Source: a virus
Length of the DNA: 64,000 nucleotides
Direction: 5' to 3' (one strand)
IMG/VR virus record: IMGVR_UViG_3300047462_000185
Span: 1-64,000 of that record
Shown here: piece by piece, positions 1 through 64,000 of the stretch
Layout of the letters: each line of letters begins with the position of its first letter
Position numbering within the stretch: the first letter of the stretch is position 1
The notes under the pieces: model-generated
Told to the model about the DNA's origin: nothing
The model's input: the letters and a program-made list of their open reading frames with translations, nothing else
Database searches by the model: none
Made by a program: the position numbers and the translations under genes

Positions 1-483
1 TATCCGAGCAATGATATCGGGGCCGGCCAAACCTTGGCTCAGTGCCAGTCGTCCGTGCTCTCCATTGGATTGCTCTGCTCGTCGCTGGGCATTCCGATCT
101 GGCAGACCACGCTGCCGCCCCGCACCACCAGTCCTCAAAGCTCGGCAAACCTGCAGACCGTGCTGTCGACCGAGTCGGTTCGTATCTCGTGGAATCATTG
201 GGTCCGCGACGGCATGCCGATCAACTCGTCGTATTCACCGCTCGCCGTGGGATCGAATTCCGCGATCCGGGTCGGTCAGGCGGGTCACCCGTTCAGCGGC
301 GTGTTCGACACTGGCGCGTTGATCGAGGTCAACGCCAGCAACCAGTTCCAGCTCGACGGCGGGTTCTGGTATTGCGGCCCGGGCAACAACACGGTCTACA
401 GCAATGACGGCACGCACTATAACGGGCTGGCCGCGGTGCTGATGCAGCAGGGCATCACGACAAGCGTTTTCACGGTCAATTAA
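1..483 (+). CDS. SGNH/GDSL hydrolase-like protein, C-terminal part (5' truncated by window edge)
   Basis: Frame 1 is open from base 1 (YPSNDIGAGQTLAQ...) and ends ...SNDGTHYNGLAAVLM, resembling SGNH block III (xxND) and block V (DxxH). Confidence 0.55.
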   Translation, partial: YPSNDIGAGQTLAQCQSSVLSIGLLCSSLGIPIWQTTLPPRTTSPQSSANLQTVLSTESVRISWNHWVRDGMPINSSYSPLAVGSNSAIRVGQAGHPFSGVFDTGALIEVNASNQFQLDGGFWYCGPGNNTVYSNDGTHYNGLAAVLMQQGITTSVFTVN

Positions 484-500
484 ATCGGGGGCGCGCAGGC

Positions 501-731
501 ATGATCTCGCTCTGGCGCACCGCGCTCACCTCCAGGGACAATCAGTCCGGCGATATCGGCCGCATCTCCCTAGCACTCCTGCTCACCACCTATTGCTGCC
601 TTGAGATCTACAGTGTGGTCTGGCTCAAGCAGCCATTCAGCGAGATGCAATTCGCCACGGCAGGCGCCGCTCTCGTGGCGGGCTGCTCGGCAGGGCTGCG
701 TCTGAAGGCCTCCACCGAACCGGGCAGCTGA
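501..731 (+). CDS. Small two-TM membrane protein, possible holin
   Basis: 76 aa with two hydrophobic segments and a charged C-terminus (LRLKASTEPGS); TGATG overlap with the next gene. Confidence 0.5.
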   Translation: MISLWRTALTSRDNQSGDIGRISLALLLTTYCCLEIYSVVWLKQPFSEMQFATAGAALVAGCSAGLRLKASTEPGS

Positions 732-2731
732 TGCTGGTCAAGCACGAGGCCGGCAAGCCGCTCAGCGATGCGGAACGCAAGCAGCGCCGCGACGCGGCAC
801 GGGCGCGCTGGCACGTCGGCCTCGTCGCGACAGGCGCTGCTGTCGGCGCGGCTGCCGGTGCTGGGCGTGCCGCGGCGCGCACCGCGATCACGAGCCAGAA
901 CGAGATCGTGGCCCGCACCCGCGCCGCCGGCGTGCATGCGGCAGAGACAGCCGCCGCGGCCGAGCGTCGCATCCAGGAACGCGCAGATCGGCGCAACGCC
1001 GCGATCCGCGAGGCGTTTCGGTTTCGCAGGCGCGCAAACCCAGAGACGCAGCGCGAGCGCCAGCAGCGCTTTGGGCGCACCCTCGAGGAGGCCCGAAAGC
1101 CGGATACTGCAGCGGCGCGCCGCACCGTGCCGCCCGTCATCGGCACGCCCGAAAATGCGCGCATTTACGACTACCAGATCGCCTCTGCGCAACTGAAGCT
1201 GGGTGCCGAGCAGCGCTACCTTGCGCGCCTCAAGCAAGCCGAGCAGGACGCGTTCGACGGCAAGGACGTGCAGGCGCCCGAGCCGCGTCTGGTCCGCGCC
1301 ATCACCCAGCGCGTGGCGCGCCTGCAGCGCGACCTCGATGAGCTGAACCGGCTCAAGGCGCGCGCGCACGACAAGATCGTGCGGCGGGGCACCACAGCAA
1401 CCCGCCGGGGCAAGTCCGTCGATGTGCGGCCCACCACGACCGACCAGTTCCGCGGCGGCGAAACACTGCGCCAGCGCAAGAACCGCATCCTTGGTGCCAA
1501 GCGCGAACTCGCGGCCAAGGAGCGCAAGGTGTTGGACCAGTCGGCCCGCACGACAGCTGCGCTGCGCACCAGGGCCCGTGAGACTGCCTTCGAGGACGCT
1601 GGGGAAGCTGTCAGGCGGGCCTTCGTGCAGGGCCGCTACGGGAGCCGCATCGCCCGTGCCGCCGGGCGTGCCGGCCTCGTGGGGGCCGGAATCGGGGCCG
1701 CCGTCGGCGCCGGTGTGGCCGGCGCACACTGGCTCGCTACCCGGCGGGTCGAGAAGCTGGCCAAGGCCGCACCCGATGAGCCGGAAGATCCGATCGAGGT
1801 CGAGCGGAAGATCGCGGTCGAGCTGGCCCGCGTGTTCCAGGGCTGGATCAAGCAGATCTCTGACGAGACACCGACCATCAAGCTGGAGCAGGACCTGGGC
1901 CGCGCCCTGGCGCCGCTGGCCGACGTGTTCCGTGACGGCGCGAAGAAGCCGCCGATCGACGCCGGCGCGTCCGACCCCCGCGTGATCGAGTTCGACTTCG
2001 ACAAGATGAACCCAGCGGTGCGCCAGCACATGCAGGACTACACGCTGAACCGGATCCGTGAGATCTCCGACGAGCAGCGCGACGCGGTCCGTGCCGTGCT
2101 TCAGGGTGCCATAGCCGACGGCGCCGCACCTGCCACGATGGCGCAGCAGATCAAAGAGACGATCGGCTTGACCGTGGCCCAAGCTGCTATGGTCCAGACG
2201 TTCCGCAAGCAACTGGACGCGCTCGATCCGAACGCGCTGAACCGCCAGTTGCGCGACAAGCGGTTCGACCGGACCGTCCAGAAGGCGATCGACACCGGCA
2301 CACCGCTGTCGGACGCCCAGGTCAACAAGATGGTCGACGCGTATCACCGTCGGTTCGTCGCGTTGCGCGCCATGACGATCGCGCGGACCGAAGCGCTCCG
2401 AGCCGCGAACTACGGCAACCTGGCCGGGATGCGCCGCTTCCTGGAGGCGCACCCAGACTTCACAGTCATCAAGACCTGGAAGGCGACCGAGGACGAGCGG
2501 ACCCGCGAGACGCACCGCGAGCTCGACGGGCGCCAGGTCCTGGGGATCGACACGCCGTTCCTGACCGGCACGGGCGACACGATCCGCTGGCCGCACGACG
2601 ACACCGCGCCTGCGCGAGAGGTCGTCAACTGCCGCTGCACCCTGCAGTTCGTGGTCATCCCGAAGTCCACCGCCGTGTCCCGCTTCCTGACCGCCGATCA
2701 ACCCATAGCACCGTGGAGACCAAAGCCATGA
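731..2731 (+). CDS. Phage Mu F-like (SPP1 gp7 family) minor head protein with long Arg-rich N-terminal extension
   Basis: C-terminal RAMTIARTE...KTWKATEDERTRETHRELDG...WPHD...VNCRCT signature of MuF. Confidence 0.9.
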   Translation: MLVKHEAGKPLSDAERKQRRDAARARWHVGLVATGAAVGAAAGAGRAAARTAITSQNEIVARTRAAGVHAAETAAAAERRIQERADRRNAAIREAFRFRRRANPETQRERQQRFGRTLEEARKPDTAAARRTVPPVIGTPENARIYDYQIASAQLKLGAEQRYLARLKQAEQDAFDGKDVQAPEPRLVRAITQRVARLQRDLDELNRLKARAHDKIVRRGTTATRRGKSVDVRPTTTDQFRGGETLRQRKNRILGAKRELAAKERKVLDQSARTTAALRTRARETAFEDAGEAVRRAFVQGRYGSRIARAAGRAGLVGAGIGAAVGAGVAGAHWLATRRVEKLAKAAPDEPEDPIEVERKIAVELARVFQGWIKQISDETPTIKLEQDLGRALAPLADVFRDGAKKPPIDAGASDPRVIEFDFDKMNPAVRQHMQDYTLNRIREISDEQRDAVRAVLQGAIADGAAPATMAQQIKETIGLTVAQAAMVQTFRKQLDALDPNALNRQLRDKRFDRTVQKAIDTGTPLSDAQVNKMVDAYHRRFVALRAMTIARTEALRAANYGNLAGMRRFLEAHPDFTVIKTWKATEDERTRETHRELDGRQVLGIDTPFLTGTGDTIRWPHDDTAPAREVVNCRCTLQFVVIPKSTAVSRFLTADQPIAPWRPKP

Positions 2732-3759
2732 CCCAGACCGCTGTCGCCACTGCCGACCGGCAGTATGGCGCCCTGCAGAAGATGATCGACGTGGCGAACA
2801 CGCCCGAGGCGAAACAGCGCCTGATGTTCAAGGTCGCGATGTATCGCGCCGACATCAACAAGGCGCAGGCCCAGTTCGAGCAGATGTCCAAGGCGATGAA
2901 GCCGGCCGAGGCCCAGACCGTGATGAAGGGCGCGCTCCAGAAGTGGATCGACGCGGGCGACGGCGAGCTGAAGAAGGCCGTGGCGCAAGGCGTGTTCGGC
3001 CATATGTCGAACGTCGGCAAGCCACCGGCCGGCGAGCATGGCACCCCGGTAGCGGGACGGATCACCGGCAAAGACGATGGCGGTGTGCCGCGCATCGGTG
3101 CCAAGCATCAGAGCGTCAAGGGCAACATGAGCCGGTCCGAGACGACAGGCGGCAAGGGCACGGTCGACCCGGTGGAGCGCGCCGAACATGAGCGTGGCCC
3201 GGAAGAGGACGAAATCCTGGCGCCCGACAGCGAGGATTTCGACTACGAGGGCGTCGAGGACGGCGAGACCGAGACGGTCGGCCATCCAGGTGACGACGAA
3301 GGCGAGGACGAGGGCGACATGAGGCGCAAGAAGGCCCGCGCCAAGCTCGCCGCCGGCGCCGGCAAGATCAAGGTCGGCCAAGCGTTTGGTGGCAAGGTCG
3401 GCCAGAAGGAGCCAATGCCGGCCAAGAAGGTCACTCTTGCGGTCGAGCTGGTGAAGATCGCTCCGGACGCGATGATCGATGTGCTGACCAAGTTGGCGCC
3501 GGCCGACAAGGTGGCGATGCTGACCAAGGCGGAGCGCTACGCGGCAGACCTGATGGCATTCATCGACGGGGCGCGCGAGGCCGGCCTGAGCAAGCGCGAT
3601 ATCAGCCGGTCGGTCAGCGAGTGGATGCGGGGCGGCGACGTGCTGACCAAGAAGTTCACCGCCGAGGCACTCGCCGGCGCCGGGCAGATCCCGCTCCAGC
3701 TCGGCAATATGGTCCTTGCCTGGGAGGGCCGGTCGGCGGGACGCGGCCCTTTCGGCTGA
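2728..3759 (+). CDS. Hypothetical head-module protein with acidic central tract
   Basis: ATGA overlap with the MuF stop, GGAG upstream, strong GC3 bias. Confidence 0.75.
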   Translation: MTQTAVATADRQYGALQKMIDVANTPEAKQRLMFKVAMYRADINKAQAQFEQMSKAMKPAEAQTVMKGALQKWIDAGDGELKKAVAQGVFGHMSNVGKPPAGEHGTPVAGRITGKDDGGVPRIGAKHQSVKGNMSRSETTGGKGTVDPVERAEHERGPEEDEILAPDSEDFDYEGVEDGETETVGHPGDDEGEDEGDMRRKKARAKLAAGAGKIKVGQAFGGKVGQKEPMPAKKVTLAVELVKIAPDAMIDVLTKLAPADKVAMLTKAERYAADLMAFIDGAREAGLSKRDISRSVSEWMRGGDVLTKKFTAEALAGAGQIPLQLGNMVLAWEGRSAGRGPFG

Positions 3760-3926
3760 GGAAGAGCTTTTCCGAGGGCGCGATGCATGCCCTCGGGAAC
3801 GCGATCGGCATCATCGAGCGCCAGGCCGCGCGGCGCGCGAAGCCGAAATCTTCCCGGCACCACCTGATTGCCGGCTATCGCGTCGGGCGCGGCCTGCCCG
3901 CGAAGAAAGGGTTCACCGCGCCATGA
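3756..3926 (+). CDS. Short basic ORF, either independent (ATG 3783) or a -1 frameshift extension of the upstream gene
   Basis: Fills the gap exactly; its TGA overlaps the protease ATG (ATGA 3923-3926). Confidence 0.45.
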   Translation: MRKSFSEGAMHALGNAIGIIERQAARRAKPKSSRHHLIAGYRVGRGLPAKKGFTAP

Positions 3927-5170
3927 ACATGTCGCTGACGATGCCGCCGAAGGGCGCGATGCAAATCTTCGTCCCGCTCTGCAAGATCGACGAGGAGAAG
4001 CGCCTGGTCTATGGCATTGCCGCAGTCGAGAAGCCGGACAAGGCTGGCGAGATCATGGACTATGCCACGGCCAAGCCGGCCTTCACCGAATGGTCGAACA
4101 GCTTCTCGAATGCCACGAACGGCATGTCCAAGGGCAATGTGCGCGTGATGCATAACCCGAAGTTGGTCGCGGGCAAGCTGACCGACATGACGTTCGACGA
4201 CGACAACAAGGCGGTCCATGTCTGCGCGAAGATCGTCGACGACGCCGAGTGGCAGAAGACGCTGGAGGGCTGCTACACCGGTTTCTCGATCGGCGGCGGC
4301 TATGGCAATTGGTGGGCCGATGGCGCCTTGAAGCGCTACACGCCGAAGATCGCCGAGATCAGCCTGGTGGACAGCCCGTGCATCCCGGGCGCGCGCATCA
4401 TCGAGCTGCAGAAGGCGGACGGCAGCGTGACGGAGATCCACGCGACCGGCCGTGCCCCGCTGACCTACGGGCAGATGGTGCCGCCCAAGACCTATGGCGA
4501 TTTGGCGAAGGGGTTGGGTGGCATCGCGCGCATGGCGGGTCGGGGCGCCCTGAATTACTTCGACAGGGCTGGCGATATTGGCGAAAATATTGGAAGTTAC
4601 GCAGGCGGCCACATCGGAAATTTCGCCGGCAGAGCCGCAGCAACCGCGCCAGCCGTGGCTGCTTATGTTGGTGCGAAAAACCATGTCAGTGCAGCGTTAA
4701 GCGACCGTAAGCGCGACGAGCACGGCCGCTTCGCCGCTAAAATCGATGGCGCCTACGAAATGCGCAAAGGTCTGGGCGGTTTTGCGCGGATCGCCGGCCG
4801 CATCGAGCGCGAGGCTGTGCATTCGCCGCGGCTGGGCACCCCGGTTCGCCCGCGCATCCAGAGCGAGGGCCGATTCTCGGCGCGGCTCGGCAGCGGTATG
4901 GAAGATGCCAAGTCGCGCGACGCATCCGGCGCGACACATGCGCCAAGAAAGACAGGCCGTGGTCGCCTGATCACCGAACACGAGGTGCGCGCCGCGGCTC
5001 GCTCCGGCGCGGTTGGTGCAGGCATCGGAGCGGCCGCAGGCTATGGTGCTGGCCGCCGCGCCAAGCCCTTCGCCAGCACGGTCGAGCCGGACGAGCATCG
5101 CCGCGATGAGCATGGTCGCTTCGCCCACAAGATCGATGGCGCCCACGAGTTGAGCAAGCGCCGTGTCTAA
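3923..5170 (+). CDS. Prohead serine protease (XkdF/HK97-like) with C-terminal repeated cassettes
   Basis: KIDEEKRLVYGIA...PDKAGEIMD...NVRVMH...AGKL...YTGFSIGG...EISLVDSPC motifs (His and Ser catalytic contexts); head-module position. Confidence 0.85.
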   Translation: MNMSLTMPPKGAMQIFVPLCKIDEEKRLVYGIAAVEKPDKAGEIMDYATAKPAFTEWSNSFSNATNGMSKGNVRVMHNPKLVAGKLTDMTFDDDNKAVHVCAKIVDDAEWQKTLEGCYTGFSIGGGYGNWWADGALKRYTPKIAEISLVDSPCIPGARIIELQKADGSVTEIHATGRAPLTYGQMVPPKTYGDLAKGLGGIARMAGRGALNYFDRAGDIGENIGSYAGGHIGNFAGRAAATAPAVAAYVGAKNHVSAALSDRKRDEHGRFAAKIDGAYEMRKGLGGFARIAGRIEREAVHSPRLGTPVRPRIQSEGRFSARLGSGMEDAKSRDASGATHAPRKTGRGRLITEHEVRAAARSGAVGAGIGAAAGYGAGRRAKPFASTVEPDEHRRDEHGRFAHKIDGAHELSKRRV

Positions 5171-5285
5171 GCCGCCGCACATCCCACCGATCGTCCTGCT
5201 CGGTCTGTTCAGCCTGTTCCTGATGATCGGGTTCTATATGGTGATCGGCGAGATCGTGTCCGGCACGATGATGCCCGGAGCCTAA
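5163..5285 (+). CDS. 40-aa single-TM membrane peptide
   Basis: GTG start overlapping the protease end; MSKPPHIPPIVLLGLFSLFLMIGFYMVIGEIVSGTMMPGA. Confidence 0.45.
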   Translation: MSKPPHIPPIVLLGLFSLFLMIGFYMVIGEIVSGTMMPGA

Positions 5286-5289
5286 CGCC

Positions 5290-5622
5290 TCACCGATAGA
5301 CGCAGACCAGCGATCCCGACGATCGCAACACGGTCTTGTTCATGTCGCAGACCGTGGCGGCCAGCCCGACCGGCGGCGGCGGCCCGTGCTCGATCATGGC
5401 GAGCATGTCGTTGAACGTCAGCTGATCGCCCGGCAAACAGGTGCCTCGTATCTGCGACACGATCTCGGTTCCCGACGGCTCGAAAGTGCGGACCATGTTG
5501 ACCACGCATGCGCCATTGGTCCGGGAGTTGTGATACGAAGTCTCGACCGGCTGAATAGCGGGTTGCGGCGCTGCGCAGCCAGCCAGAACAAGCGCAAATA
5601 TCGTCAGGTTTAGACTTCGCAT
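5290..5622 (-). CDS. Lipoprotein (moron-like)
   Basis: Signal peptide with lipobox LAGC; AGGAG upstream; opposite strand to the late operon. Confidence 0.75.
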   Translation of the reverse strand: MRSLNLTIFALVLAGCAAPQPAIQPVETSYHNSRTNGACVVNMVRTFEPSGTEIVSQIRGTCLPGDQLTFNDMLAMIEHGPPPPVGLAATVCDMNKTVLRSSGSLVCVYR

Positions 5623-5640
5623 TCTCGTCTCCTTACAACG

Positions 5641-5671
5641 AAAAACGCCGCACCCCGAAGGATGCAGCGCC
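5641..5671 (-). terminator. Intrinsic terminator
   Basis: Minus strand GGCGCTGCATCC-TTCG-GGGTGCGGCG followed by TTTTT. Confidence 0.65.
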
Positions 5672-5880
5672 TAGTCTTTCGGCCACAAATTGAAGCGGTT
5701 CATGACTTCGGTTGATCCAAAGCCAATCAGGACAAGCAACCAAACCGGGACAAGCCACCAAACCAAGAAGAAAATCGCGAAAACGAACAGCAATACACCA
5801 GCCAGCTGTCCGAAGAAGGACAAATCTTCATCGCTTTTGTATCCGGCGTGATTGTTGTTGGTTTCGGGCTTCTTCTGCAT
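5671..5880 (-). CDS. Small hydrophobic membrane protein (moron-like)
   Basis: GGAGG RBS, long hydrophobic stretch, lower GC than flanks. Confidence 0.65.
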   Translation of the reverse strand: MQKKPETNNNHAGYKSDEDLSFFGQLAGVLLFVFAIFFLVWWLVPVWLLVLIGFGSTEVMNRFNLWPKD

Positions 5881-5964
5881 TTTCCCTCCACACACGATCA
5901 TGTGGGAACTCAGCACCGTAACGGCTAGCGGCGGTGATCTGCAACCCTGGAATGAGGAGAGGCC

Positions 5965-8900
5965 ATGGCTCTGCCGAATCCTCACTTCGATGCCTCGGTG
6001 ATCGGCGCGTTGCGCCAGCGTCTCGTGGCGCACAACCAGGCGCTCGCCAAGCGGGACGACAGGCTCACCCTAGGCAAGATGAAGGGGCTCTATCGGCGCT
6101 TCTACCATGGCAGCGATGATCCGCACGTCGCTGCCCTGATCCGGATCGACAGCCACCTCGCCAAGTTGCGTAAGGCCGAGTTCGACGCGGATGACCATCC
6201 CCGCGGCGCTGGCGGCAAGTTCCGCTCGAAGGGCGGAGCGAGAGCTGGTGCATTCTACCCGGCAACCCGCGATCAGCACGAGGCGCTGAAAGACGAGAAC
6301 TACGGTTATCGCCAAAACCAAACCGCGATCATTCCCGAGACGCGCTACGAGACGCTCGGACCTCCCGCTGCCACAGCGATCGGTGTGGGAGCAGGTGCTA
6401 TCCAGGGCGCTCTGTTCTCGACCCCAAAGGGAGACGCAGTCGATCGCGTTGTGGGGCGTTTCGGCCGCGGATTGGGATGGCTGGCAGGTGATATCGCGGG
6501 TCGCGCCACAATCGGAGCACCTGTTGTCTTGAGCGCGAAGGCAGCGAGACTTGGAATCGGAATGATCAACCGTTCTACCGGTTCTCGATTTCCGCGACCA
6601 AAACCAGATGCGGGCAAAAAATATTTGGCAGCGGGAGCCAAGATCGGCCGTCGTGCTGGACAACAAGTAGGCGGCCTTGCAGGAAAAGCCACTGGGCAGC
6701 TTGCTTCCATTCCGGCGTGGGCAACACGTCGAGCAATCGCAGGAATGATACCAGGTCGCCGCGGCAAATTGATTGCCGCACTCGCTGGGGGTTCGGTCGG
6801 CGGCGTTTTTCCAGGCTATTACGCCTATGGGCACTACCTCAACGCTGGCGTCTCATCGATCGCCCCTTTCATCGACGCGATGTTCCCGCGCCATGTCGAA
6901 AAGGCATTCGGCGCCGACATCGCCGCGCTCCTGACGGACTCCGAGGTGCTGGCCAAGCGCGACGCCGTGCTCGGCCTAGCCGGCGGCAACGACGTGTTGG
7001 AGAAGGCGCTGGGCGCCGAGATTGTGCGACGCGCCGTTCGGTTGATCGGCACCAAGGCCCGCGGCGTCGTCACCAGCAACGCGACCCAGGTGCCGCGCAA
7101 GTTCCGCATGTCGGCCGCGGGGCGCGCCGCCGTCACGGCCAGCGGTGGTGCGGTCGGCTCGATCGCCGGCGCCGCCGGCGGGGCCGCGGTTGGAGCCGGG
7201 CGGGCCATCTGGTCGGAGTTCAACGAAAAGCATCCCCGCGACGAGCGCGGGCGCTTCGCGCATGCCAATTCGGGTCGCGCCATCGCCCATGCCGCCGTGG
7301 TGGGGGCAGCGGTCGGCAGCGGGATCGGCCTGCTGGGCGGGCGCTACGCGGCGCGCCGGTTCGAAACCCGCCTGGCACGCAATGCCCTGGAGACGCATTT
7401 CTCGGCCGAAAACGTGCAGCGGATGCACAGCGACCTCGCCGCCAAGGTCAAGGAGCGCGTCGCGGATCGCTTTCTGGATGGGATGCACGACCCCGACAAA
7501 ATGCATGCCGAGGCGCTCGCAGCCGCGGCCCGAAACAAGACGGAGAAGTCTGAAGCGGCTGAGTTCGGGCGCGCCGCGTCGCACCTGGCGCGTCACCGTC
7601 CCTCCCTGCCCGAGACGATTCCTGTCGCACCTGGCGCGGACATGCATGGCACGGTGCGGGCCTCTCTGGCGCGCGCCGCCAGGGTGCGGTTCGACGCCAC
7701 GATAGGGCGCGCCGCCACATCGCCGATCAGCTGGATCACGCACCAGCTCGACGAGGGGTTCGACACCGAGTTCCGCAAGGGTATGTCGGCGCTCGGCGAA
7801 AAGATGCCGATGTTCGCCAACGCCAAGGGCGCCAAGGCGAACCTGATCAACAACGTCGATCCGGAGCAGCTCAGCCCCGAGGCCCGCAAGCTGTGGGACG
7901 GACTGGTGGCGCGCCGGACCAAGACGCTGGATGAGGTCAAGGAGACGCTACACCGCCGCACCGGCGATATGCAGGGTGCCCAGAAGACGCAACGTGAGTT
8001 GCAGCGCAAGGTAGATGCACTGGCGGCGAAGCGGCAGCATGTCGAATACCGGGGCGCCGAACTGATCGATGACGACGAAGCCGATCCGGCCGAGTTGCGT
8101 GCCTTCCTGAAATCCGAATTCGGCATCGAGTCGAAGGTAAGCAAGCGTCTCGCGCCAGAGGCGCAGCTCAAGGCGCTCAAGACCGAACTGCATAGCGCGA
8201 TCACACAGTTCGACGCCTCGGCCAAGACAGAGATCGAAGACATGACGCGCGACCTGGAGGACGCCAGGGAGCAGGTCAACCATCTGTCATCCGATATCCA
8301 CGGCGATCTGCGGCCCGCCGAGCGCGAGGCGATCCGCAACCCGTTCGCCACAGGCAAGAAGTCGCCGTTCTTCGAGCCGGTCCCGACCCGGGAAGAGCTT
8401 GAATTGATGCGCCAGGTCGCGATCCGGCGCGATCCGACCGTGCGCGCGTTCGACACCGTGACAGAGCAGCGCATCCGCGACGCCGGCAAGCGGCTCGGTA
8501 GCATCCTAGCGACGCAGAAGAAGGCGCTGGAGCGCCGGGGCCGCGCCGGCCTGACGGATGCCGGGGCGCACTGGATGCGCCGCGCCACGCCTATCCTGGC
8601 CCAGCATCTCGATGATGCGATGGCCGACCTGCACGCGCTGCGCGAGACGATGGTGGGCAATCGCGAGCCGAAGGGCTTCCTGCATTGGGTGCTGTTCGAC
8701 CGCGACATGAAGACCGCGGGCGCCTGGATGAAGGCTCAGGCCAAGAAGGCCCACGATTTCGGCGAGAAGATCGGCGGCGCGGCCTGGAACAACAAGGCGA
8801 AGATTGTCGGCGCGCTGGGCGTGGCCGAGGCGATCGGCGGCGTGTCCTACGACGACAAGACAGGCACGAAGGTGACGCTCAACCCGCTGAAATGGTCGCT

Positions 8901-10746
8901 GCCGCGCGGCCTGAAGGTCGAGGCGAGTAACCCAGATCCGTTCAACAAGGACAAAGGCCTGGTCGGCGTCACCTATCGAGCGCGCGACGGCAAGCGCCGG
9001 TTCCTGGTCGGCGCCTATGACGACGGACAGCAGGTCGGTGAAGGCAAGCCACGCCCGCGCCGCGACATCGCGTTCAACGCCGAACTAGAGCAGGTCCGCG
9101 AGCGTGTCCGCCAAGGCGGTCAGGGCGGCGGGGCGCAGGGCCAGGGTGGGGGCGCCCGCGCTGAGCCGGTCCTGCCGGACGACAAGCGCCAGGAGGCTAT
9201 CACCGCAGTGGCCACGCTCAAGGCCCACGGCAAGATCAGAGACGGCGGTTCGGGCGACTGGACCTATCAGCACAAGGAGGGTGCCGATTACGGCCGGCTC
9301 CAGAACGAGGTGCGCACCGCGTTCATTGCCAAGCACAACCAGCGCTGGAATTTCGCGAAGGACAAGCGTCCATACAACCCGGTCGCCTATTTCAGCGCGC
9401 TCCACGATCTCTTCGAGGCGCCCGAAACCGCGCTACTTTCGACCCAGAACAGGGCCGACATCCTGACCGGCAAGGGCATCAACCACGGCATCATGGCGTG
9501 GAACCCGGCCTATGACGGGCAGAACAAGGGGCAGGTCAAACAGGCGCTCCTTCAGGAATTCGCTGGTCAAAGTAACGATGTGCATGTCATCCGTGGCGAG
9601 TCCGACAAGAAGCAGGTGTTCCGCGCGATCGACGTGCTTGGCAAGCATTACGGCCTCGACGGCAGCGATGTGGGCCAGATCCAGGCCGCGGTCGAACAGA
9701 AGATGTCTGGCCACCCGGTCCGCGAAGGCCGTCCACAAGGACAGAGCAACCAGCCGCGTCAGGAGCAGCCACGCGCGCAGAATCGCATCGATCCCAAGAA
9801 CCTGGCCGATGAGCTTTGGCGCGACGGCCATCGCGGCAATCACACGGACCAGGAAAGTTTCCGAAGCATCGTGGCGAAGGCCTACGAGATTAAGCTCGGG
9901 GAACTGAAGCGTGCCGGCAAGGAAGGCCGTGCCGCCGAGATCGAGGCGCTGAACAGCACTGAGCTGAAGTTCAAGGGCTACCAGAAGTCCGACTATGCCG
10001 TCGATCTCCGCAAGGCCGATCTGTGGAGCGCCGAGGAGGGCGACGGCATCAAGCGCGCCGTCGGCATGGGCGCCGGCGATCTCGCTGAGGCCGGGGGCCG
10101 CAAGCTTGGTTCGGGCGCGGGTGGTGGTCCAGATGTTGGGTCAAAGCAGGACAAGCGCTCGTTCTTCGAGCCGGTCCGACTTGGTGGCTCGGTGGGCAGC
10201 TTCGCCGGCGGCGCGGCTGGCTGGACCGGTGCCGAGCGTGCCCTGGCGAGTCGTGCCGCCGGGCGAGCCGCACGTGCGACAGCGGCCGGCGTCATCTCGG
10301 TGCCGCGCCGCGCCAGCGCCGGCATCGCCGGCCGGCTCACCGGCGCGGGCCTCAAGTCTCTCGCGCGAGACGGCGCTGAACACGTGGTCGGGTTCGGCCT
10401 GAAGACGGCCGGCTCGATCCTGGGCGGCGCGGTCGGGCAGATCGGCCTCGAAGCCGCGGCGCGCGGCGCCTACGCATTGGCCGGCAAGAAGGCGCCGGGC
10501 AGCTACGCGCCCAAGATGTCGGGTGGCGAGCAGGTGGCGCGCACCGTCGGCTCAGTGTTGGGACAGGGCGCGGCTGTAGCGCTGGCCCCCGAAACGTTCG
10601 GCGCATCCCTGGCAGCTGGCACAGCCGGCGGTATGGCGGGTGATGCGGTCGGCGGTTGGCTCTACCACCATTTCGCGTCGAACTACGGCAAAGCCACGGC
10701 CAAACACATGGGCCGCTACTTCGCGCCCCCGGCGAAGAGCGCATGA
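5965..10746 (+). CDS. 1593-aa hypothetical head-module protein, putative internal virion/ejection polyprotein
   Basis: GAGGAG RBS; lies between protease and scaffold; Gly-zipper blocks, coiled-coil centre, HPR..G[KR]F motifs. Confidence 0.75.
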   Translation: MALPNPHFDASVIGALRQRLVAHNQALAKRDDRLTLGKMKGLYRRFYHGSDDPHVAALIRIDSHLAKLRKAEFDADDHPRGAGGKFRSKGGARAGAFYPATRDQHEALKDENYGYRQNQTAIIPETRYETLGPPAATAIGVGAGAIQGALFSTPKGDAVDRVVGRFGRGLGWLAGDIAGRATIGAPVVLSAKAARLGIGMINRSTGSRFPRPKPDAGKKYLAAGAKIGRRAGQQVGGLAGKATGQLASIPAWATRRAIAGMIPGRRGKLIAALAGGSVGGVFPGYYAYGHYLNAGVSSIAPFIDAMFPRHVEKAFGADIAALLTDSEVLAKRDAVLGLAGGNDVLEKALGAEIVRRAVRLIGTKARGVVTSNATQVPRKFRMSAAGRAAVTASGGAVGSIAGAAGGAAVGAGRAIWSEFNEKHPRDERGRFAHANSGRAIAHAAVVGAAVGSGIGLLGGRYAARRFETRLARNALETHFSAENVQRMHSDLAAKVKERVADRFLDGMHDPDKMHAEALAAAARNKTEKSEAAEFGRAASHLARHRPSLPETIPVAPGADMHGTVRASLARAARVRFDATIGRAATSPISWITHQLDEGFDTEFRKGMSALGEKMPMFANAKGAKANLINNVDPEQLSPEARKLWDGLVARRTKTLDEVKETLHRRTGDMQGAQKTQRELQRKVDALAAKRQHVEYRGAELIDDDEADPAELRAFLKSEFGIESKVSKRLAPEAQLKALKTELHSAITQFDASAKTEIEDMTRDLEDAREQVNHLSSDIHGDLRPAEREAIRNPFATGKKSPFFEPVPTREELELMRQVAIRRDPTVRAFDTVTEQRIRDAGKRLGSILATQKKALERRGRAGLTDAGAHWMRRATPILAQHLDDAMADLHALRETMVGNREPKGFLHWVLFDRDMKTAGAWMKAQAKKAHDFGEKIGGAAWNNKAKIVGALGVAEAIGGVSYDDKTGTKVTLNPLKWSLPRGLKVEASNPDPFNKDKGLVGVTYRARDGKRRFLVGAYDDGQQVGEGKPRPRRDIAFNAELEQVRERVRQGGQGGGAQGQGGGARAEPVLPDDKRQEAITAVATLKAHGKIRDGGSGDWTYQHKEGADYGRLQNEVRTAFIAKHNQRWNFAKDKRPYNPVAYFSALHDLFEAPETALLSTQNRADILTGKGINHGIMAWNPAYDGQNKGQVKQALLQEFAGQSNDVHVIRGESDKKQVFRAIDVLGKHYGLDGSDVGQIQAAVEQKMSGHPVREGRPQGQSNQPRQEQPRAQNRIDPKNLADELWRDGHRGNHTDQESFRSIVAKAYEIKLGELKRAGKEGRAAEIEALNSTELKFKGYQKSDYAVDLRKADLWSAEEGDGIKRAVGMGAGDLAEAGGRKLGSGAGGGPDVGSKQDKRSFFEPVRLGGSVGSFAGGAAGWTGAERALASRAAGRAARATAAGVISVPRRASAGIAGRLTGAGLKSLARDGAEHVVGFGLKTAGSILGGAVGQIGLEAAARGAYALAGKKAPGSYAPKMSGGEQVARTVGSVLGQGAAVALAPETFGASLAAGTAGGMAGDAVGGWLYHHFASNYGKATAKHMGRYFAPPAKSA

Positions 10747-12296
10747 GCGACTCGGCCGGCACCGGCGGTCCCGGTTTCACGCAAAGCCCAGCAGCCTTCT
10801 CCGGCCTGACCAACACAGATCTGCGGCCCCGTCCCCGCAAAAAGCGTCCCGTGCCTTTGCTCAACACAAGCTTTGTGACCCGGCGCGGCCGGAACAGCAG
10901 GAGTCCTCACATGCGTAAAATCTTCGCCGACAAGCTTGCGCTGCTGAAGACCAGCATCGCCGAGATCAGCAACGCCGCGCCCGAAACACGCGACGCGCTG
11001 CTGGCCAAGTCCTTCAGCGAGTTCGAGGCCGACATCGGCGCGACACTCGATGAAGTCGCGCCCGAGCCGGAGCCGTTGGCCAAAGGGCTGAACCTGATCA
11101 GCAGCCTCGCCACGCTGCTCACCCAGGTCGAGACCACGGTGAAGTGCATCTGCGAGGGCAAGGCCTATCGCTACAGCGACGCCGATGAGGAATGCCCCGA
11201 GCATATCCAACTGGGCCTCCATCACTTCCTCGCGGTCGGCGAGATGGTGCTGCGCGAAATGGTCAACGACCATGTCGAGATGCCGGAAGACGAGATGGAC
11301 GCCGAGAAGGCGGACCGGGCCGGCCAGCTGTTCAAGATCGACAGCGCCGGCACTGTTCTGTTGATCAAGAGCGCACTGCCGGAGAATCTGGTCGGCTTCG
11401 CGCAGGACCCTGCCCTGCTGGCGATCGACCGCATCGAGCTGGGCCGCGACCTCGTCGCGATGGGTGGCGACGTGCTGGTCGCGCTGGACCAGCAGGGCGT
11501 GCTGCCCGACGAGTTGCGCAAGGCCATCCCGCCCGAGATGGGGTCGGACGATGACGCCGGCGACGAGATGGATGGCGACGAGTCGGCCGATGCCGGCGAT
11601 GAGGGTATGGATGACGGCTCTGGCGATGATGGGTCTGGCGATGACGGCGGCGATGGCACCGATCAGATGGACCCGCTCGAGGTCATCGTGCGCCTCGCGT
11701 CCGCCATCATGGTGGTGGGCGGCTCGCTGATCCAGGCTCAGGGCGGCTCAGCGTCGGAAGATGAAGGCGAGATGGGCGGCGAGACCGATGAGGATGGCAC
11801 GGACGAGGCCGACCAAGAGTCGGAGGATACGGGTGGGCCAGGTCCGGCGATCCATGAAGGCGACGATGACGGAAGCACGCCCGAGGGCGAGTCGGGCCAG
11901 GGCGGCACGGACCACACCGCCGATGCGATGCACCGCAAGAACGCGGCGCACCAGTCCGCGCATGGACCGGCGGGGAGCCGCGCCATGTTCTCGGCCGGCA
12001 AGAAGCGCAACCCCGATCAGGCCGAGAAGGTCGCGCCCGGCGGCGCGCTCACCAAGGCGGTCGAGGCACGCATGGGTAAGCTCGAAGAAACGATGGGTGT
12101 GCTGAGCCAGGGCGTGGCCGCGCTCCTGAACCGTCCCGCCGCCGACGACAAGGGCCATTCCGGCATCAGCGCCGCGATCCCGCGTCAGCAGGATGGTCTC
12201 GGCAAAGCAGCCGGTCCCGACATTGCCGAGTTGGCGAAAACCAATCCGGAAGCCGCCGCCACAGCAATGATCCGCACCATCCTGACCGGCCGCTGA
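10743..12296 (+). CDS. Probable capsid scaffolding protein (alternative start 10911)
   Basis: Very acidic low-complexity centre; directly upstream of MCP; ATGA-coupled start at 10743 and AGGAG-preceded ATG at 10911. Confidence 0.65.
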   Translation: MSDSAGTGGPGFTQSPAAFSGLTNTDLRPRPRKKRPVPLLNTSFVTRRGRNSRSPHMRKIFADKLALLKTSIAEISNAAPETRDALLAKSFSEFEADIGATLDEVAPEPEPLAKGLNLISSLATLLTQVETTVKCICEGKAYRYSDADEECPEHIQLGLHHFLAVGEMVLREMVNDHVEMPEDEMDAEKADRAGQLFKIDSAGTVLLIKSALPENLVGFAQDPALLAIDRIELGRDLVAMGGDVLVALDQQGVLPDELRKAIPPEMGSDDDAGDEMDGDESADAGDEGMDDGSGDDGSGDDGGDGTDQMDPLEVIVRLASAIMVVGGSLIQAQGGSASEDEGEMGGETDEDGTDEADQESEDTGGPGPAIHEGDDDGSTPEGESGQGGTDHTADAMHRKNAAHQSAHGPAGSRAMFSAGKKRNPDQAEKVAPGGALTKAVEARMGKLEETMGVLSQGVAALLNRPAADDKGHSGISAAIPRQQDGLGKAAGPDIAELAKTNPEAAATAMIRTILTGR

Positions 12297-12307
12297 TTTT
12301 GCTTGCT

Positions 12308-12327
12308 AATCACATTTTTATGTGATT
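12308..12327. promoter_or_regulatory. Operator-like palindrome AATCACAT-TTTT-ATGTGATT upstream of the capsid gene
   Basis: Perfect inverted repeat; member of the recurring CACAY-N4-VTGTG family. Confidence 0.65.
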
Positions 12328-12472
12328 CGTATTCGACACCATTGAGCGAGCCATGTGCCGCTCCTGCTCGTCGCGCCGGTTGAGCCCCGGCTGATCCGGT
12401 CCGGTCACTGACCAGGCCAAGGGTCCTGCCCGATACGCCGCCCTGGGCAGCGGTGAGCCGAAAGCTCAACTG

Positions 12473-13987
12473 ATGAATACCCCGCAAGACAGTCTGGAGC
12501 TCATCAAGGGCGCCCTGGCGAGTGCTGGCCTTTCCGCAGCCGAAGACGTGCTGGCGAAGGCCTTTCTGCAGCCCACCACAACGCCCACAGGCTTGCAGGT
12601 CTATGACCTCGAAGCCCCGGCAAAGCTGCTCTACCCGGTCCTCACTCCGCTGCGCAACGCGATCCCGCGCGTCGGCAATGGACGCGGCATCCAGGCCAAC
12701 TGGCGCGCCGTGGTCGGCATCAACACGACCGGCGTGATCGGCTCGCTGGGCCAGGGCAACCGCGGCGGCGTGATCTCGACCACCACCAAGGACTACCTCG
12801 CCGCGTTCCGTGGCCTCGGCTACGACGACTATGTGACCTGGGAAGCGGACATGTCCGCCGAAGGGTTCCAGGACCTCAAGGCGCTCGCCGTCCAGGGCCT
12901 GCTTCGCTCGCTGATGATCGAGGAAGAGGCCACCATTCTGGGTGGTAACGGCTCGGTCGCACTGGGCACGCCCTCGACCCCGACCGTCACCGCGATCGGC
13001 TCGGGCGGTTCCATCGCCAACGCGACCACGGTCTATGTCGGCGTCGTCGCGCTGACCCACCAAGGCTGGCGTTCCTCGAACCTGGTCAGCGGTGTGCCTG
13101 GTCTGGTGAGCCGCACCAACGCCGACAGCTCGGTTGACACCTATGGCGGCGGCTCGTCCGCAGCCTCGGCGCTCGGCTCCGTCACCACCTCGGCGTCCAG
13201 CTCGACAGTCACCGCATCCGTCACCCCGATGGAGGGTGCCGTTGCCTATGCCTGGTTCGTCGGCTCGGCCAACAGCGCGGCGTCGTGCTATCTCGCCGCG
13301 ATCACCACGCTCAACTCGGCCGTCTTCACCGCGCTGCCGGCCAACACCCAGCAGGCCCTCAGCACCATCACGGCGGACAACAGCGCCAACTCGCTGTCGT
13401 TCAATGGGCTGCTGTATCTCGCATCGGCTTCGGGCTCGGGTGCCTACTGGGCCGCGCAGCCGACCGGCACGAACGGCACCGGCACGCCGCTCACCGCGGA
13501 CGGGTCGGGCGGCATTGTCGAGTTCGACACGATGCTGCAGTCGTTTTGGACCAACTACCGCCTGTCGCCTTCCGAATTCTGGGTGGGAACGCAGGAGCTC
13601 AACTACCTTCGCAAGAAGGTGCTGGCCAACACCGCGTCCGTGCCGAATCTGGTGCGCTTCACCGTCTCGACGGCGCGCGACCAGCTGCAGGGCGGTCTCG
13701 GTATCCGCGGTTACCTGAACCCGTTCGGCATGGGTCAGGCGGTCGAGATCCCGATCAAGCTGCACCCGAACATGCCGAACGGCACCATCCTGGCCGTCAC
13801 GCATGAGCTGCCCTACTCGCTGTCGGGCGTCTCCAACGTGATCCAGATGAAGCTGCGACGCGAGTATCACCAGCTCGAGTGGCCGCTGCGGTCGCGCAAG
13901 TATGAATACGGCGTCTACATGGATGGCGTCCTGCAGCATTATTTCCCGCCGTCGTTGGGTATGATCACCAATATCGGCGCCGGCTGA
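12473..13987 (+). CDS. Major capsid protein with Ser/Thr/Ala-rich beta-sandwich-like insertion
   Basis: Position after scaffold; YDLEAPAKLLYPVLTPLRNAIPRV near the N-terminus and YEYGVYMDGVL...GMITNIGAG at the C-terminus. Confidence 0.85.
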   Translation: MNTPQDSLELIKGALASAGLSAAEDVLAKAFLQPTTTPTGLQVYDLEAPAKLLYPVLTPLRNAIPRVGNGRGIQANWRAVVGINTTGVIGSLGQGNRGGVISTTTKDYLAAFRGLGYDDYVTWEADMSAEGFQDLKALAVQGLLRSLMIEEEATILGGNGSVALGTPSTPTVTAIGSGGSIANATTVYVGVVALTHQGWRSSNLVSGVPGLVSRTNADSSVDTYGGGSSAASALGSVTTSASSSTVTASVTPMEGAVAYAWFVGSANSAASCYLAAITTLNSAVFTALPANTQQALSTITADNSANSLSFNGLLYLASASGSGAYWAAQPTGTNGTGTPLTADGSGGIVEFDTMLQSFWTNYRLSPSEFWVGTQELNYLRKKVLANTASVPNLVRFTVSTARDQLQGGLGIRGYLNPFGMGQAVEIPIKLHPNMPNGTILAVTHELPYSLSGVSNVIQMKLRREYHQLEWPLRSRKYEYGVYMDGVLQHYFPPSLGMITNIGAG

Positions 13988-14069
13988 TCCTGGCTTCGCC
14001 TGATCGGTCCGTCTCAAACGTGGCGTGGAGGGAAACTTCCACGCCACGACTGTTTTCAGGAGAACTCGA

Positions 14070-14546
14070 ATGCATCTCTTCAAGCTGCGGCCCGGCGTAA
14101 CATCCGTCTCGGTCGACGGTGTCGAATACCGGCCCGACGAAGACGGTTTCGTTCGGATCGACTCGCCATCGCTCAAGGTGCTGGGGTTCCTCTCCACCGA
14201 AGGGCACCGCGCCGCGACCGACGAGGATTTCGCGACGCCACCGGCCGCCGGCTCGGAAGACGACGAGAAGACAGCGCTGCTGGCGCGCATCGAGGCGGCG
14301 GGCGGCAAAGCGGATCGGCGCCGCTCGCTCGCCAACCTGCGCTACATCGCGGCCGAGCTCGAAGCGCCAACACCGCCAGCCGCCGCCGCGGCAGCAGCAC
14401 CAGCAGCACCAGCAGCGGCGCCTGCAACCCCTGCGGCCACCCCGGAGCCGCCGGCGGCTACGCCAGCGCCCACAACAGCCACCACGCCAGCACCGGAAGC
14501 AACGGGCGCCGCTGCCCCGGCCACGCCTGAGTCAGCGGCTACCTGA
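14070..14546 (+). CDS. Hypothetical protein with Ala/Pro/Thr-rich tail
   Basis: AGGAG RBS; usual post-MCP position. Confidence 0.65.
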   Translation: MHLFKLRPGVTSVSVDGVEYRPDEDGFVRIDSPSLKVLGFLSTEGHRAATDEDFATPPAAGSEDDEKTALLARIEAAGGKADRRRSLANLRYIAAELEAPTPPAAAAAAAPAAPAAAPATPAATPEPPAATPAPTTATTPAPEATGAAAPATPESAAT

Positions 14547-14549
14547 TCC

Positions 14550-15143
14550 GTGTCTGGCTCGACCGAAACCGTATCGACGCCCTGGATCACGCTGGCGCAG
14601 CTCAAGGCGTGGCTCAACATCACCGACTCGAGCCAGGACGCCAACCTGACCCCCTTGCTCACCGCGGCGACGCAGGCCTGTATCTCCTATCTGAACCGCG
14701 ACCTGGTGCAGTCCAGCCAGACCGAGACCTATGACGGGCCGGGCAGTTCGATCCTGCCGCTGAACACGTTCCCCATCACCGCGGTGGCGAGCGTGATGAT
14801 GGACGGCCAGCCCGTCGTTCCGGCCGCGTTCAACCAGGCCGGCTATGTGATCGGCAAGTTCTCGCTCCGGGCGAAGGGAATGGTCTGGTGCAAGGGGTTC
14901 CAGAACGTCACGGTCAGCTACACGGGCGGCTATGCCACGATCCCCACCGATGCGGTGCAGGCCTGCCTGCTGGCCGCGTCGGCCATGTTCAACTCGATGG
15001 CGGCTGACCCCAACCTCCAGTCGGAATCGACGTCAGGCGTATTCTCCGGCTCGTTCTGGCAAAGCGGGCCCGGCGCGCTGCCGCCGTCGTCGCGCAGCCT
15101 GCTGATCAACTATCGCAAGGTCTACAGCGGCATCGCGGGGTAA
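14550..15143 (+). CDS. Head-tail connector (gp6-like adaptor)
   Basis: ITLAQLKAWLNI...DANL...YLNR and VTVSYTGGY..IP.D..QAC pattern. Confidence 0.8.
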   Translation: MSGSTETVSTPWITLAQLKAWLNITDSSQDANLTPLLTAATQACISYLNRDLVQSSQTETYDGPGSSILPLNTFPITAVASVMMDGQPVVPAAFNQAGYVIGKFSLRAKGMVWCKGFQNVTVSYTGGYATIPTDAVQACLLAASAMFNSMAADPNLQSESTSGVFSGSFWQSGPGALPPSSRSLLINYRKVYSGIAG

Positions 15144-15149
15144 CGCATC

Positions 15150-15857
15150 ATGATGGGACGCGGCTACTACCTGCAGCGTCGCATCGATGCCCGCTACCAG
15201 CAGCGCGGCTCGCAAATCACGCTGCGGCGGGTCTCCTTCCTGTCAGGCAACAATACGCTGCCCAACCCAGCCATGCTCAAGAATCTCACCGTCGCCCAAG
15301 ACGCGGCCCAAGGTGACGTCACGGTTTCGCTCAGCGCCACCGTGGCGCGGGGACGGCTCGTGCCGGGCGACCAGCTCGTGATGGGCAACGTCACGGCCAC
15401 TGTGGCGCAGCTCCAGGTCAACGACATCACGCTAGAAAGCGGGACCGTTCTCTTCGCCGAAAATGGCGATCAGATCACGCTCGACGGGTCGTTCTCATCC
15501 TATGACCTGCCGCCCTTGCTGACCGACACGCCAGCGGTGAACAATGCTTTTCCGCAGGTCCTGCTGACCGAGCCCTTGTCGGGGCCCGTGAGTGCCGGAA
15601 CCCAGGTGACGATGGTCTGGCAGGCCGACACGACGGTTTATGGCTACATCAACAGCTATGACAACACGATGATCGACGGCCAGCGCATCCAGGCCAATGA
15701 CCTCCAGGTCGGCATTTCCGCGCTCAGCGCCAATCCTGCTGCGCCTCCCACCATCACCGACAAGATCGTCGTGCTGGGCGTCGAGAAGGCGATCCTGAAC
15801 GTGAGCAGCAAGATCAACGACAACCAGCAGCTCGTATGGGTGTGCCAGGTCCGCTGA
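15150..15857 (+). CDS. Head closure/neck protein with internal insertion
   Basis: Position; C-terminal IDGQRIQANDL...VWVCQVR typical of head-closure proteins. Confidence 0.6.
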   Translation: MMGRGYYLQRRIDARYQQRGSQITLRRVSFLSGNNTLPNPAMLKNLTVAQDAAQGDVTVSLSATVARGRLVPGDQLVMGNVTATVAQLQVNDITLESGTVLFAENGDQITLDGSFSSYDLPPLLTDTPAVNNAFPQVLLTEPLSGPVSAGTQVTMVWQADTTVYGYINSYDNTMIDGQRIQANDLQVGISALSANPAAPPTITDKIVVLGVEKAILNVSSKINDNQQLVWVCQVR

Positions 15858-15867
15858 GGAGGTCGCT

Positions 15868-16275
15868 ATGGCGGATTTCTCGGTCGATGTGGCGTCCTGG
15901 GTCGACAAGGCGCTGATGCGGGCCGAACAGGCGTTCCAGGCCACGGCTCAGGGCGCGGTGAACCGGGTCAAGGATCTCACGCCGGTCAAGACGGGCTACC
16001 TGCGCGCCAACTGGACCGCGATTCATGCCGGCGATGCCGAGCCCACCCCTGGCGCGGTGCCAGACGCAATGGATGCGATCAGCAGCGCGCCGCTGGGTAG
16101 CACTCTCGTTGTGCTCAACCCGGTCGTCTATGCGCGACGCGTCGAGTATGGGTTCGTTGGCGAGGACAGCCTGGGGCGGCACTATAACCAGCCAGGGCGG
16201 CACATGACCCAGCAGACCGTGTCCGAGATGCCGTCCATCGCCGAGGCAGCCGTCGAACTGGTTGTCAGCGAGTGA
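15868..16275 (+). CDS. HK97 gp10-like neck protein
   Basis: TPVKTGYLRANW...YARRVEYG motifs. Confidence 0.85.
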   Translation: MADFSVDVASWVDKALMRAEQAFQATAQGAVNRVKDLTPVKTGYLRANWTAIHAGDAEPTPGAVPDAMDAISSAPLGSTLVVLNPVVYARRVEYGFVGEDSLGRHYNQPGRHMTQQTVSEMPSIAEAAVELVVSE

Positions 16276-16694
16276 GTTCGATCGGCATTCAGACCGCGCT
16301 GGATAACGCGATCATCGCGTTTCAGGCGGCCAACCCGCAGTTCGAGTTGGCGCTGGAGAACACACCCTACACTCCCACAAAAGGGGTGATGTATCTCAGC
16401 ACCGCGATCAGCGGGCTCAACCGCCGCAAGATCGCGCTGGGTCCGCAGGCCGTCTCGGTTGCGGAATACATGGGCTACTATCAGGTCAGCGTGAACGGCG
16501 CGATCGACGAGGGCATGGCCGTGCTGCGCGCCGCCGGCGATCTCGTCGCGGACGCGTTTCCGAGCGGCCTGGTCCTGATCGGCTCGGACGGCACACGGGT
16601 GATCATCCAGATCGCCTCCCCGCAATCGGCGATCGAAAACGGCGACTGGGTGACCGTGCCCGTCGCGATCCAGTGGTTCAGCACCGACCCATAG
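16272..16694 (+). CDS. Tail terminator-like protein
   Basis: Position before tail tube; EN..YTP...GYYQVSV...W.TVPV pattern. Confidence 0.7.
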   Translation: MSSIGIQTALDNAIIAFQAANPQFELALENTPYTPTKGVMYLSTAISGLNRRKIALGPQAVSVAEYMGYYQVSVNGAIDEGMAVLRAAGDLVADAFPSGLVLIGSDGTRVIIQIASPQSAIENGDWVTVPVAIQWFSTDP

Positions 16695-16757
16695 GCTGAA
16701 GCGTCAGTAGAGTCCCACATGCCGCTTGGGTAGCGGCGAACAGCAAGGTTTCCGCAC

Positions 16758-17987
16758 ATGACGACAACTTTCGCACGCGGCGTTGCGAAGACGCTTGCGC
16801 TCGCCGAAGAAGCCTCGTTCGGCGTCAAGTCGACCGCGGCAGGCTCCTATCTGCGCCGCACCTCGTCGGACCTGACCCTGTCGACCGACGCCTACCAGAG
16901 CCAGGAAATCCTGCCGAGCCAGCAGGTCGAGGATCTCCGGCTCGGCGTTCATCGCGTCTCGGGCACGATCAGCGGACAACTATCGCCCGGCGCCTATGCC
17001 GATCTGTTCCAGGGCATGATGCGCGGCACCTGGGCCGGAAAGGTGCAACTGACCAGCCAGATCGTCACTCTGTCGGCCTTGTCGAACGGCGGCACGGCGA
17101 TCAATGCCAGCGCCGGCGGCTTCCTCGCCTCGGGCCTGAAGATCGGTGACATCATTGTCCTGACCGGATTCTCTGGCGGTTACACGGCGAACAACAACGT
17201 CAACTGCCGCATCTTCGCCATGACCGACACCACGATTTCGGTCTATGAGGGGCTGACCGTGGTCAGTTCGGCGGTGAGCGGCATCACGATCGCCCAGGCC
17301 GGCAAGAAGCTGCTCATGGCGGGTAGCAACCAGCTGTTCCGCAGCTACACGCTGGAGCACTGGTTCGCCGATGTGGGTATCTCCGAGGCTTTCGTGGGCT
17401 GCCGCATCAGCCAGATCTCGCTCAACATCCCGGCCACGGGTCTGGTGACATTCAGCGCCACCGTGACGGGTCAAGACATGATCACCGGCACGACCCAGGT
17501 CTACGGGTCGGCCGCGGGTCCGACGACGGACAACTCGCTCGCCGCGGTGAGTGGCAAGATCGCCTACAACGGCGCATCGCTCGGCATCATCACCGGCCTG
17601 TCGCTCCAGCTCACCGCGAATGTGCAGTCTAACCCTGTGCTGGGCTCGGACGTGGTGCCCGAAATCTTCATGGGCATGATGCGGGTCAATGGCAGCTTCA
17701 CCGCCATGTTCACCGATGAGACGCTTGAGACCAACTTTATCACCGAGACCGAGACCACGCTCCACGCCTATCTGACCTCGACCCAGGCGCCGAACTCCGA
17801 TTTCATCAGCATCTTCATCCCAAGGGTCAAGGCGATGTCGGCCCAGAAGTCGGACAGCGATATGAGCCTGATCCAGTCGTTCAACTTCAGCGGCCTTTAC
17901 CAGACCGCCGGCGGCGCCGGCACCGCGCTGGACGCCACCTCGATCAGCATGATGGATAGTTCGGTGCCGAGCTGGATCGGGGCTTGA
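16758..17987 (+). CDS. Major tail (tube) protein
   Basis: EASFGV...SQEI...SYTLEHWF.D...F.GCRISQ motifs; position. Confidence 0.8.
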   Translation: MTTTFARGVAKTLALAEEASFGVKSTAAGSYLRRTSSDLTLSTDAYQSQEILPSQQVEDLRLGVHRVSGTISGQLSPGAYADLFQGMMRGTWAGKVQLTSQIVTLSALSNGGTAINASAGGFLASGLKIGDIIVLTGFSGGYTANNNVNCRIFAMTDTTISVYEGLTVVSSAVSGITIAQAGKKLLMAGSNQLFRSYTLEHWFADVGISEAFVGCRISQISLNIPATGLVTFSATVTGQDMITGTTQVYGSAAGPTTDNSLAAVSGKIAYNGASLGIITGLSLQLTANVQSNPVLGSDVVPEIFMGMMRVNGSFTAMFTDETLETNFITETETTLHAYLTSTQAPNSDFISIFIPRVKAMSAQKSDSDMSLIQSFNFSGLYQTAGGAGTALDATSISMMDSSVPSWIGA

Positions 17988-18062
17988 TATCCACATCATC
18001 GTGTGTTTTCGTGTGTGGGCTGGCGCTTGGTCCAGTGACGCGCAACAAGGGAAGGGACGGAG

Positions 18063-18467
18063 ATGGCTGACGAGGTCGAGGACAAGCTGCTGCTCGATCT
18101 GCGGCGTGGCCAGCTCCGCTCCCCCCGTCACTCGCTTCTGATCCGGCCGTTCCTGTTTGGTCAGTTCCGAATCCAGCTGACCAGGGTGGGCAATGAAATG
18201 GTCCCGGGTGCGCCCGCGGGGCGCGGCGACATCGTGCGCGAACTTTGCACCTACAGCCGGACCCGCGCCTCGATCGTCGCGACCGCGCTGCGGGATGCGG
18301 AAGATCCGGAACAGCGTGCCGAGGAATTCGCCAATCCGTGGAATTGCGAAGGGCCTGGCGCCCGAATCCGGCTGGATAACTGCCCAGAGGACAGGCCCGA
18401 GACGATGGGCCAGCAGGTGCTCAACGCCGGCACGATCGAAGTCCCGTTGCCAGGCGATATCACCTAA
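18063..18467 (+). CDS. Hypothetical protein inserted in tail operon
   Basis: GGAG RBS; preceded by an operator-like palindrome at 17992-18005. Confidence 0.6.
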   Translation: MADEVEDKLLLDLRRGQLRSPRHSLLIRPFLFGQFRIQLTRVGNEMVPGAPAGRGDIVRELCTYSRTRASIVATALRDAEDPEQRAEEFANPWNCEGPGARIRLDNCPEDRPETMGQQVLNAGTIEVPLPGDIT

Positions 18468-18497
18468 ACACACGACTCTGTGCTAATTCGGAACCGA

Positions 18498-18526
18498 TTG
18501 ACGGACGGAAACCACATTGTTATGTG
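18498..18526 (+). promoter_or_regulatory. Candidate sigma70 promoter TTGACG-N17-TATGTG overlapping the palindrome CACAT-TGTT-ATGTG
   Basis: ATG 6 nt downstream with no SD, suggesting a leaderless mRNA. Confidence 0.5.
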
Positions 18527-18532
18527 GTCCGT

Positions 18533-18778
18533 ATGTCGCATCTCTATGAGACCGAACCTGACGCCCGTCAGTCCAGCGTGCCGATCACCACGTCGCGGTT
18601 CCGGCCACGATATCGGCAACTCACTGCCGACGAGATCGCGTTGCACGACCAGCTCAAGGCCAAGGCCGCGGAACTGGAAGCGCTGATCGAGCAGGTCAAA
18701 CCGGGCCGCTACCGCAGCCTCGCCATCACCGCCCTCGAAGAGTCCATCATCTGGGTAGTGAAGGAACTCACGGCATGA
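18533..18778 (+). CDS. Acb2/Tad1-like helical hairpin protein (putative cyclic-nucleotide sponge)
   Basis: YRQLTADEIALHDQLK...PGRYRSLAITALEESIIWVVK resembles Acb2 (YRDLSxEEI...GRW) and Tad1 (SLAITxLEE..W) patterns. Confidence 0.6.
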   Translation: MSHLYETEPDARQSSVPITTSRFRPRYRQLTADEIALHDQLKAKAAELEALIEQVKPGRYRSLAITALEESIIWVVKELTA

Positions 18779-19191
18779 GCTTCGATCTCGCCACGCTCGA
18801 CACGCTGGCCAAGTCGCAGATCGGGGCGGATATGGAGATCATCCATCCCGCCAACCGCGCCCCGGTCAAGGGTGACAACGGCCAACCGCTGACAATCACC
18901 CTGCTAGGCCGCAGTTCCGACGTGTTCCAGGCGATGAGCCGGCGCATCATGCAGGAACGGGTCGCTAAGTCGGGTCGCGGCATCAACCTGACCCAGGACG
19001 ACATCGAGCGCGAAAACGTCGAGTTGCTGACGGCCTGCACGGTGCGCTGGACCGAATTCTCGATCGACGGCACGCCGTTTCCCTGGACACCCGACAATGC
19101 GCGCCGGCTCTGGTCCGATCCGCGCTGGCGCTGGCTCAGCGAGGCCGCGTTCAAGTTCATCCATGACGATGGAAATTTTTTGGCTCGCTGA
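18775..19191 (+). CDS. Tail assembly chaperone (gpG-like)
   Basis: Position before TMP; ends GNFLAR over slippery A AAT TTT. Confidence 0.8.
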   Translation: MSFDLATLDTLAKSQIGADMEIIHPANRAPVKGDNGQPLTITLLGRSSDVFQAMSRRIMQERVAKSGRGINLTQDDIERENVELLTACTVRWTEFSIDGTPFPWTPDNARRLWSDPRWRWLSEAAFKFIHDDGNFLAR

Positions 19192-19547
19192 TCGGCCGGC
19201 TCGTCCTTGGCGCTGAGGCGCTGTTCAAGCTCGACAAGCCGATGCCCGAGGGCGGCACGCTGCGCGACGCCTTTGCCAGCTATCGCCGCCAGGTCGGTCG
19301 CCCTCATCCGCAGGAGGTCAGCGCCGACCAGATCCCCGAAAGCGTGGCCTACCTGGTCCAGTATTTCGGCGAGATGTGCCGCGGCCGCCCGATTACCGAG
19401 GTCGGGATGTTGCCAATCCCCGCCAGCGAAATGCTGGCCTGGTCACAACTGACTGGCATCCGTCTGGCGCGTTGGGAACTCAGCGCGATCGTGCAGCTCG
19501 ACCAGACCTATCTCCGCGTCATGCGGCCCACCCCGCCGGCGAAATAG
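19173..19547 (+). CDS. gpT-like frame reached by -1 frameshift (G-T fusion)
   Basis: The -1 frame is open from 19173 to 19547; EMLAWSQLTG...WELSAI..LD motif. Confidence 0.75.
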   Translation, partial: KFFGSLIGRLVLGAEALFKLDKPMPEGGTLRDAFASYRRQVGRPHPQEVSADQIPESVAYLVQYFGEMCRGRPITEVGMLPIPASEMLAWSQLTGIRLARWELSAIVQLDQTYLRVMRPTPPAK

Positions 19548-19556
19548 GAGGCGCGC

Positions 19557-22500
19557 ATGACTGATCTCGCGTCGCTCTCCTTCTCGATCGACAGCAGCCA
19601 GGCCAAGCAGGCCAGCGACACACTGACCGCCATGGCGCTCGCCGCGGCACAGGCCAACACGAGCCAGAAGGATCTGGCCCAGACCAGCGCCGCGTTCAGC
19701 CAATCGCTCCAGCAGCAGCTCCAGGCGATGACGATGTGGCAGTTCGGCCTGCAGCAGGCCGGCTCGGCGCTCCAGTTGATGATTACCCAGATGCACGCCT
19801 GGCAGGACGTGATGGGAACCAGCACGACGGCGACCAACTCGTTCCGCGACAGCCTGAACCAGGTCATCGCCGTGGCGACGACGTTCGGCCAGAGCGCGGC
19901 CGGGTTTGAGACCTTCGTCAATCAGGCAAACCGGCTGAAGCTTGCCGCCGATCAGATCCCGCAAGCGCTGCAACGCATCAGCGCGGCGACGGAGAACCAA
20001 ACGCCGTTCGGGATGCAGGTGCGCCAGGTCGCGCAAAGCTATGGCACCATTGTGCCGCAGGGCGGCTATGATCAGGCCGGCGACGTGCTGCAATCCTTCG
20101 TGGCGAACGCGGGTCAGTATCGCGACACGATGCAGAAGCTGCGCGACATCCAGACCGTGTTGGGTCCGATGGATGCGCAGAGCATTCGCCAGTTGCAGCG
20201 GCTCGATTATGTGCCGATCGCGACACAGCAGGCGCGCAACTATGCGCAGAGCTACAACGTCCAAGCCGATCGCACCGCGCAATTCGTCGACCAACAGACC
20301 TATCAGAATAACCAGTTCGCCGCCCAATATGCCGATCTGACGAGCCGCTACAATGTGCCCCCGTCGATGTCGTTTTCGACGCAGGCCCAGCAGCTCGATT
20401 ACCTGCAAAACCTCCAGCAGAACGGCAGCATCTGGCAGAAACTGGGATCGTCCACCAACCTGCTGGGGGCTTTGTTCGATCCGGCTGTCGTCGGCACATC
20501 GAACCCGCTGCTCAACACGCTGAGCTATTGGAATTCGGGCCAGTTCGGGCGAAACCAGTCCGCCATCATGGCGCAGTTCGTCGGCGATCGCCAGCAGCAG
20601 GGGCTTTTCCCAGCCGCATGGACGGCGATAGGCCGAGAAGTATCGAACTATCTGCCGGGCGGCTACACCGCCCCTGCGGTCAACGACAACCGATTCCTGA
20701 GCCCGGCCGACATCGCGGCGCAGCAGACCGCGCTGGGCGGCCAGCTGGCCGGGTTCGGAAGCAGTGGCTACGCCCAGTGGGCCAATGCGACCCAGCAGAT
20801 CGCCGCACTCAATGCGCCTGGCAATGGGCTTGGGCTGTTCCAGCGCGCCTACGGCGACACGGAAGGGGCACGGCAGTTCTATAACGCCAGCACTGCGCTG
20901 GGGCAGCAGCAGACCTATGCCTTGGCGCCTTGGCAGCGCCAGCAGGACCAGACCGGTCAGCAGGCGTGGTTGATGAGCCTTCCGCCCGACCAGCGCGCCC
21001 GCGCTCAGGCCTTCCTCCAGGCCGCACCGCAGTATGGGGTGAGCACGTCCAACCTTCGCCCCGGCACCACGCTGGCGCAGGCCATGGGCGGCCCAGGGCT
21101 GAACGACAACATCGCTGGCGCGATCAATGGCAGTTTCGATCAAGGAGTCGCTGGCCAGCTGCAAGGCTCGCAGGAAGCGTCGCAGCGCGACATCGATCTT
21201 CAGACCCAGCTCCAGCAGAAACTGACCGAGGGCAAGGCGGCGGCCGACGACTTCGTGAAGTCCTGGCAGGCCAGGACCCAGGCCCTCCTGGATGGCGCGA
21301 CGAAGGACCAGGCCGCGGCGGCCGCGTCCGATGCGCTGAACAAGAGCACGGCCGAGCGTATCACGATCGGCAAGGCGCTCCTGGTGCAGATCGGTCAGCA
21401 GACCGATGCAACGAAGCAGCAGATCAACATCGCGGCGAACGCCACTTCGTCGAACGACCCGATCCAACGCGCCGCCGCCGCCTATGCGTTCGGGGTCGAC
21501 AACACCACGCTGAACGCGATCCTGAGCGGCCAGATCGATGGCAGCCAGGGCACGGCCTACACCGCGGCGCAGTTCAACCAGCTGAGCAACCAGGGCTTGC
21601 TGAGCGCTTATCAGCGCACCAACACGCAGCGCAACACGCTCGGCCAGCAGCAGCAGGTCCTGAGCGTCGCGCAAGCCGGCGGTAACACCGGCTATGCGCA
21701 GCAGTCGATCCAGCTGCAGCAGCAATACAGCGACGATCTCGCCAAGGCGCAGGCCCAGGTCTTGTCGATCTCGCAGCAGATCTGGAGCGGCAACGCCCAG
21801 GACCTCGCCAACGCCAAGGCGAAGGTCTCGGCGATCCAGAGCCAGGCCGACGCGGCGCAGCAGTTGTTGCAGGCCCAGCAGCGTGCCACGGAGGCAACGA
21901 AGAACTACAGCGACGCCAACTCGATGGAGAACCAGGCGCAGCTGAACATGCTGATCGCCGGCGCGCCTGACTCGCAGCGTGGCCTGATGCAAACCTACGC
22001 CGGCGTGATCGGGTCGCGCATGAACGACATCTCGATGCGCCAGCAGACGCCGAGCACCTACAACGTGCCGCAGCAGTATCAGGCGGCGATCGCCGCGGCG
22101 GCCCAGCAATATGGCGTGCCGCAGAACTTCCTGACCACGATGCTAGGCACTGAGAATTCGGGGTTCAACCCGAACTTGGTCAATCCGAAGTCCGGCGCGA
22201 TAGGGCTAGGCCAGTTTATGCCGAGCACGGCGCAGAACGTGCCTGGCTATGGGCCGGTCGATCCAACCAATCCAATCGCCAGCATCAATGCGATGGCCGC
22301 ATATCTGGCCAACTTGCAGAAAAACACGGGCCAGAGCGGCGCGCAGAGTTGGCTGACCGCGGGCATGCAATACAAGGGCGCCGGCTCCTTCATGAGCCAG
22401 GGCGTCTCGTCGCAGGCCATCGCCGACCTGGCGACTTCGCTAGGCGTCAATCTCGGCACTGTCATGTCGCCCAGCCAGATGATCGCGAGCATCCGGCCCG

Positions 22501-23963
22501 GCGGCAACGGCGCACCAGACCTGCAAGCCCTGGGCGCGGCCGCAACCGACCTCTACGGCTCTCAGCAGGCCGTGGCGATGGCGAACACCAACAGCGCCAC
22601 CAATCTAGCCACGGCGCGGTTCAGGGCCGGTCTGCCCTTCGCCCAGGCCGGTATGCCGCAGGCCGCGCAATTCGCCGCCCTCGGCGTGGCCAACCCGCAG
22701 CTCGCGCCGGGCAATGCGGCCGCGGGCACAACCTCGGCACAGCTCGGCTACGTGCAGGGCCTGACCAACAGCACGGACCAGTCCAACGGCGCGCTTTTGA
22801 TCCAGATCCAACAGGCTCAGATGCTCGCCCAGGCCGCGTTGGCCGGCAACGCAGCGCTCCAGCAGCTCCAGCAGACCCTGCAAAACTACAACAGTTTGCA
22901 GCAAGCCGGCGCGATGAAGAGCATGTCGACCACGAGCGACATGACACAGGCGATCAACACCTACATCGCGTCGCTCCAAAAGTCGCAAGCTCTTCAGCAG
23001 CAGGCCACGAACGCGCAGGGCATGATCAAGGTCAACTCGGCGATCGCCGGCAACAATTCGGAATCAGACCTGCTCAACGCCAACCTGGCCCTCGGTCCGT
23101 TCATCAACCAGGACCAGGCGCAAATGGCGATGGTGGCGCCCACCGTGCATCAGCAGATGCTCAACGATCCGACCCAGGCCGGCCTGGTCGGCACCTCGGC
23201 GGAAAGCGATCTCGTGCAATCCACCCAGGCCGTCACCGCGCTGAAGCAGTTGGCCAACCAGCAGCAGGCGGTGCGCAGCGGCTTTGACGCGATGAGCTCC
23301 TCCATTCTCAATAGCTTCACCAGCGCTGTGACCGGCGGTCAGAACCTGCGGAGCGTGCTGAGCGGCCTGCTCAACGATCTGATCAAGATCACGATACAGG
23401 CTACGGTGCAGAAGCCGCTGAGCAACGCGCTGTCGAGCGGCGCTTCGGGTCTGTGGGGACTACTGACCAGTGGAATAAGCGGCTATAGCGCCGAGGGTTT
23501 GCCCACCGCGTCCACGCTGACGAGTTTGGGCAACCAAGCCGCTGCGAACATCGCCGGCGGCTCGGCAGGACTGGCCGCAGGCGGCGTCTACAACCCCATC
23601 CGGCTCTACGGCTCGGGCGGTCTGTTCGGCGGTCCCACGCTCATCCCAGCGGCCGACGGCATGGTGCTGGCCGGCGAGGCCGGCCCGGAAGCCGCGATGC
23701 CGCTGACACGTCTCGCCAACGGCGATCTCGGCGTGAAGATGTCGGGCGGCTCGAGCGGCGGGTTTAGCTACAGCCCCGCCATCACCGTGCATGTCAATTC
23801 GCCGGCCAACGGCAACGGGGCAGCAAACGTCCAGGCGTCCAAGCAGATGGGTGACATCATCTCGCGGCAGGTCAAGCAGACGATGGACGACAACATGGCG
23901 CGTCACCTTCAGCCGGGTGGCCTGATCTACAGCGCGATCCGTCAGAACCGCGGGGTGGCCTGA
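19557..23963 (+). CDS. Tape measure protein with internal lytic transglycosylase (SLT) domain
   Basis: 1468 aa, Gln/Ala-rich; AAAQQYGVP...TENSGFNP...SGAIGLGQFMPST; lambda-H-like C-terminus GEAGPEAAMPLTR. Confidence 0.9.
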   Translation: MTDLASLSFSIDSSQAKQASDTLTAMALAAAQANTSQKDLAQTSAAFSQSLQQQLQAMTMWQFGLQQAGSALQLMITQMHAWQDVMGTSTTATNSFRDSLNQVIAVATTFGQSAAGFETFVNQANRLKLAADQIPQALQRISAATENQTPFGMQVRQVAQSYGTIVPQGGYDQAGDVLQSFVANAGQYRDTMQKLRDIQTVLGPMDAQSIRQLQRLDYVPIATQQARNYAQSYNVQADRTAQFVDQQTYQNNQFAAQYADLTSRYNVPPSMSFSTQAQQLDYLQNLQQNGSIWQKLGSSTNLLGALFDPAVVGTSNPLLNTLSYWNSGQFGRNQSAIMAQFVGDRQQQGLFPAAWTAIGREVSNYLPGGYTAPAVNDNRFLSPADIAAQQTALGGQLAGFGSSGYAQWANATQQIAALNAPGNGLGLFQRAYGDTEGARQFYNASTALGQQQTYALAPWQRQQDQTGQQAWLMSLPPDQRARAQAFLQAAPQYGVSTSNLRPGTTLAQAMGGPGLNDNIAGAINGSFDQGVAGQLQGSQEASQRDIDLQTQLQQKLTEGKAAADDFVKSWQARTQALLDGATKDQAAAAASDALNKSTAERITIGKALLVQIGQQTDATKQQINIAANATSSNDPIQRAAAAYAFGVDNTTLNAILSGQIDGSQGTAYTAAQFNQLSNQGLLSAYQRTNTQRNTLGQQQQVLSVAQAGGNTGYAQQSIQLQQQYSDDLAKAQAQVLSISQQIWSGNAQDLANAKAKVSAIQSQADAAQQLLQAQQRATEATKNYSDANSMENQAQLNMLIAGAPDSQRGLMQTYAGVIGSRMNDISMRQQTPSTYNVPQQYQAAIAAAAQQYGVPQNFLTTMLGTENSGFNPNLVNPKSGAIGLGQFMPSTAQNVPGYGPVDPTNPIASINAMAAYLANLQKNTGQSGAQSWLTAGMQYKGAGSFMSQGVSSQAIADLATSLGVNLGTVMSPSQMIASIRPGGNGAPDLQALGAAATDLYGSQQAVAMANTNSATNLATARFRAGLPFAQAGMPQAAQFAALGVANPQLAPGNAAAGTTSAQLGYVQGLTNSTDQSNGALLIQIQQAQMLAQAALAGNAALQQLQQTLQNYNSLQQAGAMKSMSTTSDMTQAINTYIASLQKSQALQQQATNAQGMIKVNSAIAGNNSESDLLNANLALGPFINQDQAQMAMVAPTVHQQMLNDPTQAGLVGTSAESDLVQSTQAVTALKQLANQQQAVRSGFDAMSSSILNSFTSAVTGGQNLRSVLSGLLNDLIKITIQATVQKPLSNALSSGASGLWGLLTSGISGYSAEGLPTASTLTSLGNQAAANIAGGSAGLAAGGVYNPIRLYGSGGLFGGPTLIPAADGMVLAGEAGPEAAMPLTRLANGDLGVKMSGGSSGGFSYSPAITVHVNSPANGNGAANVQASKQMGDIISRQVKQTMDDNMARHLQPGGLIYSAIRQNRGVA

Positions 23964-24334
23964 TGAGCAGCTACCCTACCTTCTCGCCGCCGATGCAGCC
24001 CAGCGCGCAAGGGACGTCGCGCAAGATCGTGCCGCGCGTCCTCGCCACGAATTTCGGCGATGGCTACGTGCATCGCATCGCCGACGGGATCAACACCCAG
24101 CTCGAGGAATGGACCGTGACGTGGTCCGTCCTGCTGCCATCCCAATCCGCGACGATCCAATCGTTTTTCGCGTCGCTCTACGGCTGCCTGCCGTTCACCT
24201 GGACCCCGCCGAACAGCACCCAGGCCAACGTCTATATCTGCTCGGACTGGACCGAATCAGAAGTCGATTCCGGCCTGGTTTCGCTGAGCGCCACGATCGT
24301 CCAGACCGTCGATTACGGGTTCGCCGAGCCATGA
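23963..24334 (+). CDS. Minor tail protein M-like (distal tail)
   Basis: FGDGYVHRIADGIN...F.WTPP motif. Confidence 0.9.
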   Translation: MSSYPTFSPPMQPSAQGTSRKIVPRVLATNFGDGYVHRIADGINTQLEEWTVTWSVLLPSQSATIQSFFASLYGCLPFTWTPPNSTQANVYICSDWTESEVDSGLVSLSATIVQTVDYGFAEP

Positions 24335-25035
24335 CATGGGAATTCGATCAGGTCCGGCAGCTTCTCTCGCCGGGCCAACTGGTCAAGCTCTACACGCTCG
24401 ACGCCTCGGCGCTGGGTGGCCCCGTGCTCTATTGGGTGCCTGGCCCGCTCAACGGCGCCCCTGTATCCCTGGGTGGAATCAGCTACACGCCCTACCCCGT
24501 CGATGCGAGCGGGTTCGAGTGGAGCGGTCAGGGCTCGCCGCCGCGCCCCAAGCTGAGGGCGTCGAACATCAACGGCTACATGACCAGCCTGATCATCGCC
24601 TACGGCGATCTGCGCGGCGCGCAGGTGATCCGGACCCGCACCCTGGCCGACTTCCTGGATGGTCAGCCCGACGCCGATCCGACGGCGGGCTGGTCGACCG
24701 ACGTCTGGTATATCGACCAGAAGACCCACGCCGATAACACCTACGTCGAATGGCAGCTCGCGATGGTGTCCGACCAGCAGGGCATCATCCTGCCGCGGCG
24801 CCAGTGCATCCAGAACAACTGCACCTACACCTACCGGGTCTGGCAGGGCGATGCGTTCAACTACTCCGCGGCCCAGTGCCCCTACACGGGCTCGGCGCTC
24901 TACACCACCGAGGGGCTCGGCACCGAGGATCCCACTCAGGACGTGTGCGGCCGCAAGCTGACCGACTGCCGGCTCCGGTTCGGCCAGGGTGCCACGCTGC
25001 CCTTTGGCGGCTTCCCGGGCATGCTGCGCTCGTGA
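24331..25035 (+). CDS. Minor tail protein L-like
   Basis: C..TYR...C.YTG...DVCGRKLTDCRLRFG...PFGGFPG cysteine pattern. Confidence 0.9.
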   Translation: MTWEFDQVRQLLSPGQLVKLYTLDASALGGPVLYWVPGPLNGAPVSLGGISYTPYPVDASGFEWSGQGSPPRPKLRASNINGYMTSLIIAYGDLRGAQVIRTRTLADFLDGQPDADPTAGWSTDVWYIDQKTHADNTYVEWQLAMVSDQQGIILPRRQCIQNNCTYTYRVWQGDAFNYSAAQCPYTGSALYTTEGLGTEDPTQDVCGRKLTDCRLRFGQGATLPFGGFPGMLRS

Positions 25036-25889
25036 CGTTCTTCGTCTCCCCTATGGCGCGAGCTGCGGCCAAGGCACACGCGGTCGAGACCTACCCGCAG
25101 GAGGCGTGCGGCGTGCTGAAGAACGGCACTTATGTGCGCTGCACCAACACCGCGACCGAGAAGGACACCTTCGTGATCGCGGCCGAAGAGTGGCACAACC
25201 TTCAGCCGGTCGAGGCCCTGATCCACAGCCATCCCGATGGGCCCGGCTTTCCGTCGATGCAGGACATGAAAAGCCAGATCGACATGGATATCCCGTGGGG
25301 CCTCATCGTGGTCGGCAAGGGTGGTCCCAACGGCGAGATCATGGCGGCCGACCCCTGGTTCTGGGGCGACACGCTGCCCATCGCACCGCTCACGATGCGC
25401 GACTTCCGGCACGGCCCGAGCGGCACCGACAACAAAGGCGATTGCTACGCCCTGATCCGCGACGTGTATCGCAGCGATCCGGCCGAGATACAGGCTGCGA
25501 TCGACCGTGCCACGGGACGGATCCACGCCCCTGCCCCACCGCGTCACGGCGCGCCGGTGCAACGCACGCTGGAGACGTGGCCCCTCGCCGCGCCCGTCGT
25601 GCTCGACGAAATACCGCGTGACGACAGCTGGTGGACCAAAGGAAGCAATCTCTATCTCGACCACTTCAACGCGGTCGGGTTCGACGCCATCGTCAAAGAT
25701 CCGAAGATGGTGCGGGCCGGCGACATCTTTCTGACCCGACTCATCAGCAAGGTGCCGAACCACGGCATGGTCTACCTGGGCAACAATCTGATCATGCACC
25801 ACAAGCCGGGCCGCCCGGCCAACATCGAGCCGTGCCACCGCTGGTTTCCGAACCTGACCCACGTGTTGCGCTACCGAGGTGTGTCATGA
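25032..25889 (+). CDS. Tail protein K-like (JAB/MPN + NlpC/P60)
   Basis: EACG...HSHPDG..PS.QD; DCYALIRD...PNHGMVYLG. Confidence 0.9.
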   Translation: MTFFVSPMARAAAKAHAVETYPQEACGVLKNGTYVRCTNTATEKDTFVIAAEEWHNLQPVEALIHSHPDGPGFPSMQDMKSQIDMDIPWGLIVVGKGGPNGEIMAADPWFWGDTLPIAPLTMRDFRHGPSGTDNKGDCYALIRDVYRSDPAEIQAAIDRATGRIHAPAPPRHGAPVQRTLETWPLAAPVVLDEIPRDDSWWTKGSNLYLDHFNAVGFDAIVKDPKMVRAGDIFLTRLISKVPNHGMVYLGNNLIMHHKPGRPANIEPCHRWFPNLTHVLRYRGVS

Positions 25890-26581
25890 CCGCTGCGACA
25901 ATGACGACGCCTGTCCCAATGGTGGTGCGGGAGGTGTGGCTGCACGGCCGCCTGCGCAAGAAATACGGCAGTCCGTTCCGCCTCGCCGTCAAAAGCGCCG
26001 CCGAAGCGATCCGCGCCCTGTCGGCCCAGCTGAAAGGGTTCCGGTTCGACGTCGCGAAGATGGATTTCTGGGTCGTCTATGGCGAGTTGCGCCGCGGCGT
26101 CTCGATTCCGCTCGAAGCGGTCGACATCAACCTGGGCAGCAAGCCGTTGCACTTCTATCCCGTCCCGCAGGGGGCAAAGAGTGGATCGGGCGGCGCTCTG
26201 CTCAAAACCGTTATCGGCGCCGCGCTGATCACGGCATCCTTTTTCGCGCCGGAAGCGGCGGCGGCTGCGGGCTTCAGCATCGCCGTCGGCACGGCGGCGG
26301 CTTCGATTACGCTGGGCCTCGGCGTCTCGCTGTTCCTAGGCGGCATTTCATCGTTGATCTCGCCGCATCCGCAGTCCAGCACCACCCAGCAGACCACGCC
26401 GGGATACGTGTTCCAAGGTCCTGCCAACGTGACGGCGCAGGGCGTCTCGATTCCGGTGGTCTACGGCACCTGTATGTGCGGCACCGTCGTCATCGCGGCG
26501 TCGCTGTCGAACAGCGACATCCTGGACGGTCAGGTCGGCACGCCGTCCAAGACGGGGCAGATCTTCGGCGCGAGTAGTTGA
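25886..26581 (+). CDS. Tail assembly protein I-like
   Basis: LHGRL.KKYG...AEAIRAL..QL.GF; QG..IPVVYG...G.VVI. Confidence 0.9.
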   Translation: MTAATMTTPVPMVVREVWLHGRLRKKYGSPFRLAVKSAAEAIRALSAQLKGFRFDVAKMDFWVVYGELRRGVSIPLEAVDINLGSKPLHFYPVPQGAKSGSGGALLKTVIGAALITASFFAPEAAAAAGFSIAVGTAAASITLGLGVSLFLGGISSLISPHPQSSTTQQTTPGYVFQGPANVTAQGVSIPVVYGTCMCGTVVIAASLSNSDILDGQVGTPSKTGQIFGASS

Positions 26582-29500
26582 TGGCTGTTACCCGAACCAC
26601 GATTCCTGTCCCGCGGGACATCGTTGGGCGGGGCGGCGGCAAGTCTTCGTCGAGCGCAACGACACCGACCGAGGAGGCCAATAGCCTCGCCTCGAATGCG
26701 TTTGCCTATTGCTTCGACCTGATCTCCGAGGGGCCGATCGAGGGCTTGGTCGATGGGGCCAACAGCGTGTTCTTCAACAACACGCCCTGGGGCTACACCG
26801 ACGGCGGCGGCGCCCAGCAATACAACTTCCAGGGTGTCCAATTCTCGCTGGTGCAGGGCCTTCCGGATCAAGGTCCGTTGTCTGGCCCCAGCGACACGGA
26901 GACCACCTACGAGGTCGATGCCCAGGTCAAGTTCGCGCAACCCGTCACACGACAGATATCGTCCGAATATGCCGACCATGTCCGCGTCACGCTGCAAATC
27001 CCGGCGCTGGTCAGCGAAGATACGAATACGGGAGAGGTGGGCCACACCTCGGTCGAGATACAAATTCTGATCCAAGCCAATGGCGGGTCCTACTATGTCG
27101 CGGTCGATGACACGATCGATGGCAAAACCACCACGGTCTACGAGAAAGACTACACGATTCCGCTGCCGGCCGGCGGCTATCCGTGGAACGTGCAGATGTC
27201 GCGGATCACGGCCGACTCGACCGTTAGCACACTTTCGAATGATACCTATTTCTTAGCCTACACCGAGATCATCTCGGTTCTGTTGACCTATCCAAACGAT
27301 GCCATCGCGTGCGTCGGGTTGAACGCGCAGGACTTCGGATCGGCTATCCCGACCAGGTCCTATCTGGTCAAGGGACTGCAGATCAGCATCCCGTCAAACT
27401 ACGATCCGATCGCGCTCACCTATGACGGCATGTGGGACGGCACGTTCCAGACCGCGTGGACCTGCAACCCGGCCTGGGTCTTCTACGACCTGCTCACCAA
27501 CAATCGCTACGGGATGGGCAACGTCGTCAGTGCCGAGCAGGTCGACAAGTGGGCCCTCTATCAGATCGCTCAGTATTGCGACGAGCTCGTGCCGGACGGC
27601 TACGGCAATCAGGAGCCGCGCTACACGTTCAACATGCAGATCACATCGGCGCAGGATGCTTATTCCGCGCTGCAGATGATCGCGTCCGTGTTCCGCGGCA
27701 TGATCTACTGGGGCGCTGGCACCATCATCGCCACGGCGGACATGCCCGAGACCGGCATTGCCAAGATCCTGACCAACGCAAACGTAAAGGACGGCCAGTT
27801 CATCTATTCGGGTGCGCCGCTCTCGTCCTACCACTCGATTTGCCAGGTCACATGGAACGACCCATCGCAGAACTACCAGCCCACCGTCGAGACGATTGTC
27901 GACGATGCCGCCGTGCTTCAGTTCGGGTCTCGTGTCTCTCAGATCTATGCCTATGGCTGCACCAGCCGAGGACAGGCACGGCGCACCGGGCTGTGGTTGC
28001 TCTACACGGAGCGAAACCAGACCGAGACGATGACATGCACCGTCGCGCTGGATCAGATGGCGGATGTCAGGCCCGGCGATATCGTGGCCGTGGCGGACCA
28101 ATGGTATCAGGGCGTGCGTTACGCGGGCCGCATCGTCGCGAACGATGGCAGCACCTACACCGAAGGGCCGACCGACGGCACGCTGGTTCTCGAGTCAGGC
28201 GCGCCCGTCTATGTCGGCGGCGATGTCCTCACCACCGAGGGCTATACGGTTCCGCCCGGCCTCGTGCTAACGCTGGACTCCAACGTCACGCTGCCGGCCG
28301 GCGACAGCTACACGATCCGCGTGTTCAACCAGTATGGCAACACGCTCCAGGAACAGGGGATCAATCTCGACCTGACCGGCACCGGGCCGACCAACCAGAT
28401 CGTGGTCAACGGTGTTTTCGCTCAGTCCGTCGGTGCCAACGCGGTCTGGATGATCTACTGCAACGCGGTCAACCCACGGCTGTTCCAGATCCTGACCGTG
28501 ACGGAGCAGGACGGCAGCGAGTTCCAGATCACCGGGCTTTTCTTCGACCCGGACAAGTTCGCCGAGGTCGAGCTGGGCCTCAACCTGGTCGAGCCGAACT
28601 ACACCACGCTACCCACAGGCGCCATAGCGCCGCCGAGTAACGTGTCGGTGCAGGACTACATCACGGGCGTGGGTCAAACCACGATCATCCGGACCACGGT
28701 AAGTTGGACAAACTCGCCGGATTCCCGGGTCAATGCGTATCAGGTCAGGGCTTCGTCGGACCAGGGCTTCTACGGCACCTTCGCCGCGACGGGCGGCTCG
28801 AAGGACATCGACAACCTTCCCGTGGCGAACTATGTGTTCGGGGTGCGGGCCTGCTCCGTCGATGGGCAGTATTCGGTGTGGGTCGATGCGGCCGCGGTTT
28901 ATATCGACGGCCAGCCCATCCCGCCCGCCGCACCGACAGATCTTGTCGCGGTGGGTGGCACCCGTCAGATCCAGCTGACCTGGAACGCCTCGCCGTCCCC
29001 ATCGATCCTCCAATACGAGGTGTGGCGCGGCAACAGCCCGGAGCAATCGCCAGGCGAAGGAGCGACATTCCTCGCCGATGTCAGCGCAACCAGTTACATG
29101 GACGCCGACAGCAACACGCTGCTGCCCAACACGACCTGGTATTACTGGGTCAGGGCGCAGAACACGTTGCTGTCTTTGGGACCGTTCGAGGGGCCTGCGT
29201 CCGGCACAACCACGCTTCTCGTCGCGGCCGATCTCGAGCAGGGCATTCTCGACACGGCGAGCTTCGCGGCGACGATCAAGGCGCCCTACGTCATCGCGAA
29301 CCTGTCGGTGCATGGCATCGCCTACAACGATCTGGCGGTCAACGAGGAGAACAGCCAGCTCTACATCTGGAACGGGACGACGTGGAACAACGTCGTCTCG
29401 GCCGGTAGTCTCTATGGTCAATTGGGCGCGGGCCAATTCGCGGCGAACTCGGTCACAGCCGGTGTGGTCGCGGCGGGCGCTATCGGATCGTCCCAGATAG

Positions 29501-29871
29501 CGGCTGGTCAGGTCAGGGCCGTCAACCTGGCGTCCGACACGCTGATCACGCTGTCGGCCCAGATCGGAAACGCCGTCATCACCAATGCGAACATCGCCAA
29601 TCTTTCGGTCGACAACGCCAAGATCGGGAATCTCGCGGTTGGAACGAGCAACATCCAAACCCAGACCGTGACGCAGACCTATCAGGGGGTTCGGACTTCA
29701 CTATCCGATTACATCAACGGCACCGAAACATTGGTGAGCTTGACAGCACAAGTTCCTCAGAACGGCAAAATCCTCCTGCTCGCCAGAATTCTCCCGTTCA
29801 ATTTGGGGGGTGGCGGAAACTTCGGCGGCGGCGGTGGCGGCGAAGGATCCGGCAACGGAGTCGGCGAATGA
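26581..29871 (+). CDS. Central tail tip protein J-like with FN3 domains
   Basis: DLISEGPIEGL, AWTCNPAWVFYDLLTN.RYG, YCDELVPDG.G..EPR, GCTSRGQARR.G.W.LYTE. Confidence 0.95.
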   Translation: MAVTRTTIPVPRDIVGRGGGKSSSSATTPTEEANSLASNAFAYCFDLISEGPIEGLVDGANSVFFNNTPWGYTDGGGAQQYNFQGVQFSLVQGLPDQGPLSGPSDTETTYEVDAQVKFAQPVTRQISSEYADHVRVTLQIPALVSEDTNTGEVGHTSVEIQILIQANGGSYYVAVDDTIDGKTTTVYEKDYTIPLPAGGYPWNVQMSRITADSTVSTLSNDTYFLAYTEIISVLLTYPNDAIACVGLNAQDFGSAIPTRSYLVKGLQISIPSNYDPIALTYDGMWDGTFQTAWTCNPAWVFYDLLTNNRYGMGNVVSAEQVDKWALYQIAQYCDELVPDGYGNQEPRYTFNMQITSAQDAYSALQMIASVFRGMIYWGAGTIIATADMPETGIAKILTNANVKDGQFIYSGAPLSSYHSICQVTWNDPSQNYQPTVETIVDDAAVLQFGSRVSQIYAYGCTSRGQARRTGLWLLYTERNQTETMTCTVALDQMADVRPGDIVAVADQWYQGVRYAGRIVANDGSTYTEGPTDGTLVLESGAPVYVGGDVLTTEGYTVPPGLVLTLDSNVTLPAGDSYTIRVFNQYGNTLQEQGINLDLTGTGPTNQIVVNGVFAQSVGANAVWMIYCNAVNPRLFQILTVTEQDGSEFQITGLFFDPDKFAEVELGLNLVEPNYTTLPTGAIAPPSNVSVQDYITGVGQTTIIRTTVSWTNSPDSRVNAYQVRASSDQGFYGTFAATGGSKDIDNLPVANYVFGVRACSVDGQYSVWVDAAAVYIDGQPIPPAAPTDLVAVGGTRQIQLTWNASPSPSILQYEVWRGNSPEQSPGEGATFLADVSATSYMDADSNTLLPNTTWYYWVRAQNTLLSLGPFEGPASGTTTLLVAADLEQGILDTASFAATIKAPYVIANLSVHGIAYNDLAVNEENSQLYIWNGTTWNNVVSAGSLYGQLGAGQFAANSVTAGVVAAGAIGSSQIAAGQVRAVNLASDTLITLSAQIGNAVITNANIANLSVDNAKIGNLAVGTSNIQTQTVTQTYQGVRTSLSDYINGTETLVSLTAQVPQNGKILLLARILPFNLGGGGNFGGGGGGEGSGNGVGE

Positions 29872-30065
29872 GCATCTATTGGTATATTGACCGGCTCAAC
29901 GACGGACAGATTATCCGAGGTGCTTACCTGGCCGACTCGATGCCGGTCGTTTTCGCGGTGGACTTTCCTCCCGAGGGAACCTGGACCTACGCCATTAATG
30001 CTTTTGGCGATGGCACCGAGCAAGTTCTCGAGTGCGAGTTGCTGGGCATGGTGATCAAGCTGTGA
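29868..30065 (+). CDS. Small beta-rich protein, possibly the split C-terminal part of J
   Basis: ATGA overlap; VDFPPEGTWTYAI...LLGMVIKL. Confidence 0.55.
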   Translation: MSIYWYIDRLNDGQIIRGAYLADSMPVVFAVDFPPEGTWTYAINAFGDGTEQVLECELLGMVIKL

Positions 30066-30679
30066 CAGAGCCAGCACCTCACGCCGCTTTCGCCGGCACT
30101 GACGGCAAGGTCATCGTCGCCCATACCAATGAGGATGGCGTTGTAACATACGTCTCATCGATGAGCCCGCATGTGGTCGACACGCACCTGAAGCATGCCG
30201 GCGGCCAGATCCTGATGCCGTCGGAGCACGGCAAGTTGCACAAAGGCAAGAAGCTGAAGTTGCGCGCCGGCGTGCTCAGCGAAGCCGATCAAACCGATGC
30301 GGACCTAGAACTGAAGCGCCGCGCCGGGTGCGCCACGATCGACAGACAGGCCGAGCGTGCCAGGGGCCGCTTCGTGACGCTCGGCGCCGGGCAGCTGATG
30401 GAATACGAAGCAACGCTGCGGGACGCCCAAGCCGTCTTGAACGCCGGCGCCGGGGATCACCCTTGGGTGGCGGCGGAACAGGCCGCACTCGAATCCGCCG
30501 GTGAGACCCTCACCATGACGCAGGTCGCGCAGCGCATCGTGACGCGGGCCCAGGCGTGCCAAGTCGCGCTCGTCAAGATCAAGCAGGTGCGCCGCACCGC
30601 GAAGCTCGCGGTCGGTCAAGCATCATCCGATGAACAGATACAGGCCATCGTCTCAGCGCTGAGCTGGCCGACCGCCTGA
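30062..30679 (+). CDS. Tail fibre assembly-like protein
   Basis: IDRQAERARGRF....GQ..EY...A...R..AK..V...W C-terminal pattern. Confidence 0.6.
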   Translation: MTEPAPHAAFAGTDGKVIVAHTNEDGVVTYVSSMSPHVVDTHLKHAGGQILMPSEHGKLHKGKKLKLRAGVLSEADQTDADLELKRRAGCATIDRQAERARGRFVTLGAGQLMEYEATLRDAQAVLNAGAGDHPWVAAEQAALESAGETLTMTQVAQRIVTRAQACQVALVKIKQVRRTAKLAVGQASSDEQIQAIVSALSWPTA

Positions 30680-30701
30680 TCCCAGCCATACCGACTCGTA
30701 G

Positions 30702-30740
30702 AGCCCCCGGAGCGATCCAGGGGGCCTTTCGGCGTTTTTT
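30702..30740 (+). terminator. Possible terminator before the fibre gene
   Basis: GCCCCC-GGA-GCGA-TCC-A-GGGGGC hairpin followed by T-rich runs. Confidence 0.4.
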
Positions 30741-30754
30741 CCATGAGGTGAGCC

Positions 30755-33700
30755 ATGCCAGCGATTAGCGATCTTCTCGCTTCCTCGACCACGACCGCAA
30801 CGACGCTCAACAGCGGCGATGGCTTCCTGATCAGCCAGGGCGGCGTTTCGAAGGGCATCACCTGGGCGACCATTCTGTCCGTGCTGGGCAGCAGCATCGC
30901 GGCGGGGATCACGATTCCGTCCGGCACCCTGATGGGACGCTCGAGCGCGGGGACCGGCTCCTATCAGGCGCTGACCCCGAGCTCGAATTTCGTGTTCGGG
31001 TCCGGCACTCTCTCGCTGACCGGCGTCGCCCTGGTGGCGAACGATCTGTCGGAATACAGCGGAACCGCCTCGGCGGCCCGGACCAACCTGGGCCTTGGCA
31101 CCATCTCGACCCAGTCGGCCGGCGCTGTGGCGCTGACCGGCGGCACCGCGACGGGCCTGGCGATCACGGCCGGCTCGATCGACGCCGCGCCGATCGGCGC
31201 AAACACGCCGGCGTCGCTGCGCGGCACATCGCTGGCGCTCACCGGCTCGATCGCCGCATCGACGGTGCTGGTTGGTCCGTCGGGTGCCAGTGGCGCGCCG
31301 ACCTGGCGCATGCTGACCACGGCCGACGTGACGGGCGCCGAGAACACGGCGAACAAGGGCGCGGCGAGTGGCTATGCCGGCCTGGATAGCACCGGAAAGG
31401 TGCCGCTCGGCAGCCTACCGGCCACGGTGTCGGGTGCGCTCCACTATCTCGGCATGTGGAACGCCTCGACCAACTCGCCCACCTTGGCCAGCAACGTCGC
31501 GCCTGCGGGTGACAACGCATCGGCTGGCGGGTTCTACATCGTCGGCACGGCCGGCACGACCCTGATCAACGGCGTGTCGACCTGGGGCGCGGGCGACTGG
31601 ATCGTCTGGACCGGGTCGGCCTGGAACAAGGTCCAGGGCGCGGCCGTGCCGGTCAGCAGTGTGGCCGGGCGGACCGGCGCCGTCACGTTGAGCAACACGG
31701 ACATTACGGGCCTGGGCGCGGCCGCGCTGCTCGGTGTCGGGGCCGGCCTCACCAGTTCGGGCGGCGCCATCGTGGTCAGCTTCGGCACGACCAGCGGCAC
31801 CGTGACGCAGGGCAATGACACGCGCGTCGTCTTCGCGCTCCAGTCGACCAACAATTTGTCCGAGCTGAATGCCACGGCCAGTGCGGCGCGCACCAATCTG
31901 GGCCTCGGCACCATCTCGACCCAATCGGCCGGCGCGGTGGCGCTGACCGGGGGCACGATGAACGGCGTGGTGATCGGCGCCAGCTCGGCCGCCGCGATCA
32001 CCGGCACCACACTGGCCCTGACGGCGTCGGTCTCGGCCTCCTATGTCCATGTCGGTCCGACCGGCTCGGCCGGCGCGCCGACCTGGCGCATGCTCACCAC
32101 GGCCGACGTGACGGGTGCCGAGAACACGGCCAACAAGGGCGCTCCCAGCGGCTATGCGCCGCTCGACAGCACCGGCAAGGTGCCGCTGGCCAATATCCCG
32201 TCCTCCGTGATTGGATCGAGCTACTACCTGGGCGTCTGGAACGCTTCGACCAACACGCCGACCATCACCAGCAGCGCGGCGCCGACCGGCTACGGTGTCG
32301 GCGCCTACTACGTCTGCGACGTGGCAGGAACGACCAGCATCAACGGCATCTCCACCTGGGGCATCGGCGACTGGATCATCTGGTCGGGCACGGTCTGGAA
32401 CAAGATCGATGGCTCGGCCAACCCGGTGACCAGCGTGGCAGGCCGTCAGGGCGCCGTGACGCTGACCTATGCCGATATCTCGGGCCTGGGCGCTGCGGCC
32501 CAGCTCAGCGTTGGCACCGGGCTCCAGAGCGTCAGCGGCTCGCTGGCGATCAACTTCGGCACGACCAGCGGCACCGCGGCGCAAGGCAATGACAGCCGCA
32601 TCACGGGCGCGCTCCAGGCCGCCAATGCGTTGTCCGAGCTGACCGGCGCGGCTTCGATCGCGCGTGGCAACCTGGGCCTTGGCACCATCTCGACCCAGTC
32701 GGCCGGCGCTGTGGCGCTGACCGGGGGCACCGCGGCGGCCCTGGCGATCAGCAGCGGCACGATCAATGGCACGCCGATCGGCGGCGTTACGCCAGCGGCG
32801 GTGAGCGCGACCACCTTGACCGTTACGGGCTCGCTTGCCGCGTCCTACGCGCATATCGCGCCCACCGGATCCTCGGGTGCGCCGACCTGGCGCGCCATCA
32901 CCACGGCTGACATCGCCAACGCCGAGAACACGACGAACAAGGGTGCGGCGGGCGGCTACGCGCCGCTGGACGGCAGCTCGCATGTCCCATTGACCAACCT
33001 GCCCGCCACCGTTTCGGGTGCGCTCCACTACCTCGGCACCTGGAACGCCTCGACCAACTCGCCGACGCTCGCCAGCAACACCGCGCCTGCGGGCGATAAC
33101 GCATCGGCGGGTGGCTTCTACATCGTCAGCACGGCGGGCACGACGCTGATCAACGGCGTGTCGGCATGGGGTGTGGGCGACTGGATCGTCTGGACCGGAT
33201 CGGCCTGGGCCAAGCAGGTCGGCGAAGCCAACCCGGTCGGCAGCGTTGCGGGCCGCACCGGCGCCGTCACGTTGAGCAACACGGACATTACGGGCCTGGG
33301 CGCGGCCGCGCTTCTCGGCGTGGGCACCGGTTTGACCAGTTCGGGCGGCTCCCTGGTGGTCAGCTATGGCACGACGAGTGGCACCGCGGCGCAGGGCAAC
33401 GACAGCCGCATCACGGGCGCGCTCCAGGCCAGCAACGCTCTGTCCGAGTTGAGCGGATCGGTTGCCACGGCGCGCACCAACCTGGGCCTTGGCACCATCT
33501 CGACCCAGTCGGCCGGCGCTGTGGCGCTGACCGGCGGCACGATGAACGGCGTGGTGATTGGCGGCTCGTCGCCCGCCGCGATGACTGGCACCACGCTCGC
33601 CCTGACCGCGTCGCAGACCGCATCCTACGTGCTGGCCGCGCCCACCTCGACCGCTGGCGCACCGACCTGGCGCATGCTCGCCGCGGCCGACATCAGCGGT

Positions 33701-36700
33701 CTTGGCGGGGCGGCCACGCTGAACGTGGGCACGGCGAGCGGCACTGTGGCGGCCGGCAATGACAGCCGCATCACGGGCGCGCTCCAGACCAGCGCCATTC
33801 CGACCGCATCCCTGCTTGGGGGTGCGAGCAACGCGCTGACCAGCATCAGCATCAACGGCACGCTGAGGTTGAGCAGCGGCGTGCTGTCGTTCCTGGCCGC
33901 GCCGACCGAAACCAGCGCGACGCGCTACGAGACGGCTGGCGGCGCGATCATCTACGAGTCGGACACCACCAAATTCGCCTTCTTCGACGGCACGGCATGG
34001 CACTACATGGTTCGCGCCGACGGTGACACGATGACGGGCGCACTTACTGTGACTGGCACCACCTCGCTTGCCACGTTGAGCGCTGCCAGCGGCACGATCA
34101 CCGGAGCTTTCGTGATCGAGGGCGCCGCCACGCTTGCAGCGCTGAGTGCGACGACAGGCTCGTTCAGCAGCACGTTGCACGTAACGGGGGTCGCAACACT
34201 CGCCACAGCGGCTAACATCAACGGTGTTGCATCGGGCTATGCCACGGCCGGCCTTACGGTGGGAACCGACTACGGTGGCACCAACGAAACCGACCTAATG
34301 GTGGGTGCGGCCGGCCTGAACGTTTATTCGATCAGCAGCGGCGGCATTCCTTCTTCGGTGCCACTACTGTCGATGAACAACAAGGGCCAGCTTGTCAGCA
34401 TTGCCGGCGGCCAATCCGGAGTTGCGGGCGAAAACATCGCGACGCTCGATCTGACCGCCGGTCGGGTCAACATGCTGAAGCAAATCAGCACAACACAGAC
34501 CAACTCGCCAACCGTCAACGTGCAACTTAGCAATAGTTGCGCGCTGACATTGAGTGCAGATGGTCTGTATCCCCAAATCGGCGCACTAGACGTCACCGCC
34601 TATGGACTGACAGGCGGTTCCGCTTGTCTCGATGCGCTGATCGCGACGATCAACGTCTATGGCAACAACGCGATTAGCGCCCAGGACGTGGCTGTGCAGG
34701 CCACGGTGAACCAATACGGTCACGACAGCACATGGGGTCTGGACGTATTCACGACGGACTGGTCCGGCGAGCCGCCCCAAGGCTTCGCGCAGGTCGGCGT
34801 CGAGATCGACATGGCGGGCAACGGTGCCGATGCGGCCACGTCGCAGTATGACAGTCTCCACAACTACCGCGCCGCCATAGTCATCTCGCCTGGCACCCAG
34901 GGATGGTCGGCCTGGACCCCCTCCACGGCCTATCATGCGAACGGCACGAATTCGGTTGGTTCCATCATTCAGATGACCAATTCGGCCGGCGTGCTGAGCA
35001 TCTACAAATGCACGACGGGGGGCACCAGTGGCGCCTCAGCGCCCGCTTCTTGGCCCACCTCAGGAACGGTTACGGATAACACAGTCGTCTGGACTTATCA
35101 GCAGGCCGCTGCCTACCAGGTCGGACGTGGCATCTTCCTGAATGGTTATGGCTCGGCCGGTGCGTATTTTGGAACGGGCTTCAGTTCGGATGCGGCCTAT
35201 TCCAATGCCGTCATAGATATCAGCGAAGCGACGCTCAGCACATCGATCAATGCGAATGCGGCTGCAATCAGAATCGCGGCAAACCAAGCTATAGACTTTT
35301 CGGGAAACGGCACATTGGCCGGTCAGAATCTGCATACCCTAAGTTATAGCAGCGTCTATTCTTCGCTTTACTACAACGTCAGTGGTCAGAACCGTTTCCA
35401 GATCAAGGATACGGGTGCGTTGCTTGCGTTCGGAACGTTCAACTGCGCATCGAACTCAACCATTTCATCGTTGCACAGCGTGACCAGCGGTTACCTAGGA
35501 GGTCTGACTGTTGGTGTGAACTACGCCGGAACCGGCGAGACCGACTTCATGGTCGACACGGCTGGCCTTCAGATATACGCGGTGCAGTCGGGTGGCACGC
35601 TCTCTTCGGTGCTGTTCAGCATGGACGGCAGCGGCGACACGGCGATTGCGGGCAGCTTGAGCAGCGGCGGGATCGCCCATCTGGCGACGCTGGCGGGCGG
35701 TATTGGTAGTCTGCATGGCGCAACCACGTTCAGCGCATCTGGCGGTCTCATCGTCGGCTCGGATTATAATGGCAGCGGCGAGCTCGATTTTCTGATCAAC
35801 ACCGGGGGCCTCGGCATCTACGCGGTGCAGTCGGGTGGCACGCTGTCGTCCGTGTTGTTCAACCTCGATGGCAGCGGCAACGCCACGATTGCGGGGAATC
35901 TGACTTGCGGCGGCGAGGCTCACTTCGGAACGTTGTCCGGGGGTTCTGGCAGTCTGCATGGCATGACGACGTTCAGCACCTCGGGTGGTCTGATCGTCGG
36001 TTCGGGCTATAGCGGAGTTGATGGTGAGACTGACTTTCTCGTCAACACGACGGGCCTTTCGATCTATGCGGTGCAGTCGAGTGGCACGCTGTCGTCAGCG
36101 CTTTTTACGATAGATGGAAGCGGCGATGTCGGAATCGCAGGAACTCTGAATGTCACCGGAGCAGCAAGCCTCGCGGCTCTGAGCGCGACGAATGCCACCT
36201 TTACCGGCACGATGTCGGTCTCGGGCAACGTCACGCTGGGGGGCGCCATCCTCGCCCAGGTCTCCGGCTCGACAACGGCGCAGAGCAGCGGCCTGCCGAG
36301 CCTGGACTTCCTCGGCTCGACCATAAATTTCCAGAGGAAGGTCTCGAGCGGCAATCCGACCTACGCCGGGACGCGCGTGTTCCTGGACAACTACAGCTCG
36401 GCCTACACGGTGCAGAGCTGGGGCGGCTACTCCAGCGTCCCCGCCTTCTCGGTCACCGCGACATCCCACCCGGGAGCCAACGGCTCGACGGTCGGCGTCG
36501 CCGCCATCCTCAACAGCAACGGCAGCGCCGGCTACGCCGCGCAGGAGTGCGCGATCACGGCCAACGTCACCAAGACGGGCACGAACGGGACCTGGGCCCT
36601 GGCGACGCAGAGCGTCGACAACACGGGGCTTACTCCGACCGCCTTCTCGCTGTGGGGCGTCGAGATCGACCTTCTCTCTAACGGTCCCGATAGCGCAGCG

Positions 36701-38071
36701 TCGGCCTATACCTACAGTGCGGCCGCTCGTCAGGGCATCCTGATCGCGGCCAAGCCCAACCCGGTCAACACCTACGCCGCCAACACGCCCTTCTCGGTCG
36801 GCCAGCTCATCGCCGAAACTCCGAGCGCCGGCGTCTCGACTGTCTTCATCTGCACGACGGCGGGCACAACGGGATCCACCGCGCCGACCTGGAACGGGAC
36901 CTACGGTGCGACGGTTACGGATGGCACCGTGGTGTGGACCACGGGTGTCGCCTATGCCACGACGATCGGCACCGGCATACAGATCGGGTCGGCCAGCGGG
37001 GCCACGATCAATACCGGCATGTGGTTCAACGGCCAGTTCAACAACGCCTTCCTGGACTTCTCGGGAGCGACGCTGGGTGGTTCGAATAGCGCCGCGATCC
37101 GGCTCGCGTCCGGCATGGTGATCGACTTCACCGGCAACGCGACCTCGGCCGGCCAAAACATCCGGACGCTTGGCTACTCGAATTACGCCTCGGCGCTCCA
37201 ATACGTCATCAGCGGAACGGTTTCCTGGGCAGCGAACAACGCCGGGAATTTCTTTGCGAATGGCCAGACAATCCTGGGTGGCGGCGCGGCCGCCAATCTC
37301 AGCGGTGTCACCACCGGCTTCTCAAATACAGCCCTCACAATTGGCCGCAACTCCTCGACCTATGGCGAGATCGATCTGATCACCGGGTCCGGTGGGATCG
37401 ACTTCATCGCGACGAATGGTTCTGGTGTGATCTCGTCGCCGTATCTGACGGCGTCTCCGACCGGCCTGACCGCCTACGGCAAGCTCTCAGTCAGTGGTAT
37501 CACCAACCTGGGCAACGGCTCTGGTGCCAACATCTACGGCGTGACGACCGGGTTCGGCTACACCGGCATTTCGTTCGGCTACAACGCCGCGGATCTCGGT
37601 GATACGGACATCCTGTTCAACAACGCGGGTCTCTACTTCTACCCGGTGTCGAGCAGCGGGACGATCTCGTCCCCTGCCGCGATCCTGACGGGCGCTGGTG
37701 CCCTGAGGACCTACGGCATCACCAACTTGGGCAACGGCTCGGGTGCCAACATTGGCAGCGTGACGACCGGCTTCTCCAATACCGGCATCACCTTCGCCTA
37801 CAACGCAGGACTGACCGGCGACACGGACGTCCTGTTCAACAACGCGGGTCTCTACTTCTACCCGGTGTCGAGCAGCGGGACGATCTCGAACGCGGCGGCG
37901 ACTCTGACGTCTTCGCTCCTGTCGATCGAGGGCCACCTGAACGCGCCCCTCGCCACCCCGGCCTCGTCCTCGGCCGCCGGCACGGCTGGCACGGTCCAGT
38001 GGGACGCCAACTATGTCTACGTCTGCACCGCGACTAACACCTGGAAACGGGCCGCGCTCAGCACATTCTGA
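30755..38071 (+). CDS. 2438-aa repetitive tail fibre/adhesin
   Basis: ARTNLGLG, SVAGRTGAVTL, GNDSRITGALQ repeats; C-terminal WDANYVYVCTATNTWKRAALSTF. Confidence 0.9.
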   Translation: MPAISDLLASSTTTATTLNSGDGFLISQGGVSKGITWATILSVLGSSIAAGITIPSGTLMGRSSAGTGSYQALTPSSNFVFGSGTLSLTGVALVANDLSEYSGTASAARTNLGLGTISTQSAGAVALTGGTATGLAITAGSIDAAPIGANTPASLRGTSLALTGSIAASTVLVGPSGASGAPTWRMLTTADVTGAENTANKGAASGYAGLDSTGKVPLGSLPATVSGALHYLGMWNASTNSPTLASNVAPAGDNASAGGFYIVGTAGTTLINGVSTWGAGDWIVWTGSAWNKVQGAAVPVSSVAGRTGAVTLSNTDITGLGAAALLGVGAGLTSSGGAIVVSFGTTSGTVTQGNDTRVVFALQSTNNLSELNATASAARTNLGLGTISTQSAGAVALTGGTMNGVVIGASSAAAITGTTLALTASVSASYVHVGPTGSAGAPTWRMLTTADVTGAENTANKGAPSGYAPLDSTGKVPLANIPSSVIGSSYYLGVWNASTNTPTITSSAAPTGYGVGAYYVCDVAGTTSINGISTWGIGDWIIWSGTVWNKIDGSANPVTSVAGRQGAVTLTYADISGLGAAAQLSVGTGLQSVSGSLAINFGTTSGTAAQGNDSRITGALQAANALSELTGAASIARGNLGLGTISTQSAGAVALTGGTAAALAISSGTINGTPIGGVTPAAVSATTLTVTGSLAASYAHIAPTGSSGAPTWRAITTADIANAENTTNKGAAGGYAPLDGSSHVPLTNLPATVSGALHYLGTWNASTNSPTLASNTAPAGDNASAGGFYIVSTAGTTLINGVSAWGVGDWIVWTGSAWAKQVGEANPVGSVAGRTGAVTLSNTDITGLGAAALLGVGTGLTSSGGSLVVSYGTTSGTAAQGNDSRITGALQASNALSELSGSVATARTNLGLGTISTQSAGAVALTGGTMNGVVIGGSSPAAMTGTTLALTASQTASYVLAAPTSTAGAPTWRMLAAADISGLGGAATLNVGTASGTVAAGNDSRITGALQTSAIPTASLLGGASNALTSISINGTLRLSSGVLSFLAAPTETSATRYETAGGAIIYESDTTKFAFFDGTAWHYMVRADGDTMTGALTVTGTTSLATLSAASGTITGAFVIEGAATLAALSATTGSFSSTLHVTGVATLATAANINGVASGYATAGLTVGTDYGGTNETDLMVGAAGLNVYSISSGGIPSSVPLLSMNNKGQLVSIAGGQSGVAGENIATLDLTAGRVNMLKQISTTQTNSPTVNVQLSNSCALTLSADGLYPQIGALDVTAYGLTGGSACLDALIATINVYGNNAISAQDVAVQATVNQYGHDSTWGLDVFTTDWSGEPPQGFAQVGVEIDMAGNGADAATSQYDSLHNYRAAIVISPGTQGWSAWTPSTAYHANGTNSVGSIIQMTNSAGVLSIYKCTTGGTSGASAPASWPTSGTVTDNTVVWTYQQAAAYQVGRGIFLNGYGSAGAYFGTGFSSDAAYSNAVIDISEATLSTSINANAAAIRIAANQAIDFSGNGTLAGQNLHTLSYSSVYSSLYYNVSGQNRFQIKDTGALLAFGTFNCASNSTISSLHSVTSGYLGGLTVGVNYAGTGETDFMVDTAGLQIYAVQSGGTLSSVLFSMDGSGDTAIAGSLSSGGIAHLATLAGGIGSLHGATTFSASGGLIVGSDYNGSGELDFLINTGGLGIYAVQSGGTLSSVLFNLDGSGNATIAGNLTCGGEAHFGTLSGGSGSLHGMTTFSTSGGLIVGSGYSGVDGETDFLVNTTGLSIYAVQSSGTLSSALFTIDGSGDVGIAGTLNVTGAASLAALSATNATFTGTMSVSGNVTLGGAILAQVSGSTTAQSSGLPSLDFLGSTINFQRKVSSGNPTYAGTRVFLDNYSSAYTVQSWGGYSSVPAFSVTATSHPGANGSTVGVAAILNSNGSAGYAAQECAITANVTKTGTNGTWALATQSVDNTGLTPTAFSLWGVEIDLLSNGPDSAASAYTYSAAARQGILIAAKPNPVNTYAANTPFSVGQLIAETPSAGVSTVFICTTAGTTGSTAPTWNGTYGATVTDGTVVWTTGVAYATTIGTGIQIGSASGATINTGMWFNGQFNNAFLDFSGATLGGSNSAAIRLASGMVIDFTGNATSAGQNIRTLGYSNYASALQYVISGTVSWAANNAGNFFANGQTILGGGAAANLSGVTTGFSNTALTIGRNSSTYGEIDLITGSGGIDFIATNGSGVISSPYLTASPTGLTAYGKLSVSGITNLGNGSGANIYGVTTGFGYTGISFGYNAADLGDTDILFNNAGLYFYPVSSSGTISSPAAILTGAGALRTYGITNLGNGSGANIGSVTTGFSNTGITFAYNAGLTGDTDVLFNNAGLYFYPVSSSGTISNAAATLTSSLLSIEGHLNAPLATPASSSAAGTAGTVQWDANYVYVCTATNTWKRAALSTF
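31040..33790 (+). repeat. About 0.8-kb intragenic repeat, three full units plus a partial fourth
   Basis: NLGLGTISTQSAGAVALTGGT recurs near 31085, 31895, 32668 and 33479. Confidence 0.85.
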
Positions 38072-38137
38072 TCTTGTCGGTCCTGGATCACCCTGCTAAG
38101 GAAACACATAGTTGTGTGTTTTAAGGCAGGGTGACAA

Positions 38138-38644
38138 ATGAAAATCGCCGAGATCGATCGTATCCTGAGCGGAATCGCGGCCATCCAGGGCGGCGGTGAG
38201 TCGGTCAACGTCAAGCTGGCCTATGCGCTGGCCAAGAACCGGCGCGCCCTCGCCCAGGCACGCGAGGAGTATGTCGAGACGGTGAAGGGGCCGTTCGATG
38301 AGGTGCTCCAGGCGTTCGACAAGGACAAGTTCGACCTGGTCCGCCAGCATGCGGTCAAGGACCAGTTCGGCAATCCGGTCAGCGAAGCCGGGCTGTTCAA
38401 GTTTCAGCCCGGGTTCGACATCGAGGCGGCGCTGACCCAGATCAAGGCAAAGCACCCCGCGTTCGACGATGCCATCGCCGAGCGTGACGCGCGCCTGAAG
38501 GATGCGGCGCAGATCGAGTTCGACGTCGCGCTCCACAAGATCGGGTGGGACGATCTGCCGACCCAGATCAATCCGGCCATTCTCGACGCGATCGTGCCGC
38601 TGATCTCGGATGACGGGGCGCCGGCGTCCGCTGCTGCGGCCTGA
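38138..38644 (+). CDS. Hypothetical helical protein
   Basis: Clean ORF with strong codon bias; operator-like palindrome at 38105-38118 upstream. Confidence 0.75.
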   Translation: MKIAEIDRILSGIAAIQGGGESVNVKLAYALAKNRRALAQAREEYVETVKGPFDEVLQAFDKDKFDLVRQHAVKDQFGNPVSEAGLFKFQPGFDIEAALTQIKAKHPAFDDAIAERDARLKDAAQIEFDVALHKIGWDDLPTQINPAILDAIVPLISDDGAPASAAAA

Positions 38645-39027
38645 TGCCATTCGCTCTCCTTTCGCTGGTCTGGAACCATACCAGCGCGAAGGTAATCGAC
38701 TGCCTATTGGCGATCGCTGGCGTCGCGCTGCTCGGTTGGTATTTCCTCTCGATGCACGACGCGGCGCGCGACGCGGCACGGGAATTGACCGAGCAGAAGG
38801 TCATTGCCGCGGCGGCCGAGGCGCAGCACGCCAAGATTGAAGCAGGTCTGACGCAGCTCAACACAGCGACGCAAGCCGCCCTGGTGCAGGTCGCGAGCAT
38901 AAAGGCAGCGGCCCATGCGCTTCCTCCGACCACTGGCTGTATCACGAGTCCTGCTGTTGGCCTGCTTCGTCAGCGCCTGTCAGGCGCCCCCGGAATCAAT
39001 TCTGGCGCCCCGGCCACCCATCCCTGA
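38644..39027 (+). CDS. i-spanin (Rz-like)
   Basis: N-terminal TM followed by a coiled coil; overlapped by a lipoprotein ORF. Confidence 0.7.
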   Translation: MPFALLSLVWNHTSAKVIDCLLAIAGVALLGWYFLSMHDAARDAARELTEQKVIAAAAEAQHAKIEAGLTQLNTATQAALVQVASIKAAAHALPPTTGCITSPAVGLLRQRLSGAPGINSGAPATHP

Positions 39028-39187
39028 CACGCTGCTGACCTGCCCGCCGGCCGTCATGATTCCGGAGACGCTGAACAGCGACGCCGATTTCGTGGACTGG
39101 ATCATGGATGACCGCGCCGCCGGCGATGAGTGCCGCACCAAGCTTGGCATCGTGAAGGGCATCGAAGAGGAAGGACCGACACCATGA
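38915..39187 (+). CDS. o-spanin (Rz1-like lipoprotein)
   Basis: Signal plus VSAC lipobox; Pro-rich IPDTLLTCPP...C..KL; overlaps the i-spanin in another frame. Confidence 0.75.
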   Translation: MRFLRPLAVSRVLLLACFVSACQAPPESILAPRPPIPDTLLTCPPAVMIPETLNSDADFVDWIMDDRAAGDECRTKLGIVKGIEEEGPTP

Positions 39188-39843
39188 GCGATCTGGTAGA
39201 CTGGTTCCAGAAGGAGTTCGCCGCGCTGCCATCCGCGCCCGTGGTGCTTGCACCCCCTGTTCCGGTCACGGCGCCTCCCATCGCTGTCGCGCCCACGGCG
39301 CCCCTCACCACCTTTCCCGACAACTTCCCGGTCTGCGTGGCATGGATCCTGACCCGTGAAGGCGGCTTCGTCGATAATCCCAACGATGCGGGTAAAGCGA
39401 CGAACATGGGGATCACCGCGGCCGTGCTGGCCGCGTGGCGCGGCGCCCCCGTCACGACCGACGATGTGCGCGGCCTGACCGTGGCCGAGGCGACGCAGAT
39501 CTACCGGGCCAATTACTGGAACAAGATGCAGTGCGCCGCGCTGCCGGCCGGGGTGGACCTGTCGATCCTCGATCCGGGCGTGATGTCGGGCCCATCGCGC
39601 GGCATCAAGTTCCTCCAGGGCGCGCTCGGCGTGAAGCAGGACGGCGCGATCGGCAAAGTCACGCTGGGCGCCGTCGCCGCGTTCAGCGACGTGCGCGGCC
39701 TGATCCAGGCCATAGCGAACGAGCGGGACGCGTTCTACGCCGAGCTGGCCGCCACGATCCCGTCCGACGTGGTGTTCCTGACCGGCTGGCGAAACCGGGC
39801 CCAGCTGACCATGCAGCGCGCCCTGGACATGGTTCCGGCCTGA
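39184..39843 (+). CDS. Endolysin, glycoside hydrolase family 108
   Basis: EGGFVDNPNDAGKATNMGIT, IYRANYW, DGAIG..T, FL.GW.NR. Confidence 0.95.
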   Translation: MSDLVDWFQKEFAALPSAPVVLAPPVPVTAPPIAVAPTAPLTTFPDNFPVCVAWILTREGGFVDNPNDAGKATNMGITAAVLAAWRGAPVTTDDVRGLTVAEATQIYRANYWNKMQCAALPAGVDLSILDPGVMSGPSRGIKFLQGALGVKQDGAIGKVTLGAVAAFSDVRGLIQAIANERDAFYAELAATIPSDVVFLTGWRNRAQLTMQRALDMVPA

Positions 39844-39873
39844 AAACAGGAGATCGCTACCCCAAAACGTAGC

Positions 39874-39904
39874 AAAGCCCCCAGGACCGTCCTGGGGGCT
39901 TTTT
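39874..39904 (+). terminator. Intrinsic terminator
   Basis: AAAGCCCCCAGGA-CCG-TCCTGGGGGCTTTTT. Confidence 0.8.
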
Positions 39905-39929
39905 GCATGATCCATAGAAAGGGATCGAC

Positions 39930-40277
39930 ATGCCCCAGGACAACGACTCCAACATGGCGGATATCCGCGAAGAGCTTGGTCGTCTCGGGGCACGGATGGA
40001 TGCCGTGGTCGACGCGGTGAGCCGCCTCACAGCCCGAGACTCCGAGCATGAGCGTGGCCTCCAGATGCTGGGCGAGCGTGTCGCGCAATCTCTCAGTGAA
40101 ATCACGCTGCGCTTCACATCCTCGCTGACCGAGCAGCGCGAGGCGTTCCGGATCCAGATGGAAACTCTGAAGGCCAGCGCGTTGAAGCGGGAGGATTTCG
40201 CCTGGGTCAAGGGGGCGGGAATCGTGATCATCAGCGCGCTGGCGACGGCATTGGCCGAGACCTGGATCCATCACTGA
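39930..40277 (+). CDS. Coiled-coil protein with C-terminal TM (possible holin/lysis accessory)
   Basis: Hydrophobic C-terminus GAGIVIISALATALA; adjacent to endolysin. Confidence 0.6.
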   Translation: MPQDNDSNMADIREELGRLGARMDAVVDAVSRLTARDSEHERGLQMLGERVAQSLSEITLRFTSSLTEQREAFRIQMETLKASALKREDFAWVKGAGIVIISALATALAETWIHH

Positions 40278-40447
40278 TGTTTCGCGGTTGGCACGCCCTG
40301 CTATGGCAGGTTGGGGTCGGTATAGCGGTCGGCCTGGCCGTGGCGCTGGCCTACCCTTGGCTGAGCCGTTTCTTCCCGGCTCCAGCGCCGATTGAGCTCC
40401 ACATCCGGATCGAGTTGCCCGCCGCGCCCATGCCTCCGATCGATTGA
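40277..40447 (+). CDS. 56-aa membrane peptide
   Basis: TGATG coupling; MFRGWHALLWQVGVGIAVGLAVALAYPWL... Confidence 0.5.
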   Translation: MFRGWHALLWQVGVGIAVGLAVALAYPWLSRFFPAPAPIELHIRIELPAAPMPPID

Positions 40448-40488
40448 AGGTCGATCGTTAGACGCTGCGCATAGAGCCGAAAACGACG

Positions 40489-40520
40489 AAGCCCCCCAGG
40501 TCAGACCTGGGGGGCTTTTT
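40489..40520. terminator. Terminator at the convergence of late and early arms
   Basis: AAGCCCCCCAGGT-CAG-ACCTGGGGGGCTTTTT. Confidence 0.75.
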
Positions 40521-40956
40521 CTGCGTCTGGGGCGGTTCCGAGGCCCTTCTCGATCTCATGGATAATGGAACTGCGGAACGCCCTCATGTCCGCCTCGCCG
40601 GTGGCCGGCACGCTGGACGGCTGCACCATAGAAGCGGTGAATGTGGCGAACCTGATGGCTTGGTCCCAGCCGGCCCGGAAGCTCGCTTCGCAGGCAACCG
40701 GTCCATCGCCGCCGGTCAGGACGACAGGCTTGGGCCGCGCAGGCGGCTGCATGGCAAGGTGCAGCTCAATGGTCTTGAGCGTCTGACGATGCAGCCAGGT
40801 CGGCCCATGCGAGTTGCGCAGCCCTTGCAGAACTGCGTTTGTGCCGCCCCATTCCCATCGGTCGCGGAGTTGGGATTTCCAGGTGCGGCCCCAGTCCTTG
40901 GCGAAGCGCCACAAGGCGAGGGCTTGTTCGTCGGTGAGCGGTGGAAAATCAGCCAT
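40501..40956 (-). CDS. Hypothetical protein
   Basis: MADFPPLTDEQALAL..FAK.WGRTWKSQL...LQGLRNSHGP.WL. Confidence 0.7.
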   Translation of the reverse strand: MADFPPLTDEQALALWRFAKDWGRTWKSQLRDRWEWGGTNAVLQGLRNSHGPTWLHRQTLKTIELHLAMQPPARPKPVVLTGGDGPVACEASFRAGWDQAIRFATFTASMVQPSSVPATGEADMRAFRSSIIHEIEKGLGTAPDAEKAPQV

Positions 40957-41110
40957 CTTCGTCGTCCTCAGTGACGATGACACGGTCACCGGGATGGATG
41001 GCGCCGGTGTCGCGAAGCATCTGGACCATGAGGACGCAGGCTTCGGTCGGATCGCGTGCGACGCGACGATCCAATTCGCCTCCAGAATTCTGGAAGCTGA
41101 TGATGATCAT
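40949..41110 (-). CDS. 53-aa hypothetical protein
   Basis: AAGGAG RBS; MIIISFQNSGGELDRR...EDDEDG; overlaps the next start. Confidence 0.55.
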   Translation of the reverse strand: MIIISFQNSGGELDRRVARDPTEACVLMVQMLRDTGAIHPGDRVIVTEDDEDG

Positions 41111-41143
41111 ATGGTTCTCCTTTGCTGTGAACCGGCACGCCGG

Positions 41144-41398
41144 CTATGTGCCGACGGCTTCGCCCTCCTTCGGGGGCTCTTCGGGGTTCGGGCGTGGATC
41201 GTGGCACCAGCGCTGTGTGTAATCACAGAAGTGGCATATCCAGCCGTTGACGGTCGGGGCGAGGTATCCATCACCGCGGGCGTGCTTTCCATCGCCTCGC
41301 CTGGGACAGGTGTAGGGATGGTAGCTCCCGTCGGCCTGGTGATCAGCGAGCAACTGGACGACTTCGGGCGCCCAGGGCGCGTCGAGCCGTGCCATCAC
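41144..41398 (-). CDS. Small Zn-ribbon-like protein
   Basis: HPYTC...GWICHFCDYTQ.W. Confidence 0.65.
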   Translation of the reverse strand: MMARLDAPWAPEVVQLLADHQADGSYHPYTCPRRGDGKHARGDGYLAPTVNGWICHFCDYTQRWCHDPRPNPEEPPKEGEAVGT

Positions 41399-41886
41399 AT
41401 CCCGTCCGGGATGGGATAGCCGTTCTGGACCAGGAAGGTGCGCCAGGAGGTCTGGGCAATCACGGTGACGCTGCCGTCGCGGCCGATCTCGCTGATCCTG
41501 CTATGCGGACGGTCCATCGCGAGTAACCGCAGCACGGCTTCGTCGAGGGTGAGCCAAGTGATCTTGGCCGTGAGCTGTTCCAGCGTGATCTTCGGATCCA
41601 GCGTGGTGTAGCCGTCCGGGTATTCGTCACCTTCACGCTCCTCGCCGCACACGAAGGCGTTGCCGCCCAGCGGTTGCTTGTCGTGGCGATCTTCGAGCAC
41701 GAACCAATGCTTGTTGAGCGGCGGCAGCAGGCCATCCTCGTCGACCATGAGAGTGTCGCCGTTGGGCCAGCGGAACGCCGCTTCCATTGAGCTGATCCCG
41801 ACCGCGTGTTTGGCGTCGGGATAGATAGATTCGACCTCGACCTCGGTGATGAGCCGAAGCTCTGAGTCGATTTTGAAGATTTTCAC
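41395..41886 (-). CDS. DUF3846-like hypothetical protein
   Basis: DTLMVDEDGLL...PLGGNAFVCG. Confidence 0.6.
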   Translation of the reverse strand: MKIFKIDSELRLITEVEVESIYPDAKHAVGISSMEAAFRWPNGDTLMVDEDGLLPPLNKHWFVLEDRHDKQPLGGNAFVCGEEREGDEYPDGYTTLDPKITLEQLTAKITWLTLDEAVLRLLAMDRPHSRISEIGRDGSVTVIAQTSWRTFLVQNGYPIPDGM

Positions 41887-41951
41887 GGGTTGCCTTTCTG
41901 CCGGGATGCGCCGGCTGATCGCGCCACGCTATGCGCGGCAAGGCGCCTCCG

Positions 41952-42389
41952 TCAGGAGGCTGTATTCCGTGGGTTGACGAGGAATGGGTATTTGACCTCG
42001 CGGCCGAGCACTTGAGAGGCCCAGGCGAGCGGTTCCTTCCAGTCGCGCTCATCACCATCCGATGTGACTTTGATCGCGTCAGAGCAATGCTCCTTCGCTA
42101 TCGCCAGCACCGCGCAAACAACCGTGTCGTATGGCTTTGACGCCGTCTTGCAGAACGAGAAGCTGTCCGACGGGACACGCTCCAGGATGAAAGTCTCGTG
42201 GCCGTCCGGATCGGGGGTTCCGTTAAACCGGATCACGTAGCTGCCGACGTATGGCGGTTCCGGATCATCTTCCTCGTATGCCAGCTTGCAGGGGGCTGCG
42301 CTAATCAGTTTGAACGCATCGTCAGCGATTTTCTGCCAGCGGTCCGATGGGATGCTCTTGTTCTGACGCCAATAATGGGTGTAACCCAT
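41952..42389 (-). CDS. Conserved hypothetical phage protein
   Basis: MGYTHYW...IRFNG...HETF...FCKTA.KPYD.VV...SDGD..W. Confidence 0.75.
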   Translation of the reverse strand: MGYTHYWRQNKSIPSDRWQKIADDAFKLISAAPCKLAYEEDDPEPPYVGSYVIRFNGTPDPDGHETFILERVPSDSFSFCKTASKPYDTVVCAVLAIAKEHCSDAIKVTSDGDERDWKEPLAWASQVLGREVKYPFLVNPRNTAS

Positions 42390-42462
42390 GTGGTTTCCTT
42401 TCTGCCGGTGAGCGCCGGCTGATCGCCCCGCACCTGGTGCGGGAAGGCCCCGCGCTAGGCGG

Positions 42463-42729
42463 CTAGGAGGACGGCTCAACGATGGTTTCGAGAACGTCGA
42501 TGGTCTCAAACCGGATCACCTTGAGGCCCAGCCCGGCGTGCTCAGCAAGCACGATTGCAGCGCCGCGCATCTGTTCGAGAATGCCGCGATTGCCATGAAT
42601 CATCGGAAAGGTATCGAGCCCCAACGTGATAGAGGGGATTCCCTCTTTTCCCTTTCCGTCGAAAACGACGAAGGCGAAATACTCGGTGATCGGATCACGC
42701 AGAGGCATGTTTTTCAGAACGTCAGGCAT
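42463..42729 (-). CDS. Hypothetical protein
   Basis: GAGGAG RBS within the repeated leader element. Confidence 0.7.
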   Translation of the reverse strand: MPDVLKNMPLRDPITEYFAFVVFDGKGKEGIPSITLGLDTFPMIHGNRGILEQMRGAAIVLAEHAGLGLKVIRFETIDVLETIVEPSS

Positions 42730-42767
42730 TGGGTATCTCCTCGGTCCGGCACTATTGCCGGGGAAGC

Positions 42768-43217
42768 CTATTCTGGCTTTTCGGATGAGCCCTGGACCGG
42801 CGCCGGCGGCGGCTCAGGCCCCGCGCCTTCCTTGTCGTCGGGCGGAGCGGCGGGCGGCTGGTTGATCTTCTGGATCAGGTCATGGGCCAGTTCGGCCGCA
42901 ATCTTGTAGTGCAACTCGCGATCGAGGGCCGGCATGTTGGTGCGCCGCATCGTCTCCTCGATGATCAGGAAAGCGGCAAAAAGCATGTCCTGCATGGGCC
43001 GCTCGTTCAGCAGCGCGACGAGGATATTGTATGTCGCCATCGTGGCGGGAAACCGCATCTGAAGCAGGGCGCGTAGCTGAACGTCGAGGAATTTGGTGCG
43101 CTCGTGCGCCACCACCTCATCGGGCGAAGGGACAATGTTGAACAGCCTCATCGCGTCTTTCTCGTCCATGACTTCCTCGGCCTGGTTGAACAGGTAGGCC
43201 GCGGCGCGGCCTTTCAA
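42768..43217 (-). CDS. Hypothetical protein
   Basis: Coupled to the upstream gene; exact start uncertain. Confidence 0.6.
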   Translation of the reverse strand: MKGRAAAYLFNQAEEVMDEKDAMRLFNIVPSPDEVVAHERTKFLDVQLRALLQMRFPATMATYNILVALLNERPMQDMLFAAFLIIEETMRRTNMPALDRELHYKIAAELAHDLIQKINQPPAAPPDDKEGAGPEPPPAPVQGSSEKPE

Positions 43218-43543
43218 TTGGGTTTGGTAAGCCCGGAGCCACGGCCGATCAATCGGGATTGCTCGGTTTCGGCGTAATCGATGAAGCTCTTGGCGAGGCT
43301 TTGCATAGCGGCCTCGGTGCGGTTCCGCTCCTCCGGGGTGAAATTGCCATTGCGATAGACAGCCTCCAGTTCGGCGTGGAGCACGAACAGGATGATGATC
43401 TTCGATAACGGTTCGGCCATCAGAACGCCGGCGATGCGCTGACCGAGCTGAGTGACCTTCGATCTGTTGAGATCGATCATCATCTTCAGCTGGGCGGCCA
43501 ATCTTTCCTCGGCAGACATCTGGGAAATTCTGTCGTCTGGCAT
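43214..43543 (-). CDS. Hypothetical protein
   Basis: GAGGAG RBS within the repeated leader element. Confidence 0.7.
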   Translation of the reverse strand: MPDDRISQMSAEERLAAQLKMMIDLNRSKVTQLGQRIAGVLMAEPLSKIIILFVLHAELEAVYRNGNFTPEERNRTEAAMQSLAKSFIDYAETEQSRLIGRGSGLTKPN

Positions 43544-43919
43544 TGGGTATCTCCTCAGTCCGGCACTATTGCCGGGGAGCCCGACGGGTGCGCCGTCAGG
43601 GTTTCGTCGCGCGATTTTGCGTCTTCAGTTCGCGGTCAATCTCATGCCGCTCGGTTGTTGTCGTTTCCGATTGGTATAATTCATCCAACAGCCACGCCGT
43701 GGCCCGGCATGACGCCGCGATGCCGTCGCGCTTGCCGCAATAGGACGCAACAACCCGCTGCGCTGCTTCAATCGCTACGACGGCTCGCCGAAGCTTGGTG
43801 AGGTCTTCCATCGTCAGGTTTGTGCCAGATTCTGGCATTGGGTCTAACCTTTTCAACCGACGCACGATTGCGTCGAAACGCATCGAGCCGCAGGGAATGC
43901 CTGCGGCTCGATGTTTCGG

Positions 43920-45378
43920 TCAGATGCTCAGTCGCTTGCAGATCTTGTCGACCTGCCCGCCAACTGTGGCAAGCTTGCTCGCAAGGTCCTCGGTCGAAGC
44001 GTCAACCGCTTCGGCGACGATGTCTTGCAGGCTGGGGGCTGTCTTGGACGGCACCTTGGTCTCCAGCAGGTCGAGATGCTGCTGCATCCCGGCCGCCGCG
44101 TCGGCGATGTCCTGGTCGGTAATGACGAACTGGCCTCCTCCGGCCCGACCGATCGCATAGAGCTTGGCGCGCTCCACGGCTTCACGGATCACGGCAGGAA
44201 TCTGGCCGGCCAAGACGAGGCCCGCGCGCTCCAGGGTGTCGGCCGCATCGAGGCGGGTGCGCCCATACAGGCGCATCAGCTTGCGAGCCGCCGGCGCGTC
44301 CGGGGGCGTCACGTCGATCACCGCATCGAGCCGACCAGGGCGAAGCATCGCCTTGTTGATCTGCTCGACGTGGTTGGTGGTAAGCGCCACCATGATCTCG
44401 GTGTTCTTCGACTGCACGCCATCGATCGTGTTCAGAATGTCGTCGATCTTCACGGTGCGGTCAGCGCCGGACAAGACCCGGTCGATGTCCTCCGCGAAGA
44501 TGACGCAGGGCTGGTAGGCCTTGGCGAAATCCAAAAGCGTTCGCGAGACCCTTGACCCGCTTCAGCAGCAGGAAGGTCCAGCCGTGCTCGACGGCGATCT
44601 TGGCCGTGGCATGGGCGGTCAGCGTCTTGCCCGTGCCGTAGCGGCCCGAGAGCAGCACACCCCGCTTCAGCGGGATCTTCTGCTCGCGGCACGCCGCGGT
44701 GTGCTTGATCGGGGTCCAGAGCGACGTTTCGATCTGCCGCTCCGTCACCTCGCTGAACACCAGCTCGGTCGTGTCGATCTTGGTCGTGTCGAGGAAGTTC
44801 AGTTCGTCATAGTCCAGGTCACCGTCATCATCGGCTGTCATCGCGAAGGCTTTGCCCTTGTAGATGGACTGCTCCGCGATGAACTTCCGGGTCAGATGTG
44901 CCAGTTCCACGATGGTCTTGTGGAACCGGCGCTCCACCTCGCCACCGATCAGGAAATTCAGACCGGTCTTGCTGCGCCAGGTGTCGCAGGCGACATAGCC
45001 GACGATGCCGGGGATCTCGAAGCGACCCCACACCACCGACATACGCTTGCCGTTGGCACCGATGGTGACATCGAGCGTTTGGGGTGGGTTGTGGCCCCAG
45101 AATCCCGGCGTCGGGACGGCTTCCGCCCAGCCGAACATCGTCGCCATCGCACGGTAAAACGCGACGGCGCCGTCGAGATAATGAGCGTTGATCTTCTCAT
45201 TGATCGCGACCTTCTGGGTCTCCTCGCGCAGCTTGCGCTGCAACGTGTCGATCGCGGTGGGCAAGCCCATCTCGGCCGGCTGGGCCGGTAGCGTGATGTG
45301 CTCGCCAAAGTGGCGAACCGGAACGTCGATCCCTTTGAAGGGATCTTCGAGAACGGCTGGGGTAAACGAATCAGGCAT
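43920..45378 (-). pseudogene. AAA+ ATPase split by a single-base frameshift at 44533-44536
   Basis: Walker A GRYGTGKT in one frame; Walker B IFAEDID and second region of homology LTTNH...AMLRPGRLD in the next. Confidence 0.85.
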
Positions 45379-45475
45379 TTGTTTGTCCTGTTGTTGTGTC
45401 GCGGGGAGCAGCGCGACGGGAAAACTCCCAGCGCTCGCCAACCGTCATGGGGAAGGACGGCGAGGCTTCTGCGGC

Positions 45476-46129
45476 TCAGTTGTTGGTCCGAGCCGTGTCT
45501 TCAGGGGAGTATTCAGGAAGATCGATGTCGCGAAGAAGGTTGGAAAAGCGGCCAGTGCAGTTCTCGCGAAGTTCGTCATCCTTGTCTGGCACCAAGGCAG
45601 CGATATTGCCTTCGGTGTCGCGAATGATATCGAACATCGTGAGTTTTCGGACTGTCTGCGTTTCGCAGGTCATCACGACCACCTCGCGCCGGTCTGGCTG
45701 CTCCGAGGGTAGAAAATTCGGATCAGCCTTTAAGGCCTCAGGTGTGGACGTCGCGGTCCACGCTTCCATGACAAGGTAGATCAGGTCGGTGTTGCTCATG
45801 GAGCCGGCAAGTATCAGAGCGCCGGCCAGGGCATCTTTGAGATACGCCGAATTCGGCATGTCGCCCACGACGACCGGCACGAACATGCCGGATGAAGAAA
45901 CAAAGAAAGCGGTGAACGGACAGCTAGTCTTGCCGCGCAAGCTTGCCTCGATCATGGGACGAATTACGTCTCGCATGTGGCCGATCGGATCGGCTAATTG
46001 CTTGGCCACAATGTCGCGGGTGCGCTGCTCATATTTGCGCTTGGATAGTTCCACGACGTGAAAGACCAGATCCTTCAAGCTGCCGAACCTGACCTCGTCA
46101 TACTGTGGCGCGTTATGCGCTTCGCTCAT
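45476..46129 (-). CDS. Hypothetical protein
   Basis: RBS in the repeated leader; EAW...PSEQPDRREVV. Confidence 0.7.
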   Translation of the reverse strand: MSEAHNAPQYDEVRFGSLKDLVFHVVELSKRKYEQRTRDIVAKQLADPIGHMRDVIRPMIEASLRGKTSCPFTAFFVSSSGMFVPVVVGDMPNSAYLKDALAGALILAGSMSNTDLIYLVMEAWTATSTPEALKADPNFLPSEQPDRREVVVMTCETQTVRKLTMFDIIRDTEGNIAALVPDKDDELRENCTGRFSNLLRDIDLPEYSPEDTARTNN

Positions 46130-46334
46130 GGGGTATCTCCTCAGTGCCGCGCAGAATTGCGTGGCGTATGCCTTGGGGCATTTCGCTGAGCGAGACGACG
46201 CGCCGAATGGCGTTGATCCGCTTGCATATATGGTGATTTCCCGTTGCCCAGGCAACATGAAATCACATGGTCATGTGTTTTTCAAGCGGTTTTCACATGG
46301 TCCTGTGCGAATTCGTTCCACGTGGAACACGGCG

Positions 46335-46562
46335 TCACAGGAGGGGGTCGAACTTCTGCTGCGCTGCGATGAAGTCCTGCGCGGCGCGGGCGGCGGCGAG
46401 ATATTCGACCGAGGGCCGCTTGTCGATCTCCTGGCCGGGCCGGTAGGTGGCCCACACTGCATCCCTGAGCGGCTTGGGCAGGCTGAACCAGTGCTGCTTG
46501 CACATGAACATCCGGGGCGGCACGGCCCGCTGGCAGCCCGGCGCGTGGCAGGTGTGGGGCAT
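46335..46562 (-). CDS. Small Zn-finger protein
   Basis: HTCHAPGC...MCKQHW..LP..LR..VW..Y. Confidence 0.7.
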   Translation of the reverse strand: MPHTCHAPGCQRAVPPRMFMCKQHWFSLPKPLRDAVWATYRPGQEIDKRPSVEYLAAARAAQDFIAAQQKFDPLL

Positions 46563-46762
46563 TACTGGGGCAACTCCATGTCCCATTCGTGGCCGCAAAT
46601 GTCGCACCGCATCGTCACGATATCGCCGCCGGGATATCCGTCGCGGTCAGCGATCTCGTATGCGGCCGGATGAACAGCCGGCGTCGGACCGCCCTTATGC
46701 CAGGGATTCAGTTCCGTGCAGACGAAACGCACTTTCTGAGGCGCTCTCTCAGGATTTGTCAT
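46562..46762 (-). CDS. Small Zn-ribbon-like protein
   Basis: CT...H...CDICGHEW; TAATG coupling. Confidence 0.6.
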   Translation of the reverse strand: MTNPERAPQKVRFVCTELNPWHKGGPTPAVHPAAYEIADRDGYPGGDIVTMRCDICGHEWDMELPQ

Positions 46763-46820
46763 CGACCGCTGCCGTCGCACTCAGGCGCAGCTTTCGCGCG
46801 CTCGCGATACGACTGCGACA

Positions 46821-47213
46821 TCAGGCCATTTCCTCGGCGCGGGCCTGGTGACGCGCCAGGGTGTGCAGCCGACCCAGCACCGAGCTACCCGCACGGGGTG
46901 GAACCATCTGCTTGCCTGTCAGGTGCGCCGAGACGCCCTGAGCCGCGAGGCGCAGGATGAAAGCATCATCTTCGGCGGTGAAAACGCGCACCACCCGTCC
47001 GGCGCGGTAGTTGACCGGCTTACGGACGGGGATCGCAGTCTGGCGCCGCAGTTCGGTCGGCAGATCGACGCCGTGGGTCAGGCAATGCCAGGCGATGCAA
47101 CCGGGCGACACGCCGAACCGCCGGGCAATCTCTGGGAAACCCAGGCCCTCGACCTCACGCATCTGGAACGCTCGGTCGAGGTCGTCCTGGCTGAGCTTGG
47201 CGATGCGCCTCAT
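46821..47213 (-). CDS. Helix-turn-helix DNA-binding protein (second half GcrA-like)
   Basis: GLGFPEIARRFGVSPGCI; FTAEDDAFILRL..QG.SA...SSVLGRLH.L. Confidence 0.65.
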   Translation of the reverse strand: MRRIAKLSQDDLDRAFQMREVEGLGFPEIARRFGVSPGCIAWHCLTHGVDLPTELRRQTAIPVRKPVNYRAGRVVRVFTAEDDAFILRLAAQGVSAHLTGKQMVPPRAGSSVLGRLHTLARHQARAEEMA

Positions 47214-48862
47214 TCCGCGGCCTCCTGCTGCCCGGCCTCCTCGTCGGCCTCCGAATCACCCTCGCCGTCATCGTCATCACCGGGTCGCGCCACGATGGGC
47301 GCCCGGTCGTCGAACCAGCCCGGCGGCGTCCAACCCGGCAGCTTGCCGACCAGCTGTGCGCGCAGCTTCGCCCCGGTCTTGGCCGGGACCATCTCCTTGC
47401 CCTCGGCCAGCAGCGCCAGCACGTCCGCATTGACGTGCGCCAGGAATTCCTCGGTGTCGAACCGTGGCTGCTCGACGTGGAAAATCTGGCTGCCAATCCA
47501 CCCCACGGCAGGGCCGCTCCCGATGCCCTTGCCGTCCGAGACTTGGATGATGCGGGACAGCGCCTCGCCGGCCATGATCTTCAGATCATCGACGCTCGCG
47601 CTGTTGGTGGGCCACGCCAGGGCGCGCTCCGCAATGTCCTCCATATTTTCGGTGCGCCACGCCACGCCATCCCTGGTGATCCGCAGATTGCTGGCCGCCA
47701 GCGCGATCAGCAGAAGCCTGATCATATTGGCGTCGCTGAGCGCCCGGATTTCGTCGGAGAACGCCTCGGCGAAGAAGCCGCGCTTCATCTCGTTCAGCAG
47801 GATTGCGCCCTTCTTGTCGATCGGCGGCTTCACTGTGACCGGCTTAGGGTCATCCTGGATCGCCGCTCGGCCCGGCGCGCCCTTCTTTTTCGCGCCGGCT
47901 TCGCTGATTGCGGCCGCCGTGGCGCGACCCATGCCATAGCCCTCGGGCACGACGCCGATCAGTAGCTTGCGGTCCGGACCCGGGCTGCGGATCGGCTTGC
48001 GCGCGTCGAACTGGATGGTGTGTTCCATCTTCCAGCCGGCCGGCGCCACCAGCAGGCCGGTCGGCCCGACCTCGCCATAGACGGCATGCTTGCTCTTGGC
48101 GGCCAACGCCTTCACGGCCTGCACCTGGCAGGCCATGAACTTTTTCGTGTCCGACGTGGTGAACCGGTCGTCGGCGTCAGGCTCGGCGAACAGGTCCTCG
48201 TCCCAGACGATGCCGAATGCGTCAGGATCGAACAGGGCATCGACCTTGTTCAGTCGCATCACCTCGCAGTGCCGCGCGATGTAATGCCACCGCGGCTCCC
48301 GCGCGCCCTTCGGGCCAGCCCAGGAGTGGCGATGCGCGATAGCCGCCTTCTGCATATCGCGCGGAGCCGCGACGATCCGGCGCAGCTCGTGGGTATTCGG
48401 GATGCCGTGCTCGGCAATGGCGGCCAGAACGTCCGGATGCGCGCCCGCGAGCAGAGTCATGCGGCGCGCCGTGGTCTCGGGAATGCCCAGGGACTGGGCC
48501 GCCAGAGCGACCGACATTCCCCCGTCCTGCAGCGTCTTCATGGCGCGCCACTGGTCGACCGGGTTCATGCTGCTGCGAACCATGTTCTCAGCCGCTCCAG
48601 CGGCGACGATCTGATCGCCGGAGCCGGCATGGTCGATCGCCTCGATCTCGGTCCAGCCCAGCGCCTGAGCGGCCCGCCAGCGCCTCTCGCCAGCGACGAT
48701 GACGTAACGTCGACCACCTTCCGGATTGTCGCGCACCAGGATCGGCTGCAGCTGGCCCAGCGTGGACATGCTGATCCGCAGCGCCTCGTCCGCCTCCCTC
48801 GAAGGCTTGATCCGCCGCACATTGTCCGGATCCGGGGAGATGTGCGTGATATCGATTTTCAT
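47210..48862 (-). CDS. ParB/RepB/Spo0J-family protein
   Basis: GQLQPILVR...YVIVAGERRWRAA...ENMVR..M.PVDQ.RA plus HTH. Confidence 0.9.
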   Translation of the reverse strand: MKIDITHISPDPDNVRRIKPSREADEALRISMSTLGQLQPILVRDNPEGGRRYVIVAGERRWRAAQALGWTEIEAIDHAGSGDQIVAAGAAENMVRSSMNPVDQWRAMKTLQDGGMSVALAAQSLGIPETTARRMTLLAGAHPDVLAAIAEHGIPNTHELRRIVAAPRDMQKAAIAHRHSWAGPKGAREPRWHYIARHCEVMRLNKVDALFDPDAFGIVWDEDLFAEPDADDRFTTSDTKKFMACQVQAVKALAAKSKHAVYGEVGPTGLLVAPAGWKMEHTIQFDARKPIRSPGPDRKLLIGVVPEGYGMGRATAAAISEAGAKKKGAPGRAAIQDDPKPVTVKPPIDKKGAILLNEMKRGFFAEAFSDEIRALSDANMIRLLLIALAASNLRITRDGVAWRTENMEDIAERALAWPTNSASVDDLKIMAGEALSRIIQVSDGKGIGSGPAVGWIGSQIFHVEQPRFDTEEFLAHVNADVLALLAEGKEMVPAKTGAKLRAQLVGKLPGWTPPGWFDDRAPIVARPGDDDDGEGDSEADEEAGQQEAAE

Positions 48863-49320
48863 CTCGTGTTGCTCCGCTGATGACGTTCAAGGTGGCGCTG
48901 CACCGAGGCCGGCGGGTCGCGGGGCCGGTCGGCCAGCCCCTTGCAAATTTGCACGACCCTGTCGCACGTCTCGATGTCGAAATACCCGATGTGACAGGCC
49001 GACGGCGTCAGATCGAGCTGCATGGCGAGGTAGCCGTAGGCCGCGCTGCGCGACATCATGCCGCTGCGCCAGAGTGGGTCGAACGCGTTATGAACGCGTA
49101 TCTTCGCGGCACGCAGCGCCTTGTCGGCCAGGCGGCCCAGCGGTGTGACGGTGCCTTTGTGGCATCCCACCCAGGCACCGCACGGCACGCAGGCCCACAG
49201 CGGCCCGTAATCGCGCCCGTTGTAGAAGCGCTCCGAGGATTGGAAGAAGCGTGCCGGCTTCCCGCAATAAGGGCACGTCACCGTCACACCGGCCGTCGCC
49301 TCGGATGTCGTGCTGCTCAT
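48859..49320 (-). CDS. DUF3268-like zinc-finger protein
   Basis: CPYCG...C.PC.AWVGCH...PLGRLA...H.AFDPLW...CHIG.F. Confidence 0.8.
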   Translation of the reverse strand: MSSTTSEATAGVTVTCPYCGKPARFFQSSERFYNGRDYGPLWACVPCGAWVGCHKGTVTPLGRLADKALRAAKIRVHNAFDPLWRSGMMSRSAAYGYLAMQLDLTPSACHIGYFDIETCDRVVQICKGLADRPRDPPASVQRHLERHQRSNTR

Positions 49321-49688
49321 CAGATGCCTCCACGTCGGTTGGCCGACATGGTCTGCCAGGCGTCACACAGCATCCGGGACGCCTCGCGCCTGGCGCGCAA
49401 CGTCTCGAACCGAGCTGTGGCGCTGGCGTGCTCCTTGACCGCGTTCTGGTATTGGGAGCTGGCGCGCGCCTCCCACTTCTTCGCGTCGGCGGACCGCTCC
49501 TCGGACATGCCGGCGGCCAGGGCCTCGATCGAGCCGATCATGAATTCGGTGCGCACCATCTCGCCGCGCGCCGCGCCGACCTCCTCGGCGGACAGGGCGA
49601 GGAAGTTGAGCGCTTCCTCGACCTGGTTCTCGGTGACGAAGGCGCGGCCCGGCGGTTCCCGCCGGCGCGCGTTGTTGTCGTGCGACAT
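49320..49688 (-). CDS. Hypothetical helical protein of the recombination module
   Basis: Coupled to the downstream gene; AWQTMSANRR C-terminus. Confidence 0.7.
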   Translation of the reverse strand: MSHDNNARRREPPGRAFVTENQVEEALNFLALSAEEVGAARGEMVRTEFMIGSIEALAAGMSEERSADAKKWEARASSQYQNAVKEHASATARFETLRARREASRMLCDAWQTMSANRRGGI

Positions 49689-49697
49689 GGGCGATCC

Positions 49698-50291
49698 CTA
49701 AAACGGTATCTCGTCGTCGAGATCGTTCGGCGGCGGCACGCCGCGGCCTCCATTGCCATTCCCGTTGCCTGGCGGAGCGCCCCGGTCATAGCCGCCGCGC
49801 CCGGCGTCACGCGCGTTCTGGCGATCGTCGCGGCGCCCGCCCCAGGCCCCATCCCCGCCACGCCCCGCGTCCCGGCCATTTCCGTTGCCCCGGTCGCCGC
49901 CATTGCCCTGGCTGCGGTCATAGCCGCCCCGGTCGCCGCCATTGCCCTGGCTGCGGCCTGAAGGCGATCCGCAGGGCACGACCTGACCGCCAGGACCGGC
50001 CACCACGACTTCCGAGACGTAGACCTTCTGGCCGTTCTTGTCGTAGCTGCGGTGCTGCAGCTGGCCCACGATGGTGATCAGGTCGCCCTTGCGCATGCTC
50101 TCGACGACTTTGCAGGCACCGCCATAAATCACCACCATGTGCCAGTCGGTGATCTCCTCGCCTTGCTGGTTCTTGTAGCGGGTCGTAGCGACGCTGAGGC
50201 GCGCCGCATCGTTGTCGCGGCCGATCTGCTTGATCTCGGGATCCTTGCCCAGCCGGCCGCACAGCGTGACGCTGTTGATCGAGGTTGCCAT
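49698..50291 (-). CDS. ssb: Single-stranded DNA-binding protein
   Basis: NSVTLCGRLGKDPE...TDWH...KG..I.I.G.L..R.Y; acidic DDEIPF tail. Confidence 0.95.
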   Translation of the reverse strand: MATSINSVTLCGRLGKDPEIKQIGRDNDAARLSVATTRYKNQQGEEITDWHMVVIYGGACKVVESMRKGDLITIVGQLQHRSYDKNGQKVYVSEVVVAGPGGQVVPCGSPSGRSQGNGGDRGGYDRSQGNGGDRGNGNGRDAGRGGDGAWGGRRDDRQNARDAGRGGYDRGAPPGNGNGNGGRGVPPPNDLDDEIPF

Positions 50292-50297
50292 CTCCGG

Positions 50298-51113
50298 TTA
50301 CTCCGCCGCCGCTTGGTGTTCAGGCTGATCCGCGGGCGGCTCGCGATGCCACGTCTCGCGGTAGGTCGTGGTGACGAACGCCAGGGTCGCGGGCGACATC
50401 TTGCCGCGCAACTCGACATCATCGAGCCAGAACTTGTCCGCCTCGGCCGGGTCGGCCGCGTTCTTCAGCGCGGAGTTGAATGCGGCGACGAGCTTTCTGA
50501 ACGTCGCATCTTCCTTCGTTGCACTCGGCGGCGCAGAGGCCGGCGTGCGACCCGTGGGGCGGCGCGTCTCCTGCGGTGGCTCGGGCTGCTGCTGCTGCGC
50601 CATGTCGCGCTCGAGGGCGGCACGCTCGGCATCGTAGTCGCGGAAATGGTTGCCCTCGAAGATGTTGGCGTCGTCGTCCTCGTCACTGGCAAGGCAGAGG
50701 ATCGTGTTCACGCTGTAGCGGCGCATATAGGTCAGCTGCGAGCCAAACGCCTGCGGACCGCCACCCTCTTCCAGCGGCATTTCGCAGCTGATCCACTGGC
50801 CGCTCTTGTGAATGATGCGCGTGGTCAGCCACGGGCGCGGCTCGTAGGTGATGACCTGGATCACGGCCAGACCCGCATTCGCCATAGGGGCGCGGATCGT
50901 GTTCATGATGCTGCCGAGCGTGGCATACTTGAACTTGTAGGAGCCGCTCGACTTCGATCTGACCTCGACCTCGCGGTCGCGGGGCGGGTTCTGCACCTCT
51001 CCCTGGAACTGGACCAGGGCGGCATAGATTTCGACGATCTCTGCGCTCTCACGGCGGATCGGGGCAGGCACAACTTGCGCCGGCGGGGCCGACAGGATCG
51101 ATGCGTCGCTCAT
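50298..51113 (-). CDS. ERF-family single-strand annealing protein
   Basis: FKYATL...H.SGQWI...PQAFGSQLTYMRRYS...EDDDA. Confidence 0.9.
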   Translation of the reverse strand: MSDASILSAPPAQVVPAPIRRESAEIVEIYAALVQFQGEVQNPPRDREVEVRSKSSGSYKFKYATLGSIMNTIRAPMANAGLAVIQVITYEPRPWLTTRIIHKSGQWISCEMPLEEGGGPQAFGSQLTYMRRYSVNTILCLASDEDDDANIFEGNHFRDYDAERAALERDMAQQQQPEPPQETRRPTGRTPASAPPSATKEDATFRKLVAAFNSALKNAADPAEADKFWLDDVELRGKMSPATLAFVTTTYRETWHREPPADQPEHQAAAE

Positions 51114-52120
51114 TCTGCGGCCTCCTGGACCGGTTCTGCGGCCTGCTCGGCCGGTGCCTCATCGGGCATTTTGACGATGGTGACGGCGCCGTTCTTCGCC
51201 TTGCTGGCGCTGATGCCGTGGCCGAACGCGCGGCGCGCCTCCTTCGGGAAAAGCGCCTTGATGTCCTTCTTGGCGGCGTCGAGAATCTTCGCGGCCTCCT
51301 CGTGGTCGATGAACCGGTGTGCCGCATCGGCCCAGGCGTTGCTCGCCGTCATGTCGGTCTCGACCATGCTGCTTAGGTCGAGCACGGCGGGCGGCAGGTT
51401 CATCGCTTTTGGCTCGATGCCGCGCTCGACCGATTGCCAGAACCGCGCCTCGGCCTCGGCCAGTTCGGCCATATAGACCGGATCGAATTCGATGGGCTGG
51501 AGGATGTGCTTGTAGGTGCCCATCGTCATCGAGAGATAGGCGAACTCGGTGCCGGCGACCCACATGTTGTGCTGACATTGGGGCCAGAACTTTTCGATCA
51601 GCTCGGGCAGCTTCTGGAACCCCACCGCTGCCTTACACTCGACAATGCCTGTCATGCCGGCGATCGTGCTGAGCAGGAATCCGTCGAGCGAAGCGTGCCG
51701 GTGCGCCACCTTCGGATGTCGCGCCACCTCGCCGTGACGGGTGATGCGCGTCCCAGGCGCGCAGAAGCCCTGCGCCGCGGCCGCTTCCTCGGTGATGGCG
51801 AGGTTGAGACGTTCGAGCCAATGGCCGCAGCGCACCGTCAGGTCGCCCGAGATGTCATGGTGGGCGCGTTCGCCCCGCATGATCTCGGCCAGTTCGAGCA
51901 GCTTGCCCGGCTCGCCCTTGGCGATGATCCGGGCGTCCGAGCCGCCGATGCTGCGCTCGCGCTGGGCGCGCTGCTTGGGGGTGAGGCCGAGACTGGCCAG
52001 GTCGACGATACCGTCGGGCCGGAGCCCGTAATGGGGCGTCAGTGCTGCCATGACCGAGAGCAGCCGTTCGAGGGAAAGCTCCTCGCTGGCCGCGATGGCG
52101 GCCAATTCCTCATGATCCAT
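51110..52120 (-). CDS. YqaJ/lambda-exonuclease family protein
   Basis: IGGSDA...GHWLE...ASLDG...VECK...QCQHNMWV.G. Confidence 0.9.
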   Translation of the reverse strand: MDHEELAAIAASEELSLERLLSVMAALTPHYGLRPDGIVDLASLGLTPKQRAQRERSIGGSDARIIAKGEPGKLLELAEIMRGERAHHDISGDLTVRCGHWLERLNLAITEEAAAAQGFCAPGTRITRHGEVARHPKVAHRHASLDGFLLSTIAGMTGIVECKAAVGFQKLPELIEKFWPQCQHNMWVAGTEFAYLSMTMGTYKHILQPIEFDPVYMAELAEAEARFWQSVERGIEPKAMNLPPAVLDLSSMVETDMTASNAWADAAHRFIDHEEAAKILDAAKKDIKALFPKEARRAFGHGISASKAKNGAVTIVKMPDEAPAEQAAEPVQEAAE

Positions 52121-52146
52121 TTCGCTGTCCTTGCTGGATTGGCGAT

Positions 52147-52176
52147 AAGCTACATGGTAGTGTGTTTTCTCGTCAA
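52147..52176 (-). promoter_or_regulatory. Candidate promoter TTGACG-N18-TAGCTT with the palindromic operator in its spacer
   Basis: Directly upstream of the exonuclease-ERF-SSB operon. Confidence 0.55.
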
Positions 52177-52196
52177 GCCCGGGGGACGTGATCAAG

Positions 52197-52517
52197 ATGC
52201 GACGCCGTCCAAACCCACTCAGCCATGTGCCAGTCACGCGAGCACAGGCGATAGCGGCTCACACGGCGGGCCAGCATGCCTATGCTGCTGGCACCGAACA
52301 CGGTGCGTGCGACATCGCGAGTGTAGAGCTTAGGTGGCAATGGCAGGCCGGCTGGCGCGCCGCCGATGCAGCGTTCTGGCGCCGGCTACGCGATTGTGCT
52401 GAGCGCGGCCCGCTTCCAGGTGTTGGTCGCGGTGCGGACCTAGACATAGCTCGCGTCCCACGATCCGCCGTCGAGCCGACACACCGGATGGAGCTTCCAC
52501 CAAACTCACTTGGCTAG
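52197..52517 (+). CDS. Rmf/CrpP-fold-like small protein
   Basis: A...G..AY.AG.....C......WQWQAGWR pattern. Confidence 0.45.
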   Translation: MRRRPNPLSHVPVTRAQAIAAHTAGQHAYAAGTEHGACDIASVELRWQWQAGWRAADAAFWRRLRDCAERGPLPGVGRGADLDIARVPRSAVEPTHRMELPPNSLG

Positions 52518-52554
52518 AATGCGAAAAAGCCCCCCGAACAAACGGGCGGCTTTG

Positions 52555-53154
52555 TCACGCTGCGGCCGGTTCGGACTCCGCCGACACCAGGGCCGGCGGA
52601 TCGAATCTCCGCTTGCCGCGGGCCTCCGAGTGCCGGATCACCTTGCGCCGGATTTCATCGGTCAGGGCGACATATTCGTGGTGCATGCGGCCGCCGGCCA
52701 GCAGGAACGCCTCGTCGGTATAGTCCGGCTTGGGCAGGGACGAGACCCAGCCGGGTCCGCGTTCCTTGCCCCAGCGGGACACCGCAGCGGCAGTGCTGGC
52801 CCAGAGGTAGGTTTGCGCCAAGGTGTGCCCCATCGGGGACTCCATGGAGCGGCTGTGCATCACGATCATGATCTCGGTCGGGCCAACCCTGTGGCCGGGC
52901 ATTTGCCCGAACAGGATCTTGAGCCGCTCTTCGTAGATCATGGCCTTCCACTCGTTGATGAATTCGATATCGGTCCATTTGCCGAGATTGTGGAACACGA
53001 CCGGACCGAACGTGTAGCGCCGCTGATCGGCGGTGAGGATCGGCAGATCGGGACATAGGTCGTAGCTGAATTCCAGAACGCGCGGCGGCGAGCCCATGCG
53101 GGCCAGCAGCAGCAGCATCTTCTGGTTCTGGTTAGTTCCGGGTATCTCTGTCAT
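52555..53154 (-). CDS. Hypothetical protein (paralog of 53873-54670)
   Basis: Leader-element RBS; shared motifs with the paralog. Confidence 0.75.
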   Translation of the reverse strand: MTEIPGTNQNQKMLLLLARMGSPPRVLEFSYDLCPDLPILTADQRRYTFGPVVFHNLGKWTDIEFINEWKAMIYEERLKILFGQMPGHRVGPTEIMIVMHSRSMESPMGHTLAQTYLWASTAAAVSRWGKERGPGWVSSLPKPDYTDEAFLLAGGRMHHEYVALTDEIRRKVIRHSEARGKRRFDPPALVSAESEPAAA

Positions 53155-53197
53155 CGGACAGGTCTCCTCAGTCCTGGCTCCATTGCCAGGGGACCGC

Positions 53198-53488
53198 CTA
53201 GTCGGCGGCTTCGACGTCCGATGTGATGCGGCGCTCATCCACGGCGAGCGCGATTGCTTCCCACTCCTTGCGGAGCTGGTCGAGCTTTTCGCAGCGCCGA
53301 CGATGCTGGGCCACAGCAACTTGCATCGCGCCGGGATCCTGCACGTAATAGTCGCGGCCGTTCGGATGAACCTCCTGAAGCAATTTCTGAAGCCGATCGA
53401 TTGCGTCGAGCACTTTTATGATTGGCTCGACCAGGCCGTCGCGTGACGTGCCGTTCATGTGCAGGGTGGGGATGGCGAGCTTTGCCAT
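53198..53488 (-). CDS. Hypothetical protein
   Basis: PTLHMNGTSR..L...PNGRDYY.Q; leader-element RBS. Confidence 0.75.
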   Translation of the reverse strand: MAKLAIPTLHMNGTSRDGLVEPIIKVLDAIDRLQKLLQEVHPNGRDYYVQDPGAMQVAVAQHRRRCEKLDQLRKEWEAIALAVDERRITSDVEAAD

Positions 53489-53532
53489 TGCGGGTCTCCT
53501 CAGTCCTGGCCCAATTGCCAGGGGACCGCCGA

Positions 53533-53820
53533 TCAAACGAGATCGGCGGGGTCGACCTTCTGTTTCCAGGGCGCCAGCTGATAGAACAGCGGCTCCAAGC
53601 GTCGCGTTGGCTCGACAAACACGTAGGTCATGTCGAGCTTACGCTTGTCTTCGTCGATCGTGGTGCCCAGGAAATGCACCTTCCAGCGATGCGCCAGATC
53701 CTGGCCCATCGTGCTATAGCCGAACGGGTTGTCTTCGTCGGCCGTCGGTGCGTCCTTGTTGGCGCGAACCCGTTCCAGGGTGGCGCGCAGCTTCTTCGGG
53801 TATTGCTTCTTCTTTGCCAT
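53533..53820 (-). CDS. Hypothetical protein
   Basis: GGAG RBS; clean ORF. Confidence 0.65.
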   Translation of the reverse strand: MAKKKQYPKKLRATLERVRANKDAPTADEDNPFGYSTMGQDLAHRWKVHFLGTTIDEDKRKLDMTYVFVEPTRRLEPLFYQLAPWKQKVDPADLV

Positions 53821-53872
53821 AGTATCTCCAATGGCTTCATCGGGCCGCGGGATGCGGCGAGCCTGACCGCCC

Positions 53873-54670
53873 CTATGCGGGGACGGCCTGCTCTTCTGCC
53901 ATTTGGTTCCTCACGAATTCCTGGTAGCTCATGATCGAGCGTTCGATCGTAGCGGCGAGCTGTTCCAGGTGGGCGGCCTCTTCGGCATTGTCACCTGGTG
54001 TCAGCTTCTTCTGCATGATCTGGATCGCTTCAAGCAGATTGAGTCCAGTGACCGCGGCGATTGCCTTGGCCGTCTTCGTGGGGTGAAGTGCTGCGACGGT
54101 TGTGCGCCGCAGGTTCTGTGCGATTTCCACGTAGGTGTTGTAGTATTGCCCACGCGGTTTAAGCACGGCATCGTCGGGGATCAGATCGCATTTCAGCTTG
54201 GTTGCGGCGTCGGCCAGGGTGAGGCCCTCAAGCTCGGCGCAAACGCGCACCGAGGCCCAGTCGAAAACCTTGCGATATCCTTCCGGCACTTCGTCCGTGA
54301 TGCAATTGTTCATGGCTACCACGATCTCGGCCGGCCCGACCATGACCCCTTTGGTCGCACCGAAGACGACCTCGGCGCGTTGCGACATGGCAAGCGACTC
54401 GATCTCAGGGGTGCGGTCATGGGTTGGCATGTCGGGGTGGCTACGCCACTGCATCAGGGGCGCGGCCAGGTAGGCGCTCTGGTTCGGGGGCAGCGGATCA
54501 TAGAGACCGAGCGTTGCTGCGAGCTCATCGAGCGCTGCTACCAGGTTCCCTGGCATTCCGAACCGTGCCGCTTCGAGCAGCACGAGCCGGGTGAATTCGC
54601 CGGGGTTTGCGATGATCTTGCGTCCCAACGCGGATGCCGTCATGACTTGTGCAACAGATGATGACATCAT
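53873..54670 (-). CDS. Hypothetical protein (paralog of 52555-53154)
   Basis: AGGAG RBS; shared motifs with the paralog. Confidence 0.75.
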   Translation of the reverse strand: MMSSSVAQVMTASALGRKIIANPGEFTRLVLLEAARFGMPGNLVAALDELAATLGLYDPLPPNQSAYLAAPLMQWRSHPDMPTHDRTPEIESLAMSQRAEVVFGATKGVMVGPAEIVVAMNNCITDEVPEGYRKVFDWASVRVCAELEGLTLADAATKLKCDLIPDDAVLKPRGQYYNTYVEIAQNLRRTTVAALHPTKTAKAIAAVTGLNLLEAIQIMQKKLTPGDNAEEAAHLEQLAATIERSIMSYQEFVRNQMAEEQAVPA

Positions 54671-54739
54671 GTTCTCCTGGTCGGCACGCGGGATTGCGTG
54701 CCGGGCAACAGCTTTTCAATGGCTATGCCACTCAGGCGA

Positions 54740-55300
54740 TCATCTCGGATCGCCTGGTTCGCTGTTGAGGATTTCCCATCCCTTCCCTTCCTGACCTGGG
54801 TGGACCGGTGCATACCGATGAACCTCCGGCTTGCCGATCGCCAGTCCTTGTTCGCGCTCGATATGCTCTACAAATCGCATGAAAAGCGCTCTTCTGAACT
54901 CGGGATTGGTTTGCAGCAGTCGTCGGAATTCGCCGTAGACCTCGTTGTTGCTACGGGCATTTATCAGGACACGGGTGGGGACAGGATCATAGTGCAGATC
55001 GAATCTGAGCTCGAATTTCACGAGTGGCAGTTCGATTGTGTCAGTCTCTTTCAGCCGTTTCAGATCAACGGTTGAAAGAGCCATGTCGAACAGACCCTCA
55101 AAGGTGAGGGCCTCGTCGTGGTCGGCGAGCGGCTTGATGATGATTTCATCGCCACCCTCGTCGCAGAGCAGGGTCGGTTTTTCGAACCTGACTGCCATAT
55201 TGATCAGATCGATTTCGTCTTCGGTCTGCATCACGTCCAGTAGTTGCGCCATCGAAAGTTCGAGGCGTTTCATGCCGGATTTGTAAACTGAGAATTGCAT
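54740..55300 (-). CDS. Hypothetical acidic protein
   Basis: Clean ORF in operon orientation. Confidence 0.6.
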   Translation of the reverse strand: MQFSVYKSGMKRLELSMAQLLDVMQTEDEIDLINMAVRFEKPTLLCDEGGDEIIIKPLADHDEALTFEGLFDMALSTVDLKRLKETDTIELPLVKFELRFDLHYDPVPTRVLINARSNNEVYGEFRRLLQTNPEFRRALFMRFVEHIEREQGLAIGKPEVHRYAPVHPGQEGKGWEILNSEPGDPR

Positions 55301-55309
55301 TGGGTTCGC

Positions 55310-55813
55310 CTATGCTGGTGGAACAAGTGCGGGATAGCGTGACCGAGCCACGTCTGTGACGTCGATCTGCGCCACGCTTCCGAACGATCCTCTGGTTGTC
55401 ATGTCGTGGACCGCATCGCGGAGCGATTCGACCAGTTGGTGGACATCGACCGTGACGCGCTCATGCGCTTCGCGGCTGCCGCCCTGCCAGGCATCGATCA
55501 CTTCGCAAGCCTCCTCGCCGGACGTAACGCCGTCGATGAGAAGGTCTGTCGTTGCGGTCAACGTGACATCCACGCGCGCCGTGTATTGTTCTGGTCGCGG
55601 CGTGAACAGAGGCAGGTCGTCATCGTCCGCCCGATAGAGCGAGACGGTGGCGACGAGATTTCCAAGCATTCTCACTTGCACGTCCTTCTCGAACGAGAGC
55701 GCGACAAGCGTCTCGACCGGATCGGTGTGCGGGTGCAGCCGAGAGACAAAATCATCGAGGCCGAGGACACTGGTTGTGCCGTCGGCATGATGAATTCGGA
55801 ATGACGGTGGCAT
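55310..55813 (-). CDS. Hypothetical protein, first gene of the leftward arm
   Basis: AAGGAG RBS. Confidence 0.65.
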   Translation of the reverse strand: MPPSFRIHHADGTTSVLGLDDFVSRLHPHTDPVETLVALSFEKDVQVRMLGNLVATVSLYRADDDDLPLFTPRPEQYTARVDVTLTATTDLLIDGVTSGEEACEVIDAWQGGSREAHERVTVDVHQLVESLRDAVHDMTTRGSFGSVAQIDVTDVARSRYPALVPPA

Positions 55814-56209
55814 TCCTGTCTCCTTCGATTGTTTGGGGGTGTGACGAGTCCGAAACGGCAATCGTCACGGAATAGATATGGTGCGCAGATCGGCCAAAAT
55901 CAACGAGTTGGGGCCTGGCGACTCATTTGCATGTGTTTTTTTGTTCGGGCTTGCACGGGCGCCGGGTGCGGGATTAGGTTCTCGGCTTCGGTCCAAATGA
56001 AAACCCCCCGGCCTGGCGGGCCGAGGGGTCTGAAGGGATCGATCAATTCGCTTGGCTGTTACCGCAGCCTTGCGGCGATGCTGGGGGCGTCGGCCCCGGC
56101 CCGGACTGATCCCGAGTCGCTTAGGCTTGGGATATATGGGCTTTTCAGCCTCGTCGCAAGGCCTTCCGCAACGCGAAAGCACACATTGCTGTGTTTTCAT
56201 GGAGGGTCG
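55814..56209. promoter_or_regulatory. Divergent control region
   Basis: Strand switch; candidate promoters TTGCAC-N18-TAGGTT (+, 55951-55980) and TTGATT-N17-CATATC (-); operator variants at 55922-55935 and 56180-56193. Confidence 0.55.
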
Positions 56210-57277
56210 ATGCATTCGTCGTTCAACGCCCCGGCCTGCTCTTGGGCATTTTCAATCACAGCGCCCTCGGCGCACGCAAAGCTGCTGTTGGTAGCGGTGG
56301 CTGCGCATGCGGATCAGGACGGGCTGTCGAAGGTCTCGATCACGCGGTTGGCCGAGATGACGGATATGAGCTTGCGGGGCGTTCACAACGTCCTGGCCCA
56401 ACTTGAGCGGGCACGCCTGATCGCCGGCGAGCGAGTGCCGGGCATCGTGACGGCCTACAGAATCAAATGGCGTGGCACCGCCAAGGAAATGGAGACCCCT
56501 GCACCGGATGCAGGGGTGGTTGTCGGAACTCCTGCACCGGATGCAGGGGTGGTTGTCGGAACCCCTGCACCGGATGCAGGGGTGGTTGTCGGAACCCCTG
56601 CACCGGATGCAGGGGTTCGCGCGCGCGTAGATTCTGAATCTCAGAGAGAGAAAGAAAGAAAGGAAGTAAGCAAGTCCTCAGATTCTTCTCCGCTTCGCTA
56701 CGAAGAATCTGAGACCCCCCTGCCCCCCACAGAAATTCCGACAGCGGCACAACTCGCCAAGGCTGAGATTGGCGGCAGGATGCGGGACATTTGGAACGCG
56801 GTGGTCAAGCCGTTCCCGCATTTTGCCCAGTCGAAGTGGCTCACCCCGAAGCTGCTCAATCTCGCGGTCGAGCGGTTCCAGCACGAGTTCAACCGCAGCT
56901 TCGAGCAGTGGGAAGCCTATTGCCGCAGGTTGACCAGGAACGCGTGGCTCCGCGGCGAACGTCCGGACGACAGGTCGTGGCGCCCCAGCATCGAGTGGGC
57001 CATCCAGGCCGACACGGTGCTGAAGGAGGCCGAGGGCCGCTACCCGCCCGACCCGGAGCCGAAGCCCCAGGTCGTGCAGCCGATGCACGACGTCGATCCC
57101 ACCCAGGACCCGATCTGGGGCAAGCCGAACAGGATCAAGCTCGAGATCGCGCTGGCGATGCAGCGCCCCGTGATCGACGACGCCAAGCTCCAGGAGCTGT
57201 CGCGCGACTACAAGGCGGCGCTGGTCGAGGCCAGAGCCGCCCAGGCCGCGCTGAGCGGGGCGGTGGCCCATGTCTGA
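56210..57277 (+). CDS. Replication initiator (lambda O-like, N-terminal winged HTH)
   Basis: AKLLLVA.A.HAD..G...SITRLA..T.MS.R.V...L..LE...LI; internal iterons; upstream of primase-helicase. Confidence 0.85.
   Translation: MHSSFNAPACSWAFSITAPSAHAKLLLVAVAAHADQDGLSKVSITRLAEMTDMSLRGVHNVLAQLERARLIAGERVPGIVTAYRIKWRGTAKEMETPAPDAGVVVGTPAPDAGVVVGTPAPDAGVVVGTPAPDAGVRARVDSESQREKERKEVSKSSDSSPLRYEESETPLPPTEIPTAAQLAKAEIGGRMRDIWNAVVKPFPHFAQSKWLTPKLLNLAVERFQHEFNRSFEQWEAYCRRLTRNAWLRGERPDDRSWRPSIEWAIQADTVLKEAEGRYPPDPEPKPQVVQPMHDVDPTQDPIWGKPNRIKLEIALAMQRPVIDDAKLQELSRDYKAALVEARAAQAALSGAVAHV
56495..56616. repeat. Four 33-bp-period palindromic iterons (probable origin)
   Basis: ACCCCTGCA-CCGGA-TGCAGGGGT at 56495, 56528 (one mismatch), 56561 and 56594. 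Confidence 0.9.
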
Positions 57278-59177
57278 CGCTCGGCCCGACGAGACCCTGG
57301 AAGATGCGCTGGGGCGGCACGGCATCCAGCTGCCCGGCGCGCCCAAGGCTGGGCACACCTACGGCGGCCCACGCGACCGGCGCCAGGTCATGTGCCCGCA
57401 TTGCAATGGCGGGAGGTCCCGCGAGGCCAACTTCTTCGTCACGATCGACGCGGACGGCCAGGGTGCGGTGTGGGTGTGCCATAGCGCCAAGCGCTGCGGG
57501 TGGACCGGGTCGGTGCGCCTGCAAAATGCACCCCATATCAAGCGCGCCAAGGCGCCTCGCCCGATCCGCCGGCCAGAGCCGGAGCGTGACCCGCAGCTGC
57601 CCGAGCAGACCATTGCCTACTTCGCGGCGTTCGGGGTGCCGCTCGAGACGCTTGAAGAGTTCGGCGTGTTCCGCACCGTGCGGCGCTTTCCGGTCATGGA
57701 CGCAGAGGGGCGCTTCACCGACGAGAAGCTGCCTCGCCCCTGTATCGCCTATCCGTATTACCGCGGCGGCGAGTTGGTGAACTGCAAATACAAGACGGTT
57801 TACCCCAGCGGGAAAAAGGCCTTCGCGCAGGAGTGGGGCGCCGAACGGACGATGTTCAACATCGATGCGTTCGAGTCGGATGACATCGGTTACATCGTCG
57901 AGGGCGAGGACGACGTCCTGGCGATGCGACAGTGCTACCGCCAGGTCACCACGCTGCCCGACGGCAGTCCTTCGGCCAAGAAGCACGAGGAACCGGAGCA
58001 GCCCTACGACCCTGACCAGGACGACGATGATCGCTACGAGGCGCTGCGCAACGAGCCGAAGATCTTGAACCTAAAGAAGGTCGTGCTGTGCGGCGACGCC
58101 GATGAGGCCGGGGCGCGGCACATGGAGCAGATCGCGCGGCGCATCGGCAAGGAGAAATGCTGGATCGTGCGCTGGCCCACCAACTGCAAGGACGCCAAGG
58201 ACACGTTGAGGCTATATGGGCCAGAGGCATTGTTCGCCACGGTCGAGGCTGCGGTGCCCTACCCGATCGACGGGTTGGCCGATGTCGATGACGAGGAGAT
58301 CGCCAGCTATAGAGCCGGCCTCGACGAGAAGCGCATCACGTGCGGCATTTCGCAGATCGACCGCTACCTATCGCTCGCCGATTCGGGTCGCAACTTCATC
58401 GCCTGCACCGGGATACCGGGTCACGGCAAGACCGCGTTCTGGGTCGCGTTATCCGTGCTCTATGCTGAGACCAACACCGACTTCCACACCGTCATGTTCT
58501 CGGGCGAGATGGAGGTGAAGGAGATCGTCGCGGCGATCGCCTCGGCGCATACCCAGAAGCCATTCTTCGATGGGCCGGCCGGCGAGGGCATCAGCACCGA
58601 CGAGCTGGTCGATCATGTGCTGCCCTGGATGCGGCAGCACTACACCTTCATCGAGCCGGAGGACAGCAGGGGCGACAGCCCTCCGGTCGACTGGGTCGTC
58701 GAGAAGGGCCGCATCGCGATCCGGCGCACCAAGGCTAAGCTGTTCATCGTCGATCCGTGGCAGGAGATGGACATGTGCTACCCGGAACGGTGCAGCAAAT
58801 CCATGTCGGCCTGGATCGGCGATCAGCTGCGCAAGTTCCGCTACTTGGGCCGGACCGAGCGGTGCAACGTGGTCTGTGTGGCGCACCCGTCGAAGTTGAG
58901 GCGCGACAAGGACGGCAAGCTGCCGATCCCTGAGGGCTACGATATCATGGACAGCCAGCAGTGGTTCTCGGTGAGCCGCACCGGCATGACGATTTACAGG
59001 CCGGGCGATGACAGCAGCCCCGAAATGAAGGTGCGGGTCTGGAAGGCGCGCTACAGCCAGTTCGCGATGAGGGGCGACACCTCGGTGCGGTTCAACAAGA
59101 CGACGAAGCGGCTCTACCCCCCTCTGACCCAGGCCGACATCGATTCGGGGCGCGCCTGGGGCAGCGACGCGGCTTAG
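57270..59177 (+). CDS. T7 gp4/Twinkle-like primase-helicase
   Basis: CPHC...CH...C zinc finger, TOPRIM IVEGEDD/GDADEAG, Walker A GIPGHGKT, FIVDPW, VAHP.K. Confidence 0.95.
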   Translation: MSDARPDETLEDALGRHGIQLPGAPKAGHTYGGPRDRRQVMCPHCNGGRSREANFFVTIDADGQGAVWVCHSAKRCGWTGSVRLQNAPHIKRAKAPRPIRRPEPERDPQLPEQTIAYFAAFGVPLETLEEFGVFRTVRRFPVMDAEGRFTDEKLPRPCIAYPYYRGGELVNCKYKTVYPSGKKAFAQEWGAERTMFNIDAFESDDIGYIVEGEDDVLAMRQCYRQVTTLPDGSPSAKKHEEPEQPYDPDQDDDDRYEALRNEPKILNLKKVVLCGDADEAGARHMEQIARRIGKEKCWIVRWPTNCKDAKDTLRLYGPEALFATVEAAVPYPIDGLADVDDEEIASYRAGLDEKRITCGISQIDRYLSLADSGRNFIACTGIPGHGKTAFWVALSVLYAETNTDFHTVMFSGEMEVKEIVAAIASAHTQKPFFDGPAGEGISTDELVDHVLPWMRQHYTFIEPEDSRGDSPPVDWVVEKGRIAIRRTKAKLFIVDPWQEMDMCYPERCSKSMSAWIGDQLRKFRYLGRTERCNVVCVAHPSKLRRDKDGKLPIPEGYDIMDSQQWFSVSRTGMTIYRPGDDSSPEMKVRVWKARYSQFAMRGDTSVRFNKTTKRLYPPLTQADIDSGRAWGSDAA

Positions 59178-59237
59178 CGGGCTTGCGAAACACATAACCG
59201 TGTGGTTTGTTGCGAGTCCCTTCATCCAGGAGCGATC

Positions 59238-59603
59238 ATGAGCGAGACCCAGACGCCACAGCCGGTCGACCCATCAGCGGCGGCGCCGGCGACGTTGTCC
59301 AACGATGACCTCGCTTCGGCCCTCCACGCGGCGCTGAGTCTGCCGGAAGGCCATCCCGCTGAAGGGCTTCTAATGGAGGTCGTGGCCCGGCTGCGTGCCT
59401 CGGGTGAGCTGGATACCGAAGACAAGGCCGTCGCCGTTAATCAAACCTCAGTCGGCACGGCTTACGGCGCCACCTTTCTGGATGGCATCGAACATGCCGC
59501 GAAGTTCGTCGAGGCCGGCGCGCTGGGCTGGCTTACCGGTCGCGCCCAGCAGGTCGCAGCGCTGATCCGGGACAGCGGAAAGGCCGCGGCTTCCAAACAG
59601 TGA
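59238..59603 (+). CDS. Hypothetical protein
   Basis: AGGAG RBS; operator-like palindrome at 59191-59204. Confidence 0.7.
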   Translation: MSETQTPQPVDPSAAAPATLSNDDLASALHAALSLPEGHPAEGLLMEVVARLRASGELDTEDKAVAVNQTSVGTAYGATFLDGIEHAAKFVEAGALGWLTGRAQQVAALIRDSGKAAASKQ

Positions 59604-60352
59604 AGCCAAAGCCCTTCCCGATCGCGCAGCGCCTGCTACCCCTGTTCCAGAAGGGGATGAAGTCGCAATGGCGCGTGCCGATCTCAACCCACGTCGCGGA
59701 GTTCACCACGGCGTCGCGCGAGTTCTGGCAGCATGGCGATTTCGGGCTGGCGCGGCCTGATCCCGGTGATGCGGACCGGATGGGCGAACATTTGCGCGTG
59801 CCGTGCAAGCACGAGCACGGCCGCTGCAAGGTCTGCGACGAGAAAGGCTGGCCCGAGACGACGCACCGGCTCTACCCACGCATGATGGTCGGCCAGATTC
59901 TTTGGATTCAGGAGGCCTGGGGTTACTGGAAAGGCGCACCGCTGGCGCCCGGCAAATTCGTCGCCAACCCCAAGACCGGCGAGGCTGCGGTCTGGTCTGT
60001 CGACCATAACGGGATTCGCAGCCAGGCCGTGCCGAAATGGCGTCCCGGCCCGCAGATGCCGCGCTGGGCCAGCCGCTACACCATGAAGGTGGTCAGCGTT
60101 CGCATCGAGCGCTTGCACCACATCACTGAGCAGGATGCGAGAGCGGAGGGGATGATCCCCTACCAGGGCGGCTGGGTCTGCGGCTTGCCTTGGGATGGTA
60201 TGCCGCTCGGCAGCGCGGTCGAGGCGTTCCGCTGGCAATGGGACTCTTCCAAATCTCCAGGTTTCCGATCGGACCCCTGGGTCGTCAGGATCGAGTGCGA
60301 CGTTTATCCGGGCAACATCGACAGGATCAAAATACCGGGCCACACCCCATGA
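59600..60352 (+). CDS. ASCH/PUA-like phage protein
   Basis: G.K...R; LWIQEAW; WRP...MPRWASR...VRIERL..ITE.DA.AEG; DPWV. Confidence 0.8.
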   Translation: MKPKPFPIAQRLLPLFQKGMKSQWRVPISTHVAEFTTASREFWQHGDFGLARPDPGDADRMGEHLRVPCKHEHGRCKVCDEKGWPETTHRLYPRMMVGQILWIQEAWGYWKGAPLAPGKFVANPKTGEAAVWSVDHNGIRSQAVPKWRPGPQMPRWASRYTMKVVSVRIERLHHITEQDARAEGMIPYQGGWVCGLPWDGMPLGSAVEAFRWQWDSSKSPGFRSDPWVVRIECDVYPGNIDRIKIPGHTP

Positions 60353-60578
60353 GCGCATCGTTGGGGCGCATGATGACGGGCGGCAGCAACCCGGCCTCGC
60401 AGAAGGCCCGCAAAGAGTGTGACTTCTTCCCGACCCCGCTGGACGTGACACTTGCGCTGCTGCGCGCCGATCTAGGCCCGAAGTTTTTCAGCACCCTGAT
60501 CTGGGAACCGTTCGCTGGCGACGGTGCGATCGCCAGCGTGTTGCGTGCGAGTTGCCATCTGGTGCGCTGCTCTGGCGT
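60349..60578 (+). pseudogene. Truncated phage DNA methyltransferase-like gene
   Basis: DFFPTP...IWEPFAGDGAI (SAM-binding motif), after which similarity stops; no catalytic NPP[FY] motif. Confidence 0.7.
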
Positions 60579-61081
60579 CCTGATTTCCTCAGCCTCGGTC
60601 GTCCCACAATGGAGGCGCAATGGTGCGTCTGGGACTGCGACTATTCCGGCCCGACCCGATACGAACCGCTGCGGCGTCCGAGCCGCGCCATAGGAGAGTG
60701 AGATGGACGAAGACGCTGAATTCTTCGATCGCTTGGGCACTTCGACCGGCCCGAAAATGCATGGGGCGCGGGTCAGCGGCATCGAGTGTGCCCAGCCAAG
60801 CGGACAGCCACCCTCCACCATGCAGTTGAGCGGCCATGATGGCATCCAGCGCTGGGCCAGATCAGGAGACCTGTTCTGGCGGGCCTCGGAAAGTTGCGAA
60901 AGTCTGATGCCGGCGTTCTATCGCTTCGACGCTCTGCCCAACATCGGCCTGGTGGTGAAGCGCACCGCCACGGTATTATGTAGCAACGGGCACCAACTTG
61001 CCGATGCGCGAAGGGCGGCCGATCTGCGAAAATCCGGAGGGAACGTGACGTAGGAGGCGCGCCATGTGGGCGCAGTCCATC

Positions 61082-61903
61082 TTAATCGCCGTATTCGTAG
61101 TTGGGATCATCCACGACCTCGAAGCGGCGCGTCTGCCTGTTATAGCGGCGGCAGAATGCCATATACCTCCGCACGCCAATCCCATCAGCGTATTGAATGT
61201 AACCGATGAAATAGACGAATGCTTGCCCAGCGGCGTGGGCATCGTCCTGCCACTCGCGCAGGCTTTCGGAGTCGAATTGGGCCAATGGAACTCCAGTCCC
61301 CGGTTCGACCGTGAGGCTGCCCATAGACGTCTTTTCGTCGCTGTATTCTGGAATCGGTTCAAGGATTTTGGGGCCAGAGAGTTTGACGGTTGCATTGCTC
61401 TCGGTGATCGTTCCTGGAGTTCCGCCTATGTTGGCGACGATCCATTCTATTTTGAGCGGCCGTCCTGGGCGGGGTTCTTCCAAGCTGATGCGTTTGACAA
61501 CGAGCTTTGGTCGAAAGGTTGCGACAAGGGCCTTCTCGGCCGTGTCGGCCGATTTGAGAGCGGCATTAGCCGCACTGGCGGCGTCTTTCGCGCCAGCCTG
61601 GATCAAACTCAACTGCCAGACGAACAGCGCAGCCTGCCCGATCGCAACGAGGACGAGCGCCAGTGTCAGGGTGGTGATCGGCTCATACGTCGAAGGAGCC
61701 CAGAGGGATTCCCCTATCTTCTTGTCGCGATCTACCTCATTGGGATTTCCGGCGTGTTCACCGTTCGTTGGATAATGAACGGTTCGGACGGCAAAAACAG
61801 CCATGACCAAGATACAGACAACGAGGAGCGCGACTAGCGCGGTCTGCGTCCGTTCGATCTTAGAGGTCTTCAAGCCTAACCCCGTCCATCCCCAACGCAG
61901 CAA
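61082..61903 (-). CDS. Hypothetical membrane-anchored protein (start uncertain)
   Basis: TM segments then RPKLVV...IANIGGTPG...FIGYIQYAD. Confidence 0.6.
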   Translation of the reverse strand: MLRWGWTGLGLKTSKIERTQTALVALLVVCILVMAVFAVRTVHYPTNGEHAGNPNEVDRDKKIGESLWAPSTYEPITTLTLALVLVAIGQAALFVWQLSLIQAGAKDAASAANAALKSADTAEKALVATFRPKLVVKRISLEEPRPGRPLKIEWIVANIGGTPGTITESNATVKLSGPKILEPIPEYSDEKTSMGSLTVEPGTGVPLAQFDSESLREWQDDAHAAGQAFVYFIGYIQYADGIGVRRYMAFCRRYNRQTRRFEVVDDPNYEYGD

Positions 61904-62099
61904 GCGTAGCCAGCAAGAAAGTCGCGGTCAGCGTGCCACGACTTAGCTTGTTGGTGATCGACGCTTCTGTCTCCTTCAAGCCGTGCTGATCCAGCCGGCG
62001 CGCCAGTTCGGCGTAGGTGACGCCCGCCCGCTTCAACTCGGCCTTCAAGAACCGGGTGGCCTTATCAGCCAGCTCCTTCTCGGTCGCGGCCAGTCCCAT
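61860..62099 (-). CDS. DUF6471-like small HTH protein
   Basis: LKAELKRAGVTYAELARRL...ETEASITNKLSRGT...FLL; divergent from the transposase. Confidence 0.75.
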   Translation of the reverse strand: MGLAATEKELADKATRFLKAELKRAGVTYAELARRLDQHGLKETEASITNKLSRGTLTATFLLATLAALGMDGVRLEDL

Positions 62100-62203
62100 A
62101 GCTACCTCTCAAAATCAGCGGCAGCCCATCATATCCGATATTTTCCTGTAGACAAAGGCTGCTTGTCCTCTCACTATCGGTCGGTACCAACCGATAGTGA
62201 TAG

Positions 62204-63178
62204 ATGCCTCAGCACTTCCTCCTGTCAGCAAAGGCCCGGACGCTCTCGCTAGCGTCGGTGCTGCGCATGACGGACGAACAGGCTGAGACGGCCTTCATCC
62301 GCATCCGCTGGGCGGCGACCGAAGGCAAGCCGGTGTGCGTCCATTGCGAGTGCCCGACCGTGTGGGACTGCCGCAAGGCGAATGGCTTGCCCCGCTGGCG
62401 CTGCAAGGCGTGCCGCAAGAGCTTCTCAATCACCAGCGGCACGATCTTCGCTTCCCGTAAGATGCCGCTGCGCAACTACCTCGCGGCCATCGCGATCTTC
62501 GTCAACGAGGTCAAGGGCAAGTCGGCGCTGGCGCTGTCCCGCGATCTCGGGTGCCAATACAAGTCGGCCTACGTCCTTGCGCACAAGCTGCGCGAGGCGA
62601 TGGCGTCCGAGTTGAAAGGGCTGCGGCTGGGCGGTCCCGGCCGCGTGGCCGAAGTCGATGGCGGCTACTTCGGCGGCTACGTAAAGCCGTCCAACCGCGT
62701 CGAGAACCGCCGTGATCGCCGACTTGCCAAAAACCAGAACGGCAAGCGCCAGGTGGTCGTCGTGGTCCGCGAGCGCGAAGGCCGCACCCTTCCCGCAGTG
62801 TTCAAGTCGGAAAGCGCCGCACTCGGCTTCATCGCCCGCAGCGTCGCCAAGGACACCCAGATGATGGCCGATGAAGCCCCGTCATGGAACGGGCTGCATG
62901 CGCGGTTCGCCATGCAGCGGATCGACCATCAGGCGATGTATTCGGACCGGGCCGGGGTCTACACGAACGGAGCCGATCGCCAGGGCGAGACCGAACCGGA
63001 GCAGGACAAGGTCTCAGACATCATCGCCGGGCGCGCGCTGGCCTGTCTCGAACACGTCCGGAAGGTGCGGTTCGGCGAGGCGTCGGCAAATTTCCAGATC
63101 TCGGATAGCGACAATCTTCCCCTCATCGTGAATATCACGGTCAGCCTCGACCGCAACAAATGGACGCGGCACACCTGA
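62204..63178 (+). pseudogene. IS1595-family (ISXO2-like) transposase, 3'-truncated near 62975
   Basis: Zn ribbon CVHC...C..C, EVDGGYFGG, MADEA, YTNGA; the expected ES.FSR..R catalytic-Glu segment is absent. Confidence 0.85.
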
Positions 63179-63289
63179 TGTCGTTCTGGGTGGTAAGCGT
63201 CATCGTCGCGCCGCTCGCGGCCGAAGTCGCCGCCGCCTATCTCGACTGCCGACACTGAGTAGTCACTAAACCCCGGACAGGAACATCAC

Positions 63290-63783
63290 ATTCTCGTCGC
63301 CCCCATCCAGCACTTAGCAGCGATTGAACTGACGGAGGCGAATGCCGCACTCGTTCGGTGGGGGCATCGCATGGGCGCATGCAGCCGGCCCAACGCCGTC
63401 ATCTGGCCGCATGGCATGTTCCAGCATGGGGAGTTGGTGGCCGTGACGATTGGGTCGTCGCTGATCAGAGAGCGGGTGGTTGGAGGCATGACGCGGGAGA
63501 ACGCGATGGAGTTGGCGAGGCTCTGCGCGGCTCGGACCGATCTGTGCCGCGTGATGCTTCGGCTTTGGCGCGAAATGATCTTTCCGGCCTATGGCTACGA
63601 GTGGGCAATCAGCTATCAGGACGAGGCGCTGCACTCGGGCGATACCGCTTTGACGGCTGGGTTGCACTCGGAAGGTCGCGGTCCGGCACCGATAGCCGGA
63701 GCGGCCGGAAAGGGCGCAACAAGACGATCTGGGGATGGCACCCCGACCCTGCCGTGCGGGCCGCGCGGCGATCGACCACCTAA
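63290..63783 (+). pseudogene. Mom/XF1762-like (GNAT-type DNA modification) gene with frameshift near 63640
   Basis: I.LTEANAALVRWGH...ELARLCA...SYQD...HSG in one frame; YRFDGW...K..WGW in another. Confidence 0.55.
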
Positions 63784-63874
63784 CCCCGATCTGATCCTGG
63801 AGTTCCGCGCCGGTCAGGGGCGCCGCCGATAGCCGCGATTTGACAGCGCTGGCCGGCCCGTTCCAGCGTGGCGC

Positions 63875-64000
63875 ATGCCGTCGTTCCTCGACACGTTCTT
63901 CCCGACCAGGCCGGCCCAGGAGCGGCTCGAGCTGCTCGCCGCGCTCTATGAACCGCTGGGCCGGGAACTGGCCCTGGCCTACGAGAAGCTGGAGGACCAG
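63875..64000 (+). CDS. Hypothetical protein, 3' truncated by window edge
   Basis: Open to the end of the window with strong GC3 bias. Confidence 0.45.
   Translation, partial: MPSFLDTFFPTRPAQERLELLAALYEPLGRELALAYEKLEDQ

Follow-up and report, generated by a model that had tools for sequence, protein, structure and literature searches.

A hydrophobic-x-lysine motif shared by head-module proteins of an uncultured phage is a probable recognition site of its prohead protease

In HK97 (gp4/gp5) the capsid protein is cut at Lys103/Ser104, and Lys/Ser maturation of the capsid is also found in A511, SPO1 and Twort-like phages; we know of no many-substrate lysine code set out for any of these phages. 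The herpesvirus protease assemblin (pUL26/pUL26.5, MEROPS S21), which has a release site and a maturation site, cuts at (V/L/I)-x-A/S. In T4, gp21 processes gp23, gp22, gp67, gp68, IPI-III and Alt at I/L-x-E sites. In the giant phage SPN3US, gp245 cuts 14 sites in nine proteins, including ejection proteins, and also cuts away a C-terminal propeptide of its own (PMC10052503). Phage-type polyvalent proteins with MuF have been described by Iyer, Burroughs, Anand, de Souza and Aravind (2017), and their processing was proposed to be carried out by an in-chain MPTase peptidase (PMC5512222).

The window analyzed here, a whole stretch of 64,000 nucleotides, comes from an uncultured phage of 107 kb with the cultured relatives Polewnik (a Brevundimonas phage) and Strzyga. 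Gene calls were made with a home-made codon-usage caller, and the head module comprises the following genes, with the basis of each assignment in brackets.

731..2731, + strand: MuF-like minor head protein, 666 aa (PF04233 and PHROG 3517)
2728..3759, + strand: gp343, head-module protein of no assigned family with an acidic middle (4 motif sites vs 1.5 expected)
3923..5170, + strand: prohead serine protease, 415 aa (PHROG 9427 'head maturation protease', E 2.6e-12)
5965..10746, + strand: basic protein of 1593 aa and no known family (Gly-rich ends, middle part of ~1000 aa)
10911..12296, + strand: acidic scaffold-like protein, 461 aa (six motif sites vs 1.0 expected)
12473..13987, + strand: HK97-fold major capsid protein, 504 aa (PHROG 13692, E 9e-132)

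Our main reading, to which we assign a rough probability of 0.68, is that the prohead protease encoded by the phage recognises hydrophobic-x-Lys, usually followed by Ala/Gly/Ser, and that a processing programme can be outlined from it. Read in this manner, the locus would encode a lysine-rule capsid-maturation system of a familiar kind, following the multi-substrate pattern of T4, phiKZ and SPN3US in which one enriched, conserved motif occurs in capsid, scaffold, protease and internal proteins. As with T4 gp21 and SPN3US, a protease of the same fold is accompanied by one short consensus across capsid, scaffold, protease and head-carried proteins, and propeptides and tails are predicted to be removed inside the prohead. 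Unlike in T4, P1 is Lys instead of Glu at the predicted cuts, the protease is XkdF-like (a weak PF14550 match and PHROG 9427) and not S77, and the cargo is located on the MuF N-terminus, on the protease C-terminus and in a giant protein. The protease fold also matches that of assemblin, and further likenesses to assemblin are a single protease-scaffold chain in relatives such as Polewnik and L005, a conserved site (K164/K196) just past the protease domain and another close to the C-terminus of the scaffold, namely K432, with 29 residues after it, in this phage and LAK/A towards the end of the chain in Polewnik. In contrast to assemblin, protease and scaffold are separate genes here with the 1593-aa gene between them, and the site is h-x-K followed by a small residue. 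The capsid site shares Lys at P1 and a small P1′ with HK97 and A511/SPO1, and the capsid has the HK97 fold; however, no sequence kinship to the capsids or proteases of HK97, A511, SPO1 or Twort-like phages was detected in the phage collection at E<=1e-5, and instead of an HK97 delta domain there is a short 29-aa propeptide and a separate scaffold. The module resembles polyvalent proteins in having an extra MuF-linked part, a type of module believed to enter the head and undergo processing, but no recognisable enzyme domain was found in the MuF extension or the 1593-aa protein, and the candidate processor here is the head protease.

The product of 3923-5170 is identified as a prohead protease by its modelled fold of the T4 gp21/HK97/herpesvirus assemblin type, its invariant His and Ser and the position of its gene in the head module near scaffold and capsid. 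In the AlphaFold model the folded domain spans residues ~20-165 (pLDDT >90). Foldseek placed T4 gp21 (5jbl) at ranks 1-3 (prob 1.00, TM on target 0.56-0.58), and the HCMV, PrV, EBV and KSHV proteases came next. The candidate catalytic residues H77 (NVRVMH) and S122 (GFSIGG), as well as K164, were invariant in an alignment of 78 homologues. The protease scored 18.3 bits with Pfam PF14550 Peptidase_S78_2 (XkdF), under the cut-off of 24, and two of its homologues (P0096 and P0132) carry a precomputed PF14550 match; by these scores it is related to the family without being a scoring member.

The initial annotation had noted that [LVM]-x-K-[AGS] recurs across the head module, and every site it named was found where it had been placed. 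The count in the six head proteins (3982 aa) was 23, against 9.7-10.1 expected from whole-protein shuffles or shuffles in blocks of 20-100 residues (p<=0.001). Tail and connector proteins contained 11 (8.3 expected) and the remaining proteins 22 (24.8 expected), giving 33 for all non-head proteins of the genome where about 34 were expected. The per-residue check proposed with the motif bore it out, with 5.8 sites per 1000 aa in head proteins, 1.3 in tail/connector proteins and 1.4 in the rest, and reversed, shifted and R/E/D-at-P1 control motifs showed no enrichment in the head proteins. Since the motif had been picked after viewing the sequence, all gapped triples a.bc were counted without prior choice; L.KA ranked 1st of 1032 testable triples in head proteins (11 vs 2.2, z 5.9) and was slightly depleted in non-head proteins (5 vs 7.4 expected). 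By protein, the observed and expected numbers were 6/1.0 for the scaffold, 4/1.1 for the protease, 4/1.5 for gp343, 2/0.6 for the capsid and 2/1.1 for MuF, and the 1593-aa protein was not enriched (5 vs 4.7). Family searches with gp343 gave no match, and its site K267 is absent from the L014 homologue, which counts against the main reading.

The same motif was dense in relatives. The post-protease parts of 115 homologues held 694 sites vs 181 expected (3.8x, with reversed, shifted and R/E/D controls at 0.55 to 1.36x), and in 114 homologue tails L.KA was top among all triples (302 vs 49.6) with all 114/114 tails above expectation (median 4.0x), although the homologues are mutually related and these counts are not independent events. 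In the 78 aligned homologues the 550 sites fall into 127 alignment columns, of which 75 are occupied in a single sequence each, indicating turnover of positions at a sustained site density. The relatives Polewnik, L005, L006, L007 and L010 encode protease and scaffold as one fused chain, and the scaffold parts of relatives are motif-rich (observed/expected 10/2.1 in Polewnik, 12/2.9 in L005, 6/0.9 in L002 and 12/1.4 in L016). The restriction of P1′ to A/G/S could not be kept, as homologues also have L, V, I, R, Q or F there; judged across the homologues, the core of the motif is hydrophobic-x-K. Together, these comparisons support one Lys-P1 motif common to capsid, scaffold, protease and MuF, conserved and dense as expected of prohead-protease sites. 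This part of the earlier interpretation stands, while the 1593-aa protein, which it had also included, lacks a site excess.

Predicted cut sites in the protease and its tail are as follows.

4403..4417, + strand: ELQK164/AD (cut predicted after K164) at the end of the protease fold (K164 in 78/78 homologues)
4499..4513, + strand: DLAK196/GL, predicted cut freeing the tail from the protease (K196 conservation)
4757..4771, + strand: EMRK282/GL, start of the second tail cassette (K/GLGG[IF]AR[MI]AGR, repeated; alignment)

The tail (residues 197-415) is modelled at low confidence and is basic and Gly/Arg-rich, with two cassettes. The full motif stands at K164 in 64 of the 78 homologues, and some relatives have Q, M or L as the P1′ residue there. 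K164 may be a release site, but because of this variation at P1′ it could also have a structural role. All 8 close homologues have K196, and among the 78 it is retained in at least 90%. Homology stops there, the homologue sequences downstream being unrelated, and directly after the equivalent of K196 an F-DE[ST]RHPR..GKF tag is found in P0021 and P0022 and F-DESK...GRF in P0020. K282 aligns with VAK/GL of Polewnik and LKK/GL of L005; its support is weaker because L006, L007 and L010 carry Asp at this position (LQD/AL, IAD/AL).

The predicted cut site in the capsid is as follows.

12548..12562, + strand: DVLAK29/AF, predicted capsid maturation site, K codon at 12557 (family conservation)

Among 139 representatives of the capsid family, P3 was L/I/V/M/F in 95%, P1 was K in 88% with R in a further 8%, and P1′ was A/S/G/T in 88%, and the sequence upstream of K29 was gappy and variable, as a propeptide. 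In the AlphaFold model (pLDDT 89.4, pTM 0.86), K29 lies within a linker of pLDDT<50 (residues 19-43) between a helix (4-16) and the body. Foldseek returned 156 PDB chains at E<=0.001, and the matches listed were phage capsids, including those of Pa223, SU10, SPO1, D3 and HK97, and encapsulins. The capsid had been likened to the SPO1/A511 type; a general HK97 fold is indicated instead, with only the Lys at P1 shared with SPO1. Specific kinship to SPO1 was rejected, its capsid (9vel) appearing only at Foldseek ranks 8-10 with TM 0.29-0.37, and tblastn gave no herellevirus match. The scaffold, whose start at 10911 is preceded by AGGAG, has its sites at K33, K58, K153, K204, K382 and K432.

In the MuF-like protein (PHROG 3517, E 5.6e-70), the MuF domain occupies residues 515-638 (PF04233, 48.7 bits vs cut-off 29.6), and Pfam and PHROG searches of the 666 residues gave no domain besides MuF. 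The N-extension (residues 1-345) is Arg-rich with a pI of 11.6 and has Gly zippers near 31-50 and 314-332.

1754..1768, + strand: VEKLAK345/A346, predicted cut between N-extension and MuF domain, K345 codon at 1763-1765 (five homologues)

Five homologues, at 33-61% identity and with N-extensions of differing length and content, all share A344, K345, P348 and P351; the L014 homologue retains LLAK/AATPED, P0013 and P0014 have extra VEKLAK sites behind Gly zippers, and P0013 has PF18823 in its N-extension. The claim that the motif falls at domain borders held for MuF, for the protease (pLDDT drops after residue 165) and for the capsid (K29 in its linker). The term polyprotein suits MuF and the protease tail; it does not suit the capsid, with its 29-residue propeptide only, or the scaffold, which is probably shredded by the protease.

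Pfam and PHROG searches with the 1593-aa protein found nothing; we regard it as a candidate head protein, either internal or ejected. It has homologues in P0007 (37% identity by BLASTP, 41% in full-length alignment) and L014 (28%), and sites kept in them are as follows.

6163..6222, + strand: KLRK70/AEFDADDHPRGAGGKF, predicted cut followed by an HPR..GKF tag (P0007, L014)
6892..6906, + strand: RHVEK313/AF, predicted cut site (V-x-K in P0007, RRVEK/L, and L014, RRVKK/I)
10003..10017, + strand: DLRK1350/AD, predicted cut ahead of the C-terminal 243 residues, which are Gly-rich (P0007)

K70 (codon 6172) corresponds to ELRK/ADGTFDENEHPRGQGGKF in P0007 and ELEK/ARQPFEGARHPRGRGGQF in L014, K313 is at 6901, and LRK1350 (10012) is kept in P0007 with V at P1′. 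No other site of this protein is retained in the homologues: K1305 has disappeared, and K347 (LEK347/AL at 7003) has disappeared or moved, which counts against the main reading, as does the lack of a site excess in this protein. A hydrophobic-x-K stands 5-11 residues ahead of the HPR..G[KR]F tag in 8/9 cases, the same grammar is seen in 7/8 cases in L014, L016 and L019, and the L016 protease carries four fused site-plus-tag modules. In metagenomes, FD[AE][DN][DE]HPR together with a second pattern brought up 600 matching stretches. We tentatively suggest, at somewhat less than even odds, that an L-x-K site plus (A)-[FW]-[DE]-x3-HPR-x3-4-G-[KRQ]-F is a widespread, reusable junction marking modules for prohead loading and release (here basic Gly-zipper modules on MuF, the protease and two giant proteins of 1593 and 1041 aa), the tag being a capsid-targeting or protease-docking signal; no description of the tag in such a role was found in the literature.

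From these sites the following course of events may be proposed. Inside the assembled prohead, the protease would remove the 29-residue capsid propeptide at K29/A30, cut the acidic scaffold at several sites and let it exit, and shed its own basic Gly/Arg-rich tail by a cut at K196, with K164 and K282 as possible further points. The mature capsid N-terminus predicted in this way is AFLQPTT here and STFAQSG in Polewnik. A cut at K345/A346 would detach the Arg-rich N-extension of 345 residues from the MuF domain, and the 1593-aa protein would be trimmed at K70, K313 and K1350, not chopped into many pieces. With cuts at the MuF, protease and tag junctions, the basic Gly-zipper pieces would therefore ride into the head on MuF and the protease, which are loaded in any case, or behind the HPR..G[KR]F tag and be released there, where they might neutralise DNA charge, or they might act on the membrane at infection.

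It is also conceivable, though unlikely, that the motif is the protease site and only the capsid propeptide, scaffold and protease tail are cut, the MuF and 1593-aa sites being unused or these proteins lying outside the prohead, with no cargo peptides formed. This would agree with an enrichment carried by scaffold, protease, gp343 and capsid rather than by MuF (2/1.1) and the 1593-aa protein (5/4.7), and with the fact that no search result marks the latter as a virion protein; yet the MuF junction site is invariant in five homologues with otherwise unrelated extensions, K70 and its tag are retained in two distant 1593-aa homologues, and L016 has site-plus-tag units fused onto the protease itself. 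Conservation of a short motif may also reflect a binding or folding role, and hydrophobic-x-K-small might be an uncut assembly or binding motif, maybe a helix start for scaffold-capsid or scaffold-portal contacts, with the capsid N-terminus staying in place. Short conserved motifs in N-arms can be structural, and the K282 equivalent opens a conserved helix-like stretch (K/GL..[VI]A..A) with Asp in three relatives. We nevertheless consider an uncut motif quite improbable: the motif is strand- and Lys-specific (neither its reversal nor versions with R, E or D show enrichment), P2 is unconstrained, in the manner of protease subsites, positions turn over with density kept, sites lie at homology ends and in flexible linkers, and the module encodes a prohead protease, an enzyme that needs substrates. 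A chance or composition effect of Ala/Leu/Lys-rich helical proteins, picked post hoc, had to be weighed given that the initial annotation defined the motif after seeing examples and that head proteins are richer in K and A/G/S than the rest. It was rejected as extremely improbable, for composition-preserving block shuffles also give ~10 expected, the unbiased triple count ranks L.KA first, and the pre-fixed motif is enriched in independent relatives.

Recognition of hydrophobic-x-Lys by the prohead protease would place cuts after lysine, which are therefore invisible to ordinary tryptic proteomics, and this blind spot may explain why a lysine code escaped notice. The analysis points to a set of basic polypeptides with glycine zippers as possible capsid cargo and suggests that MuF and the protease can act as carriers, which bears on injected non-DNA cargo and on foreign capsid loading. 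Should this rule be correct, it would serve as a simple annotation aid for a large, mostly uncultured phage group, for which it predicts where the mature capsid protein begins, that the protease is released from the scaffold, and which additional proteins are cut; the capsid search returned 1088 cluster representatives at E<=0.001 and the protease search 240 homologues.

The head region at positions 731-13987 consists of six genes, all on the plus strand, which were called with a home-made codon-usage model trained on long ORFs; the window (G+C ~65%) covers the opening 64 kb of one 106,637-bp contig. They are given here together with two genes lying on pieces of the same genome outside the window (L011 and L012).

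731-2731, plus strand: MuF-like minor head protein, 666 aa, Pfam PF04233 at residues 515-638
2728-3759, plus strand: gp343, without known family
3923-5170, plus strand: protease, 415 aa, PHROG 9427 'head maturation protease' (E 2.6e-12)
5965-10746, plus strand: 1593-aa protein, without known family
10911-12296, plus strand: acidic scaffold-like protein (gene call)
12473-13987, plus strand: capsid protein, PHROG 13692 (E 9e-132)
Genome 80388-82181 (L012:1389-3182): portal gene, ~25 kb from the MuF-protease-capsid block
Genome 101161-104286 (L011:1162-4287): 1041-aa Gly/Arg-rich basic protein with several Gly zippers, no family

The capsid gene is followed by genes for the head-tail adaptor, tail and tape measure. 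The scaffold, gp343, the MuF extension and both giant proteins (1593 and 1041 aa) fell into no Pfam or PHROG family, the protease matched PF14550 XkdF weakly and under the Pfam cut-off, and a PDB sequence search with the protease and the capsid found no match. The closest homologues (P0007, P0011 and P0016) all lie on one 82-kb contig.

The initial annotation had proposed that a single protease cuts several head proteins at a recurring [LVM]-x-K-[AGS] motif. Every site that it quoted was found in its place, and the enrichment expected of head proteins over tail and other proteins was borne out: the six head proteins (3982 aa) carry 23 sites against ~10 expected (p<=0.001), while the remaining 24,058 aa carry 33 against 34, corresponding to 5.8 sites per 1000 residues in the head, 1.3 in tail and connector and 1.4 in the rest. 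The expectation was taken from shuffles of whole proteins and within blocks of 20, 40 or 100 residues, all of which agreed on ~10, and control motifs (reversed, shifted, or with R, E or D replacing K) showed no enrichment in these shuffle tests. Because the motif had been defined after viewing the sequence, all gapped triples of the form a.bc were also counted without prior choice; of the 1032 triples testable in the head proteins, L.KA came first (11 vs 2.2 expected), and it was slightly depleted outside them (5 vs 7.4). By protein, the excess lay in the scaffold (6 observed vs 1.0 expected), the protease (4 vs 1.1), gp343 (4 vs 1.5) and the capsid (2 vs 0.6), with none in the 1593-aa protein (5 vs 4.7).

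The same signal was found in relatives, whose sets of homologues are related by descent. The parts following the protease domain in 115 homologues contain 694 motif sites vs 181 expected (ratio 3.8), the reversed, shifted and R/E/D control motifs giving ratios of 0.55 to 1.36 in the same parts. Among 114 such tails L.KA was the top triple of all 8000, and the motif was above expectation in 114/114, at a median of 4.0 times. When 78 protease homologues were aligned, with the alignment of the divergent tails being unreliable, 550 sites fell in 127 columns, 75 of them used by one sequence, which argues that positions turn over and density is kept. Scaffold parts of relatives were likewise rich in sites (observed/expected 10/2.1 in the cultured Brevundimonas phage Polewnik, and 12/2.9, 6/0.9 and 12/1.4 in the relatives L005, L002 and L016). 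That the separate scaffold is homologous to the relatives' post-protease part is only hinted at, by a shared LAKGL..[IV]..LA..L...C string with BLAST E 0.61 and an hhalign probability of 5.6%. Glutamine was also considered as a second P1 residue, [LVM]xQ[AGS] occurring 15 times vs 6.6 in the window, yet these sites lie within folded domains and the excess in relatives is only 1.46 times, and it was rejected.

Capsid relatives of 41-53% identity, from phages and metagenomes, have the site in the same place as LAK|ST, LAK|AF, LGK|AT, LRK|AF or LNK|NV (the bar marks the predicted cut). An alignment of 139 representatives of the family, taken from clusters at 50% identity, shows L/I/V/M/F at P3 in 95%, K (88%) or R (8%) at P1 and A/S/G/T at P1′ in 88%, with P2 free and the region upstream of the site gappy. 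The AlphaFold model of the capsid protein (pLDDT 89) has the HK97 fold, and in it K29 falls within a linker of low confidence (residues 19-43) that joins an N-terminal helix to the body, so that by sequence and model this region looks like a maturation site after a short propeptide, with a cut predicted there. In MuF, the string [LM]AK|[AV][AS]P..P is invariant in five homologues of 33-61% identity and sits at the exact border of the N-extension and the MuF domain; the relative L014 reads LLAK|AATPED. The N-extensions of the five homologues differ greatly in length and content, one of them carrying PF18823, and two have extra VEKLAK| sites following Gly zippers; in one homologue, P0014, the N-terminal leader sequence restarts after such a site.

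Across 78 homologues of the protease, H77, S122 and K164 do not vary, and at least 90% retain K196. The structural model of the protease is confident at residues 20-165, with confidence dropping beyond, and a Foldseek search with this model returned T4 gp21 (5jbl) first and herpesvirus proteases next. Beyond K196 the sequences of eight close homologues are unrelated. Immediately after K196, P0021 and P0022 carry F-DE[ST]RHPR..GKF, and P0020 carries F-DESK...GRF without HPR. The HPR..G[KRQ]F tag recurs elsewhere: a hydrophobic-x-K stands within 5-11 residues before it in 8/9 cases among the proteins fetched, and likewise in 7/8 cases in the relatives L014, L016 and L019. In L016, a 110-kb metagenome relative, the protease heads a 1426-aa chain (L016:13280-17560) with four such junctions, WLAK|RAPFREEEHPRD.., LRK|AWEESKHPRD.., LRK|AEFREELHPRD.. 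and LAK|AWDESKHPRD.., which follow the pattern L-x-K|A[WF].E..HPRD..G.F, and the ORF after the chain begins with a fifth. In the window, both protease-tail cassettes (4703-4768 and 5093-5167) finish RDEHGRFA.KIDGA.E..K, an arrangement inverted relative to the giant proteins, with the Lys site coming downstream of the G-R-F peptide.

Full-length homologues of the 1593-aa protein numbered two, P0007 (41% in the alignment) and that of L014 (28%); a search of its alignment against viral and metagenome contigs found no related locus, and an ESM Atlas search with its middle found no match. LRK70|A is present in both homologues, ahead of a conserved FD...HPRG.GG[KQ]F peptide, and V-x-K313 is likewise present in both, its P1′ being L or I. 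P0007 also retains LRK1350, whereas of the other two sites K1305 has been lost and K347 either shifted or lost. The protein is therefore probably trimmed, its predicted pieces being a leader of 70 residues, a Gly-rich part towards either terminus and a middle of ~1000 residues, rather than being a string of many small peptides. The earlier term 'polyprotein' fits only part of the overall picture. The 1041-aa protein carries ELAK|AFDATKHPRGQGGKF, and its L014 homologue is encoded between the portal gene and MuF, a position that makes it a probable member of the same candidate cargo set. Predicted products are basic for MuF residues 1-345 (pI 11.6, 17% Arg), protease residues 197-282 and 283-415 (pI 9.8 and 11.4) and the pieces of the 1593-aa protein (pI ~10), and acidic for the scaffold; the Gly zippers have Kyte-Doolittle values of 1.6-1.8, a borderline membrane-segment hydrophobicity. 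A leader, LS.A(E/Q)..(Q/E)R..AARARW, is common to MuF residues 10-27 (758-811) and the 1041-aa protein (L011:1366-1416), with 10/17 residues identical and a pairwise E of 0.18, not significant alone. It is invariant in the five MuF homologues, is the sequence that recurs within P0014 directly behind a VEKLAK| site, and might be another type of tag.

The best-supported reading of these sequence patterns is an ordinary mechanism with a poorly documented specificity, in which the virus's own prohead protease would cut after Lys at hydrophobic-x-K|small sites. Four of its predicted substrates are well supported, namely MuF, the capsid, the scaffold and the enzyme itself, and the giant 1593-aa protein is a likely one at a few sites. 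A literature search on the specificity of XkdF-type proteases found nothing. Among the closest known systems are HK97 and SPO1/A511-type phages, whose capsids are cut at Lys|Ser, herpesvirus assemblin, which has both release and maturation sites, and the T4 gp21 programme. The likeness to SPO1/A511 drawn at the outset holds for Lys at P1 only. SPN3US gp245, the giant-phage counterpart of T4 gp21, has 14 sites in nine proteins (PMC10052503).

With regard to gene layout, the order in L014 is portal, 1041-like protein, MuF, gp343, protease and giant protein within ~20 kb, a few small ORFs separating the 1041-like gene from MuF. As the head genes are together there and the portal gene lies apart here, the head module of this genome is split, owing either to the arbitrary start of the contig or to inserted genes. 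After the capsid gene, a 158-aa ORF (14070-14546) with a long, Ala/Pro/Thr-rich C-terminal half and a weak coding score (12.9) is either a decoration-like protein or no gene. A 40-codon hydrophobic ORF (5163-5285) overlaps the end of the protease gene, and the ~680 bp between it and the 1593-aa gene (within 5163-5964) have a lower G+C and, by codon-usage calling, no convincing plus-strand gene. The scaffold start is ambiguous: one candidate ATG, at 10743, overlaps the 1593-aa gene's stop codon (ATGA) but has atypical codon statistics, and another, at 10911, is preceded by AGGAG. Compared with the frame of the 1593-aa gene, that of the scaffold is -1, the two overlapping by ~100 nt.

Follow-up and report, generated by a model that had tools for sequence, protein, structure and literature searches.

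The prohead protease of an uncultured phage from moss metagenomes carries, behind its protease domain, a basic tail of two modules with conserved ends, and the first of these modules is, by comparison with a relative, an exchangeable cassette. Our preferred reading, to which we assign a probability of roughly 0.55, is that of an assemblin-type protease with a C-terminal string of framed modules that are carried into the head, cut out and exchanged between phages.

Genomic context of the protease gene

The window analysed is the first 64 kb (64,000 nucleotides) of a 106.6-kb IMG/VR virus record, and its left part holds a structural operon of the siphovirus type. Within it, the protease sits in a head-morphogenesis operon in the order MuF, unnamed gene, protease, large protein, scaffold, coat and adaptor. 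The MuF protein gene (731-2731), which carries a 345-aa N-terminal extension, is followed by a gene with no named product (2713-3759) and by the prohead protease gene with its modular tail (P0001, 415 aa; 3923..5170, plus strand). The latter was delimited as an open reading frame with its translation, and the 106.6-kb record has an identical gene call of 415 aa. The 3' end of the protease gene, stop codon included, is overlapped by an ORF for a 40-aa hydrophobic membrane peptide (5163-5285, GC3 0.88), and two low-GC antisense genes, for a lipoprotein and a membrane protein, come next on the opposite strand. Further along the operon are genes for a protein of 1593 aa (5965-10746), for an acidic, scaffold-like product (10911-12296) and for the coat (12473-13987), and behind them the adaptor, head-closure, tail, tape-measure and lambda-like tip genes. 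The head gene order is identical in two other loci, L002 and L041.

The separate gene at 10911-12296 seems to encode the scaffold of this phage. Its product matches the scaffold-type tails found on many homologous proteases weakly (hhalign E 0.0014, probability 18%), and it aligns weakly but consistently with the LEKGMYxVxRFA block that is conserved in those tails, a similarity taken as context only. With the scaffold apparently encoded apart, the P0001 tail would not itself be the scaffold.

An assemblin-type protease domain

Residues 1-180 (3923..4462, plus strand) form an assemblin-type prohead protease domain. They match the head maturation protease family phrog_9427 (E 1.9e-12), and PF14550 (Peptidase_S78_2 XkdF) scored 18.8 bits on P0001, below the curated cut-off of 24. 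An AlphaFold model based on an alignment of 30 homologues reached a pLDDT above 90 over residues 21-160. Foldseek returned T4 gp21 (5jbl) and the proteases of HCMV, PRV, EBV and KSHV with probabilities of 0.99-1.00, the best matches, at 1.00, being 5jbl and the HCMV protease. His77 and Ser122, the putative catalytic pair, are invariant across the 30 homologues. Taken together, the PHROG match, the confidence of the model, the Foldseek matches and the two invariant residues identify the N-terminal part of P0001, as judged from sequence and predicted structure, as a genuine assemblin-type prohead protease of the T4 gp21/herpes assemblin kind.

Architecture of the tail

The tail comprises 220 residues, is basic and Gly/Ala-rich (pI 10.8, net charge +16, 34% Gly+Ala) and weakly hydrophobic, and is predicted to be mostly disordered, with low-confidence helices in the AlphaFold model. 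All of its features lie on the plus strand. Directly behind the protease domain stands junction 1, TYGDLAK (aa 190-196; 4490..4510), an instance of the family-wide motif [FY]x[DE][LM]xK, which is kept at this position in close homologues, often in two to three tandem copies. Module 1 (aa 197-282; 4511..4768) consists of the head GLGGIARMAGR, a Gly-zipper middle, and tag 1 with junction 2, RKRDEHGRFAAKIDGAYEMRK (aa 262-282; 4706..4768), which has 80% nucleotide identity to its second copy (repeat D6). Module 2 (aa 283-412; 4769..5158) consists of the head GLGGFARIAGR, a 58-aa basic stretch, a Gly zipper and tag 2 with junction 3. The zipper was located by motif scan at residues 357-377 (4991..5053), within a helix predicted with low confidence for residues 352-379. 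Tag 2 and junction 3, HRRDEHGRFAHKIDGAHELSK (aa 392-412; 5096..5158), are followed by RRV and the stop codon, and the homologue P0002 ends likewise. The end motif shared by the two modules combines a local form (RDEHGRFA) of a widespread phage head-protein tag, [WF]DESKHPRDxxGRF, with the family junction [FY]x[DE][LM]xK.

The sequence-only reading had described this tail as two units with conserved ends and unrelated middles, each middle holding a Gly/Ala-zipper helix. Translation and BLASTP of module 1 against module 2 confirm the conserved ends: the heads, GLGG[IF]AR[MI]AGR, are identical at 9/11 positions (E 0.002) and the ends, RDEHGRFAxKIDGAxE[LM]xK, at 15/22 (E 5e-9). The same comparison gave no alignment between heads and ends, and to this extent the middles are indeed unrelated. 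The Gly-zipper cores, however, do align (RAGDIGENIGSYAGG.. vs RSGAVGAGIGAAAGY.., z 2.9, p ~0.01 against shuffles), a marginal similarity to which the likeness of the middles is confined, and both modules follow a common plan of zipper, spacer of 12-20 residues and tag. The zippers themselves, with their GxxxG pattern, were found in both middles by motif scan, and the helices are predicted with low confidence. Hydropathy stays below membrane-helix values, the 17-aa Kyte-Doolittle maximum being 0.98 in the tail and 0.93 in the module 2 zipper. Pfam searched at E values up to 5 gave no match in the modules and no Gly-zipper family. We found no toxin domain: no Pfam or PHROG family matched the tail, and the ESM Atlas gave no usable match.

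Module 2 has ~58 additional residues, which include a degenerate third copy of the tag and junction, RPRIQSEGRFSARLGSGMEDAK (aa 309-330; 4847..4912). A similar stretch occurs in P0002, and the final DAK reads NAE in the relative P0124. The MEDAK site was considered as a third junction and downgraded, since P0124 lacks the lysine; the degenerate copy is probably not a working junction.

The zipper-spacer-tag plan extends to the 1593-aa neighbour. It is found there in residues 381-437, which the zipper-plus-tag half of module 2 resembles (z 6.2); Gly zipper, spacer and KHPRDERGRFAH, a module of the same type, are located at 7138..7266 on the plus strand. The large proteins homologous to the 1593-aa protein in L002 and L041 also have tag and zipper. 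The zipper of module 2 is similar, too, to the second of the zippers in the MuF extension (z 5.5), and the middle of module 1 is most similar to the P0005 tail (z 5.0), P0005 being a protein with only 47% identity in the protease.

Replacement of module 1 in a close relative

A search for shorter tail-bearing proteins yielded P0123, for which a longer gene call, P0124, exists on the same 8.8-kb contig. P0124 begins at the equivalent of Met185 and has MVPPKTY(G/H)DLAKG in common with P0001, its left junction being identical at 12/13 residues. Over the stretch that begins with the GRF of tag 1 and runs to the C-terminus, module 2 included, 137/148 residues are identical (93%). Between these two blocks, P0124 has 120 unrelated residues in place of 72 in P0001, apart from a weak 25-residue match at the start of the segment (z 2.9). 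The replacement segment carries a canonical tag, DKHPHDAKGRF, and its middle most resembles the P0002 tail (z 5.1). The replaced segment is bordered on the left by junction 1 and on the right by GRF, at nucleotide 4724; in this alignment the breakpoints of the swap coincide with conserved motifs.

Contigs from moss metagenomes contain both forms of the region. Three runs hold identical pieces, one of them spanning 4522-4948, and identical contigs that cross the junction between modules 1 and 2 were found in independent moss metagenomes (X5). A variant in another run, X9, is 97% identical over 3800-4473. In the same run, a 509-nt contig matches 4724-4858 with its last 135 nt, while its first 374 nt match nothing in the P0001 phage, as would be expected of the P0124 form. 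X9 has no contig cover over 4484-4711; such gaps were given no evidential weight, and we relied only on the contig that runs differently and on P0124. The protease identity of the P0124 relative is taken from the X9 contigs, which may be of another genome.

Codon usage and conservation of the flanks

The earlier observation that the first module is richer in A/T-ending codons was borne out. GC3 is 0.91 in the protease domain against 0.61 in module 1 and 0.50 in its middle, with 0.74 in module 2. When z-scores are corrected for amino-acid composition, the middle of module 1 stands out (z -5.3), and module 2 deviates only slightly (z -1.3). The maximum-likelihood segment of deviating codon usage covers residues 216-259 (4568..4699, plus strand; LLR 15). 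This island falls exactly between the conserved head and end of module 1 and is replaced in P0124. Low GC3 as a general trait of Gly/Ala coding was considered and rejected, since codon usage is normal in other Gly-zipper blocks, namely those of MuF and of the large protein (aa 360-480 and C-terminus); the dip thus marks particular segments rather than Gly-rich coding generally. In its middle, module 1 has foreign codon usage. Given the swap in P0124, and the coincidence of the replaced stretch with this island, we conclude from the comparison that module 1 is an exchangeable cassette with borders at junction 1 and inside tag 1. As a separate observation, the block at 6355-6870 of the large protein is more atypical still (z -10.8).

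The conserved flanks were compared at the level of DNA. The heads use the same codon at one of nine identical residues, with a longest shared run of 5 nt, and the ends at nine of 15, with a longest shared run of 12 nt. By this codon comparison, the frames are conserved as peptides and not as DNA, kept by selection on the peptide. Most synonymous sites are different in the two flank copies of the P0001 gene, and, to judge by their codons, these copies are not recent recombination substrates for each other. The earlier proposal of recombination at the flanks thus holds for the breakpoints, which lie at conserved motifs, but not for the two copies within the gene. No further copies of the flanks occur in the window or in the rest of the genome, and there is no orphan cassette array downstream.

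Tails of homologous proteases

A total of 240 proteins match P0001, every one via the protease domain only. Among 121 homologues examined, 98 have a long acidic scaffold-like tail, often with DUF6582, and the P0001 tail shows no similarity to these scaffold-type tails. The form in which protease and scaffold are fused also occurs in cultured relatives (Brevundimonas phages), where it lies beside the coat gene. The nearest homologues, about 23 in number, have tails of 15 unrelated classes, and Gly zippers abound in most of these. In close relatives, the junction motif [FY]x[DE][LM]xK is commonly followed by (F/Y/W)DE(S/T)KH(P)R..G(K/R)F and a Gly zipper; this tag is present in 11 homologues with Gly-zipper tails, and all 98 scaffold-type tails lack it.

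The homologues contain one to four modules of unlike content. P0002, whose protease is 78% identical, has one module, framed as in P0001; P0024 has two clear tandem cassettes; and the L068 protease (1082 aa) has four junctions and two tags between dissimilar segments. Compared across homologues, as the sequence-only reading had suggested, the tail is not invariant. Together with the unrelated first module of P0124, this variation in number and content supports, on sequence grounds, the claim that the modules are exchangeable.

Detectable relatives of the tail itself are limited to P0123/P0124 and weak matches in P0002 and P0005. A phmmer search of the tail against 1.8 billion representatives returned only a fragment of the same sequence, and a word-based search at near lengths gave no match. 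Likewise, no cultured phage matched the 25-aa tag region by tblastn, and P0001 peptides searched against viral, genome and metagenome contig collections found distant protease relatives only.

Tag and junction motifs in other head proteins

Scanning IMG/VR for KHPRDxxGRF gave 77 loci on viral contigs, nearly all in-frame within long ORFs. Positions left free in the pattern are nonetheless conserved, with W/F at -4 in 55/65, then D, E and S, and Gly-rich sequence comes behind the tag. In ten tag-bearing ORFs compared with Pfam, the tag stands just behind Phage_portal or Portal_Mu, or behind or before MuF, and ADP-ribosyltransferase (ART) or NUDIX domains occur among these ORFs. The tripeptide [LMIV]xK precedes one third of the tags, and a Gly zipper follows only a few. 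We found no description of the tag, of Gly zippers in phage heads or of cargo on XkdF proteases in the searchable literature, and papers on MuF toxins and polyvalent proteins (PMC5576092, PMC3482391, PMC5512222) contain no tag, junction motif or Gly zippers.

Junction-like sites are enriched in the head proteins of the phage. The six head proteins contain LAK nine times against 2.1 expected, the ten tail proteins once against 1.2 expected; [DE][LM]xK occurs ten times in head proteins against 2.7 expected. These sites lie at plausible borders, namely behind the extension of MuF, in the early part of the coat protein and, near the N-terminus of the large protein, ahead of the tag; the site in the large protein also holds in L002. 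The enrichment of LAK-type sites could merely reflect the helix-richness of head proteins.

Discussion

We propose the following mechanism. Since the protease has to enter the procapsid, the modules would ride in with it. The protease would then cut after the junction lysines K196, K282 and K412, releasing peptides of ~9 and 14 kDa that would be retained in the head as internal proteins and may exit with the DNA. Processing or docking would be the task of the conserved frames, which also form the seams where related phages exchange divergent cassettes. Self-release by cleavage, which the sequence-only reading had put forward, is plausible in view of the motif enrichment in head proteins and of analogy with known prohead proteases.

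The main alternative is that the tail is not cargo but a disposable, disordered docking arm that arose by ordinary tandem duplication. Its motifs would bind scaffold, coat or portal to build in the protease, after which the tail would be degraded, and the variable middles would be neutral spacers that drift and recombine freely. Most homologues (98/121) fuse the protease to a scaffold-like tail; in the P0001 phage the scaffold is apparently separate, and because the protease is not fused to it, another route into the procapsid would be needed. That the 1593-aa neighbour bears the tag too, and that elsewhere it follows portal and MuF domains, would be expected of a docking signal; the middles have only the zipper-spacer-tag plan in common, P0024 looks like a plain tandem duplication, and the tail is low in complexity and predicted to be disordered. 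The weakly hydrophobic zippers (<=0.98) and the low-confidence prediction of the tail fit a flexible docking tail equally well. Neutral spacers, however, leave unexplained why a Gly zipper is retained in each module and in three head proteins, and why the basic charge is kept throughout the tail. A swap between near-identical phages is compatible with such spacers, yet not predicted by them. We regard this alternative as possible, if somewhat doubtful.

It is much less probable that the tail is an array resembling polymorphic toxins, in which membrane-damaging modules would be aimed at competitors or the host, arriving with the DNA or set free at lysis, with immunity provided by the translationally coupled 40-aa ORF (5163-5285) or by the antisense lipoprotein/membrane protein pair. 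The likeness to a polymorphic array that the earlier reading had seen is upheld insofar as a conserved carrier has a hypervariable C-terminus, with a cassette replaced in P0124 and Gly-zipper helices present. A small hydrophobic ORF (GC3 0.88) overlapping the protease stop codon and a subsequent low-GC moron with lipoprotein and membrane protein would also suit it. Beyond this, the likeness fails: there is no recognisable toxin domain or family match, the variable parts are low-complexity rather than globular, and classical pore formers would require a higher hydropathy. Such small genes are absent behind the protease in L002, the genes after the 40-aa ORF lie on the opposite strand with no same-strand immunity gene of known type, and neither downstream orphan cassettes nor DNA homology at the within-gene flanks was found. 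As for a chance resemblance of low-complexity sequence or a mis-called gene end, a Gly/Ala/Arg-rich tail that returns only itself in a library-wide phmmer search might invite that explanation. It is effectively refuted by the 22-residue end motif (E 5e-9), which recurs in P0002, P0124 and the neighbouring gene, by the open frame with the same gene call in the public record, and by identical contigs across the junction of modules 1 and 2 from independent moss metagenomes.

Head-maturation proteases are usually viewed as housekeeping assembly enzymes. In P0001 such a protease carries a hot spot of cassette exchange, where phages that are ~97% alike, as gauged from X9 contigs that may be of another genome, differ wholly in one module of 70-120 residues, with conserved peptide motifs at its borders. 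If the modules are cut free and packaged, as in our preferred reading, the protease would double as a loader of variable internal or ejected peptides, a role for which MuF, portal extensions or dedicated internal proteins are usually named. The tag stands at the edges of domains in phage portal, MuF and effector-bearing proteins; its function, once known, would help to predict capsid-internal phage proteins and may offer a handle for loading foreign cargo. A more far-reaching idea, which we consider unlikely though worth stating, is that junction and tag form a general plug-and-play grammar of loading, cutting and delivery with the DNA in tailed phages, open to whatever peptide or domain stands between the two motifs and spanning protease, portal, MuF and large internal proteins, with the Gly-zipper cassettes of P0001 as host-facing peptides for envelope-active delivery or counter-defence, traded among close relatives under diversifying selection.

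Several known systems resemble parts of the proposed arrangement. The herpesvirus assemblin-scaffold precursors pUL26/pUL80a and the phage fusions Mu gpI/gpZ, lambda C/Nu3 and P2 gpO are of the protease-scaffold type. P0001 shares with them an N-terminal protease of the same fold and an extension that would be carried into the procapsid, and its conserved site right behind the protease and another near the C-terminus may be analogous to the release and maturation sites of the herpes precursor. Unlike in those fusions, the extension of P0001 is basic, Gly-rich and repeated, and a separate acidic scaffold gene precedes the coat gene. T4 gp21 reportedly processes the capsid-targeted proteins IPI-III and Alt, and the prohead proteases of SPN3US and phiKZ are said to cut ejection proteins. 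Common to these phages and P0001 are small basic proteins, putatively internal in P0001, short common signals, an assemblin-fold protease and cargo that varies between relatives; in P0001, however, the cargo is fused to the protease, and the signals differ and stand at module ends, not only at the N-terminus.

Encapsulin cargo-loading peptides are short conserved peptides beside flexible Gly-rich linkers that mark diverse proteins for the interior of a protein shell. Their layout is similar to that of the tag and their sequences are unrelated; by analogy, the tag is a putative shell-binding element. Gly-zipper membrane peptides, represented by Pfam families, form helices of the GxxxGxxxG type. 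The P0001 tail resembles them in having GxxxGxxxG-type helices flanked by basic residues, but it lacks a match to a family HMM and its hydropathy is below transmembrane values. Compared with MuF polymorphic toxins and polyvalent proteins (PMC5576092, PMC3482391, PMC5512222), the P0001 tail lacks a globular toxin or enzyme domain, while a head-internal carrier and exchangeable C-terminal parts are common to both. As a further likeness to MuF toxins, the same tag is found in other phages behind MuF domains and next to the effector domains ART and NUDIX.

The tag in other phages and related proteases

The tag, a peptide motif of the form [WF]DESKHPRDxxGRF, is widespread in long phage ORFs (IMG/VR loci L014-L090), and Gly-rich sequence usually follows it. 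It is placed behind portal and MuF domains and also occurs in ORFs with ART and NUDIX domains. No description of this motif was found in the searchable literature.

Two other contigs, L002 and L068, encode related proteases. The tail of P0024, the L002 protease (4010-6088), comprises two tandem tag-plus-zipper cassettes (~128 aa), and the segment PKPSGAG(T/I)CPTCGAP is duplicated in it. The L068 homologue (885-4130) is 1082 aa long and contains four LFGDL[YF]K junctions, the canonical tag following two of the four. The segments between these junctions are dissimilar, and one of them is Gln/Pro-rich. On L002, an ISXO2-like transposase gene lies between the MuF gene and the protease operon.

Zippers and candidate processing sites in other head proteins

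Two Gly zippers are located in the N-terminal extension of the MuF protein (window 731-1765, + strand), the second of which (aa 309-328) is identical at 16 of 20 positions to the zipper of module 2 in the protease tail. The first Gly-zipper block of the neighbouring 1593-aa protein (window 6355-6870, + strand) has a composition-corrected codon-usage z of -10.8, the most atypical within the structural operon, and may represent a second swapped segment.

In the coat protein, the motif DVLAK|AF at residue 29 (window 12473-12560, + strand) is of the junction type and may be where a propeptide is cleaved off. The gene before the coat gene (window 10911-12296, + strand) encodes an acidic protein that aligns weakly with the scaffold-like tails carried by most protease homologues, and its C-terminal motif is similar to that of those tails. 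In this phage lineage the scaffold seems to have a gene of its own, with ~6 kb between it and the protease gene.

Downstream of the protease gene

An ORF that begins at a GTG codon and encodes 40 aa (window 5163-5285, + strand; GTGTCTAA) overlaps the protease stop codon. Its product is a single helix of strong hydrophobicity (Kyte-Doolittle 2.4), and its GC3 of 0.88 is phage-typical. The ORF probably encodes a real small membrane protein, translationally coupled to the protease gene.

Between the protease gene and that of the 1593-aa protein lies an antisense insert of low GC content (0.52-0.57; window 5290-6033, - strand), which looks like a moron. It holds a lipoprotein gene with the lipobox LAGC (5290-5622, - strand), a small membrane protein gene ending at 5671 (- strand) and a terminator-like hairpin (5672-5643).

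Follow-up and report, generated by a model that had tools for sequence, protein, structure and literature searches.

A phage genome recovered from moss metagenomes carries, in the gaps between its small genes, a repeated 53-nt RNA element that folds as a three-way junction with hammerhead-like topology and whose closing helix contains the Shine-Dalgarno sequence of the next gene. We hold with moderate confidence that this element is a hammerhead-derived, cis-acting intercistronic module that governs how accessible the ribosome-binding site is, and in which self-cutting is locked, weakened, conditional or absent. The number of copies, their positions and the covariation of two of their helices can be read directly from the genome. 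The coupling of neighboring genes, a pseudoknot within the junction and the loss of catalysis are what we infer from them.

We analyzed a stretch of 64,000 nucleotides (hereafter the window), corresponding to positions 1 to 64,000 of the virus record IMGVR_UViG_3300047462_000185. The whole record spans 106,637 bp with 64% G+C and is estimated to be 93% complete. The phage is uncultured, and its nearest cultured relatives are Brevundimonas phages (46% capsid identity). The genome also encodes 29 tRNA genes and a permuted tmRNA of the two-piece type with the tag ANDNTGMGAVRLAA (L042 9395-13833, genome 93.4-97.8 kb). The permuted tmRNA points to an alphaproteobacterial host.

The original prediction had described two 53-nt copies as a duplicated element with an invariant junction, in which hairpin 1 changes in sequence while preserving its pairing and CCU/AGG closes the junction over the Shine-Dalgarno sequence; it had staked the structure on covariation in further homologs. 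Both copies are indeed present on the minus strand (Table 1), and their 30-nt core pattern is found twice in the window, where 100 shuffles lead one to expect 0.00 matches. The element is however far more than duplicated. Searching the whole record by pattern and with a covariance model derived from the copies returned nine canonical copies (69-87 bits), in addition to one variant copy and one sister copy with a different linker. The junction is identical between the two copies of the window but not across the ten canonical and variant copies, where the linker reads GCGAUCA seven times, GCGUCCA twice and GCGUUCA once. The pairing of hairpin 1 is maintained through compensatory changes at five of its seven pairs, and the closure over the Shine-Dalgarno sequence is found as CCUU/AAGG, with an outer pair that alternates between G-C and U-A. 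The further copies provide the covariation, all of them being paralogs within one genome.

Table 1. Coordinates of the junction elements, their parts and the related families. Positions refer to the window unless the record (genome) or L041 is indicated.
Feature	Position	Strand	Remarks
Motif copy 1	41944-41892	minus	G-CCUU, 17-nt hairpin, GCGAUCA, GCCGG-6 nt-CCGGC, AGAAAGG
Copy 1 hairpin 0 (CCUCC-UGAC-GGAGG)	41946..41959	minus	
UGA stop of upstream 145-aa gene	41954-41952	minus	inside the loop of copy 1 hairpin 0
Copy 1 closing helix, 5' strand (GCCUU)	41940..41944	minus	anti-Shine-Dalgarno; last U is would-be hammerhead position 17
Copy 1 hairpin 1 (GCCGCGC-AUA-GCGUGGC)	41923..41939	minus	one G-U pair
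Copy 1 7-nt linker GCGAUCA	41916..41922	minus	
Copy 1 hairpin 2 (GCCGG-CGCAUC-CCGGC)	41900..41915	minus	stem and loop CGC invariant in 10 of 10 copies
Copy 1 AGAAAGGC	41892..41899	minus	extra A, GAA, closing helix 3' strand = Shine-Dalgarno sequence
Gene 3' of copy 1	41395..41886	minus	163 aa, GTG start at 41886, DUF3846
Motif copy 2, whole junction	42448-42396	minus	same layout as copy 1
Copy 2 hairpin 0 (CCGC-CUAGC-GCGG)	42450..42462	minus	
Stop of 88-aa gene upstream of copy 2	42465-42463	minus	
Copy 2 G-CCUU	42444-42448	minus	
Copy 2 hairpin 1	42427-42443	minus	
Copy 2 linker GCGAUCA	42420-42426	minus	
Copy 2 hairpin 2	42404-42419	minus	
Copy 2 AGAAAGG	42397-42403	minus	
Gene 3' of copy 2	41952..42389	minus	145 aa, ATG at 42389
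Canonical copy cores (genome)	41.9, 42.4, 69.4, 70.05, 70.5, 71.05, 71.25, 71.8, 74.5 kb	minus	
Variant copy (genome)	72,221-72,273	minus	covariance model 38 bits, E=4e-8
Sister copy	genome ~67.8 kb = L041 about 3795-3858	minus	linker CCGAUGA
Second family	42736-42800, 43550-43620, 46136-46200, 53163-53230, 53495-53560	minus	
Second family, more copies (genome)	68228, 68429, 68683		
Third family, five copies	genome 72.9-75.1 kb (L041 about 8900-11100)	minus	
Predicted cut sites spanned by RNA-library contigs (L041)	6587/6586, 7300/7299, 8271/8270, 10587/10586		8271/8270 in two runs

All 11 elements are intergenic and lie on the minus strand, which is the coding strand. From 5' to 3', the module is composed of the upstream stop, a GC-rich hairpin (hairpin 0), (G/U)CCUU, hairpin 1, the linker GCG-NN-CA, hairpin 2 (GCCGG-CGCNNN-CCGGC), A-GAAAGG(C/A), a spacer of 6-9 nt and the ATG or GTG of the next gene. 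Hairpin 0 varies in sequence between copies, and in several of them the upstream stop is located inside its loop. Hairpin 1 has a stem of 6-7 bp and a loop of 3-6 nt. While these two hairpins change freely and by compensation, around 27 nt are invariant in the ten copies, and the variable positions of the core are confined to linker positions 4-5 and loop-2 positions 4-6. The distance between the upstream stop and CCUU in the nine canonical copies is 8, 41, 7, 4, 7, 5, 11, 15 and 8 nt. The sister copy follows the same layout (CCUU, a hairpin, CCGAUGA, AAGGG-UUCAC-CCCUU, GAAAGG) and lacks the extra A; its AGG is followed by a single base (the A of AGGA) and then by the next in-frame ATG, so that the assignment of the start is uncertain.

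The gene that follows copy 2 helps to define the limits of the module. All 22 homologs of the 145-aa protein that we inspected start with MGYTHY, and the ATG at 42389 is therefore the true start and the motif a non-coding leader. The protein itself (MGYTHYW at its start) has homologs in highly diverse phages, at over 560 loci with a G+C content between 33% and 69%, in which M1-G2-Y3-T4-H5 and the CKT and YD motifs are invariant. It belongs to no Pfam or PHROG family.

We measured how well the proposed helices are preserved in the alignment of the nine canonical copies. Standard pairs form in 97.4% of the alignment cells, compared to 87% after shuffling (none of 500 shuffles reached the observed value), and pairing drops to 34-44% when the partners are slid out of register. 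The CCUU/AAGG part of the closing helix is invariant and its outer pair is G-C in six and U-A in two of the canonical copies, whereas in the variant copy the whole helix is replaced by GGGAU/AUCCC and the Shine-Dalgarno sequence (AAGGAG) falls immediately beyond the junction. Hairpin 2 never varies in sequence, although stem II of one copy contains an inserted C-G pair. The single G-U pair of the structure is located in hairpin 1 and fits an RNA read from the gene strand, since it would become an A-C mismatch on the other strand. Minimum-free-energy folding recovers the three-way junction in three of seven copies, and lengthens hairpin 2 by one C-G pair across an A-A mismatch.

The conserved core may also adopt a second arrangement. 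The GCG of the linker is complementary to the CGC of loop 2 in all ten copies, and both segments are absent from the sister copy. Together with the pairing of CA-GCCGG and CCGGC-AG across the A-A mismatch, this complementarity defines a candidate H-type pseudoknot, and the variable positions of the core coincide exactly with its two proposed loops. Since both strands of the putative pseudoknot are invariant, covariation is not seen there and the pattern of conservation is what suggests it.

The resemblance to hammerhead ribozymes was the basis of the original prediction, which had read the element as a variant ribozyme or a new motif of translational control. Folds, covariation and descriptor searches agree on the architecture of type III hammerheads (RF00008), a junction of three helices in which stems I and II form hairpins and stem III is left open. 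We used a generic type III descriptor, which requires two hairpins, a 7-nt linker of any sequence, (A)GAA, an A-U pair and a single unpaired base; on both strands of the 106 kb it matches exactly the ten copies and the sister and nothing more, while a loosened version gives 4-12 matches per shuffled genome. Like type III hammerheads, the element has a linker of 7 nt in which G5 and A9 are present and positions 3 and 8 can pair (G-C in the ten copies and the canonical C-G in the sister), GAA before the A15.1-U16.1 pair and an unpaired U or C at the would-be cut (position 17), the last three features being present in all copies. Unlike the hammerhead linker (C3-U4-G5-A6-N7-G8-A9, or CUGANGA), the linker GCG-NN-CA retains only G5 and A9, has the 3-8 pair swapped and C at position 4 in all copies, and does not conserve position 6, which is U instead of A in three of ten otherwise intact copies. 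Other differences are the extra A between stem II and G12 (nine of ten copies), the sequence invariance of stem II and of half of loop 2, and a stem III that doubles as ribosome-binding site. Loop 1 is variable in sequence (3-6 nt) and neither complementary to loop 2 nor covarying with it, although many natural hammerheads likewise have no obvious contact between loops I and II (Perreault et al. 2011, PMC3088659). The original prediction is thus borne out in part: the topology is real and G5, A9, GAA and A15.1-U16.1 are present, but A6 is not kept and no member of the hammerhead clan matches.

The absence of a match was consistent across the Rfam searches, which the original prediction had proposed as a check. 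No hammerhead was returned at the gathering score in the whole window, and none of the clan at E<=10 in searches of 1401, 181 and 106 nt, which listed noise at 9.5-15 bits; the sister copy is likewise without a match to a hammerhead model. The noise matches to snoRNA and miRNA models and to M23 RNA (12.9 bits against a cut-off of 41.2) were dismissed.

The hammerhead core is almost invariant across thousands of natural examples (PMC3088659), and the departures seen here can be compared to the few core variants that have been described. The exchange C3G/G8C is the sole double mutant of the CUGA turn that restores activity, the single mutants of CUGA being low in activity (PMC9901934). U4C is a natural viroid variant that is weak in vitro and, with reduced activity, tolerated in vivo, and other natural core variants include a U3-A8 covariation and the A6C of phage Bcep176 (PMC3088659). 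Each single departure of the motif, with the exception of the inserted A, therefore has a precedent with some activity, but here they occur together, and the precedents for U4C or a change of A6 are clearly reduced in activity. No model match, C4, the inserted A, U6 in three of ten copies and the invariance of stem II and loop CGC, which is not needed for hammerhead catalysis, place the family outside the hammerheads.

Two further hammerhead-like families reside in the same arrays (Table 1). The second family is composed of a hairpin with the upstream stop, (U)CCCC, a covarying hairpin (CCGGC/GCCGG or CUGGC/GCCAG), A-C(U/C)GAGGAGA, 5-6 nt and the ATG. Its CUGAGGA, which is CCGAGGA in one copy, corresponds to the consensus of the hammerhead linker and doubles as Shine-Dalgarno sequence. 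No Rfam hammerhead model matches this family. The third family has type I topology, with C(A/C/U)GACGA, a hairpin, GAA, a second hairpin closed by C-G (15.1-16.1), U and GGGA, and one of its members (L041 9523-9590) returns a weak match to Hammerhead_HH9 (17.4 bits against a cut-off of 52). A6 is invariant in the 13 copies of these two families (eight of the second, five of the third) and variable in the GCG-NN-CA family. This contrast within one genome suggests that the constraint acting on the GCG-NN-CA family is no longer that of a hammerhead active site. Since the topology holds and other hammerhead-like families occur in the same arrays, it is plausible that the family descends from a hammerhead, but it is no longer a standard one.

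The features described above fit a module that acts between two small leftward genes of a polycistronic phage mRNA. Because the Shine-Dalgarno sequence forms the 3' strand of the closing helix, the fold would set the accessibility of the ribosome-binding site of the next gene. As expected of a sequestering leader, the Shine-Dalgarno sequence is paired with an upstream anti-Shine-Dalgarno in a helix under selection. The latter lies 4-15 nt past the upstream stop in eight of the nine canonical copies and 41 nt past it in the remaining one, which in the eight is within reach of a terminating ribosome, taking the general figure for how far a ribosome extends beyond a stop codon. A ribosome terminating on the upstream gene could thus open the closing helix and couple the translation of the two genes. 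The GCG:CGC pseudoknot and a C8-G12 pair across the A-A mismatch would keep the hammerhead-like core from taking a catalytic form, and weak, conditional or no self-cleavage would then be expected. A simple scan of the gene array detected no internal sigma-70-like promoter except at ~68.5 kb, outside the part that bears the copies.

The anatomy of the module agrees with the translational control motif of the original prediction, but the predicted masking is modest. The median unpaired probability of the Shine-Dalgarno sequence is 0.33 for the motif genes (eight of ten scored) and 0.41 for 119 other genes (p=0.06), a predicted accessibility only slightly below that of the other genes. In addition, masking cannot be the whole function of the module because the Shine-Dalgarno sequence of the variant lies outside the junction. 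The sequence invariance of stem II may point to a partner acting in trans.

Coupling through a helix of anti-Shine-Dalgarno and Shine-Dalgarno that is melted by the upstream ribosome is classical in RNA phages and bacterial operons. The module resembles these cases in that its anti-Shine-Dalgarno follows the upstream stop by a few nucleotides and pairs with the downstream Shine-Dalgarno sequence, and differs from them in that its helix, of 4-5 bp, is short, forms the base of a conserved three-way junction and is predicted to mask modestly. It also resembles the SAS and ESAS repeats of Cluster K mycobacteriophages, which are found at 11-19 phage genes and for which a role in translation initiation was proposed (Pope et al. 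2011, PMC3203893). In both cases a conserved asymmetric repeat containing the Shine-Dalgarno sequence directly precedes a subset of gene starts, nearly all copies have one orientation and the upstream stop sometimes falls within the element. The two have no sequence similarity, as SAS is a 13-bp consensus (GGGATAGGAGCCC) to which the motif does not conform, and the three helices of the motif are backed by covariation, while RNA pairing of the ESAS inverted repeats is unsupported according to the authors (PMC3203893). The motif therefore has position and logic in common with SAS, and shape and setting in common with the clustered hammerheads of phages and prophages, which likewise occur in many copies between single small phage genes and on the coding strand.

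A more elaborate possibility, to which we assign a low probability, is that the module is a switchable hammerhead working as a translational relay, with cleavage dependent on translation of the gene before it. While the mRNA is at rest, its core would be locked by the GCG:CGC pseudoknot and C8-G12, and the closing helix would hide the ribosome-binding site. A ribosome finishing 4-15 nt away would melt hairpin 0 and the closing helix, and the core would refold into a G3-C8 hammerhead and cut after CCUU. This would yield a monocistronic mRNA whose Shine-Dalgarno sequence is free and whose 5' end is protected by a hairpin.

RNA-library data for the array come from moss and plant metatranscriptome runs, which contain 20-38% of the words of the 69-75 kb array; in moss DNA runs the share of words is 40-93%. 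Contigs assembled from these RNA libraries run across the predicted cut in five copies, reaching 31 nt or more beyond it in both directions (Table 1). These contigs have a depth of 2-7 and come from a single study in which DNA carry-over is possible, and they argue only weakly against efficient cleavage. Recurrent contig ends at L041 7835 and 7891 (two runs of one study) do not match a predicted cut site. One contig joins the 69.4- and 74.5-kb copies through an identical stretch of 55 nt (L041 5426 to 10537, with 5110 nt skipped), and is either a graph artifact or a recombinant without the array.

The evidence can be read in other ways. The module could be an active variant hammerhead that cuts itself after CCUU (U17) and separates the cistrons, a possibility that we consider doubtful but worth weighing in detail. 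Hairpin 0 would then become the protective 3' end of the upstream product and hairpin 1 a cap-like hairpin at the 5' end of the downstream one, and the Shine-Dalgarno sequence would be freed since a closing helix of 4-5 bp falls apart after the cut. A hairpin directly before the would-be cut, as found in 10 of the 11 copies, is what a processing site needs, and it favors this explanation, as does the variant, which retains the junction even though its Shine-Dalgarno sequence has moved out of it. The topology and the conserved G5, A9, GAA, A15.1-U16.1 and U/C17 are also in its favor, together with the two accompanying families, one with its weak HH9 match, and the precedent of hammerhead clusters beside single phage genes (PMC3088659). 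The core departures cut both ways: positions 3-8 are complementary in every copy, their swap is the double mutant that rescues activity (PMC9901934) and U4C is tolerated by a viroid in vivo (PMC3088659), but three or four departures (C4, inserted A, swapped 3-8, and U6 in three of ten) are combined here, and single CUGA mutants already have low activity (PMC9901934). Moreover, no hammerhead model reaches even ~10 bits, pairing or covariation between loops 1 and 2 is not seen, catalysis does not explain the invariant stem II and loop CGC, and the RNA-library contigs, for what their low depth and possible DNA carry-over allow, bridge the predicted sites.

Alternatively, the invariant hairpin 2 and its flanks could be the operator of a factor that binds RNA in a sequence-specific manner, be it a small RNA or a protein of the phage or its host, and that represses or activates the approximately ten genes as a regulon, similar to phage translational repressors or to Mu Com. 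Invariant nucleotides beside freely compensating hairpins are typical of sequence-specific recognition, and the element overlaps the ribosome-binding site. The array also codes for a 67-aa zinc-ribbon-like protein (CxxC...CxxC), but the neighboring proteins have no match in Pfam or PHROGs and offer no candidate factor, no complementary RNA was found in the genome and the hammerhead-like geometry would be left as a coincidence or a relic; we therefore regard this explanation as unlikely. Least probable of all, in our judgment, is an element that acts at the DNA level or is neutral, such as a promoter, an operator, a site of recombination where cassettes meet or a selfish repeat that has no role as RNA. 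Repeated, oriented elements at gene boundaries in arrays of small accessory genes would fit it, and the contig joining two copies could mean recombination. However, compensatory changes preserve three helices whose pairing is correct only in register, the G-U pair has no equivalent on the opposite strand, and a promoter with its leader would not fit, given that the conserved Shine-Dalgarno sequence is 6-9 nt away from each start. Sigma-70-like hexamers are absent. A sigma-54 promoter was rejected on reading the sequence because the GG-N9-GC spacing is one base short, and an integron attC site was rejected likewise. Helices too short for RNase III and a GGA in only three of nine canonical copies led us to discard sites for RNase III and CsrA.

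The 67-aa protein mentioned above is encoded directly behind one motif copy (genome 70329-70532, minus strand). It matches no family, and its sequence makes it a possible nucleic-acid binder.

We searched for copies of the motif in other genomes. The exact core and looser patterns gave no true match in IMG/VR outside this phage, and the 40 matches to a junction-only pattern were all without the hairpins. JGI metagenomes returned no match, and GTDB genomes three chance matches in which the fold is absent. The motif is upstream of none of the 145-aa homolog loci among the matches listed, which do not include the closest homologs (55-61% identity). On contigs of capsid relatives (41-53% identity) the covariance model detected nothing significant and the generic descriptor background only, while 709 kb of other phage loci contained no motif copy and the AAA ATPase, when used as bait, returned no close relatives. 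With no copy outside this phage, all the evidence reported here comes from paralogs within a single genome.

Since 2011 an explanation has been sought for the clustering of hammerhead ribozymes around single phage genes (PMC3088659). The phage described here is a compact natural experiment, with ten near-identical variant copies, a sister with the canonical 3-8 pair and two further families. A hammerhead-shaped fold fused to the ribosome-binding site of the next gene offers a testable link between ribozyme-like structure and translation control. If the copies cut, the accepted hammerhead core would be widened; if they do not, a ribozyme fold would have been reused as a structural regulator.

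Two other features of the window were observed. The AAA+ ATPase (window 43920-45441, minus strand), whose counterparts in distant phages are FtsH-like, is divided between two overlapping frames, an ORF at 44461-45441 with the Walker A motif and an ORF at 43920-44534 with VIFAEDID. The split may reflect a frameshift, either programmed or due to an assembly error. On the plus strand, an ORF of 2438 aa (window 30755-38071) contains three to four tandem repeats of ~774-810 nt with 61-89% identity, and probably encodes a tail fiber or another repeat-bearing structural protein.
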